In this document: positions 1-64,000 of the stretch, in pieces | How positions within the stretch are numbered: the first letter of the stretch is position 1 | Layout of the letters: every line of letters starts with the position of its first letter | Origin: Candidatus Levyibacteriota bacterium | Lineage (GTDB): Bacteria > Patescibacteriota > Microgenomatia > Levybacterales > UBA12049 | NCBI GenBank assembly: GCA_016182235.1 | Contig: JACOXT010000005.1 | Location: 677 to 64,676, forward strand | Direction of reading: 5' to 3' | Length of the DNA: 64,000 bases | Position numbers and translations under genes: made by a program | The notes under the pieces: model-generated | Told to the model about the DNA's origin: nothing | The model's input: only the letters and a program-made list of their open reading frames with translations | Databases searched by the model: none

Positions 1-301
1 GATGAAAAAATCGGGAGTATTGATAAATATCGGAAGAGGCGGAGTAGTAAATGAAAAAGAATTAGTTAAGGCTTTAGCTTCTAAAATTATCGCGGGAGCG
101 GCTTTGGATGTAACAGAAGAGGAACCTCTTCCCAAACAAAGTAGGCTTTGGGAGATGGAAAATGTAGTCATAACTCCGCACCATTCTGGTTGGTCAGAAA
201 GATACATGGATCGCGCGATTGATATTTTTGTCCTTAACCTTAAAGCTTACCTCCGAGGAAAGCCCTTGCCAAATCTCGTTGACAAAAAACGGGGATATTA
301 A
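1..301 (+). CDS. D-isomer-specific 2-hydroxyacid dehydrogenase family protein, C-terminal part (5' end outside window)
   Basis: ORF 2-301; INIGRGGVV, AALDV..EEPLP and TPHHSGWS match the NAD-binding/catalytic C-terminal half of this family; first Met probably internal. Confidence 0.8.
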   Translation, partial: MKKSGVLINIGRGGVVNEKELVKALASKIIAGAALDVTEEEPLPKQSRLWEMENVVITPHHSGWSERYMDRAIDIFVLNLKAYLRGKPLPNLVDKKRGY

Positions 302-378
302 TGTCTGAAAATTTGATATTATTTGATGTTGTCTATGTTATTGACAACAAACTATAATAATTATAAAGTGAATAAACA

Positions 379-759
379 ATGAAAAAAACTCAACAAAAAC
401 AACAGGAGGCCATTCTAAGCATCCTTAAACCAATTGCTAAAAGAATAGAAGAAGCAACTGTAGACATACACGAAATGAAAACAGATCTCAAATGGGTAAA
501 TCTTAGACTTAGTAACCTAGAAGGGGACACAAAAATAATGAAAGTTGACATAATAAAAGTGCGCGGAGATATAGACAATATGCGAGGAGATATGAACCAG
601 ATGAGAAGTGTACTAGAAGACAAACTAATAGGAATTGAGAATAGGCTACATAAAAGAATTACTAATGTCGCAGATTTAATTGCAATGTCCCTTGTTAAAG
701 AGTTTAAAACTGTAGATAAGAGGATTAGAAAAATTGAGCTCGCACAGCAACCCGCATAA
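379..759 (+). CDS. hypothetical coiled-coil protein
   Basis: 126-aa ORF with heptad-like charged/hydrophobic pattern (NLEGDTKIMKVDIIKVRGDIDNMRGDMNQMRSVLEDKL); no family recognised. Confidence 0.5.
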   Translation: MKKTQQKQQEAILSILKPIAKRIEEATVDIHEMKTDLKWVNLRLSNLEGDTKIMKVDIIKVRGDIDNMRGDMNQMRSVLEDKLIGIENRLHKRITNVADLIAMSLVKEFKTVDKRIRKIELAQQPA

Positions 760-782
760 CTCTTTTCAAACTATCTTCAAAC

Positions 783-791
783 TGCTAAAAT
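783..791 (+). promoter_or_regulatory. extended -10 element (TGcTAAAAT) 8 nt upstream of the thrS ATG
   Basis: tgc+taaaat at 783-791, ATG at 800; same architecture recurs at about ten other genes in this window. Confidence 0.45.
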
Positions 792-799
792 AAGTTTCA

Positions 800-2026
800 A
801 TGGATAAATTAAAAAACAAAGACCACAAACAAATAGGCCAAGAATTGGAATTATTTTTCACGAACGATATCGCGCCAGGTGCTCCTTTTTGGCTACCAAA
901 GGGAATGACTATCTTTAAGGAACTGGAAAAATATATACGTGAGCTAACAGAAAAAGCAGGATATCAAGAGACTTCAACTCCAATAATGGTAAAATCTCAG
1001 CTTTTTAAAGAATCAGGCCATTGGTCAAAATTTGGCGAGCACAATATGTACAATCTTACTTTATCAGATGAGGCAGATGATACAAAACCAGTAAGTTACA
1101 CATTAAAACCCATGAATTGTCCTGAATCAACCCTTGTCTATAGATTCAGACCTCGAAGTTATAAAGAATTACCATTAAGGTTTTCCGAAATAGGAAGATT
1201 ACACAGGCGAGAAAAATCGGGTGAAGTTAACGGTCTATTAAGAGTAAGACAGCTAACAATGGACGATGCGCATATCTATGCTACAGAGGGTCAGATTTTT
1301 GATGAGGTTTCAAATATTCTAGATATGATGATTGCGTTTTATAAAAATTTTGGTTTTGAATATGAATTTAGATTTGCTACGCGCCCTGAGCAAAGAGCAG
1401 GGGGAGATGAAATATGGGATAAAGCCGAAAAGGATCTAGCGGAAGTGCTTAAAAAAAGGAGAATTAAAGCAGGAGACAAAAAAGGCGATGGGGCTTTTTA
1501 TGGACCAAAAATTGATGTTCATATAAAAGATTCTTTAGGCCGGGAATGGCAACTCGCAACAGTTCAGCTAGATTTTCATCAGCCAGAAGCATTCAGCCTT
1601 ACTTATATTGATAATGACGGTAAAGAGAGAAGACCTGTTATGATTCACAGAGCTATTTTTGGATCTTTTGAAAGATTTATCGCTATATTAACCGAACATT
1701 ATCAAGGCGCTTTCCCTTTGTGGCTATCTCCCATTCAAGTTTCAGTCCTGCCGATTGCGGATAGGCATAACGAACACGCAAAAAAAATAGCCGAAGAATT
1801 AGAAGATAACAACATAAGAGTTGCAATTGATAATAATCAAGAAACGCTGCAGTTAAAGATTCGTAACTCTACTTTACAAAAAGTACCCTATTTAGTTATA
1901 ATAGGGGATAGAGAAGTAGAGAATGGAAATGTCTCGATAAGAACTAGAGAAGGAAAGGACTTAGGACAATTAAAATTATCTTACTTTTTAAATAGATTAA
2001 AAGAAGAAATTGATAAGAAGATTTAG
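800..2026 (+). CDS. thrS: threonyl-tRNA synthetase, catalytic core plus anticodon-binding domain only
   Basis: 408-aa ORF; class II motifs YTLKPMNCP, FSEIGRLHRRE, RVRQLTMDDAHIY, HRAIFGSFERF and a C-terminal anticodon-binding domain; N-terminal TGS/editing region absent. Confidence 0.93.
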   Translation: MDKLKNKDHKQIGQELELFFTNDIAPGAPFWLPKGMTIFKELEKYIRELTEKAGYQETSTPIMVKSQLFKESGHWSKFGEHNMYNLTLSDEADDTKPVSYTLKPMNCPESTLVYRFRPRSYKELPLRFSEIGRLHRREKSGEVNGLLRVRQLTMDDAHIYATEGQIFDEVSNILDMMIAFYKNFGFEYEFRFATRPEQRAGGDEIWDKAEKDLAEVLKKRRIKAGDKKGDGAFYGPKIDVHIKDSLGREWQLATVQLDFHQPEAFSLTYIDNDGKERRPVMIHRAIFGSFERFIAILTEHYQGAFPLWLSPIQVSVLPIADRHNEHAKKIAEELEDNNIRVAIDNNQETLQLKIRNSTLQKVPYLVIIGDREVENGNVSIRTREGKDLGQLKLSYFLNRLKEEIDKKI

Positions 2027-2636
2027 CAAAAAAAGACAAGACAACAGAAGGTTCTATAGGATAAATGAGCGTATTTTTGCAAATACGCTTCGAATTTTGG
2101 ATGCAGAGGGAAAGCAAGTTGGGATTTTTTCTAGATTTGAGGCTTTAAAAAAGGCGCGTGAGAATGGTTTAGATTTGGTGGAAGTTGTTCCGATGGCAAA
2201 TCCGCCGATTGCAAAAATCATAGATTTCAAAAAATTCTTATACCAAGAAGCGAAAAAGAAGAAAGAAGAGAAAAAACGAAGTAAGATTTCAGAAACAAAA
2301 GAGATAAGATTAGGGCCTTTTATGAATGACCATGATCTTCAGGTCATGGTGAGACGAGGCACGGTATTTTTGACAAATAATGACAAAATTAGATTAATTG
2401 TAAAATTTGTCGGACGCCAGATTGCACATCCTGAATTTGGACAAGGTATAATACAAAAGGCAATTGATGGGCTGTCTGGTCTTTCAAAAATTGAAAGACC
2501 GCCTCATTTTGAGGGAAAACAGTTAATCGCGATATTATCACCAGAAAGGAAAGGAGCGCAGTCGCCCAAGGCGACGAGCTCGCCTGCAAGCGAACCCGCG
2601 TCAGACGCGGCGAAGCGGACAGGCGTGGAAACCTGA
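2010..2636 (+). CDS. infC: translation initiation factor IF-3
   Basis: RINERIFANTLRILDAEGKQVGIF, NGLDLVEVVPMANPPIAKIIDFKKFLY, IRLIVKFVGRQIAHPEFG; no in-frame ATG near the 5' end (track start TTG 2010), overlaps thrS by 17 nt; C-terminal tail encoded by a GC-rich hairpin block. Confidence 0.92.
   Translation: MIRRFSKKRQDNRRFYRINERIFANTLRILDAEGKQVGIFSRFEALKKARENGLDLVEVVPMANPPIAKIIDFKKFLYQEAKKKKEEKKRSKISETKEIRLGPFMNDHDLQVMVRRGTVFLTNNDKIRLIVKFVGRQIAHPEFGQGIIQKAIDGLSGLSKIERPPHFEGKQLIAILSPERKGAQSPKATSSPASEPASDAAKRTGVET
2556..2630. repeat. GC-rich block of three consecutive hairpins, translated as the IF-3 C-terminal tail
   Basis: gtcgcc-caa-ggcgac (2561-2575), gctcgcctg/caagcgaac (2578-2595, 7 of 9 pairs), ccgcgtc-a-gacgcgg (2596-2610); compositionally unlike the AT-rich surroundings. 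Confidence 0.6.
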
Positions 2637-2647
2637 TAATAAAGTAA

Positions 2648-2845
2648 ATGAAAAAGAAGAAAATAAAGAGCTCAGTGTCAAAAAGATTTAGAGTAACAAA
2701 AACGGGCAAGGTAATGTTTTCGCATCAATACAAATCTCATTTGAAAATAAATAAGTCGGGAGCAAGACTTCGAAGACAGAAGGAGCCAGGAGTTCTAAAA
2801 GGAAAGTTCGCCAAAAAAATAAAGCAGATGATGGGAAAGGCATAA
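2648..2845 (+). CDS. rpmI: 50S ribosomal protein L35
   Basis: 65-aa basic ORF, KSSVSKRFRVTKTGKV..HQYKSHL; conserved position between infC and rplT. Confidence 0.93.
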   Translation: MKKKKIKSSVSKRFRVTKTGKVMFSHQYKSHLKINKSGARLRRQKEPGVLKGKFAKKIKQMMGKA

Positions 2846-2846
2846 T

Positions 2847-3197
2847 ATGGCTAGAGTTAAAAGGGGAGTAGTATCCCGAAGAAAACATAGGAAAATTTTA
2901 GAGCAAGCCAGTGGCTATCGGGGACTAAGAAGCCGAGCACAAAGAAAAGCTCATGAGGCAATTCTCCATTCGGGAGCTTACGCTTACCATGGAAGAAAAC
3001 TTAGAAAAAGAAATTTCAGAAATCTTTGGAATCTAAGAATAGGGGAGGCGGCAAAGCAAAATGGGTTATCTTACAGCGTCTTTATAAATAAACTTAAAAA
3101 ATCAAAAATTGAGTTGGATCGAAAAATATTGAGTGATCTTGTTGTAAATGACTCAACGACTTTTAAATTCATTCTTGACAGCGTAAAAAATACGTGA
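2847..3197 (+). CDS. rplT: 50S ribosomal protein L20
   Basis: MARVKRGVVSRRKHRKIL..GYRG...AYAYHGRKLRKRNFRNLWNLRI. Confidence 0.95.
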   Translation: MARVKRGVVSRRKHRKILEQASGYRGLRSRAQRKAHEAILHSGAYAYHGRKLRKRNFRNLWNLRIGEAAKQNGLSYSVFINKLKKSKIELDRKILSDLVVNDSTTFKFILDSVKNT

Positions 3198-3210
3198 TAA
3201 AGTTGTTATT

Positions 3211-3242
3211 AACAATGAAGCAATATAGCAATATAACAATTT
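3211..3242. repeat. 8-nt period AT-rich array (aacaatga/agcaatat/agcaatat/aacaattt)
   Basis: caat recurs at 3213, 3221, 3229, 3237; overlaps the start of leader peptide 1. Confidence 0.6.
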
Positions 3243-3268
3243 TTGGTTTTTACTTTACCTTCGCATAA
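3215..3268 (+). CDS. Phe-rich leader peptide MKQYSNITIFGFYFTFA (pheM-like)
   Basis: ATG 3215, TAA 3266-3268; 4 Phe + 1 Tyr codons in the last 9 codons; stop codon abuts attenuator segment A. Confidence 0.6.
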   Translation: MKQYSNITIFGFYFTFA

Positions 3269-3344
3269 GCGGAGGTTGAGTTTAATAGAATAAACATTCA
3301 ACCTCCGGGTGTACTGAAAGGTGCATCAAAGCGGAGGTTTTTTT
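3269..3344 (+). promoter_or_regulatory. three-segment transcription attenuator (antiterminator A:B versus terminator B:C)
   Basis: A cggaggttga 3270-3279; B tcaacctccg 3298-3307; C cggaggtt 3332-3339 followed by T7; A:B and B:C are mutually exclusive. Confidence 0.6.
3300..3344 (+). terminator. intrinsic terminator of attenuator 1
   Basis: aacctccg (3300-3307) pairs with cggaggtt (3332-3339), inner tgtac/gtgca helix, then seven T (3338-3344). Confidence 0.55.
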
Positions 3345-3464
3345 ATGCAGACCTTGTCAAGCGTAAGCGAGACTTAGAGCTGCATAATCCCGCCGAAGTC
3401 CAAAAGGACGAAGGGGGATGTTTATAAAATTGAACTGAGTTCGGTGAAAAGGAGGTGAAAATAT

Positions 3465-3725
3465 ATGTCAGTTGAAAGAAGATGGAGAATGCCAATTCCA
3501 AGACCTTATGTATTAGAGAATGATGTCAAACCAGTTAAGTTAGATTATCATTCAGACAACATTCCTAAATCGCATAGAACTCTCTCAAAGAAAAAACGCT
3601 ATGGCTTTAAAGAAAACTTTCGGCAAGGACTAAGACTGTATGGGGGTAATGTAAGGGTTGATGTTGACCTCACGCAATTGCGACTTAGTCCAACTGTACT
3701 ATTTGGAAAAAGTCCTAATTCATAA
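3465..3725 (+). CDS. hypothetical small basic protein (86 aa)
   Basis: strong Shine-Dalgarno aaaggaggtg 7 nt upstream of ATG 3465, which is rare in this window; no family recognised. Confidence 0.45.
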   Translation: MSVERRWRMPIPRPYVLENDVKPVKLDYHSDNIPKSHRTLSKKKRYGFKENFRQGLRLYGGNVRVDVDLTQLRLSPTVLFGKSPNS

Positions 3726-3776
3726 AAGTCTAAAAACCATTTCTTTAACGTGAAAAGAGGGTAGTTTTGTGTTATT

Positions 3777-3826
3777 CTAAAAGTATGGAAGAAAGCCTGA
3801 TGCAGATCAAAAACTCTGCGGTTTGA
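3777..3826 (+). pseudogene. duplicated 5' fragment of pheS (upstream 9 nt plus first 13 codons, then stop)
   Basis: 36 nt tatggaagaaagcctgatgcagatcaaaaactctgc identical to 8010-8045; ctaaaagtatg also shared with 7987-7997; copy 1 lacks the 17 nt ataatcttatatttatg of the real locus. Confidence 0.8.
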
Positions 3827-3858
3827 CAACCATAAAGCAATCTGATATTATAACAATA

Positions 3859-3942
3859 ATGAAAATCAATTACAGCACTAACCATTTTTGGTTTCATTTT
3901 TATCCTCTCAATGGGGAGGTCGTTGCTGTTTTGAATTCATAA
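3859..3942 (+). CDS. second Phe-rich leader peptide MKINYSTNHFWFHFYPLNGEVVAVLNS
   Basis: ATG 3859, TAA 3940-3942; HFWFHFY block (3 Phe, Trp, Tyr) just upstream of segment A; ORF reads through segment A. Confidence 0.5.
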   Translation: MKINYSTNHFWFHFYPLNGEVVAVLNS

Positions 3943-3995
3943 CAGCATAAGCAAGATAACTTGCGTAACGAACCTCCCAAACGGGAGGTTTTTTT
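3913..3995 (+). promoter_or_regulatory. second three-segment attenuator, upstream of the 962-aa gene
   Basis: A gggaggtcgtt 3914-3924; B aacgaacctccc 3967-3978 (one bulged A); C gggaggtt 3983-3990 followed by T7. Confidence 0.55.
3971..3995 (+). terminator. intrinsic terminator of attenuator 2
   Basis: aacctccc-aaac-gggaggtt then seven T (3989-3995); 8-bp GC-rich stem, 4-nt loop. Confidence 0.65.
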
Positions 3996-4006
3996 GTGAT
4001 AAAAAA

Positions 4007-6895
4007 GTGAATTATATGAGCAGGGAAACTTTAGATATAAATACAAATAATTCAAACTCTGAGAACCCATTTTCTAATGAAGTTGGGAAACGTCAAAGAC
4101 TTATTGCTTCTGTGCAAAAGTTAGGTGACTTGAGAGAGTACACAGAAAGTAGCGCAAATGCCATAGGATCTTTAGAAGCTGAGGAGACGATAATAGCCAA
4201 CGCTCCATCTCTGGGACTTATTATTAATGGATCCCTTAAAGCTGCTAAAGGTGGCAGAATTAATGGAAACTCGGGTTTAGAGTCTCGTGTTGCCTCATTA
4301 CCACCTACGCAAGTAGATCAGGCTCAAGCACAAATTGATCTGCTGCTAAATACCATATCAGTTATCGGTAGTCTTGCTTCCGCCAGACGACTAGAACCAT
4401 ACTTGCCAGTTGTACTCCCTAGAACTCAAGCAGGATTTAAAACTTTAAGGCAGATCGCTGAGCAGTATGCTGAAACAATACCTCTTCCGGATAATGGATC
4501 AGGGGATATTCCTACGGCATTAAGGGTGTTAATGAATCTCGATGAGCAGTTAAGGATTGAAGGTTTAAAAGATCCAATTGTCGTTGAGGCTTTAAGTGTT
4601 TCTGCGAGACAACTAGCACAGGTGAGGTTGGAAAAGTCAAAAATAGATGGATCTGAACAAGTTTCTAAAATTAGGGCAGAACTAGCTCAACAGAGAATTT
4701 ATGCTTTGAAAAGAGAACCCGTTGAAGTACCTGGCACTCGTGGATTTTCAAGATATGAAGTTTTAGCGAATCAAATTATTGAAAGAGAGGGTTTATTTGC
4801 TCAAACTGACTCTGCTAGAGCCGAAGCAGAAGCCAGACTCAAAAGAGAGCAAGAAACAGTTTTAAATGTTATTGCTAAGAAGAGAGCAATTGGAACTGTA
4901 ATATCTTTAATTGATCAAGATCCTCTTTTATGCCAAGTATTAGCTCAAAGATCACGCCTTAATCCTGATGATTTATTAACAGCTGATCTGGGTAAAAAGA
5001 GACTGATTGCCAACAATGCTCTAAACGCTAAAAAGATTATTCTGTCCGTTGAAGATCGAAGGATGTTTAATGGACAGACTGTGATCGCAGAGGAAAGAGC
5101 AAAATTGACACAAGCCTTACTCGATCCATTATCTTTTATCGCTAGACTTACTGATGATGAATTATTAGTTATTCGGACGGGAATCTCTAAGATTTCAGAT
5201 GAGCGTTCGATATACGAATTAGCCGGTGAAAGGCTAAAAAAACAATTAGAGGATGAGGTTACAGATAGTGAGATAATTTCTGCTCTCACAGGAATACTTT
5301 CAGAACAAATACTCGTTGCCAGAGCCCCAGATGCTGTAAATGCTGCAATAGCAGAGTTGGGTATTGATGGAAGTTCGGTACTGAAAGATCCTAGCAAGCT
5401 TGATCAGTTGAAGGATGAAATAATTGCTCGTGGATTAGAATTAGTGGTTTCCGCTTCACAGGAAGAAACAAATGTAGGAAGAGCGCTTACCATAACAGAT
5501 TCCGAGAGGAGAAGGCAAAGAGAAGTCTCTCTAGCTTTAATGAGGGCACGAGAGTCAAATAGTAGAGCCTCAGATACAGAAGCTAGGTTACTTTTGGATC
5601 AAAGTATTGAAGAACCTGGCACTGATAGTTTAGGTGTTATAAAGCTAAGAGAGGATATTAAATCTACTTTAGGTCCATTCCAAACTTATCCAGAATATAA
5701 AACTACATATCCACGAGTAGTTACTCAGGCTTTAGAAAATTTGTATGGGGAATATAATCAGGCTTTTCGTCGTTTGGTCGCTGCCAATAAAGAATTCGAT
5801 ACAGAGTATCAATATTGTCTTTCACCCGATGGAACGCCTATAAACAGCTTCGTTCAAATTGATATGGTTGGATTACCAGCTGGGTTTTTGGAGCAAGCAG
5901 AAACTTTAAGAGAAGAGGATGTTAGGGAAGCTTTAAGAGGCCGAATCTTTGAAATAGAAAATTCTATAGCAATGTATTCGCTTTTAGAATACTTCTTTTC
6001 AGATGGAACACAAGATACTCTTTTTAAGAGGCAATTCCGCGGCGGTTTAGACGACATTAGACAAAAATATGGGCGACCAATCGCCCTATTGGCTGCTACT
6101 GATCAAAAATATCAGGCAATGAGAGAGACTGAATTCGGCAAAAGAGATGGTGAGCCATTAACCGATGACGAGGTGAGTGAGTATTCAGGATTTGATAAGT
6201 TCTTTTCTCCTGAGGAGTTCAAAAAATATTTAGAGGAAAATGGTGGGGAGTCTAGCTATCTTCTATATGTGCGCTCTTCCGATCCTGTAGCGAAGATGAA
6301 AAGGCCAGATTTGGTAATTGATGAGGAGCTTTTAGCAGATGAAAACTTAAGAAGAATAATTAAAGCAAATGCGCTTACTTTTAACATTGATAATCCTAAC
6401 TTGCCAATCGGAGATAGTAGACGCATAAATGATACCAAGGAATATCTTGGTGCAATGGGCATGGCTTTTCCAGTTTTTTATGGAGAGGATCTTACTTCTC
6501 CTGAGTTTAACTCCTATTTGAGATCGCAAGGTGTAGATCCAACACAAGTGGAATCCGGAGAGAGACTTTTGCGTGCTAAACCTATGAAAGGAACTTATGG
6601 AGGATATGGTCATTTTCGAGGAACCCCAGGAGATGCAAGGTTTAGACGGGAATTAAGAGACGCTTTGTTAAAAAGAGGCTCGTACGTTGTCCAGCCTGAG
6701 TTACAAAATCCTACGATAACAAACCAAGACGATGGACGCTCTTATATGTATATCGATAGAGTCTTTTTCTCCAATGATGGTCAAAATTATCGATTTATGG
6801 GTGGCGAAAGAACACTAATGCCTATTGATTCTATTGAGGCTCAAAATAATAGGGTTCATGGAAATAGTTCCTCAGTTTATGCTGAAATAATATAG
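4007..6895 (+). CDS. large hypothetical protein (962 aa) with C-terminal ATP-grasp-like domain
   Basis: GTG 4007 or ATG 4016; long helical N-terminal two thirds unassigned; C-terminus has LRAKPMKGTYGGYGHFRG, GSYVVQPELQ, YIDRVFF..YRFMGGERTLMP..NNRVHGNSSSVYAEI, resembling ATP-grasp (glutathionylspermidine-synthase/circularly-permuted type) motifs; looks G+C-richer than its neighbours. Confidence 0.6.
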   Translation: MNYMSRETLDINTNNSNSENPFSNEVGKRQRLIASVQKLGDLREYTESSANAIGSLEAEETIIANAPSLGLIINGSLKAAKGGRINGNSGLESRVASLPPTQVDQAQAQIDLLLNTISVIGSLASARRLEPYLPVVLPRTQAGFKTLRQIAEQYAETIPLPDNGSGDIPTALRVLMNLDEQLRIEGLKDPIVVEALSVSARQLAQVRLEKSKIDGSEQVSKIRAELAQQRIYALKREPVEVPGTRGFSRYEVLANQIIEREGLFAQTDSARAEAEARLKREQETVLNVIAKKRAIGTVISLIDQDPLLCQVLAQRSRLNPDDLLTADLGKKRLIANNALNAKKIILSVEDRRMFNGQTVIAEERAKLTQALLDPLSFIARLTDDELLVIRTGISKISDERSIYELAGERLKKQLEDEVTDSEIISALTGILSEQILVARAPDAVNAAIAELGIDGSSVLKDPSKLDQLKDEIIARGLELVVSASQEETNVGRALTITDSERRRQREVSLALMRARESNSRASDTEARLLLDQSIEEPGTDSLGVIKLREDIKSTLGPFQTYPEYKTTYPRVVTQALENLYGEYNQAFRRLVAANKEFDTEYQYCLSPDGTPINSFVQIDMVGLPAGFLEQAETLREEDVREALRGRIFEIENSIAMYSLLEYFFSDGTQDTLFKRQFRGGLDDIRQKYGRPIALLAATDQKYQAMRETEFGKRDGEPLTDDEVSEYSGFDKFFSPEEFKKYLEENGGESSYLLYVRSSDPVAKMKRPDLVIDEELLADENLRRIIKANALTFNIDNPNLPIGDSRRINDTKEYLGAMGMAFPVFYGEDLTSPEFNSYLRSQGVDPTQVESGERLLRAKPMKGTYGGYGHFRGTPGDARFRRELRDALLKRGSYVVQPELQNPTITNQDDGRSYMYIDRVFFSNDGQNYRFMGGERTLMPIDSIEAQNNRVHGNSSSVYAEII

Positions 6896-6904
6896 AATTA
6901 ACAT

Positions 6905-7978
6905 ATGTTAAATAAAATTGTAAATTTAACCAAAGAGTTTGTTTCCGTTAAATCAAACTCAGATAATCCAGCTGAATTAGATAAGATATTAGAAATTGCC
7001 TTGTCGAACCTGAAGGAATTTACGATTGAGCGATTTACGAACAAAGGTGTTAAAAGCGCCTTAGTTTACAATTCCAAAAAAAGACCCTCAAAATTTAGGA
7101 TTATCCTAAATGGACATTTAGATGTGATTCCAGGAAAAGATTATCAGTATTCGCCGAAGATTAAGAACGACAAACTTTATGGTGTCGGTTCGATGGATAT
7201 GAAAGCCAGCGTGGCTTGTCTTATCATGGTTTTTAAGGAAGTGGCAGAAAAGGTTGATTATCATCTTGCTTTACAGCTAGTTACTGACGAGGAAATTGGA
7301 GGATTTAACGGCACAAAATTTCAGATAGAAAAAGGTGTAAAAGCTGATTTTGTGATTGCCGGTGAGAGCACTGGCTTACAGATTGCAAATAGGGCGAAAG
7401 GGATTTTACAAGTAAAGATTTCTACCAAAGGTAAAACTGCTCATGGAGCCTACCCGTGGAAAGGAAAGAATGCCATTTGGAAAATGAACCAATTTCTCAA
7501 CTCACTATTAAAAAAGTATCCAATTCCTTCTCGTCAAGAATGGGTAACAACGGTTAATTTGAGTAGGATCAAAACAACAAATACGTCTTTGAATAAGATT
7601 CCAGATGACTGTGAAATCTTGCTCGACATTCGATATGTTCCAGAGGAAGCAGATACTATTGTTAATGACATAAAAGAATTTCTACCCAAAGGCTTTAAGA
7701 TGGATATCTTTGAAAAAGAACCATCTCTGTTTGTCGATGACAAAAACCAATACTTAAAAATGCTCCAGAGCGTAGTCAAGCAAACTACTAAGAAGAAAGT
7801 ACGATTTTATGGTGCGCAGGGATCTTCCGATGCAAGACATTTTACGCGGGTATGTATTGATGGAATTGAATTTGGACCAATAGGTGGAGGTATTGGAACC
7901 GACAACGAATGGGTAAGTATAGAAAGTATAAAAACATATTACGACATATTAAAAACTTTTTTGCTAAAGTTAAAATAG
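6905..7978 (+). CDS. M20 family metallohydrolase (ArgE/DapE/ACY1-like deacylase/peptidase)
   Basis: LNGHLDVIPG, GVGSMDMKAS, LVTDEEIGG, AGESTG, TAHGAYPWKG metal-binding and catalytic motifs. Confidence 0.85.
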   Translation: MLNKIVNLTKEFVSVKSNSDNPAELDKILEIALSNLKEFTIERFTNKGVKSALVYNSKKRPSKFRIILNGHLDVIPGKDYQYSPKIKNDKLYGVGSMDMKASVACLIMVFKEVAEKVDYHLALQLVTDEEIGGFNGTKFQIEKGVKADFVIAGESTGLQIANRAKGILQVKISTKGKTAHGAYPWKGKNAIWKMNQFLNSLLKKYPIPSRQEWVTTVNLSRIKTTNTSLNKIPDDCEILLDIRYVPEEADTIVNDIKEFLPKGFKMDIFEKEPSLFVDDKNQYLKMLQSVVKQTTKKKVRFYGAQGSSDARHFTRVCIDGIEFGPIGGGIGTDNEWVSIESIKTYYDILKTFLLKLK

Positions 7979-8011
7979 TGCAATAACTAAAAGTATGATA
8001 ATCTTATATTT

Positions 8012-9049
8012 ATGGAAGAAAGCCTGATGCAGATCAAAAACTCTGCTGTTTCAATGATAATTGAGGCAGAGGATCAGAAAGAACTTGAGGAAATCAAGCT
8101 CCAATTCTTGGGAAGAAGCGGAAAATTAACTCTCGCAATGAAGGGAATTACCAAACTTCCCACAGGAGATAGAAGAGAGGTTGGTCAGCTTGCAAACGAG
8201 GTCAAAAGAGTTCTTGAAGAATCTATCAACGAACGAAGCAATTCGCTTAAGACTCAAGAGTCAAAAAAAAGGCGCGAAAAAATTGACATAACCAATCCAG
8301 GAGTAAGACCTGACATTGGCCATATTCACCCAATGTCTCAAGTTCTTTACGAAGTAGTTGATGTATTTAAGGGAATTGGGTTTCAGGCGGCTGACGGACC
8401 AGAAATAGAAACCGATCATTACAATTTCGAGATGTTAAATATACCTTCTGACCATCCAGCAAGAGATACACAACAAACACTTTATCTTGATACAAGGCAG
8501 AGCAAAGTCACGCCAGGGGAAATAATTCTACGAACGCAAACTTCAAGTATGCAGGGAAGAATCATGGAAAAAGTAAAACCTCCTATAAGAATAGTTGTTC
8601 CAGGGAAAAATTTTCGATACGAGCAGGTTGATGCGTCTCATGGATTTGAATTTTGGCAGGTTGAAGGATTTGTGGTTGACTCAAATGTAAGACTAACTGA
8701 CCTATTCGGGACAATTGAATATGTGCTCAAAAAATTAATGGGGGAGAAAACTAAAATAAAATTTGCTACGACTAATTTCCCATTCGTTGAGCCCGGAGTT
8801 GATACATATATTTCATGTACTGTTTGTAACGGACGCGGATGCAGTTTTTGTAAATATAGCACTTGGAGTGAAATTATGCCTGCCGGAATGATCCATCCAA
8901 ATGTCCTTAAGGCAGTTGGATATGATCATCAAAAAGTGGCAGGCTTTGCCTTCGCAATCGGGCTTTCAAGACTGGTAACGCTAAGGTATCAAATGGATGA
9001 TTTAAGACTATTGACAAATCCAGATCTAAGAATTTTGGAACAATTTTAA
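8012..9049 (+). CDS. pheS: phenylalanyl-tRNA synthetase alpha subunit
   Basis: HPMSQV, SDHPARDTQQTLYL, LRTQTSSMQ, FRYEQVDASHGFEFWQVEG, GFAFAIGLSRL. Confidence 0.95.
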   Translation: MEESLMQIKNSAVSMIIEAEDQKELEEIKLQFLGRSGKLTLAMKGITKLPTGDRREVGQLANEVKRVLEESINERSNSLKTQESKKRREKIDITNPGVRPDIGHIHPMSQVLYEVVDVFKGIGFQAADGPEIETDHYNFEMLNIPSDHPARDTQQTLYLDTRQSKVTPGEIILRTQTSSMQGRIMEKVKPPIRIVVPGKNFRYEQVDASHGFEFWQVEGFVVDSNVRLTDLFGTIEYVLKKLMGEKTKIKFATTNFPFVEPGVDTYISCTVCNGRGCSFCKYSTWSEIMPAGMIHPNVLKAVGYDHQKVAGFAFAIGLSRLVTLRYQMDDLRLLTNPDLRILEQF

Positions 9050-9051
9050 CT

Positions 9052-10956
9052 ATGCTAGCGCCTTTATCTTGGCTAAAAGAATTTGTTGACATAACATTAA
9101 CGTCTGGTGAATTAGGGGAAAAATTAACCGAAATTGGCCTTGGAGTTGAAAGAATTACAAGGGTTGATAATGATACTATCTTTGAGTTTGAAATCACTCC
9201 TAATCGACCAGATCTACTTTCAATTATTGGGATAGCAAGAGAAATAGCAGCTATCGAAGGCAAGAGGATTAAGTCAAAATCATACGAAATTAAAGTTTCT
9301 CACGCAACAACTCTTCCAATAAAGTTAAATCCAAATTATAAATTATTTCATAGGTGGACCGGAATATCTATTGCAAATGTTTCTATTAAGCCATCTCCGC
9401 AATTTATAAAAGACAGGCTTATAAAAATAGGTCTTAGGCCAATTAATAACGTCATTGATATAACAAACTATGTAATGTTTGAGTTGGGAGTGCCTCTTCA
9501 TGCGTTTGACTATGACGAAATTAAAGGACACGAAATGACGGTTGATCTTGCAAAGGGAGGAGAAAAATTCACATCTGTTGATGAAAAATCCTATCATTTG
9601 CCAAAAGATGCGATTATTATTAAAGATAATGAAAGACTCATAGATCTTGCGGGAATTAAAGGCGGGCTTAATTCAGGTGTAAGTGGTAAGACGAAAAACG
9701 TTTTTCTTCATGTAACAATAGCTAACCCTATGCTAATTAGAAGGGCGTCCATCGCATTGAGCCTCAGAAGCGATGCATCCGCTATTTACGAACGGGGAAC
9801 TAATAAAGGCGGGACAATTGATACGCTAAAACGCGCTGCGACACTCATACAAGAACATGCAGATGGAAAAATAGCAAGTCATCTTTTTGATTTGAAAAAC
9901 CAAGAATTTAAACCATGGAAATTGGCATTGAGGATTTCACGCCTTAATCAAATTATCGGAATAAAAATAGACGAAAAGAAAATAATAGATATTTTAGATT
10001 CGCTGAACTTAAATCCTCATGTCGTCCTGAGCAAGCAAAGCGCGTCGAAAGATCTCATCCTCATAGAATGCACAATCCCAACTTACAGAAACGATCTTAA
10101 AATTGAAGAAGATCTAATTGAAGAAGTTGCGCGTTTATACGGATACAATAATTTTCCAAAAACAATGCCAGTTGGAGAAATTCCAACTAAACGTGTTCCA
10201 TATTTCAAGGATTTTAACATGGAAGAAAATGCAAAAAGTATTCTAACTGCGAGCGGATTTTCTGAAATTTATACTTATAGTTTGGTGGGGGAGGACGATT
10301 TGAAAAGCTTCAATATAAAATCTGAAAACTGCATCAGAGTCGATAACCCAGTAAGTCGTGAATTTGAATATCTAAGACCAACCCTTAAGACAAATCTTTT
10401 AAAAGCTCTAAGACTAAATATGCCAAACTTCAAAAACATAAATCTTTTCGAGCTTGGCAAAGTTTATATAGGAAAACATTTAGATAATGTGAAAGAACAA
10501 TATTTTCTTGCTGGCATCACGAATGTGAAAAACTACTTTGAAGTTAAAGGAACTATTGAGCAACTACTTGAAGATCTGGGAGTAAAGCTTGATCCGACAA
10601 AATATATTGAGGTGTTAGATGAAGGGATATTTTTTGAGTTAAACTTTTCGGAAATTTTGCCTCTTGTAAGTTTAAATAAAAAGTTCAAACCTCTTCCTAA
10701 ATACCCGCCGATTATTGAAGACATGGCAATCGTTGCGAATGCTTCAGTAAAAACTGACGAAATAATAAAAGAAATCAAAAATCAAAATTCGCTTATTGTA
10801 AATGTTTCGCTTTTGGATAGTTTTGAAGAATCACGAACATTTCATGTTGTCTATCAAGATCCCCAAAAAAACTTAACAACAGCTGAGGTCTCCAAAATAC
10901 GCGAAAAAATTATAAATAACCTTAGGGAAAAATTTAAGGTAACTCTGAAAGAATAA
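9052..10956 (+). CDS. pheT: phenylalanyl-tRNA synthetase beta subunit (short form)
   Basis: LSWLKEFV (B1), EITPNRPDLLS, B3/4 and B5 regions, C-terminal PKYPPIIEDMAIV (FDX-ACB-like); the OB-fold tRNA-binding domain usually after B1 seems absent. Confidence 0.92.
   Translation: MLAPLSWLKEFVDITLTSGELGEKLTEIGLGVERITRVDNDTIFEFEITPNRPDLLSIIGIAREIAAIEGKRIKSKSYEIKVSHATTLPIKLNPNYKLFHRWTGISIANVSIKPSPQFIKDRLIKIGLRPINNVIDITNYVMFELGVPLHAFDYDEIKGHEMTVDLAKGGEKFTSVDEKSYHLPKDAIIIKDNERLIDLAGIKGGLNSGVSGKTKNVFLHVTIANPMLIRRASIALSLRSDASAIYERGTNKGGTIDTLKRAATLIQEHADGKIASHLFDLKNQEFKPWKLALRISRLNQIIGIKIDEKKIIDILDSLNLNPHVVLSKQSASKDLILIECTIPTYRNDLKIEEDLIEEVARLYGYNNFPKTMPVGEIPTKRVPYFKDFNMEENAKSILTASGFSEIYTYSLVGEDDLKSFNIKSENCIRVDNPVSREFEYLRPTLKTNLLKALRLNMPNFKNINLFELGKVYIGKHLDNVKEQYFLAGITNVKNYFEVKGTIEQLLEDLGVKLDPTKYIEVLDEGIFFELNFSEILPLVSLNKKFKPLPKYPPIIEDMAIVANASVKTDEIIKEIKNQNSLIVNVSLLDSFEESRTFHVVYQDPQKNLTTAEVSKIREKIINNLREKFKVTLKE
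10021..10056. repeat. GC-rich element gtcgtcctgagcaagcaaagcgcgtcgaaagatctc read in frame inside pheT
   Basis: translated as VVLSKQSASKDL; shares the GTCRTYCTGRG..GATCTC-type ends with the purH element at 15537. Confidence 0.5.
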
Positions 10957-10995
10957 ATTATCTGCCGCAATATTCTTTTACCAAATAACTAAATC

Positions 10996-11397
10996 TTGAA
11001 AGAAAATCCAAAATATCAAGCTCTAAAAGAACTGGTTGACCCTACCAAAAGAGTCGTTAAAATAGCTATGGAAAAAGTACGAGAAGGAAAAGTTGATGAT
11101 TTAGGACGACAAAGCGTAATATTAAAAAGTAAAGATACTCATAAGCTCTTCGAAATTATTGATACCCACGTAAATCAAAAATCAGGAGATGTTATATCGG
11201 TAGGGCTGCTCAATATGGGGCTTTTCGTATATGAATTCTTACGTGGAGAAAACGAATCATTAACAAATGGAATTGGAATCCAAATACCAAGAAGCGTTGA
11301 TTATGTAAATCTACTCAGTATTTCTTTTTTACGCGGTTTGGATTCAACACAAATTGATCTCTTGGCAGAAGAGCTTTCATCCGCAACAGTTGTTTAA
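10996..11397 (+). CDS. hypothetical protein (133 aa)
   Basis: ORF with TTG start in the track; no motif recognised. Confidence 0.45.
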   Translation: MKENPKYQALKELVDPTKRVVKIAMEKVREGKVDDLGRQSVILKSKDTHKLFEIIDTHVNQKSGDVISVGLLNMGLFVYEFLRGENESLTNGIGIQIPRSVDYVNLLSISFLRGLDSTQIDLLAEELSSATVV

Positions 11398-11400
11398 TTT

Positions 11401-13782
11401 TTACGGAGCTAGAGTAGGAGTCGGTGTTGGGGTAGGAGTCAACGTAACCTCTGGCGTAGGTGTCGGAGTAGGGGTATCGGAAACGACTCGGGTAGATTGT
11501 TCTGTCGGCGGATGGTATAAAGGATCGTCTTTGTGATTTTCATTCACCCACTCATTAATTCCTTCCTGCCAGCGATTTTTCCCGTCCCCAGATATCGGGT
11601 CATTCTCGGAAAATACGACAAACTTGCGAGCTTCATATTCATTTTTGTCAATCTCGCTTTGACTGGCAAGCTTATTGGTATCTTCTTTTGAAACCTTAAC
11701 GTCTTTGTATATCGGGCTTAGTCCCTGAGGCTCTGTACCTTTTATAAAATATTCTGTTCTTGTAGGTCGCCCATCAACCGGCAATCCCCCTCCCAAAGCA
11801 TCAACAGTTACGGCAATTACATTTTCTGGTTGTTCAAAATCTTCTGCCGGTTTTCCTGACAAAGCTTCTATAATTATTCTACGCCAAATTGGAGCGGCCC
11901 CTGTAACTCCTGACGCCACATTTCCCATCGGGCTATTGTCATTATTTCCAACCCAGGTCGCGACCAGTATATTTGGCGTCCAGCCAATTGTCCAATTATC
12001 TCTTTTGTCATCCGTTGTTCCAGTTTTTACCGAAATCGGCCGGCCTCCAATATTTAAATAGCTATTTGGCCCAAATGTCAGAAGTCTTGCATTATTATCC
12101 AAAAGTATATGGGAAATTATAAAAGCTACTTCGCTACTTAATACTCTTCTTTTTGTAGTATCTTTCTTTTCAAATAAAATCTTTCCTTTTGGGTCAGTGA
12201 CCTTGAGGATTGCTATCGGATCACTTCTATATCCTCCATTCGCAAATGCCGTATAGGCCGAAGCAAGTTCCAAGGGCCTTACATCTCCACCTCCTAAGGT
12301 CAGAGACAAACCAAAACGATTTACATTATCATCTGTTGGAGCAAATGTAGAAATGCCCATATCATAAGAGGTGGCCAGCATATTTTTAACTCCAATTAAA
12401 GCCAGGAGTTTCACAGCAGGAACATTAATTGATGAGCCAAGAGCAAATCGAAGTTGCAATGGCCCCCGGAATTTATCATCATAGTTTTTAGGAATATAAT
12501 CCTCGTCTGTGGGATTTGGAAAAACAGTTCTGGTATCCATTATGAGAGTCGAAGCCGTATGCCCGCGATTGAGTGCTGTGGCATAAGCAACAGGTTTTAT
12601 TGAAGAGCCCGGCTGACGAAGACCCTGGGTGATTACGTTAAACTGTCCTTCAAATTCAGTGTTGTCTTTTAGATCCCCCGACCCTGTCGCAAAGAAATCG
12701 CGACTGCCAACCATCGTCAAAATTTCACCGCTTTTCGGATCCAAAACTACGCTTGCCCCATTTCCTACCTTTAAATTTCTTGCCTTTTCAACTTCTTCCA
12801 GAACAATTGCTTCAGCTTTTTCCTGCAGCCTATAATCAAGAGTTGTAGTAACTTGTAAACCTCCTTGCTCAACAAAATTCTCCCCAAACTGCTCAATCAA
12901 CAAATCTTTTACATAAAAAGAAAAATGAGGAGCTTTTATTGACTGATCCTTCACAATAAATACAACATCGGAAAGAGCCGAAACTGCATCTTTTTCCTGT
13001 TTTTTTGTTATATATTTATCTTCGTGCATGCGACGTAATACTTCCGTAGTTCGCGTGATATATGATTTTGGGTTTTGGCCAAAAGGAGAGTAATACGAGG
13101 GGCGCTGTGGAAGCCCGGCAAGAATCGCTGACTCAACTAAATTTAGGTCCTTTGCTTTCTTTCCGAAGTACCTTTCAGAACCCGCTTCAACTCCCACAGC
13201 TGTGCCTCCATAAGGGGTAGCGTTTAAATAAAGCTCTAAAATTTGATCTTTTGAATACTTGCGGTCAACCTGTATCGCTAAAATAAATTCCTTAATCTTT
13301 CTTGGGATTGTTCGCTCGGGAGATAAAAGCGTATTTTTAACAAGCTGTTGAGTTAAGGTTGACGCTCCTGTAATTCGCTGAAACAAAACAGCATCTCTTA
13401 AAGCCCTAAGATATCCCCAAATAGAAAACCCTTGATTTTGATAAAAATCCTTATCTTCGATAGCAATTGTTGCTTGCTGAAGTTGTTTTGGAATTTTGTC
13501 AAGCGTGACATACGTACGATTTTCTTCTTCAAAAATGTCATAAAGAAGTAAACCGTTTCGATCATAAATCCTTGTGGATTGGGGCAGATTGGCTCGCGAA
13601 AGTTTCTCTGGGGTAGGTAAATCACGCCCATACCAAAAGAATAAGACTACGGTTAAAATAAAAATCCCAATAATGCCAAAAAATGCAAATCTGGCAATTT
13701 TGCTGTAAATAAAGATCCGCGAAGAGTATCTAAACCTTATCTGTCTCCTACTTAACCCCCTATTTGTATTATAATAAACCAC
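11401..13782 (-). CDS. class A penicillin-binding protein (glycosyltransferase + transpeptidase)
   Basis: GT51 motifs IAIEDKDFYQNQGF, GASTLTQQLVKN; transpeptidase SSIKP, KTGTTDD; N-terminal TM; C-terminal (TP)n tail. Track ORF reaches 13797 (TTG), but that codon lies inside a TATAAT box; GTG 13782 fits the leaderless pattern. Confidence 0.9.
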   Translation of the reverse strand: MVYYNTNRGLSRRQIRFRYSSRIFIYSKIARFAFFGIIGIFILTVVLFFWYGRDLPTPEKLSRANLPQSTRIYDRNGLLLYDIFEEENRTYVTLDKIPKQLQQATIAIEDKDFYQNQGFSIWGYLRALRDAVLFQRITGASTLTQQLVKNTLLSPERTIPRKIKEFILAIQVDRKYSKDQILELYLNATPYGGTAVGVEAGSERYFGKKAKDLNLVESAILAGLPQRPSYYSPFGQNPKSYITRTTEVLRRMHEDKYITKKQEKDAVSALSDVVFIVKDQSIKAPHFSFYVKDLLIEQFGENFVEQGGLQVTTTLDYRLQEKAEAIVLEEVEKARNLKVGNGASVVLDPKSGEILTMVGSRDFFATGSGDLKDNTEFEGQFNVITQGLRQPGSSIKPVAYATALNRGHTASTLIMDTRTVFPNPTDEDYIPKNYDDKFRGPLQLRFALGSSINVPAVKLLALIGVKNMLATSYDMGISTFAPTDDNVNRFGLSLTLGGGDVRPLELASAYTAFANGGYRSDPIAILKVTDPKGKILFEKKDTTKRRVLSSEVAFIISHILLDNNARLLTFGPNSYLNIGGRPISVKTGTTDDKRDNWTIGWTPNILVATWVGNNDNSPMGNVASGVTGAAPIWRRIIIEALSGKPAEDFEQPENVIAVTVDALGGGLPVDGRPTRTEYFIKGTEPQGLSPIYKDVKVSKEDTNKLASQSEIDKNEYEARKFVVFSENDPISGDGKNRWQEGINEWVNENHKDDPLYHPPTEQSTRVVSDTPTPTPTPEVTLTPTPTPTPTLAP

Positions 13783-13788
13783 AAAGAT

Positions 13789-13794
13789 ATTATA
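13789..13794 (-). promoter_or_regulatory. -10 box TATAAT for the PBP gene, 6 nt before GTG 13782
   Basis: minus strand reads ttgTATAATatctttGTG. Confidence 0.4.
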
Positions 13795-13813
13795 CAACTT
13801 TAAATGCCTAATA

Positions 13814-13822
13814 TGCTATACT
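13814..13822 (+). promoter_or_regulatory. extended -10 (TGcTATACT) 6 nt before the tyrS ATG
   Basis: tgctatact 13814-13822, ATG 13829. Confidence 0.5.
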
Positions 13823-13828
13823 TTGGCT

Positions 13829-15040
13829 ATGGATAAGATTGGGGAATTATTGACTAGGGGAGTTGAAAAGATTTACCCATCAAAAGAAGAGCTTGAGAAA
13901 GCATTAAGAAGCGGGAGAAAATTAAAACTTTATCAAGGTTTTGATCCCACTGGTATTCAGCTTCATATCGGACACATGGTTGGACTTCGAAAACTAAGGC
14001 AGTGGCAGGATTTAGGACACCATGTTATTTTTTTAATAGGAGATGGGACAGGATTGGCAGGTGATCCCTCGGGAAAAAAACACAAAAGAGAAAAATTTCT
14101 AACTCGAGAGGAACTTCGCAAGAATTCTACTGATTATATAAAGCAAGCAGGAAAAATAGTAAGATTTGAGGAAGTAAATCCGGTTGAGATATTGTTCAAT
14201 GGTGACTGGTTAACCAAACTAATACTTTCTGACATTTTGGAAATTGCGGGACATTTTACACTTCAACAGCTCTCTGAAAGAGATTTGTTTACTGACCGAA
14301 TAAAAAGAGGAGAGGATGTTAATCTCCGCGAATTTTTGTATCCGCTACTTCAGGCATACGATTCAGTGGCGATGGATGTAGATTTAGAAATCGGCGGAAC
14401 GGACCAAACTTTCAATATGCTTTGCGGAAGATCATTAATAAAACAAATGAAGAATAAAGATAAATTTGTTATGACAACTCCACTCTTAACTGACTCAAAA
14501 GGTGTGAAAATCGGCAAAACCGAAGGCAATGTAATTGCCCTAACAGACAAGCCGGAAGATCTTTTTGGTAAAATCATGGCACTTCCTGACGATGTAACAT
14601 TAAAAGGATTTGAGTATTTAACGAGTGTGCCAATGGACGAGGTAAAAAAAATTGAACAAAAAATGGATTCCATGAGTCAAAAGAAACGCTTAGCATTTGA
14701 GATTGTAAAAGAATTAAATTCCGACAATGAAGCTAAAAAGGCACAGATTTATTTTGAAAAAACAGTCCAAGAAAAAGAAAAACCATCGGAAATAAAAGCA
14801 GTTGAGTTGCCCACAAGTTTCACATCATCCGCAACTATAGCAGAGGTTCTCAATGCCATAGGCACAGTAAGTAGTATATCTGAGGGCAAAAGGGTAACGA
14901 TTCAAGGAGGTACATCAATAAACGATCAGAGAATTACAGATCCAAATGAACCAATCTACCCCTTTCTAAAAACAGGAGAAGCTTTAGTTCAAACCGGCAA
15001 ACATAAATTTGTAAAAATCATAACTACTCCTGATTCATAA
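13829..15040 (+). CDS. tyrS: tyrosyl-tRNA synthetase
   Basis: HIGHMVGL (HIGH), KIGKTEG (KMSKS-like), C-terminal S4-like domain; track ORF starts at TTG 13823, ATG 13829 preferred. Confidence 0.93.
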   Translation: MDKIGELLTRGVEKIYPSKEELEKALRSGRKLKLYQGFDPTGIQLHIGHMVGLRKLRQWQDLGHHVIFLIGDGTGLAGDPSGKKHKREKFLTREELRKNSTDYIKQAGKIVRFEEVNPVEILFNGDWLTKLILSDILEIAGHFTLQQLSERDLFTDRIKRGEDVNLREFLYPLLQAYDSVAMDVDLEIGGTDQTFNMLCGRSLIKQMKNKDKFVMTTPLLTDSKGVKIGKTEGNVIALTDKPEDLFGKIMALPDDVTLKGFEYLTSVPMDEVKKIEQKMDSMSQKKRLAFEIVKELNSDNEAKKAQIYFEKTVQEKEKPSEIKAVELPTSFTSSATIAEVLNAIGTVSSISEGKRVTIQGGTSINDQRITDPNEPIYPFLKTGEALVQTGKHKFVKIITTPDS

Positions 15041-15067
15041 TTCTTGATTCATGATTCACAATTCATC
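15033..15067. repeat. 7-nt period array (attcNNN x5) across the tyrS stop / purH 5' region
   Basis: attc at 15033, 15040, 15047, 15054, 15061. Confidence 0.7.
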
Positions 15068-15070
15068 TTT

Positions 15071-16663
15071 ATGAAATACGCTCTCTTAAGTGTTTTTGAT
15101 AAAACAGGAATTATTGAACTTGCGAAAAAACTTTTAGATTTAGGGTACAAAATCATCTCAACTGGCGGAACTGCAAAAGAACTTATTAAAAAAAATATTA
15201 AAGTAATACCTGTTCAGGAAATTACTGGGAACCCGGAAAGCTTCGATGGTAGGATGAAGACAATTAGTTTTGAGATTGAATCGGGTATTCTTTTTGATCG
15301 AACAAATAAATCCCACGTTAAAGAAGCAAAAGACCTAAATATAAAGCCAATCGATATTGTTGTCTGCAATCTTTATCCATTTGAAAAAACGATTGCAAAT
15401 CCTAAAGTGTCAGTTGAAACTGCAGTTGAAAATATTGACGTTGGCGGTCCAACTATGATACGTGCTGCCGCGAAGAATTTTAAAAATGTCTTGGTCGTGG
15501 TCGATCCAAAGGATTATCAAAGAGTAATTTCGTTTTGTCATTCTGAGTCACGCCATAGGCGGACGAAGAATCTCGAGAGATCCTTCGCTAATGCTCAGGA
15601 TGACATCCGAAGAGAGCTTGCGGCAAAAGCCTTTGCCCATTTGTCTCTATATGATTCACAAATTGCAAAATTCTTAGAGAAAGAGATTTTTCCTTCGGAA
15701 ATAACCATTCCAGGAAGAAAAGTTAACGATCTTAGATATGGAGAAAATCCTCATCAAAAAGCCTCCTTCTATTTAGAACCAAACACAAACTCTCTCTTTA
15801 AAAACCTTAAAAAAATCGTCGGACGGGAATTATCCTTCGTCAATCTAACCGATATAAACGCAGGGTTAGAATCAGTGAGGCTATTTAGAGAACCTTGTGC
15901 TGCCATAATTAAGCATAATAGCCCATGCGGTATTGCATTAGGAAAAAACATTTCTCAGGCCTTAGAAAGGGCAATTGATGCAGATCCCGAGTCTGCGTTT
16001 GGTGGGACAACTGTACTGAATAAGCCCATGGATTTAAAAACAGCAAAAGTAATTGGAGAATTCAAAAATAAAAAGAGAGCGAATATTGATATAATTGCAG
16101 CGCCGCAAATTACAAAAGACGCCTTGGAATATTTAGTAGAGGTTAGAAAAAGTATGGGAATCTATTCCTTCGGAAAAACTATGAACTATGAACCAAGAGC
16201 TATGAACATCAAGCACATCGCTGGAGGATTTATTCTGCAAACACCTGATAACGATATTGAAAAAGGATTTAGGGCTTGGAAGGTGGTAACAAGGAAGAAA
16301 CCTTCTCCAGAAGAAATAAAACAGATGAAAATTGCTTGGAAATTTATTTCAAGAATTAGGTCGAATGCCGTCATCGTTGTTGACAAAGATTTGCCAATGA
16401 CTCGAGGAATAGGATCTGGACAAACTTCTAGAATTAAGTCTACGAGAATTGCTTTAGAACAGGGAGGAAAATATTCTCAAGACGGCATCCTTGCCAGTGA
16501 CAGCTTCTTTCCTTTCGATGATAGTGTAAAACTTGCTGCCAAATACGGCATTTCGGGAATTGTTCAGCAAGGGGGATCAATAAACGACATTCTCTCAATC
16601 GAAGCCGCAAACAACGCAAATGTCTCCATGGTTTTTACCGGCAGACGCGCCTTCTGGCACTAG
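15071..16663 (+). CDS. purH: bifunctional AICAR transformylase / IMP cyclohydrolase
   Basis: MKYALLSVFDKTGI, STGGTAK, DIVVCNLYPF, NIDVGGPTMIRAAAKN, RYGENPHQ, KHNSPCG, GSGQTSR, ASDSFFPF; track ORF begins at 15044 inside the heptad array. Confidence 0.93.
   Translation: MKYALLSVFDKTGIIELAKKLLDLGYKIISTGGTAKELIKKNIKVIPVQEITGNPESFDGRMKTISFEIESGILFDRTNKSHVKEAKDLNIKPIDIVVCNLYPFEKTIANPKVSVETAVENIDVGGPTMIRAAAKNFKNVLVVVDPKDYQRVISFCHSESRHRRTKNLERSFANAQDDIRRELAAKAFAHLSLYDSQIAKFLEKEIFPSEITIPGRKVNDLRYGENPHQKASFYLEPNTNSLFKNLKKIVGRELSFVNLTDINAGLESVRLFREPCAAIIKHNSPCGIALGKNISQALERAIDADPESAFGGTTVLNKPMDLKTAKVIGEFKNKKRANIDIIAAPQITKDALEYLVEVRKSMGIYSFGKTMNYEPRAMNIKHIAGGFILQTPDNDIEKGFRAWKVVTRKKPSPEEIKQMKIAWKFISRIRSNAVIVVDKDLPMTRGIGSGQTSRIKSTRIALEQGGKYSQDGILASDSFFPFDDSVKLAAKYGISGIVQQGGSINDILSIEAANNANVSMVFTGRRAFWH
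15537..15604. repeat. 68-bp GC-rich palindromic element read in frame inside purH
   Basis: termini gtcattctgag / ctcaggatgac (10 of 11 complementary), inner cgaagaatctc / gagatccttcg; translated as ..HSESRHRRTKNLERSFANAQDD.. in the inter-domain linker. Confidence 0.65.
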
Positions 16664-16674
16664 TAGACCTATTG

Positions 16675-16683
16675 TGGTAAAAT
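16675..16683 (+). promoter_or_regulatory. extended -10 (TGgTAAAAT) 6 nt before a small ORF
   Basis: tgtggtaaaat is identical to the gyrB element at 39394-39404. Confidence 0.45.
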
Positions 16684-16689
16684 ATTTTT

Positions 16690-16791
16690 ATGGAAATGTT
16701 TAATAAGCATAAGTGGATTTGGAAGATTATTGTAGTTATTTCAACTATTGCGCTTATTGCTACATCTTTTCTTCCATTCTTTAGCCTTTAG
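16690..16791 (+). CDS. small membrane peptide (33 aa), not in the ORF track
   Basis: MEMFNKHKWIWKIIVVISTIALIATSFLPFFSL: one TM helix; preceded by the recurrent leaderless promoter architecture; fills the purH-recG gap. Confidence 0.4.
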   Translation: MEMFNKHKWIWKIIVVISTIALIATSFLPFFSL

Positions 16792-16797
16792 CTTAGT

Positions 16798-18885
16798 ATG
16801 AACCTTCAAACACCTATTCCGAAAGGTGGATCTAACTTTAAGCTCTATGCGCGAAGACTGGAAAGGCTTGGAGTAAAGATTTTTGAAGATTTGCTTTATC
16901 ATATTCCTTCACGTTACGAAGACTACTCTTTAATTTCAAAAATTGGACAAGTGCAGGCCGGAGAAACCGTAACTGTAAGAGGTACGGTTTTGGAGATAAA
17001 AAATGAATACACAAGGGGGTTCAAAAATTTACAAAAAGCAAAGTTATCCGACGACACAGGAGAAATAAATATTGTTTGGTTTAACCAGCCTTATTTAGTA
17101 AGGATTATACACGCAAACGACAATATTTCTATCTCAGGGAAAGTGAACTGGTTTTCCAATAAACTGGTTCTGCAATCTCCTGAATATGAATTAGCTAATG
17201 AATCGTTTTCACTTCATACGGGAAGATTGGTCCCCATATATCCAGAGACTAAAGGAGTATCGTCTAAATGGTTACGCCGCCAAATATACAATGTATTGAA
17301 AGATAGCAGACAAAATTTGACTGAATATCTTCCGGACTCAATTATAAATAATTATGACTTATTAGGAGTAAATGAGGCAATTGAACAAATTCACTTTCCG
17401 AAAACCTTGGAAAATGCCGAAAAAGCGAAAAAAAGACTAGCTTTTGACGAATTTTTTTTAATGCACCTTTCTTCTATACAAAGAAGGTCAACTTGGAGAA
17501 AAACTCTAGTTAGCAATCCTTACTCAATCTCAAATTACAAGAAAGAAATTGAAGATTTTTGGAAAAAACTTCCCTTTACGCTTACAAATGCCCAGAAAAG
17601 GGGAGTGGGTGAGATATTTAAAGACTTGGCAGGAAAAAAACCAATGAACAGGCTTCTGGAAGGGGACGTAGGAAGCGGAAAAACAGTAGTATCTGCAATA
17701 GCGATGTTTCTAAATTTTCTTAATGGTTACCAGTCAGTCTTTATGGCGCCAACTGAAATATTAGCTATTCAACATTATAATACAATATCCAAACTCTTGT
17801 CACCCTTTGGGATTAAAGTCCAGTTATTTACATCTAGTTCAAATTTCAAGAAGAATAAAGATTTAAGATTAAAGATTAAAGAATCAGATCATAAATCATC
17901 CATCGTTAATCATAAATCTCCTACCAATTTTGGTGTAGCTGTCGGCACACATGCATTATTGTATGAAAAAATTGAATTTGAAAAATTAGGTTTGGTTGTA
18001 ATTGACGAACAGCAACGTTTTGGTGTTGAGCAAAGAGCAATTATAAGACGAAAGGGCAAAAATCCTCACCTTCTTACAATGACCGCAACTCCCATACCAA
18101 GAACTATTGCCTTGACTTTGTATGGAGATTTGGATCTTTCTCTTTTGGATGAGATGCCAAAAGGAAGAAAATATATTAAAACATGGCTTGTTGGAAGAGA
18201 AAAAAGAATATCAGCCTACCGATGGATTGAAAAACAAATAAAAGAAACGAATAGTCAAGTATTTATAATCTGTCCTTTTATAGAGGAATCTGAAACTATG
18301 CAGACAGTTAAAGCCGCAAGTCGAGAATATGAATACTTGAAAAAAGACGTTTTTAAAAAATTTAAGCTTGGACTTCTGCATGGAAAACTTAAAACAAGGG
18401 ATAAAGATAAAGTTCTTCAAGACTTTAGAGATAAAAAGATTGACATCTTGGTTGCAACACCGGTTGTTGAGGTCGGGATTGATATTCCAAACGCCACTAT
18501 TATTGTAATTGAAGCATCAGAGCGTTTCGGACTAGCACAGTTACATCAATTAAGAGGAAGGGTAGGAAGGGGAAACAAACAATCATATTGTCTTTTGTTT
18601 ACTGAAAGTAAAAACCAAGAAACTTTAGAAAGGCTTAAGGCGATGGAAAGATATCACGTTGGAGCAGAACTCGCGGAGCTTGATCTCAAGATGAGAGGAC
18701 CGGGAGAGATTTATGGAACCATGCAGCACGGAAGACGTATGCTTAAAGTCGCCAGCTTTTCAGACTTTGAATTAATCAAAAAAACGAGATTGTGCGCTCA
18801 AAAAATCTTCCCTAGTCTAGATGAATATCCACTCCTGAAAGAAAAACTAAAAACCCTAAACCTAAAACAAGTCTCCCCAGACTAA
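16798..18885 (+). CDS. recG: ATP-dependent DNA helicase RecG
   Basis: wedge/OB N-terminus, LTNAQKR, GDVGSGKT (Walker A), VIDEQQRFG (DEQH), TATPIPRT, QLHQLRGRVGRG. Confidence 0.93.
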   Translation: MNLQTPIPKGGSNFKLYARRLERLGVKIFEDLLYHIPSRYEDYSLISKIGQVQAGETVTVRGTVLEIKNEYTRGFKNLQKAKLSDDTGEINIVWFNQPYLVRIIHANDNISISGKVNWFSNKLVLQSPEYELANESFSLHTGRLVPIYPETKGVSSKWLRRQIYNVLKDSRQNLTEYLPDSIINNYDLLGVNEAIEQIHFPKTLENAEKAKKRLAFDEFFLMHLSSIQRRSTWRKTLVSNPYSISNYKKEIEDFWKKLPFTLTNAQKRGVGEIFKDLAGKKPMNRLLEGDVGSGKTVVSAIAMFLNFLNGYQSVFMAPTEILAIQHYNTISKLLSPFGIKVQLFTSSSNFKKNKDLRLKIKESDHKSSIVNHKSPTNFGVAVGTHALLYEKIEFEKLGLVVIDEQQRFGVEQRAIIRRKGKNPHLLTMTATPIPRTIALTLYGDLDLSLLDEMPKGRKYIKTWLVGREKRISAYRWIEKQIKETNSQVFIICPFIEESETMQTVKAASREYEYLKKDVFKKFKLGLLHGKLKTRDKDKVLQDFRDKKIDILVATPVVEVGIDIPNATIIVIEASERFGLAQLHQLRGRVGRGNKQSYCLLFTESKNQETLERLKAMERYHVGAELAELDLKMRGPGEIYGTMQHGRRMLKVASFSDFELIKKTRLCAQKIFPSLDEYPLLKEKLKTLNLKQVSPD
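17870..17928. repeat. 7-nt period AT-rich array read in frame inside recG
   Basis: gatt/gaat at 17870, 17877, 17884, 17891 then aatc at 17904, 17918, 17925; translated KDLRLKIKESDHKSSIVNHKS. Confidence 0.55.
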
Positions 18886-18903
18886 GACGACTAATTCAGA
18901 TCC

Positions 18904-18932
18904 TTGAAAGAATCTTATTAAACTGCTATAAT
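18904..18932 (+). promoter_or_regulatory. sigma70-type promoter TTGAAA-17-TATAAT, 6 nt before the rpmF ATG
   Basis: ttgaaa 18904-18909, 17-nt spacer, tataat 18927-18932, ATG 18939. Confidence 0.6.
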
Positions 18933-18938
18933 TTGTTT

Positions 18939-19160
18939 ATGCCGCAGGAACCAAAAAAAAGACATTCAAGGCAAAGAAAAGGCAAAAGAAGAGCCAGTAT
19001 AAAGCTTAAGAAATTAAGTTTTGTTTTATGTCAGAATTGTAAAAGCGTTATGCTTCCGCATATAGTGTGCAAAAAATGCGGGTTTTATGCCGGGCAAAAA
19101 GTATTAACTATTAATACGACTAAGGTCGTTCGAAAAGAAGGACAAGAAAAAATTGCGTAA
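18939..19160 (+). CDS. rpmF: 50S ribosomal protein L32
   Basis: MPQEPKKRHSRQRKGKRRA..CQNC..PHIVCKKCGFYAG zinc-ribbon pattern. Confidence 0.88.
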   Translation: MPQEPKKRHSRQRKGKRRASIKLKKLSFVLCQNCKSVMLPHIVCKKCGFYAGQKVLTINTTKVVRKEGQEKIA

Positions 19161-19163
19161 GCT

Positions 19164-19508
19164 ATGAAAACCCCCTTGGATCCTCGACATAAAAAAAGGC
19201 AACATCTCGTTGAAGAACTGTTTATGATAGATTTCCATAAGCAGAAAGTGAGTACCGACACAAAAAATATTTTAATTCATATTGACTTTATTGATAAAAA
19301 AATATCATCAGCCGCGCCGGAATTCTCTATAGATAAAATAAATAAGACCGACTTGGCAATATTAAGACTTGCAGTATACGAGCTTCTGGTTGAAAAAAAA
19401 GAGCCTTCAAAGGTAATTATTGACGAAGCAATTGAGCTAGCCAAAGAATATGGCGGAGACACGAGCCCCGCATTTATAAACGGCGCATTGGGGAATATTA
19501 AGATATGA
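19164..19508 (+). CDS. nusB: transcription antitermination factor NusB
   Basis: [13 protein letters not shown]...[26 protein letters not shown]. Confidence 0.85.
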
Positions 19509-19541
19509 GGCCTGCGATGTTAAAGTAAAGAGTAAATTATT

Positions 19542-20201
19542 ATGGAGCTCCCAAAACTAAAAAACACAAAACTTTTTGAAGAAGCGTTCACGCATAAGTC
19601 CTATCTTAACGAGGTAAAACAGAAAATACCCTCAAATGAAAGACTCGAGTTTTTGGGAGATAGCATCTTATCATTTGTAGTATCAAGTTTCTTATTCGAA
19701 AAGTACCCAAACTTCAATGAAGGGACACTCACCAACATTAGGTCTCTTTTGGTTAACACGAAGAGCTTATCTATGTTGGCTCGCGAACTAAATATCGGAA
19801 AACTTCTTAAACTCTCCCGCGGAGAAGAAGAGTCAAAAGGAAGAGAGAACGATGCGATTCTTGAAAATAGTTTCGAGGCTTTTGTTGGAGCATTTTTTCT
19901 AGATCAAGGAATCGAAGCCGTAAGGGATTTTTTAGAAAGAGTACTCCTTAATAAAATAAAAAATTTAATAAAAAGTAAATCTTTTAAGGACCCCAAAAGC
20001 ATATTGCAGGAGGTTGTACAGGCAAAAAAACAAAATTCTCCTATTTATAAGGTACTAGAAGAATCAGGACCTGCTCATTCAAAGACATTTAGAGTAGGTG
20101 TTTATGTTAATGAAATTATGGTCGGGGCGGGAATAGGGAAGTCAAAGCAAATCGCAGAATCGTCTGCTGCTAAAATCGCACTTGAGAGAGGAAGTTTTTA
20201 G
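19542..20201 (+). CDS. rnc: ribonuclease III
   Basis: signature ERLEFLGDSIL, ENSFEAFVGAFFLD, C-terminal dsRBD (DPKSILQE..GPAHSKTF). Confidence 0.93.
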   Translation: MELPKLKNTKLFEEAFTHKSYLNEVKQKIPSNERLEFLGDSILSFVVSSFLFEKYPNFNEGTLTNIRSLLVNTKSLSMLARELNIGKLLKLSRGEEESKGRENDAILENSFEAFVGAFFLDQGIEAVRDFLERVLLNKIKNLIKSKSFKDPKSILQEVVQAKKQNSPIYKVLEESGPAHSKTFRVGVYVNEIMVGAGIGKSKQIAESSAAKIALERGSF

Positions 20202-20210
20202 TGGTACAAT
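20202..20210 (+). promoter_or_regulatory. extended -10 (TGgTACAAT) 6 nt before the rpsP ATG
   Basis: tggtacaat 20202-20210, ATG 20217. Confidence 0.5.
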
Positions 20211-20216
20211 ACCTTC

Positions 20217-20444
20217 ATGTCTGTTGTAATTAGATTATCAAAAATAGGTAGGCGAGGAGAGGCAAGGTTTCGTGTTGTTGTGAGCGAGAAAAGAAGTAGA
20301 CGTGACGGGAAACCTATAGAGATACTTGGCTGGTATGAAAAAAGACAAGATTCACAGAATAAAAATGTAAACATGGAAAGATATAATTATTGGGTATCTA
20401 AAGGCGGCATACCCAGTCAGACAGTTCTAAAGATAGTGAAGTAA
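20217..20444 (+). CDS. rpsP: 30S ribosomal protein S16
   Basis: MSVVIRLSKIGRRGEARFRVVVSEKRSRRDGKPIEILGWY. Confidence 0.93.
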   Translation: MSVVIRLSKIGRRGEARFRVVVSEKRSRRDGKPIEILGWYEKRQDSQNKNVNMERYNYWVSKGGIPSQTVLKIVK

Positions 20445-20686
20445 TGAAAAAAGCATTGGAATATATTGTTATGTCTATTGTTGAGACTCCTCAAGAAGTA
20501 GAGATAAGTGAAAATGAGGATAACGGAATGGTAAATTTTACAATCAAGGTCGCTTCCTCTGATATGGGACGAATCATCGGTAAAAACGGTAAGGTAATAA
20601 GAGGCATCAGAAACGCAATAAAAATACTCGCAATAAAACAAAATAAAAGAATAAACATCGCTCTTTCTGAAACCCCTTCAGAGTAA
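20444..20686 (+). CDS. KH-domain RNA-binding protein (UPF0109/YlqC-like)
   Basis: IKVASSDMGRIIGKNGKVIRGIRNAIK (GxxG KH motif); conserved position between rpsP and trmD. Confidence 0.8.
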   Translation: MKKALEYIVMSIVETPQEVEISENEDNGMVNFTIKVASSDMGRIIGKNGKVIRGIRNAIKILAIKQNKRINIALSETPSE

Positions 20687-20687
20687 A

Positions 20688-21389
20688 ATGAAGATTTCGA
20701 TCTTAACGCTTTTCCCCGAAATGTTTTCAGGGCCTTTTGATTACTCCATTATAAAAAGAGCAAAAGAAAAAAATATTGTCAATATAGACTTCGTAAATAT
20801 TCGTGAATTTGGCATTGGCAGACATAAGATCGTTGACGACAAACCATACGGAGGAGGAACTGGCATGATATTAAGAGTGGATGTCTTAGAAAGAGCTATT
20901 TTGGCAGCAAAAGAAAATGGTCCCTCTGGAGCTGACGGACAAAAAGTTATTCTTTTAGGAGCGCAGGGCAAAACCTTTAATCAAAAATACGCGGAAAGCT
21001 TCTCTAAACTACAACATCTTATTCTTATTTGCGGACACTATGAAGGGGTTGACGAAAGAATCAAGAATTTTATAGATGAGGAGATATCTATTGGAGATTT
21101 CATAGTTACTGGAGGTGAGATCCCCGCAATGACTATTACAGATGCTGTAGTACGACTCAAAAAAGGGGTTCTAAAAGAAGGTGTCACTGGGTCAGAATCA
21201 TTTTCACCTCTTCTTGAATATCCTCAATACACAAGGCCAGAAGTTTTCAGAAATATGTCTGTACCAAAAGTATTAACAAGCGGAAACCACAAAGAAATTC
21301 TTAAATGGAGAGAGAAAATTGCGCTTCAAAATACTAAAAAACTTCGTCCGGATATTCTAAGATCGAGCATTACTCGAGAAAAGGATTAG
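20688..21389 (+). CDS. trmD: tRNA (guanine37-N1)-methyltransferase
   Basis: ILTLFPEMF, VDDKPYGGGTGMIL, ICGHYEGVDERI, GDFIVTGGEIPAM. Confidence 0.93.
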   Translation: MKISILTLFPEMFSGPFDYSIIKRAKEKNIVNIDFVNIREFGIGRHKIVDDKPYGGGTGMILRVDVLERAILAAKENGPSGADGQKVILLGAQGKTFNQKYAESFSKLQHLILICGHYEGVDERIKNFIDEEISIGDFIVTGGEIPAMTITDAVVRLKKGVLKEGVTGSESFSPLLEYPQYTRPEVFRNMSVPKVLTSGNHKEILKWREKIALQNTKKLRPDILRSSITREKD

Positions 21390-22119
21390 TGCTCTTTATA
21401 GCAGAAGATGTGGAGGGGGAAGGAGAAAAATCAATTAACGACGTGTTATTAAAACTTTCCATTTTACTTAGTAACGACAGTTTCTCTTGGGAAATGGAAT
21501 TTATGGTAAGATTTTTCAAAAGAGAGGCAACCGGCAAAACTTTGTAGTAAAATAGTAAAGTTACGGTTGATGAATTGCTGTCTGTCGTTACAGACCCAAT
21601 CTCAGATAAGGGCAAAGTTTTTTGAATCTCAGTTATAAAACTATTAACAGCTCCTATATCACTGTCTAAAGTAACAGTTAAGCCAGTGCTTGTTGACCCT
21701 TCTTCTTTTTGTTCCTCTTCTTGTTCTTCTTCCTGTTCGCCTTGAGTCAGTTCTCCAACTGCAAATGAAAATCTTCCTATTCTTACACCAGTTTTTTGTG
21801 AAGCAAAAAATATAGCATTTAATATTCCTCCAAAGTCTTTATTTATTGGGAGGGCAAGAGTTGAGGTTCTAAGCTGTGATTCAAGTAACCCTACATCAAG
21901 ATTTTCAAGTGTACCTAGATTATTTCTAAGCGTACTAAGCTTTTGAGAAGCGTTTCTCGCTTCCTCCTGGACTACAAATAGAGTCTTAATTTGGGGAATA
22001 ATAACTAATATAACAAGTGCCAAGCAAACAAAAACTACAATCGTTGGGACAATAAAATACTTGTTGCGGTTGTAGATAATTTTCAAAGATTGTATGTCTG
22101 TGTTTACTCTATTTTCCAT
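21370..22119 (-). CDS. PilO-like pilus assembly protein
   Basis: N-terminal TM (IVPTIVVFVCLALVILVII) plus coiled coil, directly downstream of pilM-pilN; acidic EQEEEQEEEQKEE insert; assignment by context. Confidence 0.5.
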   Translation of the reverse strand: MENRVNTDIQSLKIIYNRNKYFIVPTIVVFVCLALVILVIIPQIKTLFVVQEEARNASQKLSTLRNNLGTLENLDVGLLESQLRTSTLALPINKDFGGILNAIFFASQKTGVRIGRFSFAVGELTQGEQEEEQEEEQKEEGSTSTGLTVTLDSDIGAVNSFITEIQKTLPLSEIGSVTTDSNSSTVTLLFYYKVLPVASLLKNLTINSISQEKLSLLSKMESFNNTSLIDFSPSPSTSSAIKSTNPFLE

Positions 22120-22123
22120 ACTA

Positions 22124-22657
22124 TTAAAGATCCGATGTCAAAGAAACTGAATAACTATTTCCGCTGTCATCAAATGTCAGGGTACCTAATGAGATCGAAC
22201 TGATAACCTCTCTTTTCTCTGCCATAGCAATTAGATTATTAATAAGCTCATCAATTGCTCTTAGGGAAGTTGAGGAAACAGTCAAAGTAAGCCTTTTGTT
22301 ATCTATCTCCAAATTCTGAATAGCTATCTCAATAGGCATTATCGAAAGAAGGCTATTGATGCTTTCAGAAAGATCACCTCTATTTTTAAGAAGGCCGGAT
22401 ATATTATCAAGCCTATTATTTATAATAGAAAGCTTAATGCTTCTATCTTGAAGTTCGGATATTTGAGACATCGTATCTTCCTGCTGCCTTTTAATGCCCG
22501 TTGGATTAATCGATTGAGTAAATAGAAAAACGATTAACGACACAATGCCAATCATTATTGGGGAAGAAATCGCGATAATGTTTGCAATTCTTATCTTTTT
22601 TTGTTGCTCAAGAAAATCTTTATCCTGAGGCAAGACAAGATTTATGTTAGTATTCAT
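22124..22657 (-). CDS. pilN: PilN-like pilus assembly protein
   Basis: short cytoplasmic N-terminus, single TM (IAISSPIMIGIVSLIVFLF), coiled coil; follows pilM. Confidence 0.6.
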   Translation of the reverse strand: MNTNINLVLPQDKDFLEQQKKIRIANIIAISSPIMIGIVSLIVFLFTQSINPTGIKRQQEDTMSQISELQDRSIKLSIINNRLDNISGLLKNRGDLSESINSLLSIMPIEIAIQNLEIDNKRLTLTVSSTSLRAIDELINNLIAMAEKREVISSISLGTLTFDDSGNSYSVSLTSDL

Positions 22658-22663
22658 ATTCCG

Positions 22664-23692
22664 CTATAAATCTCTCATCGCAAGACCAACAGCAATAGTA
22701 AAATCAGATGCGCTAGAGACTATTTCCTGGGGTACCACTTGACTTGCAAGAATTTTCCACGGATTGGCAAGTGCCGTCTCAATTCCTAAGTTTTCTGCAA
22801 AAAAAAGATCAATTCCCGGAAGTCGCGCGGTGCCTCCAGATAGAAGTATTTGCTGTATTAAAGAATCGTCATGATACTTTTCTGAGTAAAAAGCTAACGT
22901 TTTTTTTACCTCGCCTAAAATTGAAGTCAATATAAGCTCCGTGGACTTACCAACTTTTTGTCCCATCCCTTCCTTGGATAATCCGTACGCTTTTTTATAC
23001 GCTTCCGATTGAGATAAAGTTAGCCCAAAATCCGATGAAATCGCGCGACTAATCGCGTTCCCGCCTGTTGGAATTGAGTATGTAAAAACTAAGATATTAT
23101 CCTTAACAATTGCCAGAGAAGTACTAATCGCGCCAATACTCAAAATAATTGTTGGAGGGAGGCCCGAATAAGACAATGCCCTGACTACAGATAATATCTC
23201 TGTCTCAATCGCGTAAAGGTTTAATCCGGAAGCCTCTATTATGTTTTGATATTTCTTAATAAGAGTCGTAGGCGCTCCTACCAACAAAACCCGCATTTTT
23301 TCATCCTTAGACTCTTTTGGCGGTTTTTTCAATACGTTCCATACAAGAGTTATGTCGGACAAAGATACTGGGATATTTTGCTCTGCTTCCCAATGAATGG
23401 CCAGAGCCAATTCTCTATCTGAAAGAGCAGGCATATCTATGACTTTTGTGTAAACTTGGGTATCATCCAGAGCAACATTTACGTTTTTACTGTCCGCTTT
23501 CAAATTGGATACTACTTTTTTTATTGCTTTGGCTATGTTCTCCTGGTCAAGAGGTGATTCTGAAAACATACCTCGCGGAGGGGTGGGTATGGAAAAAGCC
23601 GAATTCAAAAAAAAACCTTCTTTTTGCCGTGATAAAGACACTGCTTTAATGTTGGTTAAGCCGATATCCAAACCGATAGATTTCTTGCCCAT
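22664..23692 (-). CDS. pilM: type IV pilus assembly ATPase-fold protein PilM
   Basis: actin-like fold motifs IGLDIGLTNIKAV, LLSGGTARLPGI; 342 aa. Confidence 0.85.
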   Translation of the reverse strand: MGKKSIGLDIGLTNIKAVSLSRQKEGFFLNSAFSIPTPPRGMFSESPLDQENIAKAIKKVVSNLKADSKNVNVALDDTQVYTKVIDMPALSDRELALAIHWEAEQNIPVSLSDITLVWNVLKKPPKESKDEKMRVLLVGAPTTLIKKYQNIIEASGLNLYAIETEILSVVRALSYSGLPPTIILSIGAISTSLAIVKDNILVFTYSIPTGGNAISRAISSDFGLTLSQSEAYKKAYGLSKEGMGQKVGKSTELILTSILGEVKKTLAFYSEKYHDDSLIQQILLSGGTARLPGIDLFFAENLGIETALANPWKILASQVVPQEIVSSASDFTIAVGLAMRDL

Positions 23693-23697
23693 AGTAA

Positions 23698-24582
23698 TTA
23701 ATTCGAGGGTACAAATAAACCATATGAAATATATGGCAGGAAAGCTTGTGAAAATCCTTTAAAAACAGAAATCCTACGACTCGCTTCTCCGCTTTCTCCG
23801 GTTGAAGTGATCTGGTAACCTTGAGATGGGAAGGTCGCTCCTCCAACTTCCGCTCCAATAAAAGTACTTTTATAAACAGGAATTGCTCGAACAAATATTC
23901 CTTCTGTAATATTTAAGTTTGTTGTTTCAAATTGAAGAGTCTTTCCTCCAATAGGCGTAGGTGATGTCGATGCCGGACTAAACCCATTTCCCCTATGGGT
24001 ATTACATGGATCAAATACACTTCGTGTTGAAGATACATTGAGAGAAGAAGTTCCACGTATCACTATTACTTCTATAGCAGCTGGCCAATTTGATGGATTT
24101 GAATCATCTGCGCATATCTCACCCGCTACGCCCCAATGCAATGTTAAATCCAAAGTTGCCCCGGGTACAGAAAATTCGATTTCGTCATTAGTGGGATCTT
24201 GATTCGCCAGCCAAATGTCTACTCCCTCGCTTTGCGGAATCAGACTTCCTCCATTTACCAGGAGTAGATTTGCACCTGTGCCAACCTCAACCACATTGGT
24301 ATCGTATCCAGTTAAAGGGGAGAGGCTTCCGCTGCTCAATCCTACTTGAGTATCTTGCAAGGCCCTTTCTATCCCTGCCTCGGCTGCGGCTAGCGCTTTT
24401 TGAGATTCTGCCTCCTCGGTTGAAGTCCTTATGTTTGTGATGCTTCGTCCGGCAATAGACAAACCAATAGTTAATGAAACAATAATTACCAATATAACAA
24501 TCAAAAGAACCTGCCCACTCTCCCAACTTTGAACTTTGCATTTTGAACTTTGAACTGCTTGAAGCATATATTTAGAATACAA
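23698..24582 (-). CDS. PilX-like / minor-pilin-like protein
   Basis: N-terminal SGQVLLIVILVIIVSLTIGLSIAG hydrophobic segment as in PilX_N; located between the pilin genes and pilM; N-terminus encoded by a heptad array. Confidence 0.5.
   Translation of the reverse strand: MYSKYMLQAVQSSKCKVQSWESGQVLLIVILVIIVSLTIGLSIAGRSITNIRTSTEEAESQKALAAAEAGIERALQDTQVGLSSGSLSPLTGYDTNVVEVGTGANLLLVNGGSLIPQSEGVDIWLANQDPTNDEIEFSVPGATLDLTLHWGVAGEICADDSNPSNWPAAIEVIVIRGTSSLNVSSTRSVFDPCNTHRGNGFSPASTSPTPIGGKTLQFETTNLNITEGIFVRAIPVYKSTFIGAEVGGATFPSQGYQITSTGESGEASRRISVFKGFSQAFLPYISYGLFVPSN
24525..24557. repeat. 7-nt period array (aactttg-like x5) at the 5' end of the PilX-like ORF
   Basis: aac at 24525, 24532, 24546, 24553 (variant unit at 24539). 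Confidence 0.6.
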
Positions 24583-24609
24583 GTCTTTCTATGCTTTGTC
24601 AACAGTATT

Positions 24610-25236
24610 TTATCTTTGATAATTTCTCATTGTCACTGAAGTTTCAAAAAGGATCGGCGGATTGGAACTTTCAACAAGATTACTTGATCCTTTTGGTTTA
24701 AGCTCAAACTTTATTCCAATTACGGGCACATCGGATGTCCCTGACACAGTGCAAGTGAAAGAACAACTCGGCACCTCTATGGTAGATGTATCAATAAAAG
24801 ATCCGCTGTCTGAAGCAATAGTAATGGGAGTTCCAGCACAAGAATATATGATTGGAGTGCTATTAAATGGCTTTATTCTAATATATTTATAAGGTGTTGT
24901 TGCTCCTGCCGGACACTGCATGATAGCTGGAGTTGCGAAATTATCGTCACTAAATCCATTAAATGACTCTGCAAACCCTATTGTTCTCCCGATTTGGGAA
25001 ATCGCGTAATTGCCATTCTGTCTTATGTTCTCAATAGTATTTGTTTTATTTGTTCCGCGAAGAGAAAATGTGATAACACCTACTACGATTGACCCAATTG
25101 CGACTAGAACAGTTATTACTACAACAAGTTCGATTAGCGTAAAACCTTCGGTTTTAAGATTAATGATTGATGAATAATGATTAATGATCTCACCAGAATA
25201 TTTCTTTCTATTCATAAATCTTAAATCTTTAATCAT
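24610..25236 (-). CDS. type IV pilin-like protein (minor pilin)
   Basis: KTEGFTLIELVVVITVLVAIG prepilin cleavage/methylation motif plus hydrophobic helix; start uncertain (Met codons at 25236 and 25215, both inside a repeat array). Confidence 0.8.
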   Translation of the reverse strand: MIKDLRFMNRKKYSGEIINHYSSIINLKTEGFTLIELVVVITVLVAIGSIVVGVITFSLRGTNKTNTIENIRQNGNYAISQIGRTIGFAESFNGFSDDNFATPAIMQCPAGATTPYKYIRIKPFNSTPIIYSCAGTPITIASDSGSFIDTSTIEVPSCSFTCTVSGTSDVPVIGIKFELKPKGSSNLVESSNPPILFETSVTMRNYQR

Positions 25237-25244
25237 AAATCACT
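25210..25244. repeat. 7-nt period array (aatcNNN x5) covering the start region of the 24610 pilin gene
   Basis: attcata/aatctta/aatcttt/aatcata/aatcact. Confidence 0.65.
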
Positions 25245-25246
25245 TA

Positions 25247-25726
25247 TCAAGGTGTTGGTTTAACTTCAATATTATAAAAACAAGAAATAATTTCCACTTT
25301 ATGGCAATACGGATTGCCCGCGGGACATTTACCATCCGACCAGAATACAGTTGATGCAACCTTACTGCCGATTGGATTACCACCACTGTCAGGACATTCA
25401 GAACTAACATGATCAATATCTATTGCTCTTATAAAAATTCCAACTATACCATCCATTATACAGTTTGACGAAGCAGTTAAAATCTTCGACTGGGGAAGGC
25501 AATTATTTGAGGCAAGTCCAGAAAAAGTAGCCCAGCTTGAACTCTTGATCTGTCTTATGACTTCTAAGCCTTCCTGCGCATACTGATTTGCTAAATTCTG
25601 ATTTTTTGTGAAGGTAGTGTTGCTTAAGGAGGAAATGACAACAGATGTAATCGCACTTAATATGAAAACGGCAGCGCTTAGTGCCAACAATGTCTCCAAA
25701 AGTGTCTGTCCCTTTTGATTTTTCAT
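25247..25726 (-). CDS. type IV pilin-like protein (minor pilin)
   Basis: MKNQKGQTLLETLLALSAAVFIL: short basic leader, Gly, Glu at +5, hydrophobic helix. Confidence 0.7.
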   Translation of the reverse strand: MKNQKGQTLLETLLALSAAVFILSAITSVVISSLSNTTFTKNQNLANQYAQEGLEVIRQIKSSSWATFSGLASNNCLPQSKILTASSNCIMDGIVGIFIRAIDIDHVSSECPDSGGNPIGSKVASTVFWSDGKCPAGNPYCHKVEIISCFYNIEVKPTP

Positions 25727-26304
25727 TGAATTTTTATTCTTCCTAATTTGTCAATCACAATAAGCTTACTATCCGATCCTGATATTAGCTTAACTTGCCA
25801 CGGATAACAGATAGGTGGAGAGCAAGAGCATCCGCTGTTTTCAACGACCCCACCCTCTAACACCGGAAATAAAAACGAGTGGTCTGTTCCAGAACAAGCT
25901 TCCTCAAAATCAACAGAATCTGGAAGACTTCCTGCAGAAATTATATGAGTTGTTGTGCAATACGCAATCAGTTGATAGTCTTTGTTGCTTAACATATCTA
26001 CTCCGTATCCCTCAAGAGCATTAGCGCCACATGTGTTTGGCTTTACCTGAGACAAAGCGCGCGATTTTGCCAGATTAAGCGTATTTGCAACGTCAATGGC
26101 CGCATTCTGAAGAACTTTGGTCTCGTTATAGCTATTAAACGAAGCTATACCAAATGCGGACAAAATACTCATAACAGAAAAAACAACAATTAATTCGATC
26201 AACGTAAAACCTTGGGATTTTATATTGCCATATTGTTTTACTGTCGTATTGTTTTTTTTAGCAATGTAGCAATGTAGCAATGTAGCAATTTCTGTAAGGA
26301 TCAT
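25723..26304 (-). CDS. type IV pilin-like protein (minor pilin)
   Basis: KSQGFTLIELIVVFSVMSILSAF; long apparent leader encoded partly by the gcaatgta repeat, true start uncertain. Confidence 0.75.
   Translation of the reverse strand: MILTEIATLLHCYIAKKNNTTVKQYGNIKSQGFTLIELIVVFSVMSILSAFGIASFNSYNETKVLQNAAIDVANTLNLAKSRALSQVKPNTCGANALEGYGVDMLSNKDYQLIAYCTTTHIISAGSLPDSVDFEEACSGTDHSFLFPVLEGGVVENSGCSCSPPICYPWQVKLISGSDSKLIVIDKLGRIKIQ
26261..26290. repeat. 8-nt tandem repeat gcaatgta x3 (+gcaatt)
   Basis: gcaat at 26261, 26269, 26277, 26285; lies in the 5' end of the 25723-26304 ORF. Confidence 0.75.
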
Positions 26305-26777
26305 GGGTTATTAACAGTGAAAGACCAATTTGTAGTTCCTCCCGTGCAGAGAGCATCATTTGAAGGATCTTTTTGAGAGTCATTAACATTTTCTAAACAT
26401 GAGACTATGCTGTATGTAGCGCCTCCTCCTCCCACTGCATAAGTATATACATAATCACCTGTATTTAATGGGTCGCATGGAATTTCCCGCATGTAGATTA
26501 CTGCTCCTGCGCTATCGGTGAAAGGGTTAGTGGGATCATCGCAAGTATTTGGAAAATCGCCTGGATCACCACCAACCACAACTGGATATAAGCCACTATC
26601 TGATCTGTAAAATTCCAGAGCCGAACGAATTTGACCAAGGTCAGATTTACGCACTCCGTCTCTGGTTCTTTGCCTTACTCCAACAAAATTAGCCGTAAGA
26701 AGCCCAGCCAAAAGCCCGATGATGATAATTGCCACCAAAAGCTCAATCAAAGTAAATCCTCTGGATTTACGAATCAT
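26301..26777 (-). CDS. GspG/PulG-like pseudopilin / type IV pilin-like protein
   Basis: MIRKSRGFTLIELLVAIIIIGLLAG from ATG 26777 gives a canonical short leader; track ORF extends to 26846 through heptad repeats. Confidence 0.8.
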   Translation of the reverse strand: MIRKSRGFTLIELLVAIIIIGLLAGLLTANFVGVRQRTRDGVRKSDLGQIRSALEFYRSDSGLYPVVVGGDPGDFPNTCDDPTNPFTDSAGAVIYMREIPCDPLNTGDYVYTYAVGGGGATYSIVSCLENVNDSQKDPSNDALCTGGTTNWSFTVNNP

Positions 26778-26798
26778 GAATAACGAATCATGAATTAT
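26771..26798. repeat. 7-nt period array (gaatcat/gaataac/gaatcat/gaattat)
   Basis: gaat at 26771, 26778, 26785, 26792. Confidence 0.65.
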
Positions 26799-26819
26799 GG
26801 TTATTAGGTTCTTTTTTTT

Positions 26820-26851
26820 ATTCATAATTCTTAATTCCTGATTCATAATTC
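26820..26851. repeat. 7-nt period array (attcNNN x4-5) between two pilin genes
   Basis: attc at 26820, 26827, 26834, 26841, 26848. Confidence 0.65.
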
Positions 26852-26855
26852 AATA

Positions 26856-27335
26856 CTATGGAGAGACATTCGGACTCGTAACTCCATAATTGCAATCTCC
26901 ACCACAATTTAAAGTCCCAGCATTTGGACATACGCCACCGCATGATTGGGGATCATCTGCTCTCTCCAAACTAGCATAAAGACGATATGACTGTTCACCA
27001 GATGAGGAATCATATACATATGTATTTGTGGGGGATGAAGGATCTTCGGGTAGTTTGCTCATATAAGGTGTCCAAGGATCTCCCCAGTCAACCTCAGAAC
27101 CTGACAAATCAGTAATTTTGGAGTTTGTGGCTGACGGGTATCGGCCGATATCATTATAAAAAACTTCAAGCGCCCTTTGTATTTGCTCAAGATCGGATTT
27201 TCTTCTTGCGTCATTGGCTTTTTGGATTTGCGTAAGAGGATTCAATACTATCATAACAGCGGATACAAGCGCTCCAACAATACCTATAACTATCAATAAT
27301 TCTATTAAGGTAAACCCACGTTCAAGCAAATGCAA
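26856..27335 (-). CDS. type IV pilin-like protein
   Basis: LERGFTLIELLIVIGIVGALV; track ORF (to 27503) overlaps pilD by 145 nt; in-frame TTG 27335 would give MHLLERG-FTLIE and removes the overlap. Confidence 0.75.
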   Translation of the reverse strand: MHLLERGFTLIELLIVIGIVGALVSAVMIVLNPLTQIQKANDARRKSDLEQIQRALEVFYNDIGRYPSATNSKITDLSGSEVDWGDPWTPYMSKLPEDPSSPTNTYVYDSSSGEQSYRLYASLERADDPQSCGGVCPNAGTLNCGGDCNYGVTSPNVSP

Positions 27336-27358
27336 TATCTCTGGCCACTTTTGAGTCT

Positions 27359-28149
27359 TTATATAGGAAATAGGAATCCCAGCATTATCTGCATGATTTG
27401 CTCTCCTAAAAATATAGTTAATAATGTCCCAAAAACTAAAAAGGGACCAAAAGGAATTTTTGTTCCGTGAAGTCTTTTTCTCTTCCATATAATTAGTATG
27501 CACCCGACAATGGCTCCTGTCAAGAACGATATGTACAAGGCAACAGCTATCTTTGGGAATCCCAAAACCAGCCCTAGAAGAAATGACAACTTCACATCGC
27601 CAAACCCCATCCCGCGACCTTTGGTTATCAGAAATAAGAACAAGAAGAAAAGAAAAGCCCCACCCCCGGAAAGCAAATGATTTAAGATTAAAGAATAATG
27701 ATTAAAGAATAGATATGGAAAAGAAACGAAGATCGAGGGAGCTACGATCGCGTCGGGAATTATCCCGTATTTCAAATCAGTAAAAAAAACCACAATTAAT
27801 GACGAGATAATAATAAAATAGTAAACCAAAGTAATATAATCCAAAATTCTTAATTCCTGATTCATGATTCTTGCTCCGAGAAAAACAAATACTAACACGA
27901 ACAAGATTCCCGTTGTTAACTCAACTACCGGATAATACAGAGATAGGGGAGTATGGCAATAGCGGCATTTGCCTCTTAGGATCAAGAACGAAAATAAAGG
28001 AATAAGATCATACCATGCTAAATCTTTCTTGCATTTATCGCAGTGAGATCTTCCTCCAAATACTCCTTCGCCTCTTGGCAATCTGTCAACCAACACATTC
28101 AAAAAACTCCCAATTGCAGTTCCAACTAAAAAGATAAAAATAATCTCCA
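27359..28149 (-). CDS. pilD: prepilin peptidase / N-methyltransferase PilD
   Basis: GSFLNVLVDRLP, Cys-rich CDKCKKDL..CRYC, FTDLKYGIIPD, GMGFGDVKL (two catalytic Asp boxes); track ORF reaches 28243 and overlaps the RAYT gene and a REP; GTG 28149 is a plausible start. Confidence 0.85.
27679..27712. repeat. 7-nt period array read in frame inside pilD
   Basis: gatt/gaat at 27679, 27686, 27693, 27700, 27707; encodes ..NHYSLILNHLL.. Confidence 0.55.
27846..27873. repeat. 7-nt period array (attcNNN x4) read in frame inside pilD
   Basis: attc at 27846, 27853, 27860, 27867; encodes ..RIMNQELRIL.., nearly the same DNA as 26820-26851. Confidence 0.6.
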
Positions 28150-28187
28150 CATACTTAGAATACCATATTTCCTTACGAGTGATTTGA

Positions 28188-28200
28188 CAAGGTCCGACCT
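28188..28200. repeat. REP palindrome aaggtcCgacctt (copy 1, immediately upstream of the RAYT start)
   Basis: perfect 6+1+6 palindrome. Confidence 0.8.
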
Positions 28201-28871
28201 TGCTCTGTAATATATATCCTATGCCTGCCATAAATTCTGTCAAAATTTACGTTGAAAATGGCTATTATCACATTTACAATCGGGGAATTGATAAACGAGA
28301 AATTTTTATAGACCACAAGGATTATATGGTTTTGCTTAGTCTTTTGAAGCGATATCTTGTGCCTTGGGAAAATAGCAAGGTCCGACCTCGTTATAGGATA
28401 GATCTTCATGAAAAAATTCAGCTAATCTCATATTGTCTCATGCCCAACCATTTTCATCTTATGATGAAACAATTCACGAAAGACGCGATTACAGAATTTA
28501 TGCGAGCTTTAACCAATAGCTACGTACTATACTTTAACTCACGGTATGAACGAATTGGACCTCTTTTTCAAGGAAGATATAAGGCCGTTCTTATCGAAAA
28601 GGAGTCATACTTTCTTCATCTTACTCGCTATATTCACACAAATCCGCTGGATCTTGGCTTTACAAGGTCGGACCTTGCAAAGTATAGGTATTCGAGTTAC
28701 GGGGAATTTATTGGAGAAAGAAAGACAGAATGGATTCACTTTGGGGAAATATTAGATTATTTTAAAAGCAAACAAAAAATGAGCGAGCAAGATATACTTT
28801 CGTATCAAAGTTTCGTAGAAGACTCGATAGGGGATTCAAAAGAAATTCTTGAAACACTAAGTATTGATTGA
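28200..28871 (+). CDS. REP-associated tyrosine transposase (RAYT; IS200/IS605 TnpA-like Y1 HUH transposase)
   Basis: YHIYNRG, LMPNHFHLMM (HUH), LFQGRYK, LTRYIHTNPL (catalytic Tyr region), YRYSSYGEF; single gene, no tnpB partner; flanked by REPs. Confidence 0.85.
   Translation: MLCNIYPMPAINSVKIYVENGYYHIYNRGIDKREIFIDHKDYMVLLSLLKRYLVPWENSKVRPRYRIDLHEKIQLISYCLMPNHFHLMMKQFTKDAITEFMRALTNSYVLYFNSRYERIGPLFQGRYKAVLIEKESYFLHLTRYIHTNPLDLGFTRSDLAKYRYSSYGEFIGERKTEWIHFGEILDYFKSKQKMSEQDILSYQSFVEDSIGDSKEILETLSID
28377..28389. repeat. REP copy 2 (aaggtccgacctc, one mismatch) inside the RAYT ORF
   Basis: encodes ..SKVRPRY.. Confidence 0.7.
28663..28677. repeat. REP copy 3 (caaggtcGgaccttg) inside the RAYT ORF
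   Basis: perfect 15-nt palindrome; encodes ..TRSDLAK.. Confidence 0.8.
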
Positions 28872-28876
28872 TTGTC

Positions 28877-28949
28877 CTGCAAGGTCGGACCTTGTATATG
28901 AGAGAATACAGCTTTCCTCTTGAAAACCCTAATTAGGCCCCTAATAAAT
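28877..28949. repeat. 73-bp REP-containing module, copy A
   Basis: ctgcaaggtcggaccttgtatatgagagaatacagctttcctcttgaaaaccctaattaggcccctaataaat; includes REP copy 4 (28880-28894), hairpins tgtat..ataca and attag-gccc-ctaat. Confidence 0.8.
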
Positions 28950-29017
28950 CCATTACTTATTTATTGTACCATTATTTATAAGAGTCAGACTCCTTAGAAT
29001 TGTTTCTATTTCAAGCG

Positions 29018-29089
29018 CTGCAAGGTCGGACCTTGTATATGAGAGAATACAGCTTTCCTCTTGGAAGCCTAATTAGGCCCCTAATAAAT
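29018..29089. repeat. 72-bp REP-containing module, copy B
   Basis: same as 28877-28949 except cttggaagcc versus cttgaaaaccc; includes REP copy 5 (29021-29035). Confidence 0.8.
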
Positions 29090-29231
29090 TCAAGAAAAAA
29101 ACAGGAGTCAACATGTCAAAAATTTAAATCAGCAGGTATCTAGGCTATTTCACCTTTCAGGTGGCAAAGACACAAATAAACAAACAACATTTGAGCCGAT
29201 TATAGAAACTTATTCTTAGAGGATATTAAAC

Positions 29232-29777
29232 CTACTGGACAGCATTACAAGCGACAGCAAAACCTGGATCTGCTGCAGTACACACTAAACATGTTGTGCC
29301 CCTGTTCGCAACCCATTGAAAGAACGGAATATTACCTGCTGAACATTTAGCAATCTCTGCTTGTGACTCCAATCTCACATATACTTGACCATTAGTACCA
29401 GGAGCAGCACCTGCGCGATTATAACAGTAACCATTTTCTACCGCCCCACCCGTACCAGCACAGAATCCAGCCGTCATTGTAGGATTAGCAGGAACAGTTT
29501 GGATCTCACCCGCGGCGATCAATTCAGTTGTAATCCAAGTACCAGCATCATTCGGATAAGCCGATTGCCTGGTTGTAAGATAAGCTTGCACAGCCCTTGC
29601 TAACTGTCCCACACTGTTTTTTCTTCCCGCGTCTCTTGCTCTTGCCAACTGCTGAACTGGATCAATTAGCACTAATACTCCTGCTGCGAGTACTCCCAAA
29701 ATTGCGATTACGATAAGAAGTTCTATTAATGTGAAGCCCTTTCTGGAAGATAATTTTCTAAATAAATTCGTTTTCAT
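29232..29777 (-). CDS. pilA: type IV major pilin
   Basis: MKTNLFRKLSSRKGFTLIELLIVIAILGVLAAGV; Cys-containing C-terminal region; adjacent to pilC; visibly more G+C-rich than surrounding genes. Confidence 0.85.
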   Translation of the reverse strand: MKTNLFRKLSSRKGFTLIELLIVIAILGVLAAGVLVLIDPVQQLARARDAGRKNSVGQLARAVQAYLTTRQSAYPNDAGTWITTELIAAGEIQTVPANPTMTAGFCAGTGGAVENGYCYNRAGAAPGTNGQVYVRLESQAEIAKCSAGNIPFFQWVANRGTTCLVCTAADPGFAVACNAVQ

Positions 29778-29847
29778 TTTTTGAGTACTTATCTATTTAG
29801 ACATATTTTTTTTTACTTGTCAAGGGGGCAAAATGAAGCTGACTTTG

Positions 29848-31056
29848 CTATTGGATAGTATTTGTGAGTTGATAAATCGGCATTATGATAGAGAATACCA
29901 GAAACGCGACTCCAATACCCAAAGCTACCATAATGGCCGGTTCAAGGGCTGTTGTTAGTATTTTTACTGACTGGTCAACTTCGTTCTCGAAGTACTCCGA
30001 AGCCCTAACGAGTGTTTCATCGAGTTTCCCTGTTTGCTCTCCTATTTTGACGAGTTCCACAAGATTTTGCGGGAAAAGATTATAGATAGACATCGCATCC
30101 CCCATTGTTATGCCTTTTTCTATTCTCTTGGCGACATCCAAAACCGCATTTCTATAAAGAACATTTCCTGTGGCGTCCGATGCTTCTTTCAAAGATTCTA
30201 TAACAAGAGTGCCGGATCCCAGCATTGCCCCTAACGTTCTTGAAAATTCTGAAAGAATTGAGTTTTTTATAATTTTGCCAAAAATCGGCATTTTTAATAA
30301 GATGCCATCTATTACAATTTTGCCTTCCAATGTCCTATGCCAGCGCGTAAATAAATAAATGGAGATAATAATAATTCCCAAAACAATTGGCCAAAACATG
30401 ATAGTCCAATTTGAAAGAGTTATTAGTATTAGAGTAGGAAGAGGAAGTTCAACATTTAAGTTTTCATAAAGGCTCGAGAGCTGAGGAATTACAAAAATCA
30501 TCATAATAAAAGTTACAGCAATCATCATAGTAACAACTATAACAGGGTAGGCGAGTGCTGCCTTTATAGTCCCCTTAAGTTTCTGCTGTTTTTCCAGTGT
30601 ATCGGCAAGTCTGAGGAGCGCTTTGTCTAAAAGCCCCGAACTTTCTGATGCTCTTATTAGCGACACGTAGACTGGGGAGAAAATCTGCGGATACTTGGAT
30701 AAAGCCATAGAAAGACTCTTGCCTTCCTCAATGTCCGCTGTCATACTTTCTAAAACTTCTTTTAGAGCGTCGTTATTTACTTGATTTTTAATAATCTCCA
30801 AAGATCTGATAAGTGTAATCCCGGATGTAAGCATGGACGACAAATGCCTCGTAAATGCCACAATGTCTTTTGATTTAACGCGGCTTGAAAATATAGGAAT
30901 AAAATCCGATAATTTAGTTCCTTCTTGCCTTGATATTGTAATCGGAATAAAATCCTTGCTTCGAAGATATCCCGCCGCTTCTTTTTCGTCCCGCGCTTCA
31001 ATTAGTCCGTTTAGGAATTTGCCATCTCTGGTTACTGCCTTGTAATAAAGCGTCAT
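29848..31056 (-). CDS. pilC: type IV pilus platform protein PilC
   Basis: two GspF-type repeats, three TM regions, MTLYYKAVTRDGKFLNGLIEA N-terminus typical of PilC; track ORF (to 31110) extends into a palindromic element, ATG 31056 preferred. Confidence 0.9.
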   Translation of the reverse strand: MTLYYKAVTRDGKFLNGLIEARDEKEAAGYLRSKDFIPITISRQEGTKLSDFIPIFSSRVKSKDIVAFTRHLSSMLTSGITLIRSLEIIKNQVNNDALKEVLESMTADIEEGKSLSMALSKYPQIFSPVYVSLIRASESSGLLDKALLRLADTLEKQQKLKGTIKAALAYPVIVVTMMIAVTFIMMIFVIPQLSSLYENLNVELPLPTLILITLSNWTIMFWPIVLGIIIISIYLFTRWHRTLEGKIVIDGILLKMPIFGKIIKNSILSEFSRTLGAMLGSGTLVIESLKEASDATGNVLYRNAVLDVAKRIEKGITMGDAMSIYNLFPQNLVELVKIGEQTGKLDETLVRASEYFENEVDQSVKILTTALEPAIMVALGIGVAFLVFSIIMPIYQLTNTIQ

Positions 31057-31075
31057 AAGTAATATTGCACATACC

Positions 31076-31147
31076 GTCATTCTGGCTTGCCCAGAATCTC
31101 TCAGTGTCATGGGGATTCTGGATGCGCCTTCGGCTTACCAGAATGAC
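31076..31147. repeat. 72-bp nested palindromic element between pilT and pilC
   Basis: four mutually complementary arms: gtcattctgg 31076-85, ccagaatc 31091-98, gattctgg 31114-21, ccagaatgac 31138-47. Confidence 0.7.
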
Positions 31148-31165
31148 GAGAAAATCATAGTAGTT

Positions 31166-32233
31166 TTATTTAACCAATCTCAGAAAATCTTCCTGATGCA
31201 AAGAATAACTTTTTCCAACTTCCAAAGATATACTTCCGGACAATACTAGAGCCGATAATGAAGAATCCAGAGTAATCATTCCTTTGTCTTTGGATGTCTG
31301 TATAACCGAGTCTATAAGGTGTGTTTTTCCCTCCCTTACTATACTTGCCACAGCAGGCGTGCCAAGAAGAACCTCAACTGCCGGAACTCTTCCTCCATTT
31401 ATCATTGGCAGCAAACGCTGACTAACTATTCCTTTAAGAGTGGCCGCCAGCTGAATTTTTATCTGGGACTGCTGACTGGCTGGAAAACTATCTATTATTC
31501 TATCTATACTCTGAGAGGCCGAGTTCGTATGAAGACTTGAAAATACCAGATGACCTGTTTCAGCGATAGTAATAACAGTTGCCATTGTTTCAGGGTCCCT
31601 CATTTCTCCTACCAAAACCACATCCGGATCCTCCCTTAAAGCGGATCTTAGAGCAAAGTCCCAGGAATGAGTATCTTGATTCATTTCTCTTTGGGAGATT
31701 ATGCTTTTCCCGTTTGGATACACATATTCTATAGGGTCTTCTATAGTTAAAATATGAACCGCTCTATTAAGATTGATTTCGTTAATTATTGAGGCAATAG
31801 TTGTTGATTTTCCATGACCCGTCGGGCCTGTAACCAAGATTAGTCCTTGCTTCAACTCCGAGAAAGAGTGGAGAATGTTGGGCATATGGAGGTCTTCTAT
31901 TGTTAGAATAGACGGGGGGAACAAACGAAACGCGCCGGATATATATCTCCTTTGATAATATAAATTAGCTCGGAACCTTCCCAAATTGCCATATGCTCCT
32001 CCGCCAAAACCAAAGGAAAAATCCAATTCCTTATTGGCAAGTAGAAGCTCCTTTTGAGATGGGGTTAAAAGCGAAAAAACCATTATCTCAATGCTCTGAG
32101 GAGTCAGCGGAGCATGACCCGCCACATATTCAAGTGCGCCATCTACCCTGATGGTTGGAGGGATTCCAGCCAAAAGATGTAGGTCCGACGCGCCTCTTTT
32201 AATTGTTACCTTCAAAAGTTCCTGTATTTCCAT
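31166..32233 (-). CDS. pilT: twitching-motility retraction ATPase PilT
   Basis: GASDLHL, GPTGHGKSTT (Walker A), ILTIEDPIEY, VVLVGEMRD, GHLVFSSLHT. Confidence 0.92.
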   Translation of the reverse strand: MEIQELLKVTIKRGASDLHLLAGIPPTIRVDGALEYVAGHAPLTPQSIEIMVFSLLTPSQKELLLANKELDFSFGFGGGAYGNLGRFRANLYYQRRYISGAFRLFPPSILTIEDLHMPNILHSFSELKQGLILVTGPTGHGKSTTIASIINEINLNRAVHILTIEDPIEYVYPNGKSIISQREMNQDTHSWDFALRSALREDPDVVLVGEMRDPETMATVITIAETGHLVFSSLHTNSASQSIDRIIDSFPASQQSQIKIQLAATLKGIVSQRLLPMINGGRVPAVEVLLGTPAVASIVREGKTHLIDSVIQTSKDKGMITLDSSLSALVLSGSISLEVGKSYSLHQEDFLRLVK

Positions 32234-32251
32234 AATCGCTCCCTTCGGTCG

Positions 32252-33997
32252 CTATTCCTGCGCGACTCTTAATACCTCCTCAACAGTTGTAATTCCTTTC
32301 AAAACCTTTAGATAGCCGTCTTGCTTCATTGTAATCATACCTTCCAAAACTCCCTCCTTCTCTATAGTACCACTATCCGCACTCTGAAGTATAAGATTTG
32401 AAATTTTTTGTGTAACAGGAAGGGTTTCAAAAATTCCAACTCTGCCTATATATCCGGATAATGCGCACTTATCACAACCTTTACCTTTATAGAACTTGAC
32501 CTCACTTTTTGATGTTGGAAAAAGCGGTCCTAATACTCTTTTCATCTCTTCGACAATCTGAGGTAAAGGTGTCTGCTCTTGCAAACAATTCTTACAAATC
32601 TTACGAGCTATTCTTTGCCCTACTATCGCATTCACTGTTGAGGCAAGCAAAAAATTCTCAGCGTCCAAATCCAAAAGACGGGGAAGCGCATTTGACGCGT
32701 TTGAAGTATGGAGGGTTGAAAAAACCAAATGCCCTGTTAGCGCCGCCTGAAGGGCAAGATCTGTCGTTTCCTTGTCTCTTATTTCTCCAACCAGAATTAT
32801 ATTTGGGTCTTGACGAAGAAATGCCCTAAGCCCCGTGGCGAAGGTCAAGCCGACTCCCGGATTTATCGCGACCTGATTAATGCCTGGTATTTCGTATTCA
32901 ACAGGATCTTCAAGCGACATGATGTTGACGCGCGTAGTATTAAGTTTGGTCAAAATTGAATAGAGAGTAGTTGTCTTACCGCTTCCTGTTGGTCCGCAGA
33001 CAATAATAATTCCATGCGGCCTTAATATCGCGGTCTCCAGGCTTCGAAGGCTAGTACCATTAAGCCCCAATTCTCCAAGGCTCGGCACTCCTCCTGACTT
33101 TCGAAGCAGTCTCATAACTATTTTCTCACCATGGGTAGTGAGAAGCACTGATATACGAAGATCAACTTCTTGCTTTTCCACCGTGAAATTAAATCTGCCG
33201 TCTTGGGGAATTCGATGCTCATCAATTTTCATTTCTGAAAGAATTTTTATTCTGGAGATCACTCCTTCCTGAACATTTTTAGGCAAACTCAGTCTGTCAT
33301 ACAAAATTCCATCAATTCTAAATCTGACTCTTACCCTATCTTCCTGAGGCTCTATGTGAACATCTGAAGCACGGCTGGACACTGCGTACTCCAAAATAGT
33401 CGACACGATATTCGCGATAGGAGCTTCTTTAATAATGTCTTTTATCTCCTTGCTGTCAATCGTCCGAGTCTTAGTAAGCTCCTCCGTCTCTTTCAAAGCT
33501 TTGCCGACTTCTCCGACTATTTCCTGACGGTATTGCTGCTCAATAGCTTTAGTTACGTCTTCCTTGGATACGGCAAAAGATTTTATCGCAAGACCAGTTT
33601 TTTGGGCGACGAACTGAAGCGCTTCTAGATCGGAAGGTTCGCTCATCGCGATTGAGAGAGTTTTTGTCTTTTCATCATACATAAATGGAATTAACGAAAA
33701 TCTCTCAGCGACTGCTCGAGAAATAAGACTTAAGGCCTGCGGGGCAAAAGAAGTTGCCTCAAGGGAGATAAAAGGCACCCCAATAATTTTTGCCTTGACT
33801 TCGGCAAGCTTTTTCGCTGGAACCAAATTTAAGTTTTTTATAACAGTCTCCTGCGATACTCCCTGGCTTGCGCTTTTCACTTTTATCTCGTCGTACTGTT
33901 CTTTCGTTACTAAATTCGAAGAAAACAAAATGTCCAAAAGCGTTTTTTTCTCTCCAAGAGTCGGCGGATTCAAATCTGAGTTAGGCATTACTTTCAT
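32252..33997 (-). CDS. pilB: type IV pilus assembly ATPase PilB (GspE family)
   Basis: N-terminal GSPII_E_N region, ASDVHIEP, GPTGSGKTTTLYS, NIILVGEIRD, GHLVFSTLHT, CxxC..CxxC (CKNC, CDKC). Confidence 0.92.
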   Translation of the reverse strand: MKVMPNSDLNPPTLGEKKTLLDILFSSNLVTKEQYDEIKVKSASQGVSQETVIKNLNLVPAKKLAEVKAKIIGVPFISLEATSFAPQALSLISRAVAERFSLIPFMYDEKTKTLSIAMSEPSDLEALQFVAQKTGLAIKSFAVSKEDVTKAIEQQYRQEIVGEVGKALKETEELTKTRTIDSKEIKDIIKEAPIANIVSTILEYAVSSRASDVHIEPQEDRVRVRFRIDGILYDRLSLPKNVQEGVISRIKILSEMKIDEHRIPQDGRFNFTVEKQEVDLRISVLLTTHGEKIVMRLLRKSGGVPSLGELGLNGTSLRSLETAILRPHGIIIVCGPTGSGKTTTLYSILTKLNTTRVNIMSLEDPVEYEIPGINQVAINPGVGLTFATGLRAFLRQDPNIILVGEIRDKETTDLALQAALTGHLVFSTLHTSNASNALPRLLDLDAENFLLASTVNAIVGQRIARKICKNCLQEQTPLPQIVEEMKRVLGPLFPTSKSEVKFYKGKGCDKCALSGYIGRVGIFETLPVTQKISNLILQSADSGTIEKEGVLEGMITMKQDGYLKVLKGITTVEEVLRVAQE

Positions 33998-34014
33998 AAT
34001 AGGTAAAACTCCGA

Positions 34015-34020
34015 TATAAT
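34015..34020 (+). promoter_or_regulatory. -10 box TATAAT 6 nt before the holB ATG
   Basis: tataat 34015-34020, ATG 34027. Confidence 0.45.
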
Positions 34021-34026
34021 GTCAAC

Positions 34027-34686
34027 ATGCAAAGCATTTTATTAATATCGGAAAGTAGAAAAAAAGCCGAAGAATATGTAGCCAAACTTTTGATTCATGA
34101 AAAAATTGATCCTATAGATATCAGTACCAATTCTTTTGAAAAAGCACTTGGAATCGAAGACGTGAGAAATATTCAGAAAAAAATCTTTTTAAAACCTCTT
34201 CGAAGTAAATCTAAAGCTGTTGTCTTCGAAGTCTATGAGGGAATAACTACTGAATCCCAAAACGCACTATTGAAAATCCTTGAAGAGCCGCCAAAAAACA
34301 CTACTATAATAATTGTAGCAAATAAAATCACTCTGTTTCTGCCAACTATTCTCTCTAGATGCAAAATTATTGTGCTTAAGGAAAATAATATCCAACTTTC
34401 TAAAGAAGATGCGTCTCTGTATCTTAATATTTTAAAATCTTTAGAGATTGGCGGGGTAGGGGAAAGACTAAAAATAGCTCAGGATCTCACTAAGAACAGC
34501 GAAAATGTGATTCCCTGGCTTGAAAAAATGACTCTTGTTGTTAGACAAGAATTGATTGAAAATTATAACGATCCCAGATATTTAAACCTCTTAAAACAAT
34601 TCCAAAACACCTTTGAAGTTATTAAAAATACAAATGTCAATAAGAGGATTGCCTTAGAAAATCTTTTTCTTTCTCTGTGGGAATAA
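34027..34686 (+). CDS. holB: DNA polymerase III delta-prime-like subunit (short)
   Basis: ESQNALLKILEEPPKNTTIIIVA, LPTILSRCKII (sensor/SRC motif); lacks a Walker A at the N-terminus as in delta-prime. Confidence 0.7.
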   Translation: MQSILLISESRKKAEEYVAKLLIHEKIDPIDISTNSFEKALGIEDVRNIQKKIFLKPLRSKSKAVVFEVYEGITTESQNALLKILEEPPKNTTIIIVANKITLFLPTILSRCKIIVLKENNIQLSKEDASLYLNILKSLEIGGVGERLKIAQDLTKNSENVIPWLEKMTLVVRQELIENYNDPRYLNLLKQFQNTFEVIKNTNVNKRIALENLFLSLWE

Positions 34687-34690
34687 ACTT

Positions 34691-35071
34691 TTATAGGGCG
34701 CTCTCTAACCAAGTGGCTTTTGGCAAATAATCAAATATTTCGGCACGCACAAATATCTCAACTGAGTTTCCCCCAATTCCGTCAATTTTATCTAAAACAA
34801 GTTCTCTACGCTCAAGAATCTCTCTCCAATTAGAAGGTAAGCCTGATAATGATAAGCTAGAAATCCCATATTTTACATCAAGTTTAACTCTGGCTCTGCC
34901 CGAAGCAACATCCTCTACAGTTAGGTAATGAATCCAATTTTTACCATTTAACGTCATCCCAATTATTTCTTTACCGCCTGGAGATTTAGTAATGCCAATT
35001 ACTGCTTTATTCAACTTGCTAGGCAATTTCTCAAACAATCTATTTTTTCCTGACTCCTTCATGGCAAACAT
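34691..35071 (-). CDS. hypothetical protein (126 aa)
   Basis: ORF only; no motif recognised. Confidence 0.45.
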   Translation of the reverse strand: MFAMKESGKNRLFEKLPSKLNKAVIGITKSPGGKEIIGMTLNGKNWIHYLTVEDVASGRARVKLDVKYGISSLSLSGLPSNWREILERRELVLDKIDGIGGNSVEIFVRAEIFDYLPKATWLESAL

Positions 35072-35180
35072 TATACTAAAAAAAGTCCAAGAATATCAAC
35101 ATGCTATAGGATAAAATGTTCATGATTTTTATAGAATATTGCACCTATACCTGCTAAAATATATATGTTGATAACCTATT

Positions 35181-36433
35181 GTGATAAGTAAACTCAAAAA
35201 ATTACTTTATTTTCCAGTTGCCCAATATTTTAGATTTTTTGCAAACATACAACTTGGGAAGTGGAAGCCAAGGATAATTGTTATAACAGGATCAAGCGGG
35301 AAGACAACTTTACTTCATCTTATCGAATCTCAAATTGGGGAAGAAGCTCGCTATTCTCATAACGCAAACAGCAGCTTCGGAATTCCATTTGATATCTTGG
35401 GATTAAAGCGTACAAAATTAACGCTTGATGAATGGCCATATCTTTTTCTGAAAGCTCCGTTTAGAGCTTTCAAGAAATCTTACAAAGAAAAACTTTATGT
35501 TGTTGAGGCAGATTGCGATAGACCAAATGAAGGTAAATTCTTGGCAAGCTTACTAAAACCAGAGGTTACGCTTTTGACAAACGTGGGAAGAACACATAGT
35601 CAAAATTTCGACTATCTTGTGGCAAATAAAAAATTCTCTTCAGTTGAGGAGGCGATTGCTCATGAGTTTGGTTATTTTCTAGAACACACGTCTGATTTAG
35701 TAATTTTAAATTCCGACAATGAATTGATAAGAAAAGAGTCCCACAGATCAAAAGTAAAAATTAAACATGTTAGCCTAACGAACTTAGCCAGTTATAAAGT
35801 GTCCAATGACCATACAGAGCTTAAAATTAATACTAAAGATTATTTGATTAAAGCATTGCTTCCAAAAGAAGCATCAATCTCTATTCAAATGACTCTTGAT
35901 TTACTTGAATTTCTAAGAATCAAGCTTGATTTTTCTTTCTCAAAGTTTAGCCTTCCACCTGGAAGGTGTAGCCTCATGAAAGGGGTTCGGGATACTACTA
36001 TAATAGATAGCTCTTACAATGCGACACCGGATGGGGTAAAGTCTATTCTCTCGATGTTTGATAAATATCCAAGCAATGGCTGGTTTTGGGAGATATGATT
36101 GAGCTTGGAGAGGAAGAAAAAGAAGAGCATGAGAAACTCGCCGACGTAATCGCAACAATGAGTTTAGAAAAAATTGTACTAGTTGGCCCAAGGGTATCAA
36201 AATACACGTATCCCAAATTAAAACAGATGGGAACATTGGAAAAGTTTCTTATGCCAAAAGATGCCTTAAATTATTTATTAAACAAGTTAGAGGGCGGGGA
36301 AACAATACTTTTCAAAGGTGCAAGGTTTTTGGAAGGGATTATAGAACATCTGCTCGCAAACAAAAATGATATTGAGAAATTATGCAGACGAGAAAAAATC
36401 TGGCAAGAAAGGAGAGAAAAGTGGGGACTATGA
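35181..36433 (+). pseudogene. MurF-like Mur ligase, split into two overlapping ORFs by a 1-nt frame change
   Basis: ORF1 35181-36098: ITGSSGKTT (P-loop), VVEADCDRPNEG, IIDSSYNATP; frame shifted by -1 from about 36065: SKQWLVLGDMIELG..VLVGPR (ORF2 36086-36433). Together one Mur ligase; the break could be real, an assembly error or recoding. Confidence 0.65.
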
Positions 36434-36439
36434 TAGAAT
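36431..36439 (+). promoter_or_regulatory. extended -10 (TGaTAGAAT) 8 nt before the ATG at 36448
   Basis: tgatagaat 36431-36439. Confidence 0.4.
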
Positions 36440-36441
36440 TC

Positions 36442-36465
36442 TGAAGTATGAAGTTTGAAGTATAT
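36442..36465. repeat. 7-nt period array (tgaagta/tgaagtt/tgaagta) spanning a start codon
   Basis: gaag at 36443, 36450, 36457. Confidence 0.55.
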
Positions 36466-37143
36466 ATATTACCTGGCTGGGCCTACTCAATAGAGAAATG
36501 GGAACCTTTTGTCCGCTTATTAAAACAAAAAGGGGTTGAAGTAAATCTTCTCAAAATTCCCGGCTTAACTGAAAAACTCGATAAAGTTTGGAATGTTAAT
36601 GATTATGTTGAATGGTTGAGAAAAAAAACTAACAATAAAATAATTCTCATCGGTCATTCAAATGGCGGGCGAATCGCTCTTAATTTTGTAGCAAAATATC
36701 CAAATCTGGTTCCGAACTTAGTTTTAATAGACAGCGCTGGGATTTATCATGATGATCTAGCTATTCGGCTGAAGCGGCTGATTTTTAAAAGCATTGCAAA
36801 AACTGCCAAAAAAATAACCAACACTCAAAAGCTTAAAGATTTCTTATATAAAATAGTAGGGGAGAACGATTACAGAAATGCAACTCAAAATATGAAACAA
36901 ACTATGCTTAATCTTATTAATTCCGATAAACTCCTAAGCTTTGGTAATATCACAACGCCAACTTTAATTATCTGGGGGAAAAACGATAAAATTACTCGTC
37001 TCTCTGACGCAAAACTCATAAATAAGCTAATTAAAAATTCAACGCTTCATATCATAGATGGCGCAAGACACTCGCCCCAGTTTACAAATCCGGTTGAGGT
37101 AGTCAACACTATAGTCAAAGAAATTAACAATAAAACAATCTAA
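36448..37143 (+). CDS. alpha/beta-fold hydrolase
   Basis: nucleophile elbow GHSNGG, C-terminal DG..H (IIDGARHSP) catalytic pattern. Confidence 0.75.
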   Translation: MKFEVYILPGWAYSIEKWEPFVRLLKQKGVEVNLLKIPGLTEKLDKVWNVNDYVEWLRKKTNNKIILIGHSNGGRIALNFVAKYPNLVPNLVLIDSAGIYHDDLAIRLKRLIFKSIAKTAKKITNTQKLKDFLYKIVGENDYRNATQNMKQTMLNLINSDKLLSFGNITTPTLIIWGKNDKITRLSDAKLINKLIKNSTLHIIDGARHSPQFTNPVEVVNTIVKEINNKTI

Positions 37144-37157
37144 CAATATAACAATTA
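37126..37157. repeat. 8-nt period array (acaatNNN x4)
   Basis: acaat at 37126, 37134, 37142, 37150; spans the stop of the hydrolase gene; related to the array at 3211-3242. Confidence 0.6.
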
Positions 37158-37161
37158 CTCT

Positions 37162-38325
37162 ATGAATATATTTAACTCCCTTGGCTCAAACTACAATTTG
37201 AAATTTGTTTTATCATCTCTTTTTGCAAATGGTAGCGATAAAGACCGTCAAGATCTTATTCATCTTCTTGAAAAAAAATATAATGGCAAAGCCATACTAT
37301 TATATAAGGGCAGAGAAGCACTCACTCTTGCTATTAAGACTCTTAACCTTCCCCCAAAAACAGAAGCTGCTATAAATGGATTTACATGTTTTGCAGTGTA
37401 TAAAGCTATTGAGAAGGCTGGCTATAAACCAGTTTGCCTTGATCTTGACTCCGATAAATTTGATCTAAACTTTAGCACTTCAGTGCTTGAGGCAGAAGTC
37501 AAAAAAAACCCAAATTTAAAAGTAGTAATTGTACAAAATACGCTTGGGTATCCATGCGATATCGAAGGTATCCTTGAAATTTGCAAGAAAAAAAACCTTG
37601 TCTTAATTGAAGATTTAGCCCATTGTGTAGGAACAAAATACTCCAACGGAAAAGAGGCGGGGACAGTTGGACCTATTGCGGTGTTATCTTTTAGCCAAGA
37701 CAAGGTCATCGATGCGGTTTCCGGAGGAGCTTTAATTATAAGAGAAAGAACTTTAGCTTCGCAAGGCGAGGCCTTGCAGAGTAAAAAGATCAATTTCAGA
37801 CAACAATTAAAAGACAAATTTTATCCAATACTTACTTACAAAATTAGAACATTTTATAGTTTTGGATTAGGAAAACTCCTTCACTTTCTCCTAAAAAAAT
37901 TAGACCTTTTATCAAAGCCTATGGAAGAAAATTTATATGAATTACTTTCTCTTCCTAATTGGTATTGTTATTTAGCCATGATTGGGTTTAATAATTTGTC
38001 TCAAAATCTAAATCACAGAAGAAGAATTGCCCAAATTTACATAGACAATTTAAACAAAAGCGCACAATCAAAAGAAATCGCGCAAAACTTAGATTTATCG
38101 TCTAACTTAAGATTTCCAATTTTTGTTGAGAAACGAGCACAGTTATTAGAATATCTAAAAGACTACGGCATTCATGTTTCAGATATATGGTACGAAGATG
38201 TTTCGCCCGATTGCCCGAACGCACAAAAAGTCTCTCGCAAAGTTCTTAATTTACCAACTCATATCAATGTCAGCGAAAGAGACGCAAGGCTAATCTGCGA
38301 AAGGATTAATGAATTGATCCAATGA
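37162..38325 (+). CDS. DegT/DnrJ/EryC1/StrS-family PLP-dependent aminotransferase-like protein
   Basis: GREALTLAIKTL, INGFTCFAVYKAI, LIEDLAHCVG, VLSFSQDKVI (PLP Lys), LNLPTH. Confidence 0.75.
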   Translation: MNIFNSLGSNYNLKFVLSSLFANGSDKDRQDLIHLLEKKYNGKAILLYKGREALTLAIKTLNLPPKTEAAINGFTCFAVYKAIEKAGYKPVCLDLDSDKFDLNFSTSVLEAEVKKNPNLKVVIVQNTLGYPCDIEGILEICKKKNLVLIEDLAHCVGTKYSNGKEAGTVGPIAVLSFSQDKVIDAVSGGALIIRERTLASQGEALQSKKINFRQQLKDKFYPILTYKIRTFYSFGLGKLLHFLLKKLDLLSKPMEENLYELLSLPNWYCYLAMIGFNNLSQNLNHRRRIAQIYIDNLNKSAQSKEIAQNLDLSSNLRFPIFVEKRAQLLEYLKDYGIHVSDIWYEDVSPDCPNAQKVSRKVLNLPTHINVSERDARLICERINELIQ

Positions 38326-39338
38326 TAGCAAAACCGATAATAGATAAAAAAACCTGGGAATCTTTCCTGGATCTTCATGAAGAAGCAAACTTTTTGCAAT
38401 CATGGTATTGGGGAGAATTTCATAAAAGTCTAAGTAACGAAATTCAGCGAATGGGATTTTATGAAAATAATAAGCTTGTTGGCGTTATGCTTTCTATTGT
38501 TGAAAACGCGAAGCGCGGGCGATATCTAGCAGTTCCAGGAGGACCAATTATCGATTGGACAAGGTCCGACCTTGTCGAGCATTTCGTGCAGGAATGTAAA
38601 AAGATTGCGAAAACATACAAGTGTGTTTTCGTAAGAGTCCGCCCTCAGCTTGTTTCAGATGACTTTTCGAAAAGCTTGTCTAAAAGACAAGGATTTACTA
38701 ACGCCCCAATGCACTTACACGCTGAGTTAACATCACAACTTGATATAAGAAAAACCGAAGATGAACTTCTAGGTCAAATGAGAAAAACAACCAGATACGA
38801 GATTAAAAAAGCAATTAATTTAGGTATAAAAGTAGTTGCCTCCAAAGACCCCGGTCAAATAAAAGACTTTTATGATTTACAGATTGAAACCTCAAAAAGG
38901 CAAGGATTCATACCATTTTCCTACAAATATTTATATGAGCAATTTAAAATATTTGCGCTTAATGATAAAGCGGTTTTATATACAGCTTATTATGACAGAA
39001 AAATTCTTGCTCAGGCTTTTATAATTTTTTATGGGCAGGAAGCTGTTTATCATTATGGGGTAAGTACAGAGGAAGGGAGAAGATATCCTGGCGCCTATTT
39101 AATACAATGGGAGGCAATTAAAGAAGCACAGAAAAGAGGAATGACGCGATATAACTTTTGGGGGGTTTCTCCTGAGATGAGCAAAAACCATAGGTTTAGA
39201 GGTTTATCTCTTTTCAAAAGAGGCTTTGGAGGACAAGATATAGAATATCTTCATGCACAAGATTTAATAATAAATTACCCAAGATATATTATTAACTACG
39301 TAGTCGAAACCATAAGAAAAAAAACAAGAAACGTTTAA
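38322..39338 (+). CDS. FemAB-family peptidoglycan peptide-bridge transferase (FemX/MurM-like)
   Basis: FLQSWYWGEF, TRYEIKKA, YHYGVSTEEGRRYPGAYLIQWEAIKEAQKRGMTRYNFWGV. Confidence 0.85.
   Translation: MIAKPIIDKKTWESFLDLHEEANFLQSWYWGEFHKSLSNEIQRMGFYENNKLVGVMLSIVENAKRGRYLAVPGGPIIDWTRSDLVEHFVQECKKIAKTYKCVFVRVRPQLVSDDFSKSLSKRQGFTNAPMHLHAELTSQLDIRKTEDELLGQMRKTTRYEIKKAINLGIKVVASKDPGQIKDFYDLQIETSKRQGFIPFSYKYLYEQFKIFALNDKAVLYTAYYDRKILAQAFIIFYGQEAVYHYGVSTEEGRRYPGAYLIQWEAIKEAQKRGMTRYNFWGVSPEMSKNHRFRGLSLFKRGFGGQDIEYLHAQDLIINYPRYIINYVVETIRKKTRNV
38558..38576. repeat. REP copy 6 (gacaaggtc-c-gaccttgtc, 19-nt perfect palindrome) inside the FemAB-family ORF
   Basis: same core as the RAYT-flanking palindrome, 9.7 kb away; encodes ..WTRSDLVE.. 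Confidence 0.8.
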
Positions 39339-39378
39339 ATTTAATAAATAACTCATCTATACCGCTTTCCAGTACTAG

Positions 39379-41361
<1,983 letters not shown>

Positions 41362-41370
41362 AAAAATTTT

Positions 41371-42138
41371 ATGGACAACATAAGCGAAGCAAAAGAAAAC
41401 CAAAAACTGCCGGAGAGAAGAGTTATTCGTCTTAATGAAGACTTTCACCCTTTTGATCACGACGTAAACCTCATAGTAAAGAGAACGTTTTCCCAAAGAG
41501 AATCTCCTGACTTTGACGCTCTAGAGACTCGTATCGAGTTAGCTACGGAAAATGATCTAAGAATTCCAATAGATATGCTGTTATTCTCCGTTTCTTTTTG
41601 GCAACATGGTCATACTGTCCTTCCATTCGATAGTGAAAAAGGGTATCGGATTGATTCTGATGACTTTAATCTAGAAAACAGAATAGCAAAATTGAACCGA
41701 CTCGGTGAAGAAAAGCTAAGTAAATTCATGGATTTCTCAAAAAGACATTACGAATTATTTGTGGCGGGTAATGTGCCTTCTCTTATTGAAAACGCTATTG
41801 TTAAAAAAGTAAGCGGAGATCGTTATAGATTTCCACAGGAGAAGCTTAGCCTTTTAGGAAAATTAAGACTACTCTTACGACTTCCAGATGAATCCTTTGA
41901 GGCAAAACCTTTTGAGCCTTCGTTAACTCGCGGAGATCTATGGTTCAAAGATTTTTATCCAACCGACTCAGGTCCTCTTTCTGCTTCAACTGATGGTCTC
42001 CAATCACCGATCTTGCAATTGATAATGCAACGTGAAGGGTTTAATATACTCCTACCCGATGATCCGGAAAAACTCAAACAAATTAAAATGCGCTTTGTCC
42101 TTGCTGAAGAAAAACCAGATAGGGGAGGTGAGAATTAA
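41371..42138 (+). CDS. hypothetical protein (255 aa)
   Basis: ORF between gyrB and ppa; no motif recognised. Confidence 0.5.
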
Positions 42139-42659
42139 TGGACATTAAGAAATTAAACGCCGGGAAAAATGCGCCGGAAGAAATAAATGTTTTTATAGAA
42201 ATCCCCCAAGGAGTAAGTGTAAAGTATGAATTAGATAAAGATAGCGGCGTAATCTTTGTGGATAGATTTCTTTTTACAGAAATGGAATATCCATTTAATT
42301 ATGGTTTTGTGCCGGGAACTTTGGCCATGGATGGAGATCCTGTAGATGTTTTAGTGTTATCAAGCAAACCTGTAATACCAGGCGTTGTAATTCTTTCAAA
42401 ACCAATCGGAATGCTTGAGATGGAGGACGAGAAGGGAATTGATAACAAGGTAATTGCAGTTCCTGTTCCAAAAGTCGACCAAAAATTCAAAAATTATAAT
42501 GATATCAATGATATCCCAATCAAAACAAAAGAGGAAATCAAATACTTTTTCGAAAATTACAAAAAAACCGAACCGGGAAAATGGGTCAAGGTAAAAGAGT
42601 GGAAAGGAAGGGAAGCGGCGATTGAAGAAATAAGAAAAGCCATTGGAAACAAAAGTTAA
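42138..42659 (+). CDS. ppa: inorganic pyrophosphatase (family I)
   Basis: [35 protein letters not shown]. Confidence 0.92.
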
Positions 42660-42772
42660 AAGTCAAAGGTTAAAATTCAAAATTACAAGTAAAAATTCAA
42701 AAGTAAAGAATCTGAAAATTTTAACTTTTAAGTTGTATTTTTGACTTTTGATTTTTGAGTTTTGAGTTTATT
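42652..42772. repeat. about 120-bp array of 17 heptads, A-rich half then T-rich half (imperfect long inverted repeat)
   Basis: aaagtta/aaagtca/aaggtta/aaattca/aaattac/aagtaaa/aattcaa/aagtaaa/gaatctg/aaaattt/taacttt/taagttg/tattttt/gactttt/gattttt/gagtttt/gagttta; between ppa and gyrA. Confidence 0.7.
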
Positions 42773-42775
42773 ATT

Positions 42776-45274
42776 ATGCAAATTGGTAAATTACAACAAA
42801 CTGGAATTAGCGCAGAGGTCAAGAGGGCATACCTTGACTATGCAATGTCTGTTATTGTTTCCCGCGCGCTTCCTGATGTTAGAGATGGACTTAAACCAGT
42901 CCATAGACGTATTCTTTTCGCGATGCACGAGTTAAATCTAACGCACAACGCGAAATATGCAAAATCAGCAAAGATTGTTGGGGAGGTAATGGGAAAATAC
43001 CATCCTCATGGAGATTTACCAATATACGATGCATTAGTTCGCTTGGCTCAGGATTTCTCGATGCGTTATCCTTTGGTTGATGGCCAAGGAAATTATGGCT
43101 CAACTGATGGAGATCCGCCGGCTGCTATGCGTTATACAGAAGCGCGTCTGGCCGCAATCACCGCCGAGATGCTTTTGGATTTGGATAAAGAAACAGTTAG
43201 CCATCTGCCGAATTTTGACGCGACGCTTCAGGAACCGGCATATCTTCCTGCCAGACTCCCCAATCTTCTTTTGATGGGGTCTGAGGGTATCGCGGTTGGT
43301 ATGGCTACAAAAATTCCTCCTCACAATCTTGGTGAATTGGTAGACGCGATTATTTTTACGATTGGCAAAACAAAAGTATCAAAATCGTTGAATGGTGAAT
43401 CAAAATCTTTAACGCTGACGAGTAACGTCACTGTTGGTGAGCTCTTGGAATATATTAAAGGCCCGGATTTCCCAACGGCCGGGGCAATTTATGACATTTC
43501 TGAAATTACAAATGTGTATACAACCGGACGGGGAAGAATAATTATCCGAGGACGCGCAGAGATCGAAGATATAGGGCAGGGTAAATCGGCAATTATTATT
43601 ACCGAACTCCCTTATCAAGTCAACAAAGCTCTTATGGTTGCTCGTATTGCTGATTTAGCCCGTGAAAAGAAGATAGAAGGAATCTCGGATCTAAGGGATG
43701 AATCTGACAGACACGGAATAAGAGTGGTTGTGGAACTCAAGCGTGACACCGCGCCAAAAAGAGTATTGAATAACCTATTTAAACACACGAGTCTTCAATC
43801 AATTTTTCCCGCTAATATTGTTGCTTTGGTTGACGGTACACCTCAAACGTTAAATCTTAAAACTATTCTTGAGGAATATCTTAAACATAGATATATTGTT
43901 GTCACCAAACGTTCCGAATTTGAGTTAAAGCAGGCCAAGGCAAGGCTTCATATTCTTGAGGGACTAAAAACTGCAGTCGATCAAATAGATGCTGTTATAA
44001 GAACAATTCGTGAATCCAAAGACCAAGATTCCGCAAAGAAGAATTTGATCATTAAATTTAAACTTACCGAGATCCAAGCGGTTGCGATTTTGGATATGCA
44101 GCTTCGCCGACTCGCGGCTTTGGAACGGCAAAAAATAGAAGACGAGCTTATCATGATAAAAGAAGCAATTGCTTATTTGGAAGACCTGCTTTCTCATTCA
44201 GAAAAAATACTAAGCGTAATCAAAGAAGAATTGAAAGTTCTAAAAGAAAGGTATCAGGACCAGAGGCGCACAAAGGTATATAAAAGTAAAGTCGGAGAGT
44301 TTTCCGATGAAGATCTTATTCCAAATGAATCAACGGTTATAACTATTACCGATACCGGATATATAAAGCGCCAAAGCCTCAGTAGTTTCAGAGTCCAGCA
44401 TAGGGGAGGAAAAGGAGTTAAGGGAATGACTACCAAAGAGGAGGATGGAATTTTGAATATTCGCTATGCGCAAACCCATGATAATATTTTGTTTTTTACA
44501 AACAAAGGAAAAGTCTACCAGCTCAGGGCCTTTGAAATTGCGGAGTCCCAAAGAACAAGTAAGGGCACCGCCATTGTGAATCTTATCAATATAGAACAAA
44601 ATGAGAGAGTCGAATCCTTTATAAATTACAGCGTGGGAAAAGGAAGCGAAGAGTTCCCATATAAATATGTGTTTCTTACCACCAAAAATGGGACTGTTAA
44701 AAAGACCGCGTTATCAGAATTTGAAAATATAAGGAGAAATGGGATTATCGCAATTAAACTAGACAAAGGAGATGAGCTTGTGTGGAGTAAGTTAACCAAC
44801 GGCGATAATGAAGTTATTCTCACGACTCACGACGGAAAGGCAATAAGATTTTCTGAGAAGTCTGTAAGACCTTTGGGCAGAAGTACCACAGGAGTTCACG
44901 GGATAAAGCTAAAAGAGGGCGACCAAGTAACGGGAATGGACATTATCAAAAAATCAGATAAAGCAGACCTCCTTACAATAATGGAGAATGGGCTGGGTAA
45001 AAAAACTTCTGTCGACCAGTTCAGAGGACAAACTAGGGCCGGACAAGGCGTAAAAGTCGCAAAGGTAACATCGAAAACAGGAAAGGTCGCATTCGCTCAG
45101 GTAATTCCGCCAAATTGCAAAAGCTTAATTATTACATCCAAAAAAGGACAAGTCGTAAAGCTTGAAATTTCTTCAGTACCAAAACGTTCTCGAAACACAC
45201 AGGGAGTGTTTTTAATGAGATTCTCAAACAAAACACCCGACCATATAACTTCTGCAACTTGCATTGAAGAATGA
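42776..45274 (+). CDS. gyrA: DNA gyrase subunit A
   Basis: [44 protein letters not shown] (catalytic Tyr), C-terminal beta-pinwheel repeats; track start TTG 42755 lies in the heptad array, ATG 42776 preferred. Confidence 0.95.
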
Positions 45275-46131
45275 AAATCAATGGATCGGAAATCGCAAAT
45301 AAGATTCACATCGAACTTCGAAAAAAGGTAAAAAAGCTAAAAGAGAAAAAAATCACGCCCCATCTTGCGGTAATTCTCATCGGCAGTGATCCCGCATCAA
45401 CTGCGTATGTTCGGCAAAAAGAATTAAAATCAAAAGCAATTAGTGTTAATACAACAATAGCAAAATTTCCTTCCGGTGTCTCCCAAAAAAATATTTTGAA
45501 AACAATTCAGCAATATAACAATGATAACAATATTCACGGAATTATTGTTCAGCGTCCTCTGCCTTCGCATATTGATTCGAATGTAATCTCAAAATCCATA
45601 GATCCCAAAAAGGATGTGGATGGCTTTCACCCAAAATCCAAATTTCAACCACCTCTCGCTCTGGCGGTATTGAAGATTTTGAAAAATATATTCGTCCACC
45701 TTCGAGGTGGGGTTGCGCCTGCGGCACACCTCGAAGGTGAATTTCGTGAATGGTTAATCCTCCAAAATATTGTCGTTATTGGCAAGGGTGAAACCGGTGG
45801 TAAACCTGTAATTGAAATGCTTAAAAAAATAGGAGCAAAGCCTTTGATTGTCGACAGTAAAACTCAAAATCCCCCTAACATAACTAAAACTGCAGATATA
45901 ATAATCTCTGCGGTTGGCAAAGAAAATACAATAAAGCCAGAAATGATCAAAAAAAATTCTATTTTAATTAGCATTGGTTTGTCAAAAGGAAAAGACGGAA
46001 AACTTCACGGGGATTATGATGAAGACAAGATCAAAAACATTGCATCCTTTTACACCCCAACCCCAGGAGGAGTAGGCCCCATCAATGTAGCTATGCTTTT
46101 GAAAAATTTAGTAAAAGCGTCCGAAAGTTAA
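45271..46131 (+). CDS. folD: bifunctional methylenetetrahydrofolate dehydrogenase / methenyl-THF cyclohydrolase
   Basis: [40 protein letters not shown]; carries an in-frame 44-bp GC-rich element. Confidence 0.9.
45696..45739. repeat. 44-bp GC-rich hairpin element, in frame in folD
   Basis: ccaccttcgaggtggggttgcgcctgcggcacacctcgaaggtg; 13-bp arms caccttcgaggtg / cacctcgaaggtg; exact reverse complement of 48008-48051. Confidence 0.9.
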
Positions 46132-46383
46132 GATCCTCTTTGATGTTGTTTTGCAGCATATAGATTGTAAGTTTTCTTACAGAAAGCTTGCGCGTCTCTA
46201 TTTGATACTTTTTCATAACTTTCAAACAAATGGGTGCCATCGGGAAATAATGGCCCTGAGTATGTGGAAAATTTTTAACCTTCAAGGTATGCCACTACAT
46301 AGCAAGATACTTTAGACAAAAAATGAATTTACTTAAATGTTTCAAAACATTTAAACAATTAGTCCTAATTGATTTTTTAGCTG

Positions 46384-46445
46384 TTGACAGGAAACATATC
46401 CTTCTGTTAAAGTTAGTTCCCAGAACAAAAGTGTTCTGGTTTTTT
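46384..46445 (+). promoter_or_regulatory. candidate pyr promoter plus leader hairpin with U-tract ending at the pyrB ATG
   Basis: ttgaca 46384-46389, 18-nt spacer, taaagt 46408-46413; ccagaac-aaaagt-gttctgg 46420-46439 followed by six T (46440-46445), then ATG 46446. Confidence 0.45.
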
Positions 46446-47405
46446 ATGGATAACCCACAAAAAATTAATGGTGACTTCAAAGGAAAAGATATTGTTTCTC
46501 TTGATCAATTCTCCAAAAAAGATATCTATATTCTCTTCTCTAATACATCCAAAATGAAGAATCTCGTCCAAAAAAAAGGAGGTTCAACTCTACTTAAGGG
46601 TAAAATTATGTGCGCCATATTTTATGAACCATCTTCAAGAACTTTTGGGTCTTTTATTACTTCTATGCAACGTTTGGGAGGAGGATTTATCCCTTTACAA
46701 GGAATGGGAAATTCTTCTGTTGCTAAAGGAGAAACTTTAGAAGACACTATGCAAACATTTTCCTCATATAGTGATGTCATTGTCATTCGTCATCCAGAAA
46801 GAGGAACGGCAAAAATCGCAGCAAATGCTACAGAAATTCCCGTTATTAATGCCGGTGACGGAATAGGCGAGCACCCAACGCAAGCACTTTTAGATCTTTA
46901 TACCATTCAAGAAGAATTTGGAAAACTTGATAACTTAACTGGCGTTTTCGCGGGTGACATGCTTCATGGACGAACAGTAAAATCACTTCTTCGCGGTCTT
47001 TCGCTTTTCAAGAATAACACCTGCTATTTATTGTCCCCAAAAGAATTAAAGCTTTCAAGGGAAGATTTTAACGATTTCCAAAGAAGAGGGATAAAAATTA
47101 TTGAAATTAAAAATTATAGCGATATCCCCAAAAATGCTCATTTTTGGTACTGGACAAGAATTCAAAAAGAACGATTTGAAAATTTCAAAGATTATGAAAA
47201 AGTAAAGAATATTTTTATATTAACAAAACGTCTATTAGACACTTATGGAAATTCCAAAATGATTCTTATGCACCCTTTGCCAAGAGTAAATGAAATAGAA
47301 AAAGAAATCGACAGTGATACGCGAGCGGTTTACCTAAAGCGTCAGATGAAAAACGGAATGTATTTAAGAATGGCGCTTTTGGCATTAGTCTTGGGAAAAA
47401 TATGA
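46446..47405 (+). CDS. pyrB: aspartate carbamoyltransferase catalytic subunit
   Basis: FYEPSSRTFGSF, HPTQALLDLYTI, LMHPLPRVNEI; track ORF begins at 46323 but the homologous region starts at MDNPQK (ATG 46446). Confidence 0.9.
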   Translation: MDNPQKINGDFKGKDIVSLDQFSKKDIYILFSNTSKMKNLVQKKGGSTLLKGKIMCAIFYEPSSRTFGSFITSMQRLGGGFIPLQGMGNSSVAKGETLEDTMQTFSSYSDVIVIRHPERGTAKIAANATEIPVINAGDGIGEHPTQALLDLYTIQEEFGKLDNLTGVFAGDMLHGRTVKSLLRGLSLFKNNTCYLLSPKELKLSREDFNDFQRRGIKIIEIKNYSDIPKNAHFWYWTRIQKERFENFKDYEKVKNIFILTKRLLDTYGNSKMILMHPLPRVNEIEKEIDSDTRAVYLKRQMKNGMYLRMALLALVLGKI

Positions 47406-48517
47406 TTGGAAAACTTATTCTGGAGGATGCTTCGGAATTTGAAGGCATAAGCTTAGGAGCTCCTCGCTCAATTTCTGGCGAGGTAGTTTTCTCAACAGGA
47501 ATGGTAGGATATCCAGAAAGTTTAACTGATCCTTCATACAAAGGACAAATTTTAATATTTACTTATCCTTTGATTGGAAATTACGGAATTCCCGACAAGA
47601 AGTATTGGGAGTCGGATAAAATCCAAGTCTCAGGATTTATCGTCTCAAATTATATTGATACTCCTTATCATCAAGAAATGACTTTGACTCTAAGAAAATG
47701 GGCAGTTAAAGAGAACGTACCTTTTCTTGAAATTACAGATACAAGATTATTAACTCAAAAAATAAGGACAAAAGGAACAATGCTCGGGAAAATAATCACT
47801 AAGGACAATATTAATTTTTATGATCCAAATAAAGAAAACCTTGTCGCCCAAGTTTCAACAAAAAAAGTTATTCAAAAAGGCAACGGTAAAAAAACGGTTA
47901 TTTTAATAGATTGTGGAGCAAAACAAAACATAGAAAGATCTTTGTTGAAAAGGGGAGTAAGAGTCATAACTGTTCCGTGGAATTTCGATCCATTCGACCC
48001 GAAGGTACACCTTCGAGGTGTGCCGCAGGCGCAACCCCACCTCGAAGGTGGCAGGCTGAAGCAAAGCGAAAGCCATGACTCCTTCGAGGTGAAATTCGAT
48101 GGGATTGTCGTCTCCAATGGTCCGGGTGACCCGAAAATGGCAACAAAAACAATCGAAACCATCCGAAAAGCTCTTGCCTCCAAAATCCCAGTTCTTGGAA
48201 TTTGCCTTGGACATCAATTACTTGCATTGGCGGGAGGAGGGGATACCCAAAAATTAAAATTTGGCCACAGAAGCCAAAATCAGCCTTGCGTATTGGAAAA
48301 AACAAAAAGGTGCTATATCACAACTCAAAACCATGGTTTTGAAGTTTCTAAAATTCCCAAGGGATTTCATAAATGGTTTACGAACGCAAATGATAATTCA
48401 AATGAGGGCATAATCCACCAAAAACTCCCATTTATGTCAGTGCAATTTCATCCTGAAGCCGCCCCCGGCCCCGAAGATACAGGATGGATATTCGACTATT
48501 TCCTGGAAAAAATATGA
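47402..48517 (+). CDS. carA: carbamoyl-phosphate synthase small (glutaminase) subunit
   Basis: GEVVFSTGMVGYPESLTDPSY, GICLGHQLLALA (catalytic Cys), FGHRSQNQP, QFHPEA; carries an in-frame GC-rich insertion. Confidence 0.92.
   Translation: MIGKLILEDASEFEGISLGAPRSISGEVVFSTGMVGYPESLTDPSYKGQILIFTYPLIGNYGIPDKKYWESDKIQVSGFIVSNYIDTPYHQEMTLTLRKWAVKENVPFLEITDTRLLTQKIRTKGTMLGKIITKDNINFYDPNKENLVAQVSTKKVIQKGNGKKTVILIDCGAKQNIERSLLKRGVRVITVPWNFDPFDPKVHLRGVPQAQPHLEGGRLKQSESHDSFEVKFDGIVVSNGPGDPKMATKTIETIRKALASKIPVLGICLGHQLLALAGGGDTQKLKFGHRSQNQPCVLEKTKRCYITTQNHGFEVSKIPKGFHKWFTNANDNSNEGIIHQKLPFMSVQFHPEAAPGPEDTGWIFDYFLEKI
48008..48051. repeat. 44-bp GC-rich hairpin element, in frame in carA (inverted relative to the folD copy)
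   Basis: caccttcgaggtgtgccgcaggcgcaaccccacctcgaaggtgg, 44/44 identical to the reverse complement of 45696-45739; extra arm copies at 47999-48007 and 48083-48093. Confidence 0.9.
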
Positions 48518-51500
48518 AAAAAATCAACAAAGTATTGATACTGGGTTCTGGAGCTCTAAAGATAGGAGAGGCGGGGGAATTTGATTACTCCGGCTCTCAA
48601 GCAATTAAAGCTCTTAAAGAAGAAGGAGTAAAAACAATTCTAGTCAATCCCAATATCGCAACTATCCAAACGTCGGATCTTTTGGCGGATAAGGTTTATT
48701 TTTTGCCTATATATAAATACTTTGCTGAAAAAGTCATAGAAAAAGAAAAGCCTGACGGAATATTGCTTTCCTTTGGTGGACAAACTGCGCTTAACTGCGG
48801 CATTGATTTGTACAAAAGTGGAGTTCTCGCCAAACACAATTTGCAAATACTTGGAACTTCAATTTCGGCAATCTTATTAACTGAAGACAGAGAAAAATTT
48901 GCAATGCATTTAAGAAAGATAAATATTCCAACTCCGAAAAGCATGGCGGCAAGAAATTTAAATGAAGCAATTAAATATGCAAAAGAAATTGGATTTCCAA
49001 CTATGGTAAGATCAGGGTTTGCTTTGGGAGGACAAGGAAGCGGAATAGCCCAAAACTTAAAAGAGCTGGAAGAAATCGTAAAACATGCGTTGTCTTTTTC
49101 TCCTCAAGTTCTTATCGAACAATATCTTCACCATTTCAAGGAAATCGAATACGAGGTTGTCAGAGATAAATATGACAATTGTATTACTGTTTGTAACATG
49201 GAAAATATGGATCCCCTGGGAATCCATACCGGAGAGTCTGTTGTTGTAGCACCAAGTCAAACATTAAACAACTTCGAATATCAAACATTAAGAAATATCT
49301 CTATAAAAATTGTCAGAAGTCTGGGAATTGTAGGCGAGTGTAATGTCCAGTTCGCGCTAAATCCTGAACCTACTCATAACACCCCTATTGACCTCTACGT
49401 CATCGAAGTAAACGCGCGTCTCTCAAGAAGCTCTGCTCTTGCTTCCAAAGCAACCGGTTATCCCTTGGCATATGTTGCTGCCAAATTATCGCTTGGGAAG
49501 AATTTAACCGAAATCAAAAATAAAATTACTGGAGTAACTCAGGCATGTTTTGAGCCGGCAATGGATTATGTTGTAGTTAAAATTCCTAGATGGGATATTG
49601 AGAAATTTAAAGGTGCTGACGAAAAGATTGGAAGCAGTATGAAAAGTGTTGGAGAGGTAATGGGTATCGGAAGAAGATTTGAAGAAGCATACCAAAAAGC
49701 AATTAGAATGCTTGACCTGGACTTCGATGGGGGAACATCTGATATTCTTTTAGGAAATGGTAAAACTATAAAAAATCTTCTTGAAGTCCCAACACCCAAA
49801 AGAATTTTTGCTATAGCACAAGCAATAAAAGAAAATATTTCAATATCTACAATTTATACTCTTACCGGAATAAATCCCTGGTATCTTGAGAGGATAAAAA
49901 ATATTGTTTTAGCTGAAAAAAATATACCAAAAAACATAAAAAATCTTACAAAGGACCAACTCCTGTATTTAAAAAAACTTGGCTTCTCAGATAAAAGAAT
50001 TGGACAATTCATGGGGCAGACTGGGCTCAAAATAAGAAGTTTAAGAAAAAAATATAAAATAACTCCTTCAATATTCCAAATAGATACACTTGCAGGAGAA
50101 TTTGAGGCCAAAACAAATTATTTGTATCTTACTTACAATGGAAATCATAATGACATAACTCCCGAAAAGGAAAAAGGCGTAATTGTTTTGGGGTCTGGAC
50201 CTTACAGAATTGGCTCTTCGGTAGAGTTCGATTGGACATGTGTAAATGTAGCAAACAATTTAAAAAAATATAAAAAGTCATCAATCATTATTAATTGTAA
50301 TCCGGAAACAGTATCAACCGATTATGATATCTCCGATAGGCTTTACTTCGAAGAGCTGACGTTTGAAAGAATTGCAGATATCTATGATTTTGAGAAGCCA
50401 TACGGCGTAGTAATTTCTGTAGGAGGACAAACTCCCAACAACAGAGCTTCTTCTCTCAAAGCGTATGGCGCCCGCATTCTTGGCACTGACCCTGCCAATA
50501 TTGATAAGGCTGAGAACAGAAGCAAATTTTCAAAACTTTTGGATAACCTTGCAATCTCACAACCCTCGTGGGAAAAAGTATCAAATATAATTGCCGCTAT
50601 TAAATTTTGCGATAGAGTAGGATATCCTGTCTTACTAAGACCTTCTTACGTACTCTCAGGCACACTAATGAGAATATGTCATAACAAAGAAGAATTAACT
50701 AGATTTATAGAAGAAGCGGCTCATATATCTAAAGAGTATCCCCTCACGATATCTAAATTTATTGAGAAAGCAAAAGAGATAGAGCTAGATGCTGTTTCCC
50801 AAAAAGGAGAACTTATTACATCAATAATAACAGAACACATAGAAAATGCAGGCGTTCATTCCGGAGACTCAAGCATTGTTCTTCCAACTCAAAGAGTGTA
50901 CTCCAAAACAGAAAGAAATATTGAGCGTATCGGCATAATGCTCGCAAAAGAGCTAAATATATCTGGGCCTTTCAATATCCAGTTTTTAGCAAAGGATAAT
51001 AGACTTCAAGTCATAGAAATAAATCTTCGTTCATCAAGAACATTTCCTTTCATTTCCAAGGTTACTAAAGTTAATTTCATAGGACTTGCGACAGACTCTT
51101 TTTTTGGAAAAGCAAGAAAACATGAGATTAAAATGCCAGATTTTACTGCTGTTAAAGTAGCACAATTTTCTTTCGCCAGAATAACTGGAGCAGATCCGAT
51201 GCCGGGAGTTGAGATGGCCTCTACCGGAGAGGTTGCCTGTTTTGGAGACGATGTCGAAGAAGCTTTTCTTAAAGCAGAGATTGCTGTAGGGGGTAAGATC
51301 CCTGAAAAAGGTATATTTATTTCACTGGGGGGAGAGAAGAATAAAATCAATTTCTTAGAGAGTGCGGAGCTTATTGCCAAATTAAATATTTCTATATATG
51401 CCACTGAAAAAACATCAAAATTTTTAAGTCAAAATGGAATTAAAACCGAAAAACTCTATAAACTGCATGAGAAAAAATCACCTAACATTCTTGAATATTT

Positions 51501-51708
51501 TCTGAAAAACAAAGTAGATCTTGCCATCAATATAGTGGATGCAAATCTTAGTAAAGACATCGACGATGATCTGGCCTTAAGAAGAGCAGCAATAGATCAC
51601 AATATACAGCTTTTTACAAATATTAAAAAAGCATCGCTTTTCGCAAGAGCGCTTTCTTCAAAAAATTTAGACAACCTCGCAATCAAATCCTGGGACGAAT
51701 ATACCTGA
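48514..51708 (+). CDS. carB: carbamoyl-phosphate synthase large subunit
   Basis: MKKINKVLILGSGALKIGEAGEFDYSGSQA, two ATP-grasp halves, C-terminal MGS-like domain; ATGA overlap with the carA stop at 48514-48517. Confidence 0.95.
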   Translation: MKKINKVLILGSGALKIGEAGEFDYSGSQAIKALKEEGVKTILVNPNIATIQTSDLLADKVYFLPIYKYFAEKVIEKEKPDGILLSFGGQTALNCGIDLYKSGVLAKHNLQILGTSISAILLTEDREKFAMHLRKINIPTPKSMAARNLNEAIKYAKEIGFPTMVRSGFALGGQGSGIAQNLKELEEIVKHALSFSPQVLIEQYLHHFKEIEYEVVRDKYDNCITVCNMENMDPLGIHTGESVVVAPSQTLNNFEYQTLRNISIKIVRSLGIVGECNVQFALNPEPTHNTPIDLYVIEVNARLSRSSALASKATGYPLAYVAAKLSLGKNLTEIKNKITGVTQACFEPAMDYVVVKIPRWDIEKFKGADEKIGSSMKSVGEVMGIGRRFEEAYQKAIRMLDLDFDGGTSDILLGNGKTIKNLLEVPTPKRIFAIAQAIKENISISTIYTLTGINPWYLERIKNIVLAEKNIPKNIKNLTKDQLLYLKKLGFSDKRIGQFMGQTGLKIRSLRKKYKITPSIFQIDTLAGEFEAKTNYLYLTYNGNHNDITPEKEKGVIVLGSGPYRIGSSVEFDWTCVNVANNLKKYKKSSIIINCNPETVSTDYDISDRLYFEELTFERIADIYDFEKPYGVVISVGGQTPNNRASSLKAYGARILGTDPANIDKAENRSKFSKLLDNLAISQPSWEKVSNIIAAIKFCDRVGYPVLLRPSYVLSGTLMRICHNKEELTRFIEEAAHISKEYPLTISKFIEKAKEIELDAVSQKGELITSIITEHIENAGVHSGDSSIVLPTQRVYSKTERNIERIGIMLAKELNISGPFNIQFLAKDNRLQVIEINLRSSRTFPFISKVTKVNFIGLATDSFFGKARKHEIKMPDFTAVKVAQFSFARITGADPMPGVEMASTGEVACFGDDVEEAFLKAEIAVGGKIPEKGIFISLGGEKNKINFLESAELIAKLNISIYATEKTSKFLSQNGIKTEKLYKLHEKKSPNILEYFLKNKVDLAINIVDANLSKDIDDDLALRRAAIDHNIQLFTNIKKASLFARALSSKNLDNLAIKSWDEYT

Positions 51709-51733
51709 GAATATTTTATAAATAAAATAAATT

Positions 51734-52816
51734 ATGTCTTTAATAACTTTGCTTGGTCTTATTGACCCCCATGTTCACCTAAGGGATCCAAGACAAACCC
51801 ATAAGGAAGATTTTTATACAGGCACTTGTGCTGCATTGGCCGGAGGCTTTACAACAATCCTTGATATGCCAAACAATAAAACTCCCATAACAACTTTCAG
51901 GGTCTTGAATGAGAAAATCAAAATTGCCAAAGAAAAAATAGTTTGCGATGTGGGATTTTATTTTGGCTCTCTCGGAGATAATCTAGATGAATTTGAGAAA
52001 GTTAAAAATAAAGTTTTAGGTCTTAAGTTATATCTCAACGAAACCACTGGAAATCTTTTAATAGATAAAATGGAATTAGAAAAAATATTTCTTGCCTGGT
52101 CTCAAAGTATGTCACTACATAGTAACATACTTTCGACCAAACCAATTCTTATACACGCGGAAGAAAAAATGCTAAATGTTGTTATTGATTTAGTTAAGAA
52201 ATTGGGAAACAAAATTCATGTCTGCCATATAAGCACTGTTTCTGATTTAACACAAATTATTAAAGCAAAAGAGGAAGGCTTACCAATTACTTGCGGCGTC
52301 ACTCCTCACCATTTATTTTTAACTGAAAACGATGTCAAAACTCTTGGTCCATTTGGCAAAATGAAACCAGGATTAAAAAGTAAAAAAGATCAGGATTTTT
52401 TGTGGAAAAATTTAAAATATATTGATGTAATAGAATCTGATCATGCTCCGCATACGGTCAATGAAAAGAGGGGAGAGGGGACAACCTACGGCGTTCCCGG
52501 GCTTGAGACTACGCTTCCGCTTTTATTAACTGCAGTTTCTGAGAAACGAATAGAGATTGATGATATTATGCGACTCTGCCACAAAAACACAGCCAAAATC
52601 TTTGGCATCAAATCTGACCCGCAAACAAAAATCGAGATTAATCTTCATACTTCATACTTCATACTTCATACTTCATTATTTACGAAATGCGGCTGGTCAC
52701 CATTTGAAGGTTGGAAAGTGAAAGGAAAAATAGAAAGAGTTTTTATAAGAGGAGAAAAAGTTTTTGAAGACGGTAAGGTCTTAGTAAAACCAGGATTTGG
52801 AAAAATTCTTATCTAG
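51734..52816 (+). CDS. pyrC: dihydroorotase
   Basis: DPHVHLRDP, TILDMPN, ESDHAPH; contains an in-frame heptanucleotide array. Confidence 0.88.
   Translation: MSLITLLGLIDPHVHLRDPRQTHKEDFYTGTCAALAGGFTTILDMPNNKTPITTFRVLNEKIKIAKEKIVCDVGFYFGSLGDNLDEFEKVKNKVLGLKLYLNETTGNLLIDKMELEKIFLAWSQSMSLHSNILSTKPILIHAEEKMLNVVIDLVKKLGNKIHVCHISTVSDLTQIIKAKEEGLPITCGVTPHHLFLTENDVKTLGPFGKMKPGLKSKKDQDFLWKNLKYIDVIESDHAPHTVNEKRGEGTTYGVPGLETTLPLLLTAVSEKRIEIDDIMRLCHKNTAKIFGIKSDPQTKIEINLHTSYFILHTSLFTKCGWSPFEGWKVKGKIERVFIRGEKVFEDGKVLVKPGFGKILI
52643..52677. repeat. heptanucleotide tandem repeat cttcata x4 + cttcatt, in frame inside pyrC
   Basis: units start at 52643, 52650, 52657, 52664, 52671; translated ..LHTSYFILHTSLF.. 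Confidence 0.85.
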
Positions 52817-52825
52817 CTTAAATCT

Positions 52826-53419
52826 CTAGAACTCCATATTTGACGCGAATCCAGAGTAGACGGCATAGGCTTTTCTACAAAAATCTTGTGCTATTTTCTC
52901 AGTTACATACTCCGAACGGCTATTCCTGACTTCTCCCTCTGGAAACACAGGATTAGATTTCCCAGTCACGTAAGAGTTAAACATAATGTCTTTTGGTACT
53001 GGAACGGTAAAAGAAATTGTTAAATATGGTCTGGGCTCACTCGATCCCCCGGTCGGTTCTTCATATGAGAGCGATTCGTAATTTGTCTCAGTTGTTCGTT
53101 CTACATTACCTAAATTTCTAGGTTTACTTCTACTACTTCTAATAGTGATCAAAGATCTGCCGTTTTTTAAATAATCAAATTTTATATTTCTTCCTGCAAC
53201 TTCGTCCTTCAATATGAATGCATTTTGCATATTTGATGTCCTTAAGAGGCTTTGCATATTATGGGTAAATCTACCGAAATCTTCAATCCCAAAGCCTACT
53301 TTATTTACAATTTCTTCACATTCGCTTTCTAGTTTTAGTCTTATCTCCTCTGGAGTAAAAGATCGTTCAACATGAGATCTCTGCTTGAACAAACCCGTAA
53401 ATCTTTCAGCTAATCTCAT
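52826..53419 (-). CDS. hypothetical protein (197 aa)
   Basis: ORF only; no motif recognised. Confidence 0.5.
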   Translation of the reverse strand: MRLAERFTGLFKQRSHVERSFTPEEIRLKLESECEEIVNKVGFGIEDFGRFTHNMQSLLRTSNMQNAFILKDEVAGRNIKFDYLKNGRSLITIRSSRSKPRNLGNVERTTETNYESLSYEEPTGGSSEPRPYLTISFTVPVPKDIMFNSYVTGKSNPVFPEGEVRNSRSEYVTEKIAQDFCRKAYAVYSGFASNMEF

Positions 53420-53465
53420 AGCCGTAATCTAACACACAGCCAATTCCTTGTCAAATATTGAATTT

Positions 53466-53812
53466 TTATAATTTATGCTGTGGTTTTGAAAAAGCAATTT
53501 TAGCAAAACGCACAGTCATCTCGGTTAAACCTAATACTCTTAATTCCTCTTCATTGGCATTCCTGATCTGTCCTATAAAACACCCAGCTCTTGCCAGTTT
53601 TCCTATGGAAATATTATAGGCACTCTTGACCTGCCTGGGTAACAACTCATATCCCCTCCAACCCTTATTAACAAGATATTCTTGGCTACTTCTTTAACTA
53701 AATTATTAAACTCCTGACCTTGTTTTGGATTTACCCCAGAAAGACATTCTACTATCTGCCTTCTAATATCCCTAATATCATGGATTTTCTCAGTTGCACG
53801 CTGTTCTATCAT
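53466..53812 (-). pseudogene. possible frameshifted small gene next to the recombinase
   Basis: track ORF 53603-53812 (69 aa) overlaps a second open frame 53466-53693 (..QEYLVNKGWRGYELLPRQVKSAYNISIGKLARAGCFIGQIRNANEEELRVLGLTEMTV..); together about 115-130 aa; family not recognised. Confidence 0.3.
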
Positions 53813-53827
53813 AACAAAACGATAATT

Positions 53828-54760
53828 CTATTTATTTCCACTATGAAATGATTTGTGAACTTCCTGCAATTTTATATTAGTTACATGAGTATAAATTTGG
53901 GTTGTGGAAATATTTTTGTGTCCGAGCATTTCCTGCACGCTCCTTAAATCGGCACCGTTACTTAAAAGATCAGTAGCGAACGAATGCCGAAGCGTATGAA
54001 CTGTTGCGTCAACGGGAAGTCTTGCCAGCCTAACATACTTTTTAACAATTCTCTCAACACTTCTTGCGGTTAACCTCATTCTTTCCCCATTATCTTGCTC
54101 ATCAACTCTTCCTGAATATCGAATAAAAAGCGGGGCAAAACGATCTTTTCTTTTCTCAAGATATCGTTTTATCCACCCAACAGCTCTCTCTGAGACAAAA
54201 ACAACACGCGCCCTCCCTCCTTTCCCAATAACTCCAAATTCTTTTCTTTCTAAATTTACCTGGGTTATATTTAGCTTCACAAGCTCGGACACTCTTAGTC
54301 CTGTTGAAAACAACAGCTCAAGAATTGCCCGATCCCTAAGTCCTTCCTCTTTTGAAGTATCAGCATAGGATGCTAACCGATCAATTTGATTTTTATCCAA
54401 AAACTTCAAAGATCTGCTTTCTGTTTTTGGCAAGTCTATCTTCGAAGGCTCAAGCGTCTGGAAGTCGTTTTTTATAAGAAATCTTAAAAAAGACCGAAGA
54501 GCGATAACATAATAGTTTTGTGTTACTCGTTTTAGTGTCAGGCCCCTCTTATCTTCCTTATTCGCCAAATATACTCTGTATTTCCTAATAGTCTGTAAAT
54601 CCAACTCATTAATTTTTTTAGAAGGAAGGGAAGTCGTAAGCCAGCTGTTAAAAACCTCTAAATAGTGTCTATAATCGCGGATAGTAAGCTTGGAACAATT
54701 CTTCTCAATTTCCAAATATTCTAAGAATTGGTCAATAAGCTGCGATAGGGAATTATTCAT
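53828..54760 (-). CDS. tyrosine site-specific recombinase (XerC/XerD-like)
   Basis: N-terminal SAM-like domain (FLEYLEIEKNCSKLTIRDY), catalytic R..HTLRHSFAT..LGHKNISTTQIYTHV. Confidence 0.88.
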   Translation of the reverse strand: MNNSLSQLIDQFLEYLEIEKNCSKLTIRDYRHYLEVFNSWLTTSLPSKKINELDLQTIRKYRVYLANKEDKRGLTLKRVTQNYYVIALRSFLRFLIKNDFQTLEPSKIDLPKTESRSLKFLDKNQIDRLASYADTSKEEGLRDRAILELLFSTGLRVSELVKLNITQVNLERKEFGVIGKGGRARVVFVSERAVGWIKRYLEKRKDRFAPLFIRYSGRVDEQDNGERMRLTARSVERIVKKYVRLARLPVDATVHTLRHSFATDLLSNGADLRSVQEMLGHKNISTTQIYTHVTNIKLQEVHKSFHSGNK

Positions 54761-54766
54761 ACTAAA

Positions 54767-54775
54767 AATATATCA
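54767..54775 (-). promoter_or_regulatory. extended -10 (TGaTATATT) 6 nt before the recombinase ATG
   Basis: minus strand reads ctgatatatttttagtATG. Confidence 0.45.
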
Positions 54776-54793
54776 GATTTTCTCAATTTTTGC

Positions 54794-54822
54794 TTGACAG
54801 ATATATCCTTTTAACTCATACT
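54794..54822 (+). promoter_or_regulatory. sigma70-type promoter TTGACA-17-CATACT, 7 nt before the GH18 ATG
   Basis: ttgaca 54794-54799, catact 54817-54822, ATG 54830. Confidence 0.55.
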
Positions 54823-54829
54823 AAATGCA

Positions 54830-56320
54830 ATGAGGAATGACTACGTCAAGGTAATTAAAGATTATATTGCTCAAAAACCGGAATATAAATTCACTCTTAA
54901 TGAACTGAAGAATGATGTTGTCAGTGCGGGGGCAACAGAAGAAGAGTTTGAAGAAGCAGTTAAACAGGCAACTGGTTATCATCCTTCAATGCTTCAGCAA
55001 TCGTTAAATAACCTTCAAGAGCCGTTAGCGCAAAAACAATATAAAGCCACATCGCTTATCTCAAAAATTATTCATTCGATTTCATTGAGAGAGCGTTTGC
55101 TTATCTATTTATTCGCGTCTATTTTACTTTTCGTATCGTCTTTAATTAACGTGTTTGGCTCTTATACCAGGATGAAGCCTCAAGAAAACCTTGTAAGTAT
55201 ACCTACGCCCACTTTAGTACAACATCCTCTCAACATTGTTAGGGAAGTCTATGCCAACCTAAGACCTATTGACCCCTCAAGAGCATTTTCTACCCCAAAA
55301 TCCAATGTGCCCCTAGCAGTAAACTCCAAACCCAAAAAAGAAGTATTTGGTTTTCTCCCATATTGGATGCTTCCTAAGGGAGGAGAGATTGACTTAAGTC
55401 TTTTGACGTCTGTCAGCATATTTGGACTAGAAGTGGATGGGGAAGGAAACATAGTTACAGTTGGCTCAACAAACGAGGTAGATAAAGGATGGGAAATGTG
55501 GAAAGACCCGACGCTTGATCAATTTATAGGAAGAGCCCGAGACAAAAATATTAAGATTTTTCTAACTATAAAAGCATTCAGCAATAATAATATCGAAAAA
55601 CTTGTCCTTTCTGATGACGCGCAAAAAGCCTTAATTGCCAACTCGCTGTATTTATTTAGCTCCAAAAATCTAAATGGAATAAATCTTGACTTTGAGTATG
55701 TTGGAAAGCCAGGGGAAAATATAAGAGATGGATTCACTCGCCTGGTAACAAATTTAAATGCCGAATTAAAACGCCAATACCCTAAATCTCAGCTAACGCT
55801 AGATACCTACATTAGAGAAGGTAATGTACCTGGACTTTTTGATCTGAAGCTTCTGGAAGCTCAAGTAGACGCATTTGTAGTTATGGGTTACGATTTTAAT
55901 ACTCCTGATGGGACTGCCGGACCTATTGCTCCAATGGGAGGAGAGATAAATATGGTGGGATCAATGCAGGGTTATCTAGAGAAGGTGCCAGCTGACAAAC
56001 TTATACTTGCTGTTCCCTATTATGGATATGGCTGGCCAACAAAGGATGCCGGCGACGTGGCAATTCTTCCGTATTCCGTAATCATAGCCGAAAGTAAAAA
56101 ACATACGACAATTTGGAACGAGACCTGGCAAACTCCCTCATTTACTTATGTTGACAATGGAGTTGAGCGTACCGCGCATTTTGATAATGTCCGATCTATG
56201 GGAATTAAATTCGATTATGTGAACGCCAAAAACCTAAAAGGTATTGGGATCTGGGCTCTTGGATACGATGGCTATAATTCGGACTTACAAAGATTAATAA
56301 TTGACAAATTCGCGAATTAG
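54830..56320 (+). CDS. membrane-anchored glycoside hydrolase family 18 protein
   Basis: TM (LLIYLFASILLFVSSLINVF), GH18 core VFGFLPYW, LNGINLDFEYV (DxxDxDxE-type catalytic box), MGYDF, PYYGYGW, GIGIWALGYD. Confidence 0.85.
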   Translation: MRNDYVKVIKDYIAQKPEYKFTLNELKNDVVSAGATEEEFEEAVKQATGYHPSMLQQSLNNLQEPLAQKQYKATSLISKIIHSISLRERLLIYLFASILLFVSSLINVFGSYTRMKPQENLVSIPTPTLVQHPLNIVREVYANLRPIDPSRAFSTPKSNVPLAVNSKPKKEVFGFLPYWMLPKGGEIDLSLLTSVSIFGLEVDGEGNIVTVGSTNEVDKGWEMWKDPTLDQFIGRARDKNIKIFLTIKAFSNNNIEKLVLSDDAQKALIANSLYLFSSKNLNGINLDFEYVGKPGENIRDGFTRLVTNLNAELKRQYPKSQLTLDTYIREGNVPGLFDLKLLEAQVDAFVVMGYDFNTPDGTAGPIAPMGGEINMVGSMQGYLEKVPADKLILAVPYYGYGWPTKDAGDVAILPYSVIIAESKKHTTIWNETWQTPSFTYVDNGVERTAHFDNVRSMGIKFDYVNAKNLKGIGIWALGYDGYNSDLQRLIIDKFAN

Positions 56321-56332
56321 AATGATTTATCA

Positions 56333-57142
56333 TCATCCATTATTGTTGAGACGTGGATTAATAAGCATATATCCGATTCCATTTACTGCAACTAAGTACT
56401 CAGAGCTTCTTCCTTTTTTATCTGGATCCAACTTGTCTCTCAAGAGCTGGATTTGTTTTCTTACATTAATTTTAGGATCACGACCGTTGCCCTCGTCTTC
56501 CCACAAATCGTTAAGTTTCTCATGCGTTACAGTTGTGTTAGAGTGTCTAGACAAAAAATCCAGAATTGCATTTTCTATTGGGGTCAAAAAAGTCTCTGTC
56601 TCTCCTATAACCGCAAGATGTTTTTCTGGATAATATGTAAATCCGGGATGATGATATACCTCCTCTTCCAAACTTTCCTGCGATAACTCCTTTTCTATAG
56701 GCGGTCTGCTTGAGTCATTAAGCATATAACCGGCTTTAGCACGCGACGTGATAATTCTGGGGTTTTGGGGATCAGCTTCAATCTTATCTCTCAATCTATC
56801 AATATTTTTTTTTACACTATCTAATGAGTATCCTTCACCAAATACGCTTTCAAGTAACTCCGCTTTGCTTCTAAATTTATTTGGCATTTTTTCCAATTCA
56901 ATCAAAAGCTCGTTTTCTCTGGACGAAAGAAGACTTTTTCCTCCTGACCCAAAAACGACATTTCGGGTTTCGTGATTATGAGAAAACAGCGGATGATAGT
57001 AAATTCCTTCAATGTCTTTCAGCTGTTCGGGAGTTGTGCCTTTTTTTCGCATTTCCGAAGCCGCATCCATCAATAGTCTTTGAGCATCTTTAAAACCACG
57101 CAAGCCAAACTGACCTGCTAGCGCTTCTACATTACTAACCAT
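56333..57142 (-). CDS. DNA-binding protein with two tandem OmpR/PhoB-type winged-helix domains, no receiver domain
   Basis: repeat 1 ..SSRENELLIELEKMP..SKAELLESVFGE..VKKNIDRLRDKIE..PRIITSRAKAGYML; repeat 2 ..TPIENAILDFLSRH..THEKLNDLWED..VRKQIQLLRDKLD..YLVAVNGIGYMLI. Confidence 0.65.
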   Translation of the reverse strand: MVSNVEALAGQFGLRGFKDAQRLLMDAASEMRKKGTTPEQLKDIEGIYYHPLFSHNHETRNVVFGSGGKSLLSSRENELLIELEKMPNKFRSKAELLESVFGEGYSLDSVKKNIDRLRDKIEADPQNPRIITSRAKAGYMLNDSSRPPIEKELSQESLEEEVYHHPGFTYYPEKHLAVIGETETFLTPIENAILDFLSRHSNTTVTHEKLNDLWEDEGNGRDPKINVRKQIQLLRDKLDPDKKGRSSEYLVAVNGIGYMLINPRLNNNG

Positions 57143-57757
57143 AAATCAATCGGAAGATTATAGCAAAAAACAATCTGATTTACAAACCCCTAACTTGTCC
57201 CCCGATATTAAAAAATTTAAAATATTTGGAGAATTAAGAGTATGCAAATTTAAGGCTAAAAGTCCCATAGTAGGGGATTGATGACAAACTCGTTTTTAGA
57301 AGAATAATATGATGCAAAGAGAGTGTCTCGAATTACAGAGCTAAAAATTAACAATATTTCGGTCTAATTAAAAAGAAGGAAAAAAGGTCTTCTCCGGCAT
57401 CTTAGCCTACGCTACGTCGTAAAAGTATTATTGTGCGACATAATCAATTTCCCTCCTATTATTGCTAACGTCAGTTAAATTTTAAAAGCGTTAACGTCTT
57501 CCGGTAGAGAACGATTTATCTCAACACTGCTAAGCCCTTCTACCTCTATAAAGCTCAGTCTTTGTCTGATAAATCTTTTTATATTACATCTCTTTGTGGG
57601 CGTGCTTCTCCTTCTCTCAAATACATGTTGATTTAGCTTGAATTATCAGTCTAAACGTATCATTTAAGCTTCGAAAATACTGAAAAACAACATTCGTATT
57701 TTTTTCTTTAGAAATAGTTTACGATTTACAAGGTAGAGAGTAAATATTGTTTCTTAT

Positions 57758-57826
57758 GTCCGCCATAGCTCGCTCTTTAAGCCGCGTTACGAATAGTAGC
57801 TAAGGCGAAAACAAGAGCTGGCGGAC
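57758..57826. repeat. 69-bp GC-rich palindromic element in the long non-coding gap
   Basis: gtccgccatagctc (57758-57771) pairs with gagctggcggac (57815-57826) with a 2-nt bulge; similar size class to the elements at 15537 and 31076. Confidence 0.55.
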
Positions 57827-58029
57827 TAACAAGAAGTATAGTCTTTGTGAAAATTTACCTAAAAGTCCGTGAAAATTACAAGTTATCCACATTCTGCGAA
57901 GCAAAATTTTGACTAATTAAGTCCTATAATATAATTTACCGACTACATCAGACTATATCACCTTCTCTATTTCCTGCGCGGTGTAAATTCGAACCCTATC
58001 CTCTCCTCTATCATGAGGTCACATGTATT

Positions 58030-58896
58030 TTATGAGGCTCTTAAGCTAAAAGTTACAAATACAATAAAAACAATTACAGCCACCCAAACATACTCCCACA
58101 TAACAGCCTTAAAAAGCCTCCTATCAATCCAGTTCTGCGATAAGCCAATAAATATATAAAACAAACTGCTTAAGAAAAGAGCGATTATAGTTGGTGATGC
58201 AGGCCAAAACCACAATGCTAATGCTGTCTCAACCAAGCTTACTGACAGTAAGGATATCCATAGAAACCTCGAGAACAAATTACTGTCCAAGACGTGAGTC
58301 CAAAGTGAGTACAAAACAAGAGGAATGGTGAAGCAAAAAATTAAAGCTAGTGTCAAAAAAATATTTAGACGCAAAGATATAACTACATTCGATAGGAAAA
58401 AATAGGATACAAGTGTAACTGAGAAAGAGACTGTCCGAGCAGAAGAAAGGAGAGCGATTGTCCTAACCGAAGATACAATAAAGATGTTGACGCTCAAAAG
58501 TAGAGAATAAAGACCTATCGCGTAAAAAGAAGTCATGATAATTCTTGTTAGGAAGCGAGCAGGGACTAGAAAATAAAATAATGAAACCGAAAGGCTGTAC
58601 AGAAAAGGAAGAATAAAAATTTGAGGATAAAATTTATTCTTGAGATCGGGTGCTAAAATCCAAAATATAAATAAATCCGTTAGGATAGGAAGAATGATTG
58701 CAACATATACTCCCGATTTCCCGAATAATTGTTCCGACCAAAATAGTACAAGGGATAAAAATACAACAACAATTATAAATTTTTGCCTTTTTGAAATTAT
58801 AAAAATGGGGTTATTCTTTTTTGAGATTCTGCTTAATGAGAAATTTCTCTTTAAAGAACTATTCCTTGAGATTCGAATAAACTTTTTGAACATCAT
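58030..58896 (-). CDS. polytopic integral membrane protein, unknown function
   Basis: 288-aa ORF with about 8 hydrophobic segments; overlaps the yebC-like gene end by 38 nt, so the start is uncertain. Confidence 0.6.
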   Translation of the reverse strand: MMFKKFIRISRNSSLKRNFSLSRISKKNNPIFIISKRQKFIIVVVFLSLVLFWSEQLFGKSGVYVAIILPILTDLFIFWILAPDLKNKFYPQIFILPFLYSLSVSLFYFLVPARFLTRIIMTSFYAIGLYSLLLSVNIFIVSSVRTIALLSSARTVSFSVTLVSYFFLSNVVISLRLNIFLTLALIFCFTIPLVLYSLWTHVLDSNLFSRFLWISLLSVSLVETALALWFWPASPTIIALFLSSLFYIFIGLSQNWIDRRLFKAVMWEYVWVAVIVFIVFVTFSLRAS

Positions 58897-59587
58897 CTAA
58901 TTCCTCTATCTTTCTTATAAAACCATGTATTCTCTCCAACTTTTCTCTATCTGAAACTGGTATGAGAACTAAAGGCTTCCTAACAATTGAAGCCCCTTCT
59001 ATCTTTATACCTTTTGCCAAAAGTTTATCCCGAACCTGCGAAAGGTCAGAAAAAGACGTAGTTATTATTGCTTTATCAGCATCCCCATTCTCTATATCCT
59101 CAGCCCCGCTCTCGGCAGCCGCCTCGAATAATTCATCCATAGATCTGCCTTCCAATGCAACAGTAATTTGCCCCTTTTGCTCAAACTGGTGAGAAACTGA
59201 GCCCGGTTGGCCAAAGCTTGCCCCTTCCCTATTGAAAATGCTTTTAATCTCACTAGTCGTTCTTTGGGAATTATCTGTCGCGGCCTCAATAATAAGACTT
59301 ACCCCCTCAGGGGCAAAACCTTCATATATTACTTCTTCAACCGCCTCAGTACCCTTCCCAGTTCCCCTATCTATAGCTCTTTCAATATTCTCTTTGGGCA
59401 TGTTCGCTCCCCTAGCTTCATCCATTGCAAGCCGAAGTCTGAAATTATTGTCTGGATCTGTAATTCCGCCTCCCCTTTTCACTGCAATTGTAATTGCGTT
59501 AGATAGTTTGGTGAAAGTCAATCCCCTTTTAAGATCTGCCGCTCCTTTTTGTCTTTTTATAGTTGCCCACTTTGAATGTCCACTCAT
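58859..59587 (-). CDS. yebC: YebC/PmpR-family transcriptional regulator
   Basis: MSGHSKWATIKRQKGAADLKRGLTFTKL, RLAMDEARGANMPKENIERAI. Confidence 0.92.
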   Translation of the reverse strand: MSGHSKWATIKRQKGAADLKRGLTFTKLSNAITIAVKRGGGITDPDNNFRLRLAMDEARGANMPKENIERAIDRGTGKGTEAVEEVIYEGFAPEGVSLIIEAATDNSQRTTSEIKSIFNREGASFGQPGSVSHQFEQKGQITVALEGRSMDELFEAAAESGAEDIENGDADKAIITTSFSDLSQVRDKLLAKGIKIEGASIVRKPLVLIPVSDREKLERIHGFIRKIEELDDVQKVYSNLKE

Positions 59588-59630
59588 AAGTCTCTAACTA
59601 GTTTAGACTCTTTATTATATAGCTAGTTTA

Positions 59631-59659
59631 TTGACTTTTGCAAGAAATGGGAGTATTAT
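59631..59659 (+). promoter_or_regulatory. sigma70-type promoter TTGACT-17-TATTAT
   Basis: ttgact 59631-59636, tattat 59654-59659, ATG 59679 (19-nt gap, so short leader rather than leaderless). Confidence 0.45.
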
Positions 59660-59678
59660 TGTTTCATCTTACACCCAA

Positions 59679-60404
59679 ATGACACTGAAAGATAAAGCAA
59701 TTGAAGCAATGCTTTTAGGCAACTGGCAAAATGCAACCTCACTAAACAAAAGCCTTCTTAAAGAAGACCCCGACAACATAGATACTCTTAATCGTCTTGC
59801 TTATGCATTTACGGTTCTTGGTAAATTTAAAGACGCAAAATCTATCTACAGAAAAGTGCTTCGGCTTGATAATTTGAATCAAATAGCGATCAGGAACATA
59901 AAGAGATTGTCAGAGGTAAGTGTTAAAAAACGTCTTAAAAACGGAGCAAGTAACTTTAGATATGTAAATCATGCTTTCCTTGAAGAAACTGGAAAGACAA
60001 AAATAATTTCTCTAGTAAATTTAGCTCCTCCTAAAATTATTGGATTACTGACGGCTGGTCAATCTCTTATAATTTGTATAAAACGATCCAAGATATTCGT
60101 CCAAGACCACTATAAGCAGTATTTAGGGGTATTGCCAGACGACATTGGAAGAAGACTTATCAAACTGATAAAAGGCGGAAATCAATATACGGCGTATGTC
60201 AAATCTGCAAACGAACACAATGTTACTATTTTCATAAAAGAAGTGAAAAGAGCCTCTCGCTACAAAGATCACCCTTCCTTTCTGCAGACAAGCGATCAGG
60301 ACCTTAATTTATCAAAAGGCAAAGGTAAAATAAAAAATTACAAAAAACCTAAAGTAGACTATAATGAAAGAGATCATTTTTTGGAAGACGAAGATGTGTC
60401 TTGA
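59679..60404 (+). CDS. TPR-repeat protein
   Basis: AIEAMLLGNWQNATSLNKSLLKEDPDNIDTLNRLAYAFTVLGKFKDAKSIYRKVLRLD is a TPR-like pair; the track start TTG 59631 coincides with a -35 box, ATG 59679 preferred. Confidence 0.6.
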   Translation: MTLKDKAIEAMLLGNWQNATSLNKSLLKEDPDNIDTLNRLAYAFTVLGKFKDAKSIYRKVLRLDNLNQIAIRNIKRLSEVSVKKRLKNGASNFRYVNHAFLEETGKTKIISLVNLAPPKIIGLLTAGQSLIICIKRSKIFVQDHYKQYLGVLPDDIGRRLIKLIKGGNQYTAYVKSANEHNVTIFIKEVKRASRYKDHPSFLQTSDQDLNLSKGKGKIKNYKKPKVDYNERDHFLEDEDVS

Positions 60405-60542
60405 TATAAAACTCGTCCTCTTTCCAATTTCTTCTTAACATCATCGATATGAGACTTATTATTCAAATTTTTAAGTGAGACCAATGATAATACTACAGAG
60501 ATAACAGCAATTATAATAATTATAACCCAGATATTCATAAAA

Positions 60543-61349
60543 CTAGAAAGGAAGAGACTCTATGTTGTCCTCCCCTATCATTATGGTAATATCCGCAATC
60601 GTCCCATCTGAAATTTTAGCTGTTTTAAAATTCAATATTTTACTTAGCCTTTCAACAGTATAGCCTTTTTCATCAACATACGAAATTATTGAAGAACGCT
60701 TTAGATCATTTCCTGTCGCAACAAGTATTACATCACCGCCCATATTGGTAATAAGTCTTGCCAATCTATTTCCCAAACCCGCAACGTCAGTCGCGTTAAT
60801 AATCTGTATTGTTTTTCGATCTTTTGCTATCAACTCATCCTTAAATAGTTCTCCTACAATATTATCAACTCTATCCTTACTTAAATCTTGAGAAATTGTT
60901 CTTTCATAAATCCCACTTTCCGGTAATTGCTTAGCAAATGCAAAAAGTTTTAATATGTCTAATATTGTAAGATTTGTTTGTAATTTAGAATAATTTAAGA
61001 TCATCTTAAGAAGTATTGAATCCAACTTTTGATCAATTTCCAAAGATTTTTCAAGAACAAAAGCGTCAACGGGGATCGCCAAAGACTTACTTAAGGTTTT
61101 GGAATCTAAACTCTCATTCAATTTCAATATTGACATAGAACGAGACATTGGCGAGAAAGAAAAAACGCGAGTACTTTTACTGTCTGAAACTGTCATCGTA
61201 AATCTTTGTCGATCGTCAAATTGGCTTTGTCGAACTATTAAAATTAATTTTGATACCAAAGAAATTGCTATAATAAATACAACAAATCCGACAAATATTA
61301 TCGCGACTTTTGTGTTATTTTTTTTCCTGAGGTGTTTTTTTTTCCTCAT
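60543..61349 (-). CDS. LytR_C-domain membrane-anchored protein
   Basis: N-terminal TM (VAIIFVGFVVFIIAISLV); C-terminal IQIINATDVAGLGNRLARLITNMGGDV resembles the LytR C-terminal domain. Confidence 0.55.
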   Translation of the reverse strand: MRKKKHLRKKNNTKVAIIFVGFVVFIIAISLVSKLILIVRQSQFDDRQRFTMTVSDSKSTRVFSFSPMSRSMSILKLNESLDSKTLSKSLAIPVDAFVLEKSLEIDQKLDSILLKMILNYSKLQTNLTILDILKLFAFAKQLPESGIYERTISQDLSKDRVDNIVGELFKDELIAKDRKTIQIINATDVAGLGNRLARLITNMGGDVILVATGNDLKRSSIISYVDEKGYTVERLSKILNFKTAKISDGTIADITIMIGEDNIESLPF

Positions 61350-61370
61350 AGGCAGTTAGACTCTGACCAC

Positions 61371-61514
61371 TTATTTAGGCGGATTTTTTTTAGAGATTAT
61401 TTCCGGCATCGAAAAAGTTGGCGCGCCCATACCTATAGAAGTTGAAATTTTTTTGACTTCGTCTTTTTTCTTTTTCTTTTTTTCGCCTTTGTAAAATCCC
61501 CCAAAACTCCCCAT
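61371..61514 (-). CDS. small Lys-rich protein (47 aa), not in the ORF track
   Basis: ggaggtg SD 5 nt upstream of ATG 61514; MGSFGGFYKGEKKKKKKDEVKKISTSIGMGAPTFSMPEIISKKNPPK; directly upstream of the LytR_C gene. Confidence 0.4.
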   Translation of the reverse strand: MGSFGGFYKGEKKKKKKDEVKKISTSIGMGAPTFSMPEIISKKNPPK

Positions 61515-61574
61515 ATAATCACCTCCTAAGCTTAAATTATCCATTATTAATAATAACAGATTGATTCATTTTGA

Positions 61575-62321
61575 TCAATTAACCACAGAAGATAGGCGTG
61601 AAATGAAATCTTGAAGCTCTTGAGGCAAATTAGACTCGAATGAAATCATCTTACCATTTTTTGGATGGTAAAAGGAGATTTTGGATGCATGTAAAAATAT
61701 GCGGGATAAGAGCTTTCTGTCAACTTTTGATGTCTTTCTTCCTGCATAAAGAGGGTCAGCAAAAACCGGGTGGTTTATGTATTTTAAATGCACCCTAATC
61801 TGATGCGTCCTCCCAGTCTTAGGATAAAGTTCAAGCAAACTTAAAGGCTCTCTATTTTTTCCCGATACATAATACATAATACTTAATACTTTATACTTCG
61901 TCACGGCTTCTCTTCCCCCGGCAACTACCCCAAATCTTCTCCTATTCCATGGCAACCTCCCTACCGAAACATTAATCTCACCCTCATTTTTTTCTATTTT
62001 TCCATGAACTAATGCAAGATATGTTTTTTTGACTTTTCTCTCTTTAAATTGAGATTGCAGATTATCAAAGCTATCAGGAGTTTTGGCGACAATCAGAATT
62101 CCCGAGGTCTCCTTATCAAGCCTATGAACAATCCCTGCCCGTTTATAAAAATCCGATTCCTCATCAATTGAAAATTGAAAATTGAAAATTGAAAATTTAT
62201 CTTCCACCCAATCCTGTACCGTCCTCTCCCCTTTTGTTGTATCAGATCTATTCACAACAACTCCTGACGGCTTGTCCAAAACCAAAATATCATGATCCTC
62301 GTACAAAATCTTTATCTCCAT
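61575..62321 (-). CDS. RluA-family pseudouridine synthase (RluD-like, no S4 domain)
   Basis: ILYEDHDILVLDKPSG, HRLDKETSGILIVAK (catalytic Asp), THQIRVHL; contains an in-frame heptanucleotide array. Confidence 0.88.
   Translation of the reverse strand: MEIKILYEDHDILVLDKPSGVVVNRSDTTKGERTVQDWVEDKFSIFNFQFSIDEESDFYKRAGIVHRLDKETSGILIVAKTPDSFDNLQSQFKERKVKKTYLALVHGKIEKNEGEINVSVGRLPWNRRRFGVVAGGREAVTKYKVLSIMYYVSGKNREPLSLLELYPKTGRTHQIRVHLKYINHPVFADPLYAGRKTSKVDRKLLSRIFLHASKISFYHPKNGKMISFESNLPQELQDFISRLSSVVN
62166..62198. repeat. heptanucleotide tandem repeat aaaattg x4, in frame inside the RluA-family gene
   Basis: ttg at 62168, 62175, 62182, 62189; translated (minus strand) ..FSIFNFQFSID.. Confidence 0.8.
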
Positions 62322-63025
62322 TAATTTTTTCTAATTTTAAAAACCTTCGACAGCAAATTTTCCTGCATTATCAAAAAGACTAGGGACGAAATCAGCATAA
62401 TCAAAAAAATAACGTTTTCCAAAGTCAATATTTCTTTAAAATCCCTTACTGTATTTGAAATAATACTTACTAATGAAAAACATACGAGAAATAAGAATGT
62501 AATTGTTCCATCCTTGAATTTATGGTTAAGCATTTGAGGCAGAAATATTTTCCAAAAAATTGCAAATAAGATTATGTAAACAGCCATAAGACTAATCGTT
62601 CTTATAAGTGAGGACATTTCTTCTGCGAACATAAAATAGCCCAGAAATCCAACCGGCAGTGTAATCAAAAATCCTACTGAAAAAAAATCAGACATCCTTC
62701 CTAACGGCAAAGGGTTCTTCTTATTGAGTGAGAGAATCAAGTAAAATACTACAGCCCCAATTACACCCCCAACAAGAGAAAGTCCCGGAAAATAAGGAAA
62801 AAGTAAAAAAACAAAAGGGTTTAGCAGAATTTGTTTTGCGTGAAACAAACCATAAAAAAAACGAGCTCCCAAAAGACAAAACAGGCTTCCTATAAAAATT
62901 ATATTAAAAAATCTCTCCATAGATATGTTCTTTCTAAGAAAAACAAGATCATCTTTAGCCAGATAATATTCACAAAATAAGAAAATGAAAAGACAAACTA
63001 CCAAAAAGAAAATGAAAAATTGCAT
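62321..63025 (-). CDS. Lgt-like integral membrane protein (possible prolipoprotein diacylglyceryl transferase)
   Basis: LLGARFFYGL and GLSLVGGVIGAVVF resemble Lgt N-terminal motifs, but the GR.GN..N.E box was not seen. Confidence 0.4.
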   Translation of the reverse strand: MQFFIFFLVVCLFIFLFCEYYLAKDDLVFLRKNISMERFFNIIFIGSLFCLLGARFFYGLFHAKQILLNPFVFLLFPYFPGLSLVGGVIGAVVFYLILSLNKKNPLPLGRMSDFFSVGFLITLPVGFLGYFMFAEEMSSLIRTISLMAVYIILFAIFWKIFLPQMLNHKFKDGTITFLFLVCFSLVSIISNTVRDFKEILTLENVIFLIMLISSLVFLIMQENLLSKVFKIRKN

Positions 63026-63028
63026 ATG

Positions 63029-64000
63029 TTATTTTGAAAAAAAGAAGACTATGCTTAAAATTACCATTAGAATTCCAACCCCCAGTATAACAGTTCCAAC
63101 ACCAAGGATATCTGCCAATCCCCCTGAAAGAATAACGGGAATAAATGATACGGCGCCAACCAATGCGTTTAGAAATCCATATATTCTTCCTCTCATCTCT
63201 TGTCCCGTCTCGATCTGAATAGTTGCGTTGGAGGGAATAAACACAAGAGAAATCGAGAAACCGATTATAAAAGCCAAAGCTATGATTATATGTAAAATTG
63301 TAATATGTAGTATTGAAGGGAGATAGGAATTCAGAACGTAAACAAACTCACGAGACGCGAACTGACTGCCAAACGGCAGCAAAATAAAAGCAATCCCAAC
63401 CATCAAAAACCCTATAGCGCTCAAACGTGTTTGCTTATATTTTTTGCCAATACTGCCCAGGAGAATAACGCCAATGCCCATTCCAACTCCTGCTGGAGCA
63501 ATAAGAATCCAAGAGAGACTCTCTAAGGGTGAAGAAAGGATTGTCGTGACGTATCCAGGACCAAGTACCGCGAATGTGAACATTACAGCTTGAGCAATGG
63601 TCAGCATCAAAAGAGCGTGCATAACTTTTCTAGCACGCCTTATAAAAGAGAATATTTCTCTTGTTTCGTAAGCTATAGAAATAGATTTGGAGACATATTG
63701 CTCTCGGACGTAGCTTTTGTTTCTAGTTGAAAATTTAATAGCAGCAACAAAAATGGTACTTATAAAAAAGAATAGCGATAGAAAAATAATTGTGTTATTT
63801 TTTCCTATCAGAATAAGTATGGGTCCAGATAATATATATCCTAAAAGTACCGTAGAATAAAGCCCAAACACAAATACCGCGTTGCCCGGGATTATAAGTT
63901 TTTTTGGAATCAGTTGCGGGATGATTGCGGTTTCTGCTGGAATAAAAAATTGGGTCGCAATAGCAATCAAAAACACTAATATGTACATGTATCCTATATG
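63029..64000 (-). CDS. MFS-type transporter, C-terminal portion (5' end probably beyond the window edge)
   Basis: multiple TM helices; ATQFFIPAETAIIPQLIPKKLIIPGNAV resembles the TM3-4 region of MFS_3/EntS-like exporters, so Met 63988 is probably internal. Confidence 0.65.
   Translation of the reverse strand, partial: HIGYMYILVFLIAIATQFFIPAETAIIPQLIPKKLIIPGNAVFVFGLYSTVLLGYILSGPILILIGKNNTIIFLSLFFFISTIFVAAIKFSTRNKSYVREQYVSKSISIAYETREIFSFIRRARKVMHALLMLTIAQAVMFTFAVLGPGYVTTILSSPLESLSWILIAPAGVGMGIGVILLGSIGKKYKQTRLSAIGFLMVGIAFILLPFGSQFASREFVYVLNSYLPSILHITILHIIIALAFIIGFSISLVFIPSNATIQIETGQEMRGRIYGFLNALVGAVSFIPVILSGGLADILGVGTVILGVGILMVILSIVFFFSK

Follow-up and report, generated by a model that had tools for sequence, protein, structure and literature searches.

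Members of the candidate phyla radiation are uncultured organisms with very small genomes, for which few regulators are generally held to be known. Directly 3′ of rplT in the window (the whole 64-kb stretch of DNA that was analyzed) there is a 17-codon open reading frame, MKQYSNITIFGFYFTFA; helices that exclude one another and a T7 tract come after it (3215-3344). The question raised by this locus is whether such a cell senses the supply of an amino acid by stalling a ribosome on a leader peptide, and which genes would respond. The original prediction had described the locus as a pheM-like attenuator. We regard 3215-3344 as very probably a classical ribosome-mediated (leader-peptide) transcription attenuator, which would sense charged tRNA-Phe and, less so, charged tRNA-Tyr.

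A leader peptide carrying a stretch of aromatic codons

The upstream open reading frame (uORF) starts with ATG at 3215-3217, comprises 17 sense codons and stops with TAA at 3266-3268. It has 4 Phe and 2 Tyr codons, five of these six within the last 8 codons; the last nine codons, IFGFYFTFA, hold the 4 Phe and 1 Tyr codons that had been reported, a count that was exact on re-reading the sequence. Segment A, which had been said to abut the stop codon, indeed begins at 3270. A nearly identical peptide, MKQYSNSTIFGFFFTFA, is encoded at the related locus L058. A GTG codon at 3194 overlaps the rplT stop codon in the same frame as the uORF. The idea that this codon couples the uORF to rplT was set aside, since the GTG is not conserved in L001.

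A promoter-like site (Table 1), the -35 box of which is inside the end of rplT (stop codon 3195-3197), ends 11 nt upstream of the uORF ATG, and no Shine-Dalgarno motif was observed. The same layout was found in 21 of the 24 related elements, where a TTGACA-like box is followed, after a spacer of exactly 17 nt, by a TAnnnT box that ends 6-13 nt short of the uORF; a Shine-Dalgarno-like motif precedes the uORF in only one of the 24. Because the promoter-like site is next to the uORF and a Shine-Dalgarno motif is absent, the transcript start is predicted 3-5 nt before the ATG, and the uORF would probably be near-leaderless.

Table 1. Features of the leader region and of the genes that follow it (coordinates of the window).
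Feature	Position	Strand	Basis and remarks
Promoter-like site: TTGACA (3175-3180), 17-nt spacer, TG-n-TAAAGT (-10, 3198-3203)	3175..3203	+	Promoter scan
Leader-peptide uORF, MKQYSNITIFGFYFTFA + TAA	3215..3268	+	Sequence read; putative regulatory aromatic codons F10, F12, Y13, F14, F16 at 3242-3262
Segment 1 (ACCUUCGC, codons T15-F16-A17)	3257..3264	+	Pairs with segment 2; 1:2 hairpin -12.1 kcal/mol
Segment 2 (earlier A; GCGGAGGUUGAGUUUA)	3269..3284	+	Partner either segment 1 or segment 3; fold and helix energies
Segment 3 (earlier B; UAAAC..UCAACCUCCG)	3291..3307	+	Antiterminator with segment 2, or terminator with segment 4
Extra hairpin in terminator loop (GGUGUACU-GAAA-GGUGCAUC)	3308..3327	+	Predicted fold
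Segment 4 (earlier C; CGGAGG) and U7 tract	3332..3344	+	With 3300-3307, predicted intrinsic terminator
ATG right after the T-tract, then two hairpins (3345-3385, 3387-3419)	3345..3419	+	Fold z = -4.0
86-aa ORF, first downstream gene	3465..3725	+	Open reading frame; strong AAGGAGGUGA ribosome-binding site
41-nt duplicate of pheS 5′ end	3784..3824	+	Sequence comparison; 98% identical to 8011-8051
Paralogous second leader	3823..3997	+	Covariance model, 85.6 bits
Second leader, promoter-like site TTGACA-17-TATTAT	3823-3851	+	Promoter scan
Second leader, uORF MKINYSTNHFWFHFYPLNGEVVAVLNS	3859-3942	+	Sequence read
Second leader, terminator	3970-3991	+	Sequence/fold; a T7 tract is also present
Two-gene cassette behind second leader: orphan 962-aa protein (4007-6895) and M20 ArgE/DapE-type deacylase (6905-7978)	4007..7978	+	Family searches
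pheS	8012-9049	+	Pfam
634-aa ORF in pheT position	9052-10956	+	Position and size; pheS-pheT pairs in relatives (by eye, similarity to L001)

Competing helices and the simulated effect of a ribosome

Three segments, A (cggaggttga), B (tcaacctccg) and C, had been described originally. The complementarity of A (3270-3279) and B (3298-3307), and the alternatives open to A, B and C, were borne out, but the design has four segments and not three, the additional one being segment 1. Segment C and the seven T residues are both present, although the stretch given as C, cggaggtt, already takes in two of those T; the segment proper is cggagg (3332-3337), and the seven T occupy 3338-3344.

Segment 1 pairs with GCGGAGGU (3269-3276) in a hairpin that has the stop codon in its loop. 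For the antiterminator 2:3 (A:B; 3270-3284 with 3291-3307) we calculated -19.4 kcal/mol, and for the terminator 3:4 (B:C; 3300-3307 with 3332-3339, plus the inner hairpin 3308-3327) -21.2 kcal/mol. The 3:4 stem, AACCUCCG with CGGAGGUU, is followed by the T-tract, as in an intrinsic terminator. From the helix energies and from the pairing in the family, 1:2 plus 3:4 on the one side and 2:3 on the other are mutually exclusive. Folding of the 156-nt region gave z = -5.6, with none of 200 shuffled sequences folding as well, which speaks against chance. The sequence of the terminator-loop hairpin differs in the other FFFTFA-type copies (L001, L006, L011a and L028), but its pairing is kept.

The presence of a ribosome was simulated in silico by masking a footprint that extends 12 nt beyond the start of the A-site codon. 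A ribosome at the stop codon hides segment 2, and the probability of the terminator was 0.97; a ribosome stalled at F10, F12, Y13 or F14 leaves segment 2 free, and the probability fell to 0.00. With a stall at the last Phe codon, F16, termination was still 0.86. Similar switching was obtained for many relatives, and poor switching in the equilibrium simulation for L007, L022 and L023a. The untranslated RNA of the window copy prefers 2:3 together with 1:4 at equilibrium (P(3:4) = 0.06), hence the default "terminate" state hinges on the order of co-transcriptional folding. The logic first proposed, in which stalling leaves A free and gives read-through whereas translation to the stop masks A so that B:C terminates, holds in the masking simulation and is supported by the comparative data.

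The sequences show the anatomy, its conservation and covariation, and the tie between codon type and regulated gene; from them we infer the transcription start, the stalling and the Phe-dependent read-through, and propose the following course of events. A promoter overlapping the end of rplT would give a transcript whose first few bases begin the 17-codon uORF. When Phe is plentiful, the ribosome would reach the UAA in the 1:2 loop and cover segment 2; 3:4 would then pair, and the hairpin and U7 are predicted to terminate transcription at about 3344. When Phe-tRNA is scarce, the ribosome would stall on the F-G-F-Y-F codons and cover segment 1 only, leaving segment 2 to capture the emerging segment 3, by which the terminator would be blocked. 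The predicted outcome of such Phe dependence is read-through of RNA polymerase into the 86-aa ORF, and then past the second attenuator towards pheS-pheT. On RNA that is not translated (e.g., transcripts coming from rplT), 1:2 and then 3:4 would form in the order of synthesis, and the element would double as the terminator of the rplT operon.

Conservation in relatives and metagenomes

Comparison with syntenic relatives strengthened the proposal: the mini-ORF and all segments are kept in dozens of sequences, with compensatory changes. Twenty-four elements were obtained from the window and from 22 of the 40 loci recovered with RplT, the genomes being mostly Candidatus Levybacteria, and at least 120 metagenome sequences matched the covariance model. 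Copies are located after rplT and before pheS-pheT, or before operons of aromatic/Phe biosynthesis. The covariance model, R1, was trained on the 24 sequences, including both window copies, so that the scores of the latter (78.6 bits at 3215-3344, and the value in Table 1 for the second copy) are partly by construction, as are the 54-112 bits of the 24 training sequences; nothing else in the 64 kb exceeded 18 bits. Independent matches are the cassette leaders L041-L044 (51.7-65.4 bits) and E. coli pheL and pheM. A regular-expression scan together with the covariance model revealed only two leaders in the window, and there is no Thr leader in front of the window's thrS.

In-frame uORFs with runs of F, Y or W were present in 24/24 genome copies and in roughly 65 of 80 metagenome loci (table read by hand). 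Without exception the start codon shares its frame with the aromatic run. The peptide varies towards its N-terminus, whereas codon changes, for instance from UAC to UGG or UUC, leave the run aromatic. Across the family the 1:2 helix is 93% paired, with both sides changed in 4 of its 7 pairs, and the 3:4 helix is 94% paired. Taken together, the two helices are 93.6% paired and have 7 pairs with both sides changed; 0/500 shuffles reached the covariation score, a statistic that is inflated by the relatedness of the sequences. The GGAGG/CCUCC core of the helices is nearly invariant, and the covariation thus rests on few positions. The 2:3 core is 89.4% paired across 25 sequences, and alignment columns 49, 58, 126 and 156, which are common to the alternative helices, show a four-way covariation (CGCG, GCGC or UAUG). 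The T-tract columns (six in alignment A2) are identical in 24/24 sequences.

The type of codon run goes with the gene behind the leader

Across the family, the leaders are followed by pheS-pheT and by aro/phe operons; in the window the 86-aa ORF comes first. Pfam identified DAHP synthase, aroB, aroA, aroK, aroE, chorismate mutase, prephenate dehydratase, prephenate dehydrogenase and an aminotransferase behind leaders, and the pheS-pheT pairs of relatives were read from translations and matched by BLAST. In the 80 metagenome loci, PheS is downstream in 20 and aro/phe genes in 22 (counted by hand). The type of codon goes with the type of gene, since 17 of the 20 leaders that precede common-pathway operons include a Trp codon, as against 7 of the 34 Phe-specific ones (p = 9e-6). 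Leaders of the same design that carry a run of Thr codons are found before genes whose products have threonyl-tRNA synthetase-type (class II core) domains, and which we read as probable thrS genes.

Alternative explanations

The structure might be only the intrinsic terminator of the thrS-infC-rpmI-rplT operon, with the Phe-rich mini-ORF and the A:B match arising by chance in a T-rich spacer. Some relatives do carry a CCUCC..GGAGG-U7 terminator alone between rplT and pheS, with no uORF (L016, L024, L027, L029 and L030), and the leader element probably terminates rplT transcripts too. However, the uORF, its frame, the aromatic run, segments 1 and 2 and the promoter-like site are kept in dozens of sequences; the leader also occurs away from rplT, before aro operons and before the 962-aa cassette; and the codon type goes with the kind of downstream gene. 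A terminator alone appears already contradicted by these comparative data, and we consider it extremely improbable. Could the helices be real but read by uncharged tRNA, as in a T-box, by a small molecule, as in a riboswitch, or by an RNA-binding protein, the ORF being incidental? T-boxes control aminoacyl-tRNA synthetase genes in many non-Proteobacteria (PMC1262725), and the aromatic run is also well conserved at the nucleotide level (UUUUACUUUAC). Yet UAC, UAU, UGG and UUC replace one another at given codon positions, so that aromatic residues rather than bases are kept; the start codon is always in frame and adjoins the promoter-like site; and where the codon run is changed to Thr, thrS is downstream. 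In addition, at ~130 nt the element falls short of the size of a T-box, and neither a specifier nor a T-box motif is obvious in it. Rfam scans of positions 1-10000 at E <= 5, of the whole window at gathering scores and of 12 related loci produced, for these elements, sub-threshold Phe_leader matches only, and no T-box, L20 leader or riboswitch. A reader other than the ribosome is therefore very unlikely.

It is also improbable, though it deserves mention, that the output is mainly translational, possibly on top of termination, with the GGAGG of segment 4, the U7 spacer and an ATG/GTG serving as a ribosome-binding site that 3:4 would hide and 2:3 would expose. An ATG or GTG is directly 3′ of the T-tract in 21/27 elements; this codon is the start of the downstream gene in L033 (DAHP synthase) and L114 (PheS), and the mini-ORF that begins at such a GTG overlaps the main start of the 962-aa gene in the window, L043 and L044. 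Against this, the ATG at 3345 of the window opens an ORF of 10 codons only, the next gene being served by a separate strong ribosome-binding site 120 nt downstream, and a stable hairpin with U7 behind it is what textbooks describe as an intrinsic terminator. An ATG also follows the plain rplT terminators of relatives in 2 of 4 examined, and may thus be a general feature of terminators in these genomes. Leader-peptide attenuation of transcription remains the reading that we prefer.

The region 3′ of the T-tract was also inspected. A motif, ATGCAG..GCGAGACUUAGnGCUGCAUAAUCC, is common to the window and L001, and the hairpin frame to the window and L032. The window holds a single copy each of GCGAGACTTAG and CTGCATAATCC, which is the level expected by chance, and GCGAGACTTAG was found in only 2 of 46 loci examined; hence a dispersed repeat was rejected.

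Relationship to known attenuators

The label pheM-like agrees with the synteny (thrS-infC-rpmI-rplT-leader); by sequence, the element fits pheL at least as well. With R1, E. coli pheM gave a full-length match at the annotated start (34.9 bits, E = 1e-4), and pheL gave the best E. coli match, also at the annotated start (43.1 bits), the other matches in the 15 kb being at most 14.5 bits; the similarity could stem from shared constraints, because GGAGG/CCUCC partners are imposed by the presence of Phe codons in segment 1. Similarities to pheM-pheST are the gene order, thrS-infC-rpmI-rplT-leader-pheS-pheT, a short uORF with an F/Y run (FYFYFTS or FGFYFTFA in Levybacteria leaders) and a CCUCC..GGAGG terminator followed by a U-tract. 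Unlike pheM, the Levybacteria promoter-like site ends 6-13 nt before a uORF that has no Shine-Dalgarno motif and is predicted to be near-leaderless; the stop codon of the window leader falls in the 1:2 loop, and its terminator loop contains a further hairpin; between this leader and pheS come an 86-aa ORF, a second leader and a two-gene cassette; and the host lineage, Candidatus Levybacteria, is very distant.

In E. coli pheL-pheA (Rfam RF01859, Phe_leader) the peptide ends in FFFTFP-stop, versus FFFTFA-stop or FYFTFA-stop in the Levybacteria family, and in both the stop codon is between ACCUUC.. and ..GGAGG. E. coli pheL shares the sequence UUCUUUACCUUC exactly with family members such as L006, L011a and L028, the window copy having UACUUUACCUUC. 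In L023b, L078 and L093, relatives of this subtype, a prephenate dehydratase gene lies behind the leader, as pheL precedes pheA; the window copy, in contrast, has no pheA-type gene behind it. Rfam Phe_leader does not match 3215-3344 at E <= 5, let alone at the gathering score of 55 bits; family members reach 27-33 bits (33.4 for L011, 29.2 for L078) and the second window leader 27.4 bits, so that current annotation pipelines would not report these leaders. pheL has been reported only from the gamma subdivision (PMC3082878).

The Firmicutes pheS T-box performs the same task, a choice between terminator and antiterminator before a synthetase gene in response to tRNA charging. A T-box does so by recognizing uncharged tRNA directly, independently of translation. 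The Levybacteria element differs from it in being far shorter, in having a conserved uORF and in giving no match to the T-box covariance model. Leader-peptide attenuators outside Proteobacteria, some of them upstream of aminoacyl-tRNA synthetase genes, have been predicted in Actinobacteria for trp, leuS, trpS and ilvB, likewise by comparative genomics and from conserved triple-complementary patterns (PMC1262725). They differ from the Levybacteria leaders in amino acids, sequences and lineage, and no Phe or pheST attenuator is listed for Actinobacteria (PMC1262725).

Downstream genes in the window

The original prediction placed the leader where pheST normally follows rplT. The position in the cluster is right (rplT-leader-...-pheS, as in a thrS-infC-rpmI-rplT-pheST cluster), but pheS is not directly next: the 86-aa ORF, the second leader and the inserted two-gene cassette lie between, and pheS is 4.7 kb downstream. 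In the closest relative, L001, leader, small ORF, pheS and pheT follow in sequence, without a cassette and with pheS within ~240-260 nt of the leader; in L058, too, pheS comes within this distance and no cassette is present, as far as its short contig reaches. The 41-nt duplicate of the pheS 5′ end at 3784-3824 may be read as the scar of the cassette insertion. pheS and the ORF in pheT position are presumed to be the final targets of read-through. Yet pheS is distant, stands behind a second attenuator and seems to have its own TGnTAT..T promoter-like site directly 5′ of its ATG; hence the direct target of the window leader may be mainly the 86-aa ORF.

The 86-aa ORF gave no protein-family match. 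Small ORFs between leader and pheS are found in many relatives and are very variable in sequence (34 of 49 are singletons); since they are mostly unrelated to each other, no shared function can be proposed. The 962-aa and M20 genes recur as a pair, behind an aromatic/His leader of their own, in three further genomic contexts. For the 962-aa protein, searches of Pfam, NCBIfam, PDB sequences and PDB profiles returned nothing, and only 21 homologues were found among 5.8 billion proteins, the three that carry a source name being from Levybacteria or Daviesbacteria. Its AlphaFold model is of middling quality (pLDDT 66.8), and no PDB structure matched it in Foldseek at better than E = 0.07. An ATP-grasp C-terminal domain, a first guess for this protein, was without support.

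Significance

Our literature searches for leader peptides or attenuation in the candidate phyla radiation, Patescibacteria or Microgenomates found nothing relevant, which agrees with the earlier remark that no description of such attenuators in AT-rich reduced genomes of this type was known; nor was a description of cis-regulatory RNA of candidate phyla radiation bacteria found in the papers searched. In the one paper that contains both terms, "leader peptide" denotes bacteriocin precursors.

A conserved Phe attenuator would mean that these bacteria sense the charging of individual tRNAs with the ribosome-stalling device of E. coli, which requires translation to keep pace with transcription. 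We further think it fairly likely that the Microgenomates (Levybacteria, Gottesmanbacteria and relatives) possess, across the lineage, a set of near-leaderless leader-peptide attenuators that share one GGAGG/CCUCC scaffold, in which the codon run is swapped according to the target: Phe/Tyr for pheS and Phe-branch genes, Phe/Tyr/Trp for common aromatic operons, Phe/Tyr/Trp/His for the 962-aa/M20 cassette, Thr for thrS, and an Ile/Leu/Val type for others, including M20 peptidases. If true, these uncultured organisms would have in this set their first cis-regulatory map, transcription and translation would have to be tightly coupled in them, and orphan genes could be assigned to amino-acid starvation responses. 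A bolder version of this reading would hold that the order rplT-Phe leader-pheST in these bacteria and in E. coli is homologous, by ancient descent or by gene transfer, and not convergent. A gene behind such a leader is probably needed when the amino acid in question is short, and candidates for amino-acid scavenging would then be the 962-aa/M20 cassette, the variable small ORFs between leader and pheS, and the M20 peptidases behind the Ile/Val/Leu-type leader.

Structure and predicted switching of the leader behind rplT

The original prediction placed a leader-peptide ORF (uORF) and three complementary segments directly after rplT. The 17-codon uORF was confirmed exactly, and both predicted pairings were recovered when the pieces were folded separately: the antiterminator (segments 2:3) had -19.4 kcal/mol (3270-3284 with 3291-3307), and the terminator (3:4), with its seven T, had -21.2 kcal/mol (3300-3307 with 3332-3339; inner hairpin 3308-3327). 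A fourth segment had been missed: segment 1 pairs with GCGGAGGU (3269-3276; -12.1 kcal/mol) and leaves the stop codon in the loop, which gives this leader (copy 1) the textbook 1:2, 2:3, 3:4 layout. The 156-nt region folded with z = -5.6, and none of 200 shuffles was as good. The window contained neither tRNA genes nor Rfam matches at gathering score.

To model switching, the RNA was masked to 12 nt past the start of the A-site codon, and pairing probabilities were computed. With the ribosome at the stop codon the terminator probability of copy 1 was 0.97, versus 0.00 with the ribosome stalled at F10, F12, Y13 or F14; at F16 it was 0.86. The simulation agrees with the proposed stall/terminate logic, under which read-through of copy 1 would depend on Phe. 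Similar switching was obtained with many relatives (but not, at equilibrium, with L007, L022 and L023a). Free copy 1 RNA favours 2:3 plus 1:4 at equilibrium, so default termination would rely on the order of folding during synthesis, as in the classical attenuation model. Since no terminator lies between rplT and the element, transcripts of the rplT operon probably end at the element as well.

Coordinates of the features, in the numbering of each locus
Feature	Locus	Position	Remarks
thrS	window	800-2026	
infC	window	2010-2636	
rpmI	window	2648-2845	
rplT	window	2847-3197	
Promoter-like boxes, copy 1	window	3175-3180, 3198-3203	
uORF, copy 1	window	ATG 3215, TAA 3266-3268	17 sense codons, MKQYSNITIFGFYFTFA
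Segment 1	window	3257-3264	ACCUUCGC, codons T15-F16-A17
Segment 2 (A)	window	3270-3279	
Segment 3 (B)	window	3298-3307	
Segment 4 (C)	window	3332-3337	
T7	window	3338-3344	
Post-U-tract ATG or GTG	window	3345-3347, 3996-3998	
Post-T-tract hairpin	window	3345-3419	
Post-T-tract hairpin	L001	5536-5600	
Post-T-tract hairpin	L032	8491-8540	
Small ORF after leader	window	3465-3725	
Small ORF after leader	L001	8508-8708	
Small ORF after leader	L006	2484-2873	
pheS upstream box	window	7986-8014, 3766-3787	
Leader 2 (paralogous)	window	3823-3997	uORF MKINYSTNHFWFHFYPLNGEVVAVLNS, aromatic-plus-histidine
Cassette behind leader 2	window	4007-7978	orphan 962-aa gene, M20 ArgE/DapE-type deacylase
Cassette leader	L041	5846-5987	
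Cassette leader	L043	4469-4610	
Cassette leader	L044	5807-5941	
Thr leader	L001	5432-5543	MRKLNFICCRTTTTP, before threonyl-tRNA synthetase-type domain gene
Thr leader	L014	5368-5464	MKKLFKINTTTFF, before threonyl-tRNA synthetase-type domain gene
Other-run leader	L017	554-674	
Other-run leader	L009	4522-4639	
Other-run leader	L018	4244-4359	
Other-run leader	L012	4527-4634	
Other-run leader	L019	878-979	

Conservation and covariation

Of the 40 loci recovered by way of RplT, 22 contain an element built in the same way: a short ORF holding an in-frame F/Y/W codon run, then ..CC-loop-GGAGGU, ACCUCC-loop-GGAGG and U6-7. It lies mostly directly after rplT and otherwise further downstream. The named RplT relatives are mostly Levybacteria/Levyibacteriota, with one Gottesmanbacteria and several other or generic labels. 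In metagenome contigs, a degenerate DNA pattern matched at least 120 times; about 65 of the 80 loci examined carry a leader peptide that we judged convincing, the others being low-complexity junk or too short. The uORF of one of these related loci, L058 (MKQYSNSTIFGFFFTFA), is nearly identical to the window peptide.

The two window copies and 22 from related genomes were aligned, and a covariance model (R1) was built from the 24. It scores its own source copies at 54-112 bits, partly by construction; outside the two copies nothing in the window exceeded 18 bits. In a model-fitted alignment of 25 sequences, helices 1:2 and 3:4 were 93.6% paired, with changes on both sides in 7 of 15 pairs. No shuffle of 500 reached their covariation score, which is to be read with the sequences being related and the alignment being fitted to the structure. 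The signal comes from the flanks, because the central GGAGG/CCUCC bases are nearly invariant. The 2:3 core was 89.4% paired, compared with 45-64% in slid registers (25 sequences). Columns 49/58/126/156, which take part in two alternative helices, vary jointly as C-G-C-G, G-C-G-C or U-A-U-G, and in FFFTFA-type copies an extra hairpin in the terminator loop keeps its pairing despite unrelated sequences.

Evidence for translation of the leader peptide

The aromatic run always has a start codon in its reading frame. N-terminally of it, residues vary freely in identity and number, and the run is kept through codon swaps such as UAC/UAU/UGG/UUC. A TTGACA-like box, a spacer of exactly 17 nt and a TAnnnT box (often with TG) precede the uORF in 21 of 24 copies, ending 6-13 nt before its start; a Shine-Dalgarno-like motif was seen in only one of 24. 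From this we infer that the transcript probably opens with the uORF. In the window, a GTG (3194-3196; not conserved in L001, the closest relative) overlaps the rplT stop codon TGA (3195-3197) in frame with the uORF, so that ribosomes ending rplT could restart into the leader peptide.

Codon runs match the downstream genes

Some elements precede pheS-pheT, often with an intervening small ORF that has a strong ribosome-binding site. Others precede aromatic or Phe biosynthesis operons, whose genes by Pfam comprise chorismate mutase, aminotransferase, prephenate dehydrogenase and dehydratase, DAHP synthase, 3-dehydroquinate synthase, EPSP synthase, and shikimate kinase and dehydrogenase. By our own count, PheS lies downstream in 20 and aro/phe genes in 22 of the 80 examined metagenome loci, and RplT is often upstream. 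Of the leaders whose operons start with genes of the common aromatic pathway, 17 of 20 contain a Trp codon; where pheS, prephenate dehydratase or chorismate mutase genes follow, only 7 of 34 do (for phylogenetically non-independent sequences, Fisher p = 9e-6).

Weaker R1 matches have the same design with other codon runs. Runs of TTTT and TTT precede genes that we read as thrS. IISIII, LIIVIL, LIITVL and QIIVL runs (Ile/Leu/Val-type) precede small ORFs without an assigned role, and the Ile/Leu/Val-type leader of L019 precedes two M20 peptidases. This match between codons and targets is the strongest argument for the proposed ribosome-mediated sensing. The window thrS codes for 408 aa, a short form limited to the class II core and anticodon-binding domains; that of L014 (577 aa) also has the second additional domain.

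A second leader and a putative movable cassette

The gene order is that of E. coli thrS-infC-rpmI-rplT-pheM-pheST, except that a cassette is inserted before pheS. It follows a second leader, 75% identical to copy 1 over aligned columns. A genome bin of Candidatus Levybacteria has a GenBank entry for the identical 962-aa protein (encoded here at 4016-6895). This protein has only 21 homologues among 5.8 billion proteins and gave no fold or family match. Its gene, paired with that of the M20 deacylase and with a leader, recurs in three unrelated contexts (behind type IV secretion genes, behind rpsI, and at another site), each time with its own W/F/Y/H-rich run (YWFYFH, FWYHYH, WHFHYF), and thus looks like a movable, self-regulated unit. 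Direct repeats bracket the cassette: a second copy of the start of pheS, 41 nt long (3784-3824, 98% identical to 8011-8051), apparently marks the insertion point. It forms a stub of 13 pheS codons, and the TTGACA box of leader 2 overlaps the stub's TGA. The order in L001 is leader, small ORF, pheS, pheT, with no cassette.

A conserved TGnTAT(T/C)CT-like box, without a Shine-Dalgarno motif, lies about 6-9 nt before the pheS ATG, also in L001, L004, L016, L020, L024 and L028; pheS may therefore have its own promoter and a leaderless mRNA. The small ORFs between attenuator and pheS (60-130 aa, with strong AAGGAGGUGA ribosome-binding sites) are highly diverse (34 of 49 are singletons in all-against-all BLAST), and one small Cys-rich family (GSCxGC...CPEG) stands out.

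The post-T-tract hairpins begin with AUGCAG and close with CUGCAUAAUCC (fold z = -4.0). The inner motif GCGAGACUUAG is common to the window and L001, the inner stem of L032 differs, and such a hairpin also follows the Thr leader of L001. A stabilising element, a processing site and a second switch are all conceivable roles. Immediately behind the U-tract, 21 of 27 elements have an ATG or GTG, 7-8 nt past the segment 4 GGAGG. The downstream gene begins with this codon in L033 and L114; upstream of the 962-aa gene, a mini-ORF that overlaps the main start begins with it. The codon may reflect a translational layer or a general terminator habit in these genomes. At the infC 3′ end (2555-2635), a G+C-rich stretch of small palindromes within the reading frame (e.g. 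GUCGCC-CAA-GGCGAC, CGCGUCAGACGCG) lengthens InfC by ~14 residues relative to L001, and palindromes of a similar kind, CCACGUC(A/U)GACGUGG, lie on the flanks of leaders in L001 and L006.

Relation to known attenuators

In E. coli, R1 matched pheL with 43.1 bits (E = 4e-6) and, over its full length, pheM with 34.9 bits (E = 1e-4), in both cases exactly at the annotated start; other matches in those 15 kb of E. coli were at most 14.5 bits. The likeness of the FFFTFA-stop subtype to the FFFTFP-stop of pheL extends to UUCUUUACCUUC. The Rfam Phe_leader model did not detect copy 1 and scored three relatives at 27-33 bits, below its gathering score of 55, which puts the element outside that family. 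The likeness to pheL and pheM may be convergent: UUC in segment 1 needs GGA/GAG partners, which would spread GGAGG/CCUCC through all four segments, and this scaffold also underlies Thr and Ile leaders in these bacteria.

pheL has been reported from the gamma subdivision only (PMC3082878), and classical attenuators from Proteobacteria and Actinobacteria (PMC1262725). A literature search linking leader-peptide attenuation with names of the candidate phyla radiation found nothing, in line with the novelty first suggested. Taken together, the comparisons support a four-segment, probably near-leaderless attenuator, one of a large undescribed family in Microgenomates, and these bacteria seem to use leader-peptide attenuation generally. 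The mechanism itself is textbook; what makes the finding valuable is the lineage and the regulon that it reveals.

Follow-up and report, generated by a model that had tools for sequence, protein, structure and literature searches.

Palindromic repeats that code for protein are mostly presented as a speciality of Rickettsia. Two families of Rickettsia palindromic elements (RPEs; Ogata et al. 2002; Claverie & Ogata 2003, as cited in PMC3733652) are members of the CGTC REPs, RPE-4 being CGTC-4 and RPE-6 CGTC-1, and the Neisseria dRS3 repeats are CGTC-1 REPs (Di Nocera, De Gregorio & Rocco, BMC Genomics 2013; PMC3733652). As described in that paper, a CGTC REP has an unpaired CGTC tag (TGTC or CCTC allowed), a stem of 8-9 bp starting with AT, a loop of 4-5 nt and a 3-nt unpaired tail with the consensus CCA. 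The units are predominantly found as tags-outside ("HH") dimers, often heterodimers, with spacers from 1-2 nt to 100 nt. They lie mostly in intergenic regions between co-directional genes and have no dedicated transposase. In-frame intragenic dimers encoding 20-30 aa are already described in several phyla in the same paper (PMC3733652), and the behaviour itself is therefore not new. In Rickettsia, RPE-containing proteins have been reported to be expressed in vivo, as cited in PMC3733652.

Here we describe a palindrome in the purH gene of Candidatus Levybacteria, a CPR bacterium, which shows the same class of repeat with the same behaviour. The window is the whole 64-kb stretch of DNA that was analysed. 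We consider it very probable (about 0.85) that the purH element is a tags-outside REP dimer, that is, selfish or neutral non-autonomous palindromic DNA, housed in a length-tolerant surface loop of PurH. CPR bacteria are another lineage with small, gene-dense genomes, and the window has at least two affected housekeeping genes, namely purH and pheT.

The element shares with the CGTC REPs the C/TGTC tag, the AT start, an eight-position stem, a 5-nt loop in the commonest form of its family, the 3-nt tail and the HH dimers. It differs from them in a conserved tandem G·A (CTGAG/CGAAG), whereas the published 8-9-bp stems are fully paired. Its loops are of 16 and 6 nt (4-30 nt in the family) instead of 4-5 nt, its tail is CTC instead of CCA, and its host is a CPR bacterium. 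CTGAG-type peptides are not among the intragenic peptides in the supplement of PMC3733652. By its anatomy, the sequence supports membership in the CGTC/TGTC-tagged REP class, for which that paper has four stem families.

The resemblance to RPEs is that of a palindromic repeat carried in frame by a housekeeping gene of a small, gene-dense genome as an extra surface loop, predicted by modelling in the present case. The R. conorii peptides CHSRESGDP and VIPAKAGI read the same xGT-CAT and GTC-ATx frames, but together with VIPRACSGI they imply stems other than ATYCTGAG/CGAAGRAT. RPE-1 is longer and unrelated. The RPE host is an intracellular alphaproteobacterium, and expression of RPE proteins has been reported, whereas translation of the PurH insert is predicted from its sequence. 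The element would work like an RPE, yet it belongs to no named RPE family. Its link to RPEs is closer than analogy, via the CGTC REP superfamily that holds RPE-4 and RPE-6.

As in REPIN-RAYT systems (Nunvar et al. 2010; Bertels & Rainey 2011), two inverted REP units form one long hairpin, an unpaired tag stands beside the stem, as expected for the substrate of an HUH/Y1 enzyme, and a RAYT-like Y1 gene is found in the window and in two relatives. The tag is however YGTC rather than GTAG, and different phyla share the CTGAG family in nearly the same form, unlike REPINs, which are inherited vertically and specific to a lineage. Neisseria dRS3 repeats are built as CGTCATTCCC-N-GGGAAT and occur in NIME arrays, and filamentous prophages integrate at them via an IS110/Piv-type enzyme. 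Unlike dRS3, which is clustered in arrays and intergenic, the purH element family showed no association with arrays or prophage integration. A search of the literature on REPs in CPR genomes found nothing, and searching full texts for the element's DNA and peptide strings gave chance primer matches only. The new features are the CPR host, the tandem G·A in the stem, the repeated use of one PurH loop by at least four families, and element copies far more alike at silent sites than their host gene.

Anatomy of the purH palindrome and its repeat family

Table 1 Features of the window discussed in the text (R1, covariance model)
Feature	Position	Strand	Evidence
pheT	9052-10956		
Decayed single CTGAG-family unit (TGTCGTCCTGAGC..CGAAAGATCTC)	10020..10056	+	R1: 15.0 bits, E = 0.06
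purH (bifunctional AICAR transformylase / IMP cyclohydrolase, 530 aa), intact	15071..16663	+	Pfam MGS 75.7 bits, AICARFT_IMPCHas 299.9 bits
Whole REP dimer in purH	15536-15605	+	
REP unit 1	15536..15574	+	R1: 32.3 bits, E = 6e-7
Spacer GA (2 nt) between the two tails	15575..15576	+	sequence reading
REP unit 2	15577..15605	-	R1: 35.9 bits, E = 5e-8
RNase III gene	19542-20201		
RAYT-like gene	28221-28871		Pfam Y1_Tnp 36.9 bits; NCBIfam REP_Tyr_transpos 43.8 bits, below cut-off 80
Second dimer, same superfamily, other stem family (GTCATTCTGG..CCAGAATCTC)	31075..31148	+	R1: 22.8 and 19.2 bits
pilT	31166-32233	-	

The original prediction described a GC-rich palindrome at 15537-15604 with two pairs of arms. 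Both pairs are as described: the outer arms GTCATTCTGAG / CTCAGGATGAC and the inner arms CGAAGAATCTC / GAGATCCTTCG are each complementary at 10 of 11 positions, and the local GC content is 0.53 versus 0.27-0.47 in the surrounding sequence. These 68 nt are the core of the dimer. One further base on each side, T15536 and A15605, joins the palindrome, giving 70 bp of the form T-GTCAT...ATGAC-A in the tags-outside arrangement. The two halves are best read as separate, inverted REP units of 39 and 29 nt with a 2-nt spacer, each following the pattern YGTCAT-YCTGAG-loop-CGAAGRAT-CTC.

Unit 1 has the tag TGTC (15536-15539) and a stem, ATTCTGAG / CGAAGAAT, made of six Watson-Crick pairs and the tandem G·A. 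Its 16-nt loop holds a small hairpin, CGCC-ATA-GGCG, and its hairpin energy is -14.4 kcal/mol. Unit 2, on the reverse strand (tag at 15605-15602), reads TGTC-ATCCTGAG-CATTAG-CGAAGGAT-CTC with a 6-nt loop. Both units carry the tail CTC, begin their stems with A-T and T-A pairs (ATTCT../..AGAAT and ATCCT../..AGGAT), and match the repeat consensus exactly in both 11-mers. The GTCATCCTGAGCATTAGCGAAGGATCT unit (27 nt), the same as unit 2, also occurs in the purH of a relative (L324) and in an IMG/VR contig (L028). In the rest of the window, the 11-mers with 0-1 mismatch were not found except for one chance-level match.

The element is predicted to fold strongly (-30 to -34 kcal/mol), in agreement with the proposed palindrome. 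The 88-nt stretch that contains it folds at -33.7 kcal/mol (z = -3.5), a stability reached by 0 of 200 shuffles. Comparison of family members shows covariation in the stem. At the Y/R stem position the pairs are C-G (205), T-A (172), C-A (5) and T-G (2), and changes on both sides are seen in five of the eight stem pairs. The tandem G·A at stem positions 6-7 is kept in 47 of 57 units, the other six of the eight positions being Watson-Crick. A5, T6, A24 and T25 are invariant in these 57 units, which had been selected on that pattern. As judged from the covarying sequences, the hairpin is real. Other REP subfamilies, in the PurH loop and elsewhere, have fully paired stems.

A hammerhead-like reading of CUGAG..CGAAG was rejected because the core is incomplete (CUGA-G...C-GAA, without CUGAUGA) and because there is no Rfam match. 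At gathering thresholds Rfam gave 0 matches in the whole window, and at E <= 10 only chance-level matches (E 0.9-9.9) in region 15400-15750.

The family is multi-copy and widespread. The exact unit pattern is present in at least 120 IMG/VR contigs and the dimer pattern in at least 120 genome contigs, with more than 15 phyla among the matches listed. Dimers are found in Acidobacteriota, Omnitrophota, Chloroflexota, Planctomycetota, Proteobacteria, Clostridia, Cyanobacteria/Melainabacteria, Bacteroidota, Verrucomicrobia and others, and one Thermoanaerobaculia MAG holds many of them. The loci listed among these matches include no contig of the purH host MAG. The units lie in intergenic regions, inside other genes and on phage contigs. 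BLAST against annotated plasmids gave a single partial match, on a plasmid of the cultured strain Gloeothece verrucosa PCC 7822 and without annotation; against annotated phages the element had no match.

In 105 dimer matches, which include a few duplicate or overlapping entries, the base before GTCAT is T (72) or C (29) in most cases, and the 3' base is A (71) or G (26). The T and A that flank the purH dimer thus fit the family rule Y-GTCAT..ATGAC-R. The modal unit is 27 nt long with a 5-nt loop (60 of 152 units) and loops range from 4 to 30 nt. Spacers in the 105 matches range from 1 to 25 nt, 25 nt being the search maximum. Lengths, spacers and loops of the dimers vary among copies, and no preference for lengths that are multiples of 3 is observed in the general population (36/35/34). 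A heterodimer preference, as a protection from long perfect palindromes, was also considered; dimers of a T/A unit with a C/G unit (44 of 103) are close to the random-pairing expectation, which is uninformative. That the 11-mers are nearly identical and the tandem G·A is conserved across more than 15 phyla, among the matches listed, as well as in viral contigs suggests a common recognition factor.

Reading frame and loop site in PurH

The host enzyme is intact. Its best PDB PurH match has E = 4e-98, and the residues invariant in 101 homologues are all kept (e.g. K63, Y102, D123, K135, K281, H282). As predicted, the element is read in frame with no stop codon within the 530-aa ORF (..FCHSESRHRRTKNLERSFANAQDDI..). 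It encodes PurH residues 156-178 (CHSESRHRRTKNLERSFANAQDD). Although the 68 nt are not divisible by 3, the element spans 23 codons, counting the first T of TGT, with the frames xGT-CAT-TCT-GAG at the 5' end and CAG-GAT-GAC at the 3' end.

Two details of the original prediction needed correction. An insertion of about 23 aa was expected. The loop is 20 aa long in roughly 85-90 of 120 PurH homologues and 34 aa long here, so that the net gain is +14 aa, for 23 codons encoded. The site was also placed exactly between the two halves of PurH. In the AlphaFold2 model and in the alignment with human ATIC (approximately residues 158-170), it is one helix upstream of the domain junction, in a loop of the C-terminal helical part of the IMP-cyclohydrolase domain. 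PDB PurHs are gapped opposite the insert.

The AlphaFold2 model has a mean pLDDT of 91, with values below 50 at residues 60-62 and 166-176 only. The insert lies between helices 146-162 and 179-202, and its first part is predicted to lengthen the former. Thus, it is predicted to be a low-confidence, disordered excursion from an otherwise confident fold, in line with the surface exposure that the original prediction proposed to check on a model.

Two further explanations were considered. As the sequence comes from a MAG and misassembly can occur at palindromes, a chimeric join or a collapsed repeat in assembly or binning could be imagined. The purH gene and the 68-mer are however identical in the NCBI MAG (78.8-kb contig) and in two independent Logan assemblies (SRR12113420 and SRR12113430), which excludes an assembly artefact. 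The ORF is continuous, the pheT-PBP-tyrS-purH-recG synteny is common to the host and eight relatives, and in orthologues this place is occupied by the same family. The artefact is hardly credible.

A stable hairpin inside an ORF also recalls programmed translational bypass, known for T4 gene 60 and for the mobile GC-rich palindromes ("byp" elements) of Magnusiomyces mitochondria. The element could then be skipped by ribosomes, or removed from the mRNA, and never be translated. Such an escape is highly improbable here: the element is in frame and stop-free, the take-off and landing codons are unmatched (TTT/TGT upstream versus GAC/ATC downstream), and no ribozyme or intron family is matched. 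Furthermore, all of the about 30 insert-bearing PurHs described below are uninterrupted ORFs with inserts of varying lengths, though these homologues come from a protein-level search, which cannot find interrupted genes.

According to the REP dimer reading, palindromic DNA would spread non-autonomously within and between bacterial genomes, and in a genome of Candidatus Levybacteria (CPR) one dimer would have landed in a surface loop of PurH that tolerates changes in length. The dimer could be fixed there because two of three frames are open at each end of the element and the purH copy is in frame. Being in frame, this copy would be translated as part of the enzyme and form an excursion of 23 codons, disordered for the most part. 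The excursion would take the place of about 9 native loop residues and leave the fold undisturbed. We infer that the element is translated and harmless to PurH.

Recurrent occupation of the PurH loop by REPs

About 30 of 120 related PurHs hold REPs of at least four families in the same loop, and about three quarters have no insert. CTGAG-type peptides are found in 8 PurHs, "HPELVSGS/MLKQVQHD" in 8, "HSGERSD/GQARMT" in 7 and "HPEQSE" in 2-3, one PurH being counted under two classes. The loop family "CHPELVSGS" equals the CGTC-2 peptide "RHSELVSGS" given in PMC3733652. The classes differ slightly in their junctions and are spread over a neighbour-joining tree, which is weakly resolved with sequences at 63-72% identity. 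In the homologue alignment the loop is essentially the sole internal site that bears insertions.

No REP was found in the PurH loop at 80 distant purH loci. These came from a metagenome scan that gave almost only distant PurHs (about 40% identity), used as a negative control. Homologous residues in unrelated bacteria, which would have spoken against an insertion, are thus seen neither there nor in PDB PurHs. The proposal of a mobile-type palindrome carried in frame into a tolerant loop, as RPEs do, agrees with a multi-copy family at many loci and genomes and with most relatives lacking the residues.

Could the 23 residues be a lineage-specific extension of PurH, such as an interaction or regulatory loop, selected as protein with palindromy as a secondary property? 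The frame and junctions (CHSE...RSFANAQDDI) are kept in the PurHs of several relatives (P0001, P0009, P0010, P0079 and P0037), and the start of the insert is predicted to extend helix 146-162. The middle of the peptide differs from relative to relative, however, other relatives carry unrelated peptides, and residues 166-176 have pLDDT below 50. The DNA fits a non-coding repeat consensus across phyla, exactly so in both 11-mers of both units, and conservation is at the nucleotide level, third positions included. Selection for the peptide is therefore very unlikely.

At third positions, the identity of the window sequence with loci L323 and L324 is 0.42 and 0.39 for purH, and 0.90 and 0.74 for the element. 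Silent-site similarity of the element copies is thus far above that of the host gene. It could also reflect selection on RNA or DNA structure. The hairpin would then be kept as a pause that separates domain folding, as an RNase III or mRNA-stability element or as a protein-binding site, the peptide being incidental. The strong fold, the covarying stem with its conserved tandem G·A, the silent-site conservation in three purH orthologues, the RNase III gene in the window and the position just upstream of the domain junction would fit such a role. On the other hand, the L325 and L326 copies have decayed and are no longer above background at silent sites, and lengths, spacers and loops of dimers are not conserved. 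Units are also found in every context, from intergenic regions to phage contigs, and related PurHs are mostly insert-free or have unrelated stem families at the loop. A role of the nucleic acid structure in purH is therefore improbable, albeit less so than selection on the peptide.

Under the preferred REP dimer reading, the repeated use of the loop would be mainly due to selection tolerating insertions at this site. As an alternative to repeated insertion, the distribution could also go back to a single ancient insertion, with gene conversion later replacing one family by another and with several losses. The 3' junction ..xD / I-R-x-x-LAAKAF is common to different REP families in the loop, and relatives with an empty site have a native GAC-AT at this position.

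Further copies and possible modes of spread

The window contains in total two dimers and one decayed unit; the purH stem family itself is represented by one copy and the decayed unit. The second dimer, intergenic between pilT and pilC, indicates that the REP class is multi-copy in this genome. The decayed unit is in frame within pheT, where it reads HVVLSKQSASKDL; about 10 of these residues are absent from the PheT of relatives. In 94 kb of related Levybacteria loci, 19 units were found, of which one is read in frame within a P-type ATPase (L330). With the copies in the window, these units speak indirectly against uniqueness of the element in the genome, which the original prediction had named as a refutation. 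As in purH, fewer residues are gained than encoded in pheT and in this ATPase.

The mode of spread was considered from the neighbourhood of the units. To look for an adjacent mobility gene, 5,687 stop-to-stop ORFs lying no more than 3 kb from 402 units were clustered, which gave an ABC ATPase and shared phage genes only. The flanks of the purH element, TTTT and ATCC, are not a direct repeat, so that no target-site duplication is seen. A MITE identity was rejected on this basis and because no transposase recurs beside about 400 units. The RAYT-like gene of the window was also considered for the role of mobiliser. Its flanks carry another palindrome, CAAGGTCSGACCTTG, and not GTCAT units, and a link to the purH element is therefore unsupported.

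The favoured route, with somewhat less than an even chance, is that the hairpin is mobilised in trans in single-stranded form, and that an HUH/Y1-type enzyme would do so by reading the unpaired YGTC tag and the stem. Spread by copying, through template switching or gene conversion between REP copies, is a more tentative possibility. It would better explain native residues being replaced and not merely displaced; a simple transposition model does not predict net gains smaller than the element.

The common 3' junction, the native GAC-AT of empty sites and the small net gains in purH, pheT and the ATPase also suggest that the PurH loop may be targeted and not just tolerant. CGTC-type REPs would then integrate by sequence- or structure-directed replacement, homing on a native (Y)GTC / GAC(R) or on a REP remnant, via an enzyme common to phyla and phages that recognises the YGTC tag and the tandem-G·A hairpin. 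This is rather unlikely. If true, REPs would be a regular source of new protein loops in gene-dense CPR genomes.

The about 120 related PurHs are a natural experiment, with one loop, at least four stem families and copies from intact to fully decayed. This set is suited to dating and defining REP insertion junctions, to measuring how much extra loop an enzyme tolerates and to finding out whether CGTC REPs, for which no transposase is known, use transposition or templated copying.

The repeats also matter for annotation. Recurrent motifs such as CHSE.., ..AQDD, ..MLKQVQHD and ..GQARMT should not be read as homology. Repeats also yield spurious N-terminal extensions, as observed in the window for pilC.

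A REP dimer read in frame within purH

The element at 15537-15604 reads GTCATTCTGAG-TCACGCCATAGGCGGA-CGAAGAATCTC-GA-GAGATCCTTCG-CTAATG-CTCAGGATGAC. Its outer 11-mers are reverse complementary at 10 of 11 positions and so are the inner ones, as originally claimed; T15536 and A15605 add a pair outside the 68-nt core. The region folds with -33.7 kcal/mol (z = -3.5). GC content is 0.53, against 0.27-0.47 in the surrounding stretch. The 11-mers do not recur above chance elsewhere in the 64-kb window. No Rfam family matched the element, and at gathering score the whole window gave no Rfam match, including no tRNA, rRNA or riboswitch. As first noted, the element is read in frame without a stop codon, as CHSESRHRRTKNLERSFANAQDD (PurH residues 156-178); its 68 nt are not divisible by 3. 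Two independent Logan assemblies and a 78.8-kb contig of an NCBI MAG carry an identical PurH and an identical 68-mer. The host, Candidatus Levybacteria, belongs to the Candidate Phyla Radiation (CPR).

Coordinates of purH, REP units and other repeats in the window
Feature	Position	Strand	Evidence or remark
purH	15071-16663	+	Pfam MGS plus AICARFT_IMPCHas; PDB relatives, E = 4e-98
REP units in purH	15536-15605		Covariance model, 32.3 and 35.9 bits
Second dimer, sister family	31075-31148		Between pilT and pilC; covariance model; tags outside
Likely pilC start	31056		ATG (MTLYYK..)
pheT	9052-10956	+	
Decayed CTGAG-type unit	10020-10056		In pheT; covariance model, E = 0.06
Y1/IS200-like, RAYT-like gene	28221-28871	+	Pfam Y1_Tnp, 36.9 bits
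CAAGGTC(C/G)GACCTTG	28188, 28880, 29021		Bracketing the RAYT-like gene
CAAGGTC(C/G)GACCTTG	28376, 28663		Inside the RAYT-like gene
CAAGGTC(C/G)GACCTTG	38560-38574		
7-bp-period array	15033-15057		Intergenic; immediately upstream of purH start
7-bp-period array	26771-26851		Intergenic; 29-nt inverted repeat
7-bp-period array	27853-27870		Intergenic
7-bp-period words	21058, 38170		
A-rich imperfect inverted repeat	42647-42769		Arms of ~39 nt, 74% complementary

PDB structures of PurH show a gap in the alignment opposite the element. Among the best 120 PurH homologues (63-72% identity), the DPxDY-LAAKAF segment keeps to one baseline length in roughly 85-90, and the window PurH is 14 residues longer. 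Thus, about 9 native residues have given way to the 23 codons of the element. The gapped structures and the shorter loop of most homologues confirm an insertion, but its proposed size of about 23 aa was overstated, the net gain over this baseline being 14 aa. The loop aligns with human ATIC residues ~158-170, which, going by avian and human structures, fall within the IMP-cyclohydrolase domain (1-199), one helix ahead of the junction. Hence the site, first placed exactly between the two halves, is near the inter-domain boundary but, by this alignment and these domain limits, within the IMP-cyclohydrolase domain. At this loop, the alignment also shows human ATIC to exceed bacterial PurHs in length.

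AlphaFold2, run with a 101-sequence alignment, gave a mean pLDDT of 91 and a pTM of 0.89 for the window PurH, with pLDDT under 50 in just two stretches, 60-62 and 166-176. The start of the insert extends helix 146-162 and its end lies just ahead of helix 179-202. The insert is therefore predicted to form a disordered loop, with the rest of the enzyme intact. All residues invariant in the 101 homologues are kept, including K63, Y102, D123, K135 and K281-H282, presumably the counterparts of ATIC catalytic residues. Elsewhere in PurH, length differences among the 120 homologues are confined to ragged N-termini and to three variable spots of small size. No clear REP peptides are found there; one homologue, P0061, has a possible REP remnant at a variable spot.

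Class membership and distribution of the element

The anatomy of the element is that of CGTC-tagged REPs, as presented by Di Nocera, De Gregorio and Rocco (2013; PMC3733652): terminal CGTC, often TGTC, a predominance of HH dimers (two inverted units, tags outside) and no dedicated transposase. These authors place Neisseria dRS3 and Rickettsia RPE-6 in CGTC-1, and RPE-4 in CGTC-4. The analogy with Rickettsia palindromic elements (RPEs) was thus correct, and the likeness probably reflects common class membership. Supplementary peptides include CHSRESGDP, VIPAKAGI and RHSELVSGS, in the same frames as the PurH-loop peptides of relatives, and RHSELVSGS is of the same family as one of their types. 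In-frame behaviour itself is already in the literature. Compared with the published CGTC REPs, the CTGAG-family stem here has a tandem G·A, the loops are highly variable (16 and 6 nt in the purH copy), the tail is CTC and the hosts are much broader, including CPR bacteria and viral contigs. The element represents the CGTC-REP class in a new lineage, with a possibly new stem family. Overall, the original observation held and its interpretation was supported, with corrections to the insertion size and the domain position, and with the behaviour having precedents. What adds interest is the recurrent purH-loop hotspot and a tandem-G·A hairpin kept across phyla without a known partner.

At least 120 IMG/VR stretches contain the half-unit GTCATYCTGAG-N(4-24)-CGAAGRATCTC, which most commonly has a 27-nt form and is usually preceded by T. 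The dimer pattern was found in at least 120 genome contigs. Hosts among the matches listed are Acidobacteriota, Omnitrophota, Chloroflexota, Planctomycetota, Alpha-, Gamma- and Deltaproteobacteria, Clostridia, Cyanobacteria, Melainabacteria, Bacteroidota/Ignavibacteria, Verrucomicrobia, Armatimonadota, Cloacimonadota and others. In 105 dimer matches (103 distinct; a few being duplicates or overlapping), lengths range from 55 to 106 nt and spacers from 1 to 25 nt, 25 being the maximum allowed by the search pattern. Both loops are identical in only 22 dimers, and the flanks obey Y-GTCAT..ATGAC-R. At the Y/R stem positions, where the pattern permitted all four combinations, pairs were C-G 205, T-A 172, C-A 5 and T-G 2. 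Across 57 aligned 28-nt units, preselected for at most 2 stem mismatches, 5 of 8 stem pairs changed on both sides and the tandem G·A was retained in 47. This covariation supports a real hairpin. Sister families keep GTCAT and ATC, with the stem altered to CTGG/CCAG, CTGAAC/GTTCAG or CCGAG/CGAGG.

A Thermoanaerobaculia MAG, SMAG_U15922 (loci L125, L132, L138, L149, L169), carries many near-identical 95-96-nt CTGAG-family dimers whose spacers are conserved, as are their flanks, TTGTTCAC on the left and GNCTTGCG on the right; in this genome the dimer multiplies within a repeat somewhat larger than itself. The sole match in annotated plasmids (L332) is in unannotated intergenic DNA of plasmid NC_014533.1 (221624-222452) of the cultured Gloeothece verrucosa PCC 7822. 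It has a REP-like unit, then a tandem array of ~30-bp repeats, each closing with the head motif GGCTCAGGATGACAT.

Recurrent REP occupation of the PurH loop, and copies in other genes

Recognisable REP-encoded peptides occupy the PurH loop in ~30 of the 120 homologues: CTGAG type (CHSE..RSFANAQDD) in 8, CGTC-2 type (CHPELVSGS..MLKQVQHD) in 8, CTGG type (RHSGERSD..GQARMT) in 7, HPEQSE type in 2-3, one of which (P0004) also has a CTGAG-type motif, and remnants in several. Carriers are dispersed among baseline-loop sequences in a weakly resolved NJ tree. We compared DNA of eight relatives syntenic for pheT-PBP-tyrS-purH-recG. The purH loop holds intact dimers in L323, L324 and L327, a dimer of another family in L328, a single unit in L329 and decayed copies in L325 and L326. 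Left junctions lie 6, 8 or 9 residues past DY; right junctions are identical (..D, then I-R-x-x-LAAKAF) or shifted. No such element was found in 80 distant purH loci, so the hotspot is peculiar to the REP-rich clade. The tyrS-purH spacer also gathers REP units (L328 3559-3617; L323 7442-7469), and the called purH start of L328 (ATG at 3612) is made by the ATGAC head of a unit.

Third-codon-position identity between the window and L323 or L324 is 0.42 or 0.39 in purH, and 0.90 or 0.74 within the element; its 3' unit is identical to that of L324 at 27 of 27 positions. Thus, the copies arose long after the genes diverged, or are homogenised against other copies, or are constrained at the DNA or RNA level. 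Four rival readings have some support but are disfavoured: that the purH hairpin acts as RNA or DNA, that the peptide serves the protein, that the element is bypassed in translation or excised, and that it is an assembly artefact. Jointly against them, the element is found in every genomic context, most orthologues lack it, some copies are decayed, conservation is at the nucleotide and not the amino-acid level, the frame is open in all carriers and three assemblies agree.

A covariance model built from the 57 units found five units in the window. The second dimer (GTCATTCTGG-CTTGC-CCAGAATCTC ... GATTCTGG-N16-CCAGAATGAC) lies 18 nt past the pilT stop and ~20 nt ahead of the likely pilC start. 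Mechanical ORF calling runs pilC through this dimer as 'MTLRDSGQARMT..'; REPs cause spurious N-terminal extensions of this sort. The pheT unit, TGTCGTCCTGAGC-N13-CGAAAGATCTC, is in frame and read as HVVLSKQSASKDL; PheT of four relatives lacks ~10 of these residues. purH is thus not the only housekeeping gene of the window to contain a REP. In 94 kb from the eight relatives, the model found 19 units: 12 in the purH loop, 6 intergenic and 1 within a P-type ATPase gene, in frame (ILKQVQND). The latter (CGTC-2 type, L330 10921-10948, ..QEKERILKQVQNDNAKGKVAMVGDGINDAPAL..) adds only ~2 residues relative to what we take to be typical CopA sequences, so the REP seems to replace native codons, not simply add to them. 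In L327, the same pheT loop (2490-2606) holds a different in-frame palindrome, ..ALKPHLRGVASQHLGGGRLKAMTPPRWTSK.., whose hairpin CACCTCCGAGG/CCTCGGAGGTG folds at -40 kcal/mol; at another place in this pheT (1752) there is a copy of the RAYT-flanking hairpin. From these sequences, small genomes of this kind seem to carry in-frame palindromes regularly.

Persistence, spread and neighbouring repeats

The element would be translated and near-neutral, persisting because the loop tolerates added length. Each end would offer two open frames, the third having a TGA. No transposase is recurrent near ~400 units. The Y1/RAYT-like gene of the window and those of two relatives are flanked by other palindromes. 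For the spread of units, mobilisation in trans by a Y1/HUH enzyme is the tentative first choice, slightly ahead of template switching or gene conversion; the unpaired tag beside the hairpin suggests an HUH-type single-strand mechanism. Against such a mechanism, purH, pheT and the ATPase have each gained less, in net terms, than the length of the element, and junctions match similar codons already present in the native genes (for purH, GAC-AT of the empty-site relative L330; for PheT, a shared S-K-D, relatives having ..ISKDVI..). Templated copying or replacement fits these features at least as well.

The RAYT-like gene scores 43.8 bits with the NCBIfam REP-associated tyrosine transposase model, under its cut-off. 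CAAGGTC(C/G)GACCTTG has 6 copies in the window against 0.06 expected. The palindrome downstream of the gene and its 30-nt continuation (CAAGGTCGGACCTTGTATATGAGAGAATACAGCTTTCCTCTTG) repeat 141 bp later, as does TAATTAGGCCCCTAATAAAT, a few bases further on. Homologues in L327 (3721-4362) and L329 (4260-5198) have other flanking hairpins (ACACCCCGAGGGTGT).

Short arrays of ATTCATG, ATTCTTG or ATTCATA ('TGATTCA') with a 7-bp period give 12 matches against 3.45 expected, a count reached in 0 of 100 shuffles. The A-rich inverted repeat is built of AAAAGT(T/C)AAAAG-like words.

Follow-up and report, generated by a model that had tools for sequence, protein, structure and literature searches.

Throughout the window, by which we mean the whole 64 kb stretch of DNA analysed here, genes are repeatedly preceded by a box of the form TGnTAnAAT, and we are fairly confident that these recurring boxes are ordinary sigma-70-type promoters whose predicted mRNAs would be leaderless or carry leaders of no more than 3 nt. 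In the mechanism that we propose, the box would serve as the -10 element of a sigma-70-type promoter, usually an extended -10 and often with a TTGACA-like -35 element 17-18 bp upstream, and would end 6-8 nt before the ATG, with a mode of 6, so that transcription beginning at the canonical position, 7 nt beyond the -10 hexamer, would start at the A of the initiation codon or 1-3 nt away from it. Such mRNAs would lack both a 5' UTR and a Shine-Dalgarno (SD) sequence, and would presumably be translated via the leaderless pathway, in which the 5'-terminal AUG is bound directly and initiation is 70S or IF2-dependent. At spacings of 8-9 nt, the mRNA may have a leader of 1-3 nt and not zero. Directly established are that the motif exists, that it is enriched at this position and has the character of a promoter, that it is restricted to the first genes of transcription units, and that it is specific for ATG and conserved among orthologues. 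We infer the mode of translation, and also the transcription start, the latter from the position of the -10 element alone. The arrangement is that of the known GeneMarkS-2 group C, here in a further lineage; it is well known in other phyla, and no published description of it in Levybacteria was found.

Sites in the window

With a GC content of about 37% and very short intergenic regions, the window represents a Candidatus Levybacteria genome (Candidate Phyla Radiation/Patescibacteria), and the relatives identified through gyrB at 72-86% identity are all Levybacteria/Patescibacteria metagenome-assembled genomes. The host is a groundwater bacterium with a small genome. The preliminary description of this DNA had reported -10 boxes shortly before eleven genes; when the sites were read back, all eleven boxes were found at the reported positions, ending 6-8 nt before the start. 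These boxes are mostly TGnTAnAAT, and the start codon is ATG except for the GTG of the PBP gene. Eight additional starts share the architecture, namely 3859, 6905, 24567 (-), 28221, 33988 (-), 35062 (-), 51734 and 53419 (-). The resulting 19 sites are as follows, with the identities of the cited genes assigned by NCBIfam or Pfam.

763-802 (+), thrS promoter and start (NCBIfam thrS): -35 TTTTCA 763-768, 17 nt, TGCTAAAAT (TGcTAAAAT) 783-791, 8 nt, ATG 800
3823-3861 (+), 27-codon ORF: TTGACA 3823-3828, 17 nt, TGaTATTAT ending at 3851, 7 nt, ATG 3859
6893-6907 (+), M20 peptidase gene, 9 nt after the upstream gene: TAGAAT 6893-6898, 6 nt, ATG 6905
13780-13794 (-), PBP1A promoter and start (identity by NCBIfam/Pfam): TATAAT 13794-13789, 6 nt, GTG 13782
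13814-13831 (+), tyrS promoter and start: TGCTATACT (TGcTATACT) 13814-13822, 6 nt, ATG 13829
16675-16791 (+), 33-aa ORF (16690-16791): TGGTAAAAT (TGgTAAAAT) 16675-16683, 6 nt, ATG 16690
18904-18941 (+), rpmF (L32) promoter and start: TTGAAA 18904-18909, 17 nt, TGcTATAAT ending at 18932, 6 nt, ATG 18939
20182-20219 (+), rpsP (S16) promoter and start: TTGAGA 20182-20187, 17 nt, TGGTACAAT (TGgTACAAT) 20202-20210, 6 nt, ATG 20217
24565-24602 (-), unannotated 289-aa gene of the pilus cluster: TTGACA 24602-24597, 17 nt, TATTCT, 6 nt, ATG 24567
28184-28223 (+), IS200-like Y1 transposase gene: TTGACA 28184-28189, 18 nt, TAATAT, 7 nt, ATG 28221
33986-34025 (-), pilB/gspE-type ATPase: TTGACA 34025-34020, 18 nt, TATTAT 34001-33996, 7 nt, ATG 33988
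34015-34029 (+), holB-like gene: TATAAT 34015-34020, 6 nt, ATG 34027
35060-35099 (-), unannotated 123-aa gene: TTGATA 35099-35094, 18 nt, TATAAT 35075-35070, 7 nt, ATG 35062
36431-36450 (+), alpha/beta hydrolase, a doubtful site: TGATAGAAT 36431-36439, 8 nt, ATG 36448
39376-39414 (+), gyrB promoter and start: TAGAAA 39376-39381, 17 nt, TGGTAAAAT (TGgTAAAAT) 39396-39404, 7 nt, ATG 39412
51723-51736 (+), amidohydrolase gene: TAAAAT 51723-51728, 5 nt, ATG 51734
53417-53454 (-), unannotated 197-aa gene: TTGACA 53454-53449, 17 nt, TGtTAGATT, 6 nt, ATG 53419
54758-54775 (-), xerD-like recombinase: TGATATATT (TGaTATATT) 54775-54767, 6 nt, ATG 54760
54794-54832 (+), GH18 gene: TTGACA 54794-54799, 17 nt, CATACT 54817-54822, 7 nt, ATG 54830

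The start codon is ATG at 18 of the 19 sites and GTG at one; TGn is present at 10 of 19, and matches of at least five of six positions to TTGACA lie 17-18 bp upstream at 8 of 19. By hand count, about 17-19 of the approximately 35 transcription units in the window are of this type, and roughly half of them therefore appear leaderless-type, including those of the housekeeping genes thrS, tyrS, gyrB, rpsP, rpmF, PBP1A and pilB.

The individual sites differ in strength. Those at 6905 and 51734 are weak candidates, lacking both TG and a -35 element. At the hydrolase gene, the site is probably fortuitous, because its apparent -10 box is built from TGA-TAG, the tandem stops of the preceding gene (end at 36433); a single orthologue out of 14 has the motif, and elsewhere the hydrolase gene either overlaps its upstream neighbour or directly adjoins it. 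A terminator hairpin (3970-3991) lies behind the ORF at 3859, which may represent either a small protein or a small RNA and for which related loci yielded no orthologue; orthologues of the 197-aa gene at 53419 were also sought in related loci and none were found. The 33-aa ORF encodes a conserved membrane mini-protein directly upstream of recG (16798-18885; Pfam). The possibility that it is a mere recG leader or attenuator was rejected, given that the 33-aa peptide was recovered from more than 40 loci by tblastn. In many of these orthologues, a -10 box lies 5-7 nt ahead of the ATG.

Conservation of spacing and N-termini among orthologues

Orthologues of tyrS, PBP, gyrB, rpsP, thrS and pilB keep both the promoter and its spacing, with the protein N-termini aligned to the same ATG. 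The tyrS and PBP genes are divergent, and their start codons lie 46 nt apart in the window and a median of about 55 nt apart across relatives, a distance into which two promoters fit only if both leaders are close to zero. A strong -10 box is found at 5-9 nt in 49 of 77 tyrS orthologues, where the N-terminus MDKIEE is conserved, and in 26 of 40 PBP orthologues; the GTG-GTT-TAT of the PBP gene in the window aligns with ATG-GTT-TAC of one relative (L146). For gyrB, the box lies at 5-9 nt in 41-51 of 71-76 orthologues, within a conserved cTgGAAAT ... TTTGnTAAAAT. All four close thrS orthologues carry an extended -10 element 6-8 nt before ATG-GAY-AAA. The -35 element of rpsP (TTGAGA) sits within the 3' end of the upstream gene, and cTTGAG-17-TGATACAAT, followed by 6-9 nt and ATG, is kept in 13-14 of 21 rpsP orthologues.

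In the pilus cluster, TTGACA-17/18-TACTAT-taaagta-ATGCC is present in 41 of 49 pilB orthologues, along with a conserved N-terminus MP... The true pilB start is ATG 33988; another ATG upstream of it, at 33997, overlaps with the -10 box. The -35 element of this ATPase gene shares base 34020 with the -10 box of the holB-like gene on the opposite strand (TATAATGTCAA). The start of the 289-aa gene is ATG 24567 and not the upstream TTG 24582, and TTGACA-17-TAnnnT-6-ATG occurs in 9 of its 17 orthologues. At the 123-aa gene, ATG 35071, upstream of ATG 35062, falls within the -10 box. The motif is also present in 10 of 15 members of the Y1 transposase family, and a -10 box lies at 5-9 nt in 5-11 of 19 orthologues of the xerD-like gene. 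GH18, which is divergent from the xerD-like gene with 69 nt between the starts, has only two orthologue matches in related loci.

The preliminary description had moved the starts of PBP, tyrS and rpmF away from those of the ORF track, and these corrections are supported by the promoters and spacing of the orthologues together with N-terminal alignment. The longest-ORF starts of PBP, tyrS, rpmF, pilB and the genes at 24567 and 35062 are wrong by 2-5 codons. One could argue that starts are misassigned in the other direction, with transcription beginning at these sites, the true translation start lying downstream and the leader only looking like coding sequence. Many ORFs do have alternative in-frame starts within 30 codons, and some N-termini are poorly conserved, such as the lysine/serine-rich N-terminus of gyrB. 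Nevertheless, we regard this explanation as highly improbable: profiles align from residues 1-5 for S16, L32, tyrS, XerD and gyrB (from residue 1 of the rpsP product for S16, and from residue 5 of the rpmF product for NCBIfam L32), orthologues are conserved from the ATG onward (MDKIEE in tyrS, MP(D/N) in pilB, MSVVIR in S16 and MPQEPK in L32), and no SD sequence precedes the downstream candidate starts.

Across the aligned upstream regions, the predicted leaderless-type architecture is not fixed. About 20 gyrB orthologues have spacings of 10-20 nt, and leaders of that length occur in roughly one in four gyrB and tyrS orthologues. For rpmF, only 4-8 of 29 orthologues are of the leaderless type and most have a leader of 20-35 nt; for holB, where spacings vary between 6 and about 36 nt, no more than 8-13 of 54 orthologues are of the leaderless type. 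Taken together, the orthologues of these two genes mostly have leaders of 10-35 nt, and in both cases the leaderless type is confined to the window and its closest relatives.

Positional enrichment of the -10 box before ATG

The preliminary description had proposed that its claim be checked by a genome-wide alignment for positional enrichment of TAnAAT before start codons; this analysis was run and revealed very strong enrichment. The comparative set consisted of the window and about 2.1 Mb from approximately 155 related Levybacteria-type contigs, with one gene taken per family (664 families). TAnAAT ended 6, 7, 8 or 9 nt before the first ATG 48.8, 17.0, 15.1 and 13.1 times, respectively, compared to about 2.5 at other offsets, and the spike was present in all three bins of tyrS identity. 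Searching from the motif instead, 397 TGnTAnAAT sites in 1.25 Mb were followed by the ATG of an ORF 80 aa or longer, at spacings of 6, 7, 8 and 9 nt, in 34, 15, 16 and 14 cases, and in about 2 at spacings elsewhere; likewise, 163 TTGACA-N16-18-TAnnnT sites in 1.25 Mb were followed by such an ORF-opening ATG at a spacing of 6 in 24 cases and of 7 in 34. The spike was specific to ATG, with 198 observed at spacings of 6-9 nt after the -10 box versus about 38 expected. GTG rose slightly (23 versus about 14 expected), and in the same test no spike at 6-9 nt was found for TTG, CTG, ATT, ATA or ATC.

For the window by itself, 64 non-overlapping ORFs were each given their first ATG as a blind start, and the proximal 30 nt were shuffled 2000 times. 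TAnAAT was found at a spacing of 6-8 nt before 7 of the 64 blind starts compared to 0.94 in shuffled sequence, and none of the 2000 shuffles reached 7; for the looser TAnnnT, the counts were 16 of 64 and 7.3 (P about 0.0005). TANAAT-N6-ATG occurs 12 times in the window versus 5.5 +/- 2.3 in dinucleotide-preserving shuffles, 1 of 100 of which reached 12.

These controls bear on whether the pattern is a product of chance or composition, with AT-rich intergenic DNA, or TAA and TAG stops upstream of ORFs, yielding TAnnnT. Loose TAnnnT is indeed common (2890 in the window), its enrichment in the window taken by itself is modest (16 versus 7.3), and one of the cited sites, that of the hydrolase gene, is in fact made of stop codons. 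However, when the same pipeline was applied to the more AT-rich Bacillus plasmid pXO1 (100 kb, 34% GC, 99 genes), no -10 spike was found, with TAnnnT counts of 1, 2 and 2 at spacings of 6, 7 and 8 nt, and a strong SD peak was seen instead. Moreover, the spike is ATG-specific and the TG and -35 signals co-occur with it. An origin in stop codons, with an in-frame TAA or TAG at -12 supplying the TA, was likewise rejected: the pXO1 control is flat, the out-of-frame spacings 7 and 8 are enriched and the in-frame spacing 3 is not, and the hexamer has T at its third position, which does not give a stop, in 47% of cases. An artefact is scarcely credible, and for the site set as a whole we reject it.

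Promoter character and restriction to first genes

When the sites were aligned, the -10 consensus was TAtAAT, T and G were present at -15/-14 in 64% and 54%, respectively, and a TTG appeared at -35 to -33, exactly 17 bp upstream of the -10 box. An independent consensus promoter scan placed the window sites among its top matches. The box also depended on operon position. It was present before 61% of genes that follow a same-strand gap of 16-59 nt, versus a background of 15%, and before 36% of genes with a divergent neighbour or a gap of at least 60 nt (backgrounds 12-16%), so that the excess over background in the first-gene classes is about 24-54%. Operon-internal genes displayed no spike (17% versus 12% background), and in the internal-gene families around gyrB the motif was found in 0-7%. 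The TG, the TTG 17 bp upstream and the first-gene restriction together imply that the motif is a sigma-70-type promoter. A pyrimidine at -1 (the Y-A-T 'start element') was also considered as a marker of leaderless genes and was discarded, as its frequency of 73% does not distinguish them from other genes (65%).

The same data speak to a reading in which the TA-rich box is an AT-rich, non-SD translation signal on a leadered mRNA, either of the Bacteroidetes group B type or an S1-dependent enhancer. The genome is AT-rich and makes little use of SD sequences, and a fixed short distance between motif and start would also be expected of a ribosome-binding signal. We nonetheless hold this reading to be very unlikely, for group B motifs precede all genes including internal ones (PMC6028130), whereas internal genes here are unenriched; the TG at -15/-14 and the TTG(ACA) 17 bp upstream have no ribosomal meaning; and in gyrB, rpmF and holB orthologues the box stays fixed while its distance to the ATG extends to 15-35 nt, as for a promoter.

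Shine-Dalgarno use and RNA searches

SD cores precede only 8-15% of genes (background 4-6%). At internal genes, the core is enriched at 4-11 nt, yet is found at only 15% compared to a 6% background, leaving 85% without one. Strong SD sequences had initially been described as limited to a few small ORFs; their rarity holds, but the limitation to small ORFs does not, as clear examples also precede the genes at 42138 (GGGGAGGTGAG, 173 aa) and 32233 (GGGAG, 355 aa), in addition to AAAGGAGGTGA before 3465 and TAGGAGGTGAT before 61514. Because clear SD sequences exist in the window, a canonical anti-SD is probably present; a search for the 3' end of 16S rRNA (GTCGTAACAAGGTA) in related loci returned no match. 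Rfam at gathering thresholds returned no match on the whole 64 kb window, and hence zero cis-regulatory hits, ARAGORN detected no tRNA in the window, and for the gap at 57.1-58.1 kb an Rfam search in E-value mode produced chance-level matches only.

The scarcity of SD cores also enters into a further explanation, namely that the internal promoters are real but of little weight, with expression arising mainly from leadered polycistronic read-through and SD-independent initiation or coupling, and leaderless mRNA being a minor product. Short same-strand gaps precede rpsP (15 nt), 6905 (9 nt), the hydrolase gene (14 nt), thrS (40 nt) and rpmF (53 nt), no terminator-like hairpin lies before any of these five, and the 85% of internal genes without an SD core imply that SD-independent internal initiation must exist. 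Since the same-strand gaps of 9-53 nt contain no terminator, leadered read-through transcripts probably coexist with leaderless ones at these five genes. As a general account, however, we consider read-through unlikely. It is inapplicable to the divergent pairs tyrS/PBP, pilB/holB and xerD/GH18, which have no same-strand upstream gene, and the conservation of an exact spacing of 6-7 nt, together with ATG specificity, implies selection on the position of the start relative to the promoter; such selection would serve no purpose if transcripts from these promoters did not matter.

Implications for annotation and regulation

Gene callers built to expect SD sequences assign wrong start codons in CPR genomes, and a promoter-aware start model would mend thousands of CPR annotations. 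The conserved 33-aa gene is below the usual ORF length cut-offs and is listed only when ORFs down to 20-25 aa are included. In model bacteria, housekeeping genes carry long regulatory leaders, such as the thrS operator, the tyrS T-box and the leaders for r-protein autoregulation. Here thrS, tyrS and the r-protein genes would be without a 5' UTR and this post-transcriptional control would be lost, which is consistent with genome streamlining and with the zero Rfam cis-regulatory hits in 64 kb.

On balance, we lean towards the broader view that Levybacteria, and probably the wider Microgenomates/CPR, constitute a low-GC, code-11 lineage in which initiation is predominantly SD-independent, with about half of transcription units leaderless and about 10% of genes SD-paired, with essentially no 5'-UTR regulation (T-boxes, riboswitches, autoregulatory operators), not even at thrS, tyrS and the ribosomal-protein genes, and with leader length switching readily between 0 and 15-35 nt among orthologues. 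If true, streamlined genomes and the reduced ribosome of CPR bacteria, with its short bS1 and missing proteins, would be tied to a changed default mode of initiation, and a low-GC, code-11, non-actinobacterial lineage would join the leaderless-rich bacteria. The orthologues with leaders of 0, about 10 or about 25 nt would provide a comparative series for leader gain and loss, and the compact TTGACA-17-TGnTAnAAT-6-ATG cassettes could be used for CPR expression or for testing CPR promoters in other hosts.

Comparison with known systems

In group C genomes, a Pribnow-type TAnnnT lies 6-8 nt before the starts of operon-first genes, and 25-50% of transcripts are leaderless as predicted or mapped; in mapped leaderless genes of M. 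tuberculosis, the Pribnow box is likewise 6-8 nt from the start (PMC6028130). The spacing in the Levybacteria set matches that of these mapped genes, and its mode, 6 and then 7-8, is the same as in group C as a whole (Actinobacteria such as Mycobacterium tuberculosis, Streptomyces and Corynebacterium; Deinococcus-Thermus). In the Levybacteria set, the box is found in approximately 36-61% of the first-gene classes and is absent from internal genes. Code-11 group C has been reported almost exclusively from high-GC genomes (MetaGeneMark-2 preprint), and in this respect the Levybacteria genome, at 37% GC, is unlike those lineages. It also differs from the minimal TAnnnT of mycobacteria in displaying full sigma-A/sigma-70 promoters with a TG extension and a TTGACA -35 element, and from group C in its internal genes, which are described there as SD-led and here have an SD core in only about 15%.

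A low-GC precedent is found in the Mollicutes (Mycoplasma), which are group C under code 4, with 30-60% of transcripts predicted to be leaderless (MetaGeneMark-2 preprint), and CPR bacteria are known to have smaller ribosomes with a shortened bS1 (PMC9297842). Low GC, a reduced genome and reduced ribosome components are thus shared with Mollicutes, but the phylum is a different one, and the window, with its long uninterrupted ORFs, is consistent with code 11, in which TGA is a stop. In archaeal group D (Haloferax, Sulfolobus), the promoter likewise sets the transcription start at the start codon and the majority of transcription units are affected; the signal there is a TATA/BRE about 26 nt upstream, whereas here it is a bacterial -10/-35. 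Group B genomes, of the Bacteroidetes type, similarly have little SD pairing and AT-rich upstream regions, but their motif stands before all genes and inside the leader, while in the window it stands before first genes only and has promoter features. Finally, the leaderless mRNAs of E. coli and its phages (lambda cI from PRM, Tn1721 tetR) require a 5'-terminal AUG, a requirement that fits the ATG-specific spike observed here; in E. coli, however, such mRNAs are rare exceptions in an SD-dominated genome, whereas in the genome described here the predicted leaderless type is the commonest architecture.

Results

The window is ~37% GC with densely packed genes, and the relatives of its gyrB in the species-representative genome collection (72-86% identical) are labeled Candidatus Levybacteria/Levyibacteriota or 'Patescibacteria group'; judging from these matches, it belongs to Microgenomates, a branch within the Candidate Phyla Radiation (CPR). 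The preliminary description had listed eleven genes with a -10 box ending 6-8 nt before the start codon, and on read-back all motifs and coordinates, for rpmF and the ten others, matched the sequence. The rpmF site is as follows.

18904-18941, + strand: rpmF promoter, with TTGAAA at 18904-18909, a 17-nt spacer with TG at its end, TATAAT at 18927-18932, ttgttt, and ATG at 18939

The ORF at 18939 encodes ribosomal protein L32, with the NCBIfam rpmF profile alignment beginning at residue 5, and NCBIfam and Pfam confirmed thrS, the PBP1A-family gene, tyrS, rpsP, the short holB-like gene, the alpha/beta hydrolase, gyrB, the XerD-like recombinase, and the GH18 protein. When the window was scanned independently with a promoter consensus, the best promoter-like matches included the rpmF, rpsP, and pilB sites, as well as those before GH18, thrS, and the genes starting at 24567 (g24567), 35062 (g35062), 28221, and 53419. 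At Rfam gathering thresholds no family matched, be it a riboswitch, a T-box, or an r-protein leader, and no tRNA gene was found in the 64-kb window, which includes thrS, tyrS, pheST, and several ribosomal-protein genes.

Blind to the motif, the start of each of the 64 non-overlapping window ORFs that are 60 aa or longer was taken to be its first ATG. TAnAAT at a spacing (from the end of the hexamer to the start codon) of 6-8 preceded 7 of the 64 starts, compared to 0.94 expected when the proximal 30 nt were shuffled, and 0 of 2000 such shuffles attained 7. The looser TAnnnT preceded 16 starts versus 7.3 expected (P ~0.0005), and TANAAT-N6-ATG occurred 12 times versus 5.5 +/- 2.3 in dinucleotide-preserving shuffles. 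Enrichment within the window alone is significant, if not overwhelmingly so. A genome-wide count, proposed earlier as a check, was made on 80 gyrB loci from related genomes and 80 tyrS loci from metagenomes, from which four non-CPR or Saccharibacteria loci were dropped, leaving ~2.1 Mb. Motif-centered counts took only ATGs that open ORFs of 80 aa or more. The first 1.25 Mb holds 397 TGnTAnAAT sites, of which 34/15/16/14 had such an ATG at spacing 6/7/8/9 versus ~2 elsewhere; of 163 TTGACA-N16-18-TAnnnT sites, 24 had one at spacing 6 and 34 at spacing 7. Since the loci are syntenic, the 1909 called genes were clustered into 664 families and one member was sampled per family, giving TAnAAT at spacing 6/7/8/9 from the first ATG in 48.8/17.0/15.1/13.1 families versus ~2.5 elsewhere, so that the predicted positional enrichment is strong after deduplication. 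The spike was seen in each tyrS-identity bin (at least 62%, 56-62%, and below 56%), indicating a property of the lineage rather than of a single species. In a Bacillus anthracis pXO1 control (100 kb, 34% GC, identical pipeline), TAnnnT at spacing 6/7/8 numbered 1/2/2 and there was a strong Shine-Dalgarno (SD) peak, the reverse of the pattern in the window and its relatives.

A motif so placed might instead act as a signal to the ribosome or reflect base composition. When one representative from each of the 95 families with the motif at spacing 6 was aligned, -15 was T in 64% and -14 was G in 54%, the hexamer consensus was TAtAAT, and T/T/G was enriched at -35 to -33, corresponding to a -35 box at a distance of exactly 17 bp upstream. 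Among genes that a gap of 16-59 nt separates from a same-strand neighbor upstream, 61% were preceded by the motif; the share was 36% for genes that are divergent or follow a long gap, and only 17% for genes overlapping or abutting their upstream neighbor, with control-offset backgrounds of 12-16% for these classes. It was present in 72% of the gyrB family and 84% of the pilB family, and in 0-7% of members of the internal-gene families adjoining gyrB. Of nine codons counted 6-9 nt past a -10 box, ATG alone spiked (198 versus ~38 expected); GTG was slightly raised, and TTG, CTG, ATT, ATA, ATC, AAG, and ACG showed no rise. Such an ATG-only spike would be expected if a 5'-terminal AUG is required. 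The TG and -35 box, the bias toward first genes, and the ATG specificity argue against both a ribosome signal and a composition effect, and the motif is a promoter.

Orthologues displayed the same architecture. A strong -10 lay 5-9 nt before the start in 49 of 77 tyrS orthologues (typically TATGCTATACT, mode 6), in which the N-terminus MDKIEE is conserved, and in 26 of 40 PBP1A orthologues. The GTG-GTT-TAT of the window PBP gene pairs with ATG-GTT-TAC of one relative, an alignment that favors GTG 13782, the proposed start, rather than the longer reading from TTG 13797. The divergent tyrS and PBP start codons are separated by a median of ~55 nt (by 46 nt in the window), room for two promoters only with essentially absent leaders. 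The gyrB promoter (cTgGAAAT ... TTTGnTAAAAT) is conserved, with a -10-to-ATG distance of 5-9 nt in 41 of 76 orthologues and 10-20 nt in 20. For rpsP, 13 of 21 orthologues have cTTGAG, located within the last codons of the upstream gene, followed by 17 nt, TGATACAAT, 6-9 nt, and ATG. The architecture is present for thrS in 4/4 close relatives, and TTGACA-17-TAnnnT-6-ATG precedes g24567 in 9 of 17 orthologues. The cleanest case is a pilB/gspE-type ATPase gene absent from the original eleven, with TTGACA-17/18-TACTAT-taaagta-ATGCC in 41 of 49 orthologues, a pattern placing the real window start at ATG 33988 (MPNSD...) rather than the upstream ATG 33997, which falls within the -10 box. The holB -10 (TATAAT 34015-34020) and the opposite-strand pilB -35 (TTGACA) have one base in common (TATAATGTCAA), and this interlocked divergent arrangement (window 33996-34025) is kept in many relatives, suggesting competition or co-regulation of both genes.

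Other sites were weaker or more variable. The hydrolase TGATAGAAT consists of the upstream gene's tandem stop TGA-TAG plus AAT, and the box is present in 1 of 14 orthologues, the gene overlapping or abutting its upstream gene in the others; we therefore regard this one of the eleven as fortuitous. Leaderless-type spacing for rpmF is confined to the window plus a handful of close relatives (4-8 of 29), most relatives having a recognizable promoter 20-35 nt upstream, and holB is similarly variable (8-13 of 54 orthologues). The sites before the genes at 6905 and 51734 are without TG and without a -35 box. For tyrS of some distant relatives, AAAGGAGG comes straight after the -10 and is itself followed by ATG. 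Taken together, the variable cases imply that leader length is evolutionarily labile, with zero the commonest state. In related loci L138, L120, L117, L150, and L113, the tyrS SD immediately follows the -10 (e.g., tggTATAGTaaaAGGAGGaactATG); the leader of these distant relatives would be only ~6-7 nt, beginning inside the SD, if transcription starts 7 nt past the box.

The share of genes with an SD core (GGAG, GAGG, or AGGA at 3-17 nt before the start) was 15% among internal genes and 8-10% among the rest, compared to 4-6% at the control offset. The preliminary description had noted strong SDs only before a few small ORFs; SDs are indeed rare (8-15% of genes), but they are not confined to small ORFs. 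Where present, SDs are long and canonical (AAAGGAGGTGA before the gene at 3465, TAGGAGGTGAT before 61514, and GGGGAGGTGAG before 42138), and, judging by them, the genome probably has a normal anti-SD. This picture agrees with a CPR ribosome survey in which the anti-SD is absent solely in a Parcubacteria subgroup and bS1 is shortened to 3-4 domains across CPR (PMC9297842).

Several further loci were characterized. The 'mini-ORF' at 16690-16791 (+), directly upstream of recG, is a real gene with a hydrophobic 33-aa product (MEMFNKHKWIWKIIVVISTIALIATSFLPFFSL), for which tblastn found matches in >40 related loci, usually with a -10 5-7 nt before the ATG; it has no Pfam match, and is too short for ORF lists at usual length cut-offs. 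The product of thrS (800-2026, +) is only 408 aa and aligns to ThrRS profile positions 168-564, so that the N-terminal TGS and editing region is absent; this short form starting MDK is common to close relatives, while more distant ones among the fetched loci have a longer N-terminus. The ORF at 379-759 upstream of thrS has no Pfam match. Downstream, infC (2010-2636, +), in which Pfam recognizes both the N- and the C-terminal domain of IF3, shares 17 nt with the 3' end of thrS if its start is TTG 2010; near the start of the domain there is no ATG, recalling unusual infC start codons in other bacteria. With rplT at 2847, the order thrS-infC-(rpmI)-rplT is kept.

A 41-nt copy (3784-3824 and 8011-8051, +; 97.6% identical) of the first pheS codons (tATGGAAGAAAGCCTGATGCAGATCAAAAACTCTGC...) precedes the real pheS by 4.2 kb, ends exactly at the start of a consensus TTGACA, and may be a rearrangement remnant. 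At 3823-3991 (+), just before an unannotated 959-aa gene without a Pfam match, near-consensus TTGACA-17-TGaTATTAT is followed by 7 nt, a 27-codon ORF (MKINYSTNHFWFHFYPLNGEVVAVLNS) with no homologue in the fetched loci, and the best terminator hairpin of the window (3970-3991); this unit could represent a small protein, small RNA, or attenuator. The 890 nt at 57143-58029 hold no ORF of at least 45 aa, unusual for a compact genome, and gave only chance-level matches with Rfam in E-value mode. They contain a 9-codon ORF (MSHNNTFTT; ATG 57441, minus) preceded by a strong SD, AGGAGGG, and lie upstream of a regulator (56333-57142) with two OmpR-type winged-helix domains, whose promoter (TTGTAA-17-TGcTATAAT, 14 nt from -10 to ATG) would give a ~8 nt leader. 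At their 5' ends, the divergent ORFs starting at 28221 (+, IS200-like Y1 transposase) and at 28231 (-, 290 aa) would have 11 nt in common, a near-palindrome (ATGCCTGCCAT), so that each promoter would sit inside the other gene.

Discussion

These results show that sigma-70-type promoters, mostly extended -10, with the hexamer ending 6 (less often 7-8) nt before the ATG, precede the first genes of transcription units, and that this placement is conserved across the lineage. The -10 hexamer occupies -12 to -7, and with six intervening bases +1 would be the A of ATG. Such mRNAs would begin at the AUG or 1-3 nt before it and would be translated by the leaderless route, while for same-strand genes after short gaps, read-through transcripts from upstream genes probably coexist. 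The main practical value lies in start-codon annotation in CPR genomes, and the main biological implication would be housekeeping genes without 5'-UTR regulation.

In the full-text literature, of which coverage was incomplete, we did not find leaderless architecture described for Patescibacteria/CPR, Saccharibacteria, or Microgenomates/Levybacteria/Parcubacteria, and 'Shine-Dalgarno' combined with CPR likewise gave no description of it. The spacing in Levybacteria is the same as the 6-8 nt typical of experimentally mapped M. tuberculosis leaderless genes (PMC6028130), although here the transcription starts are predicted from sequence. GeneMarkS-2 'group C', a class with frequent leaderless transcription, includes genomes of Actinobacteria and Deinococcus-Thermus and, among those with code 4, Mycoplasma (PMC6028130; MetaGeneMark-2 preprint). 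By its sequence features, the Levybacteria promoter-to-start architecture is that of group C: four of its defining features were found in the Levybacteria set, SD use by the remaining genes being only weakly evident. Three traits set this lineage apart from typical code-11 group C: its GC is low, its promoters are full -35/TG/-10 ones, and SDs are used very little, internal genes included.
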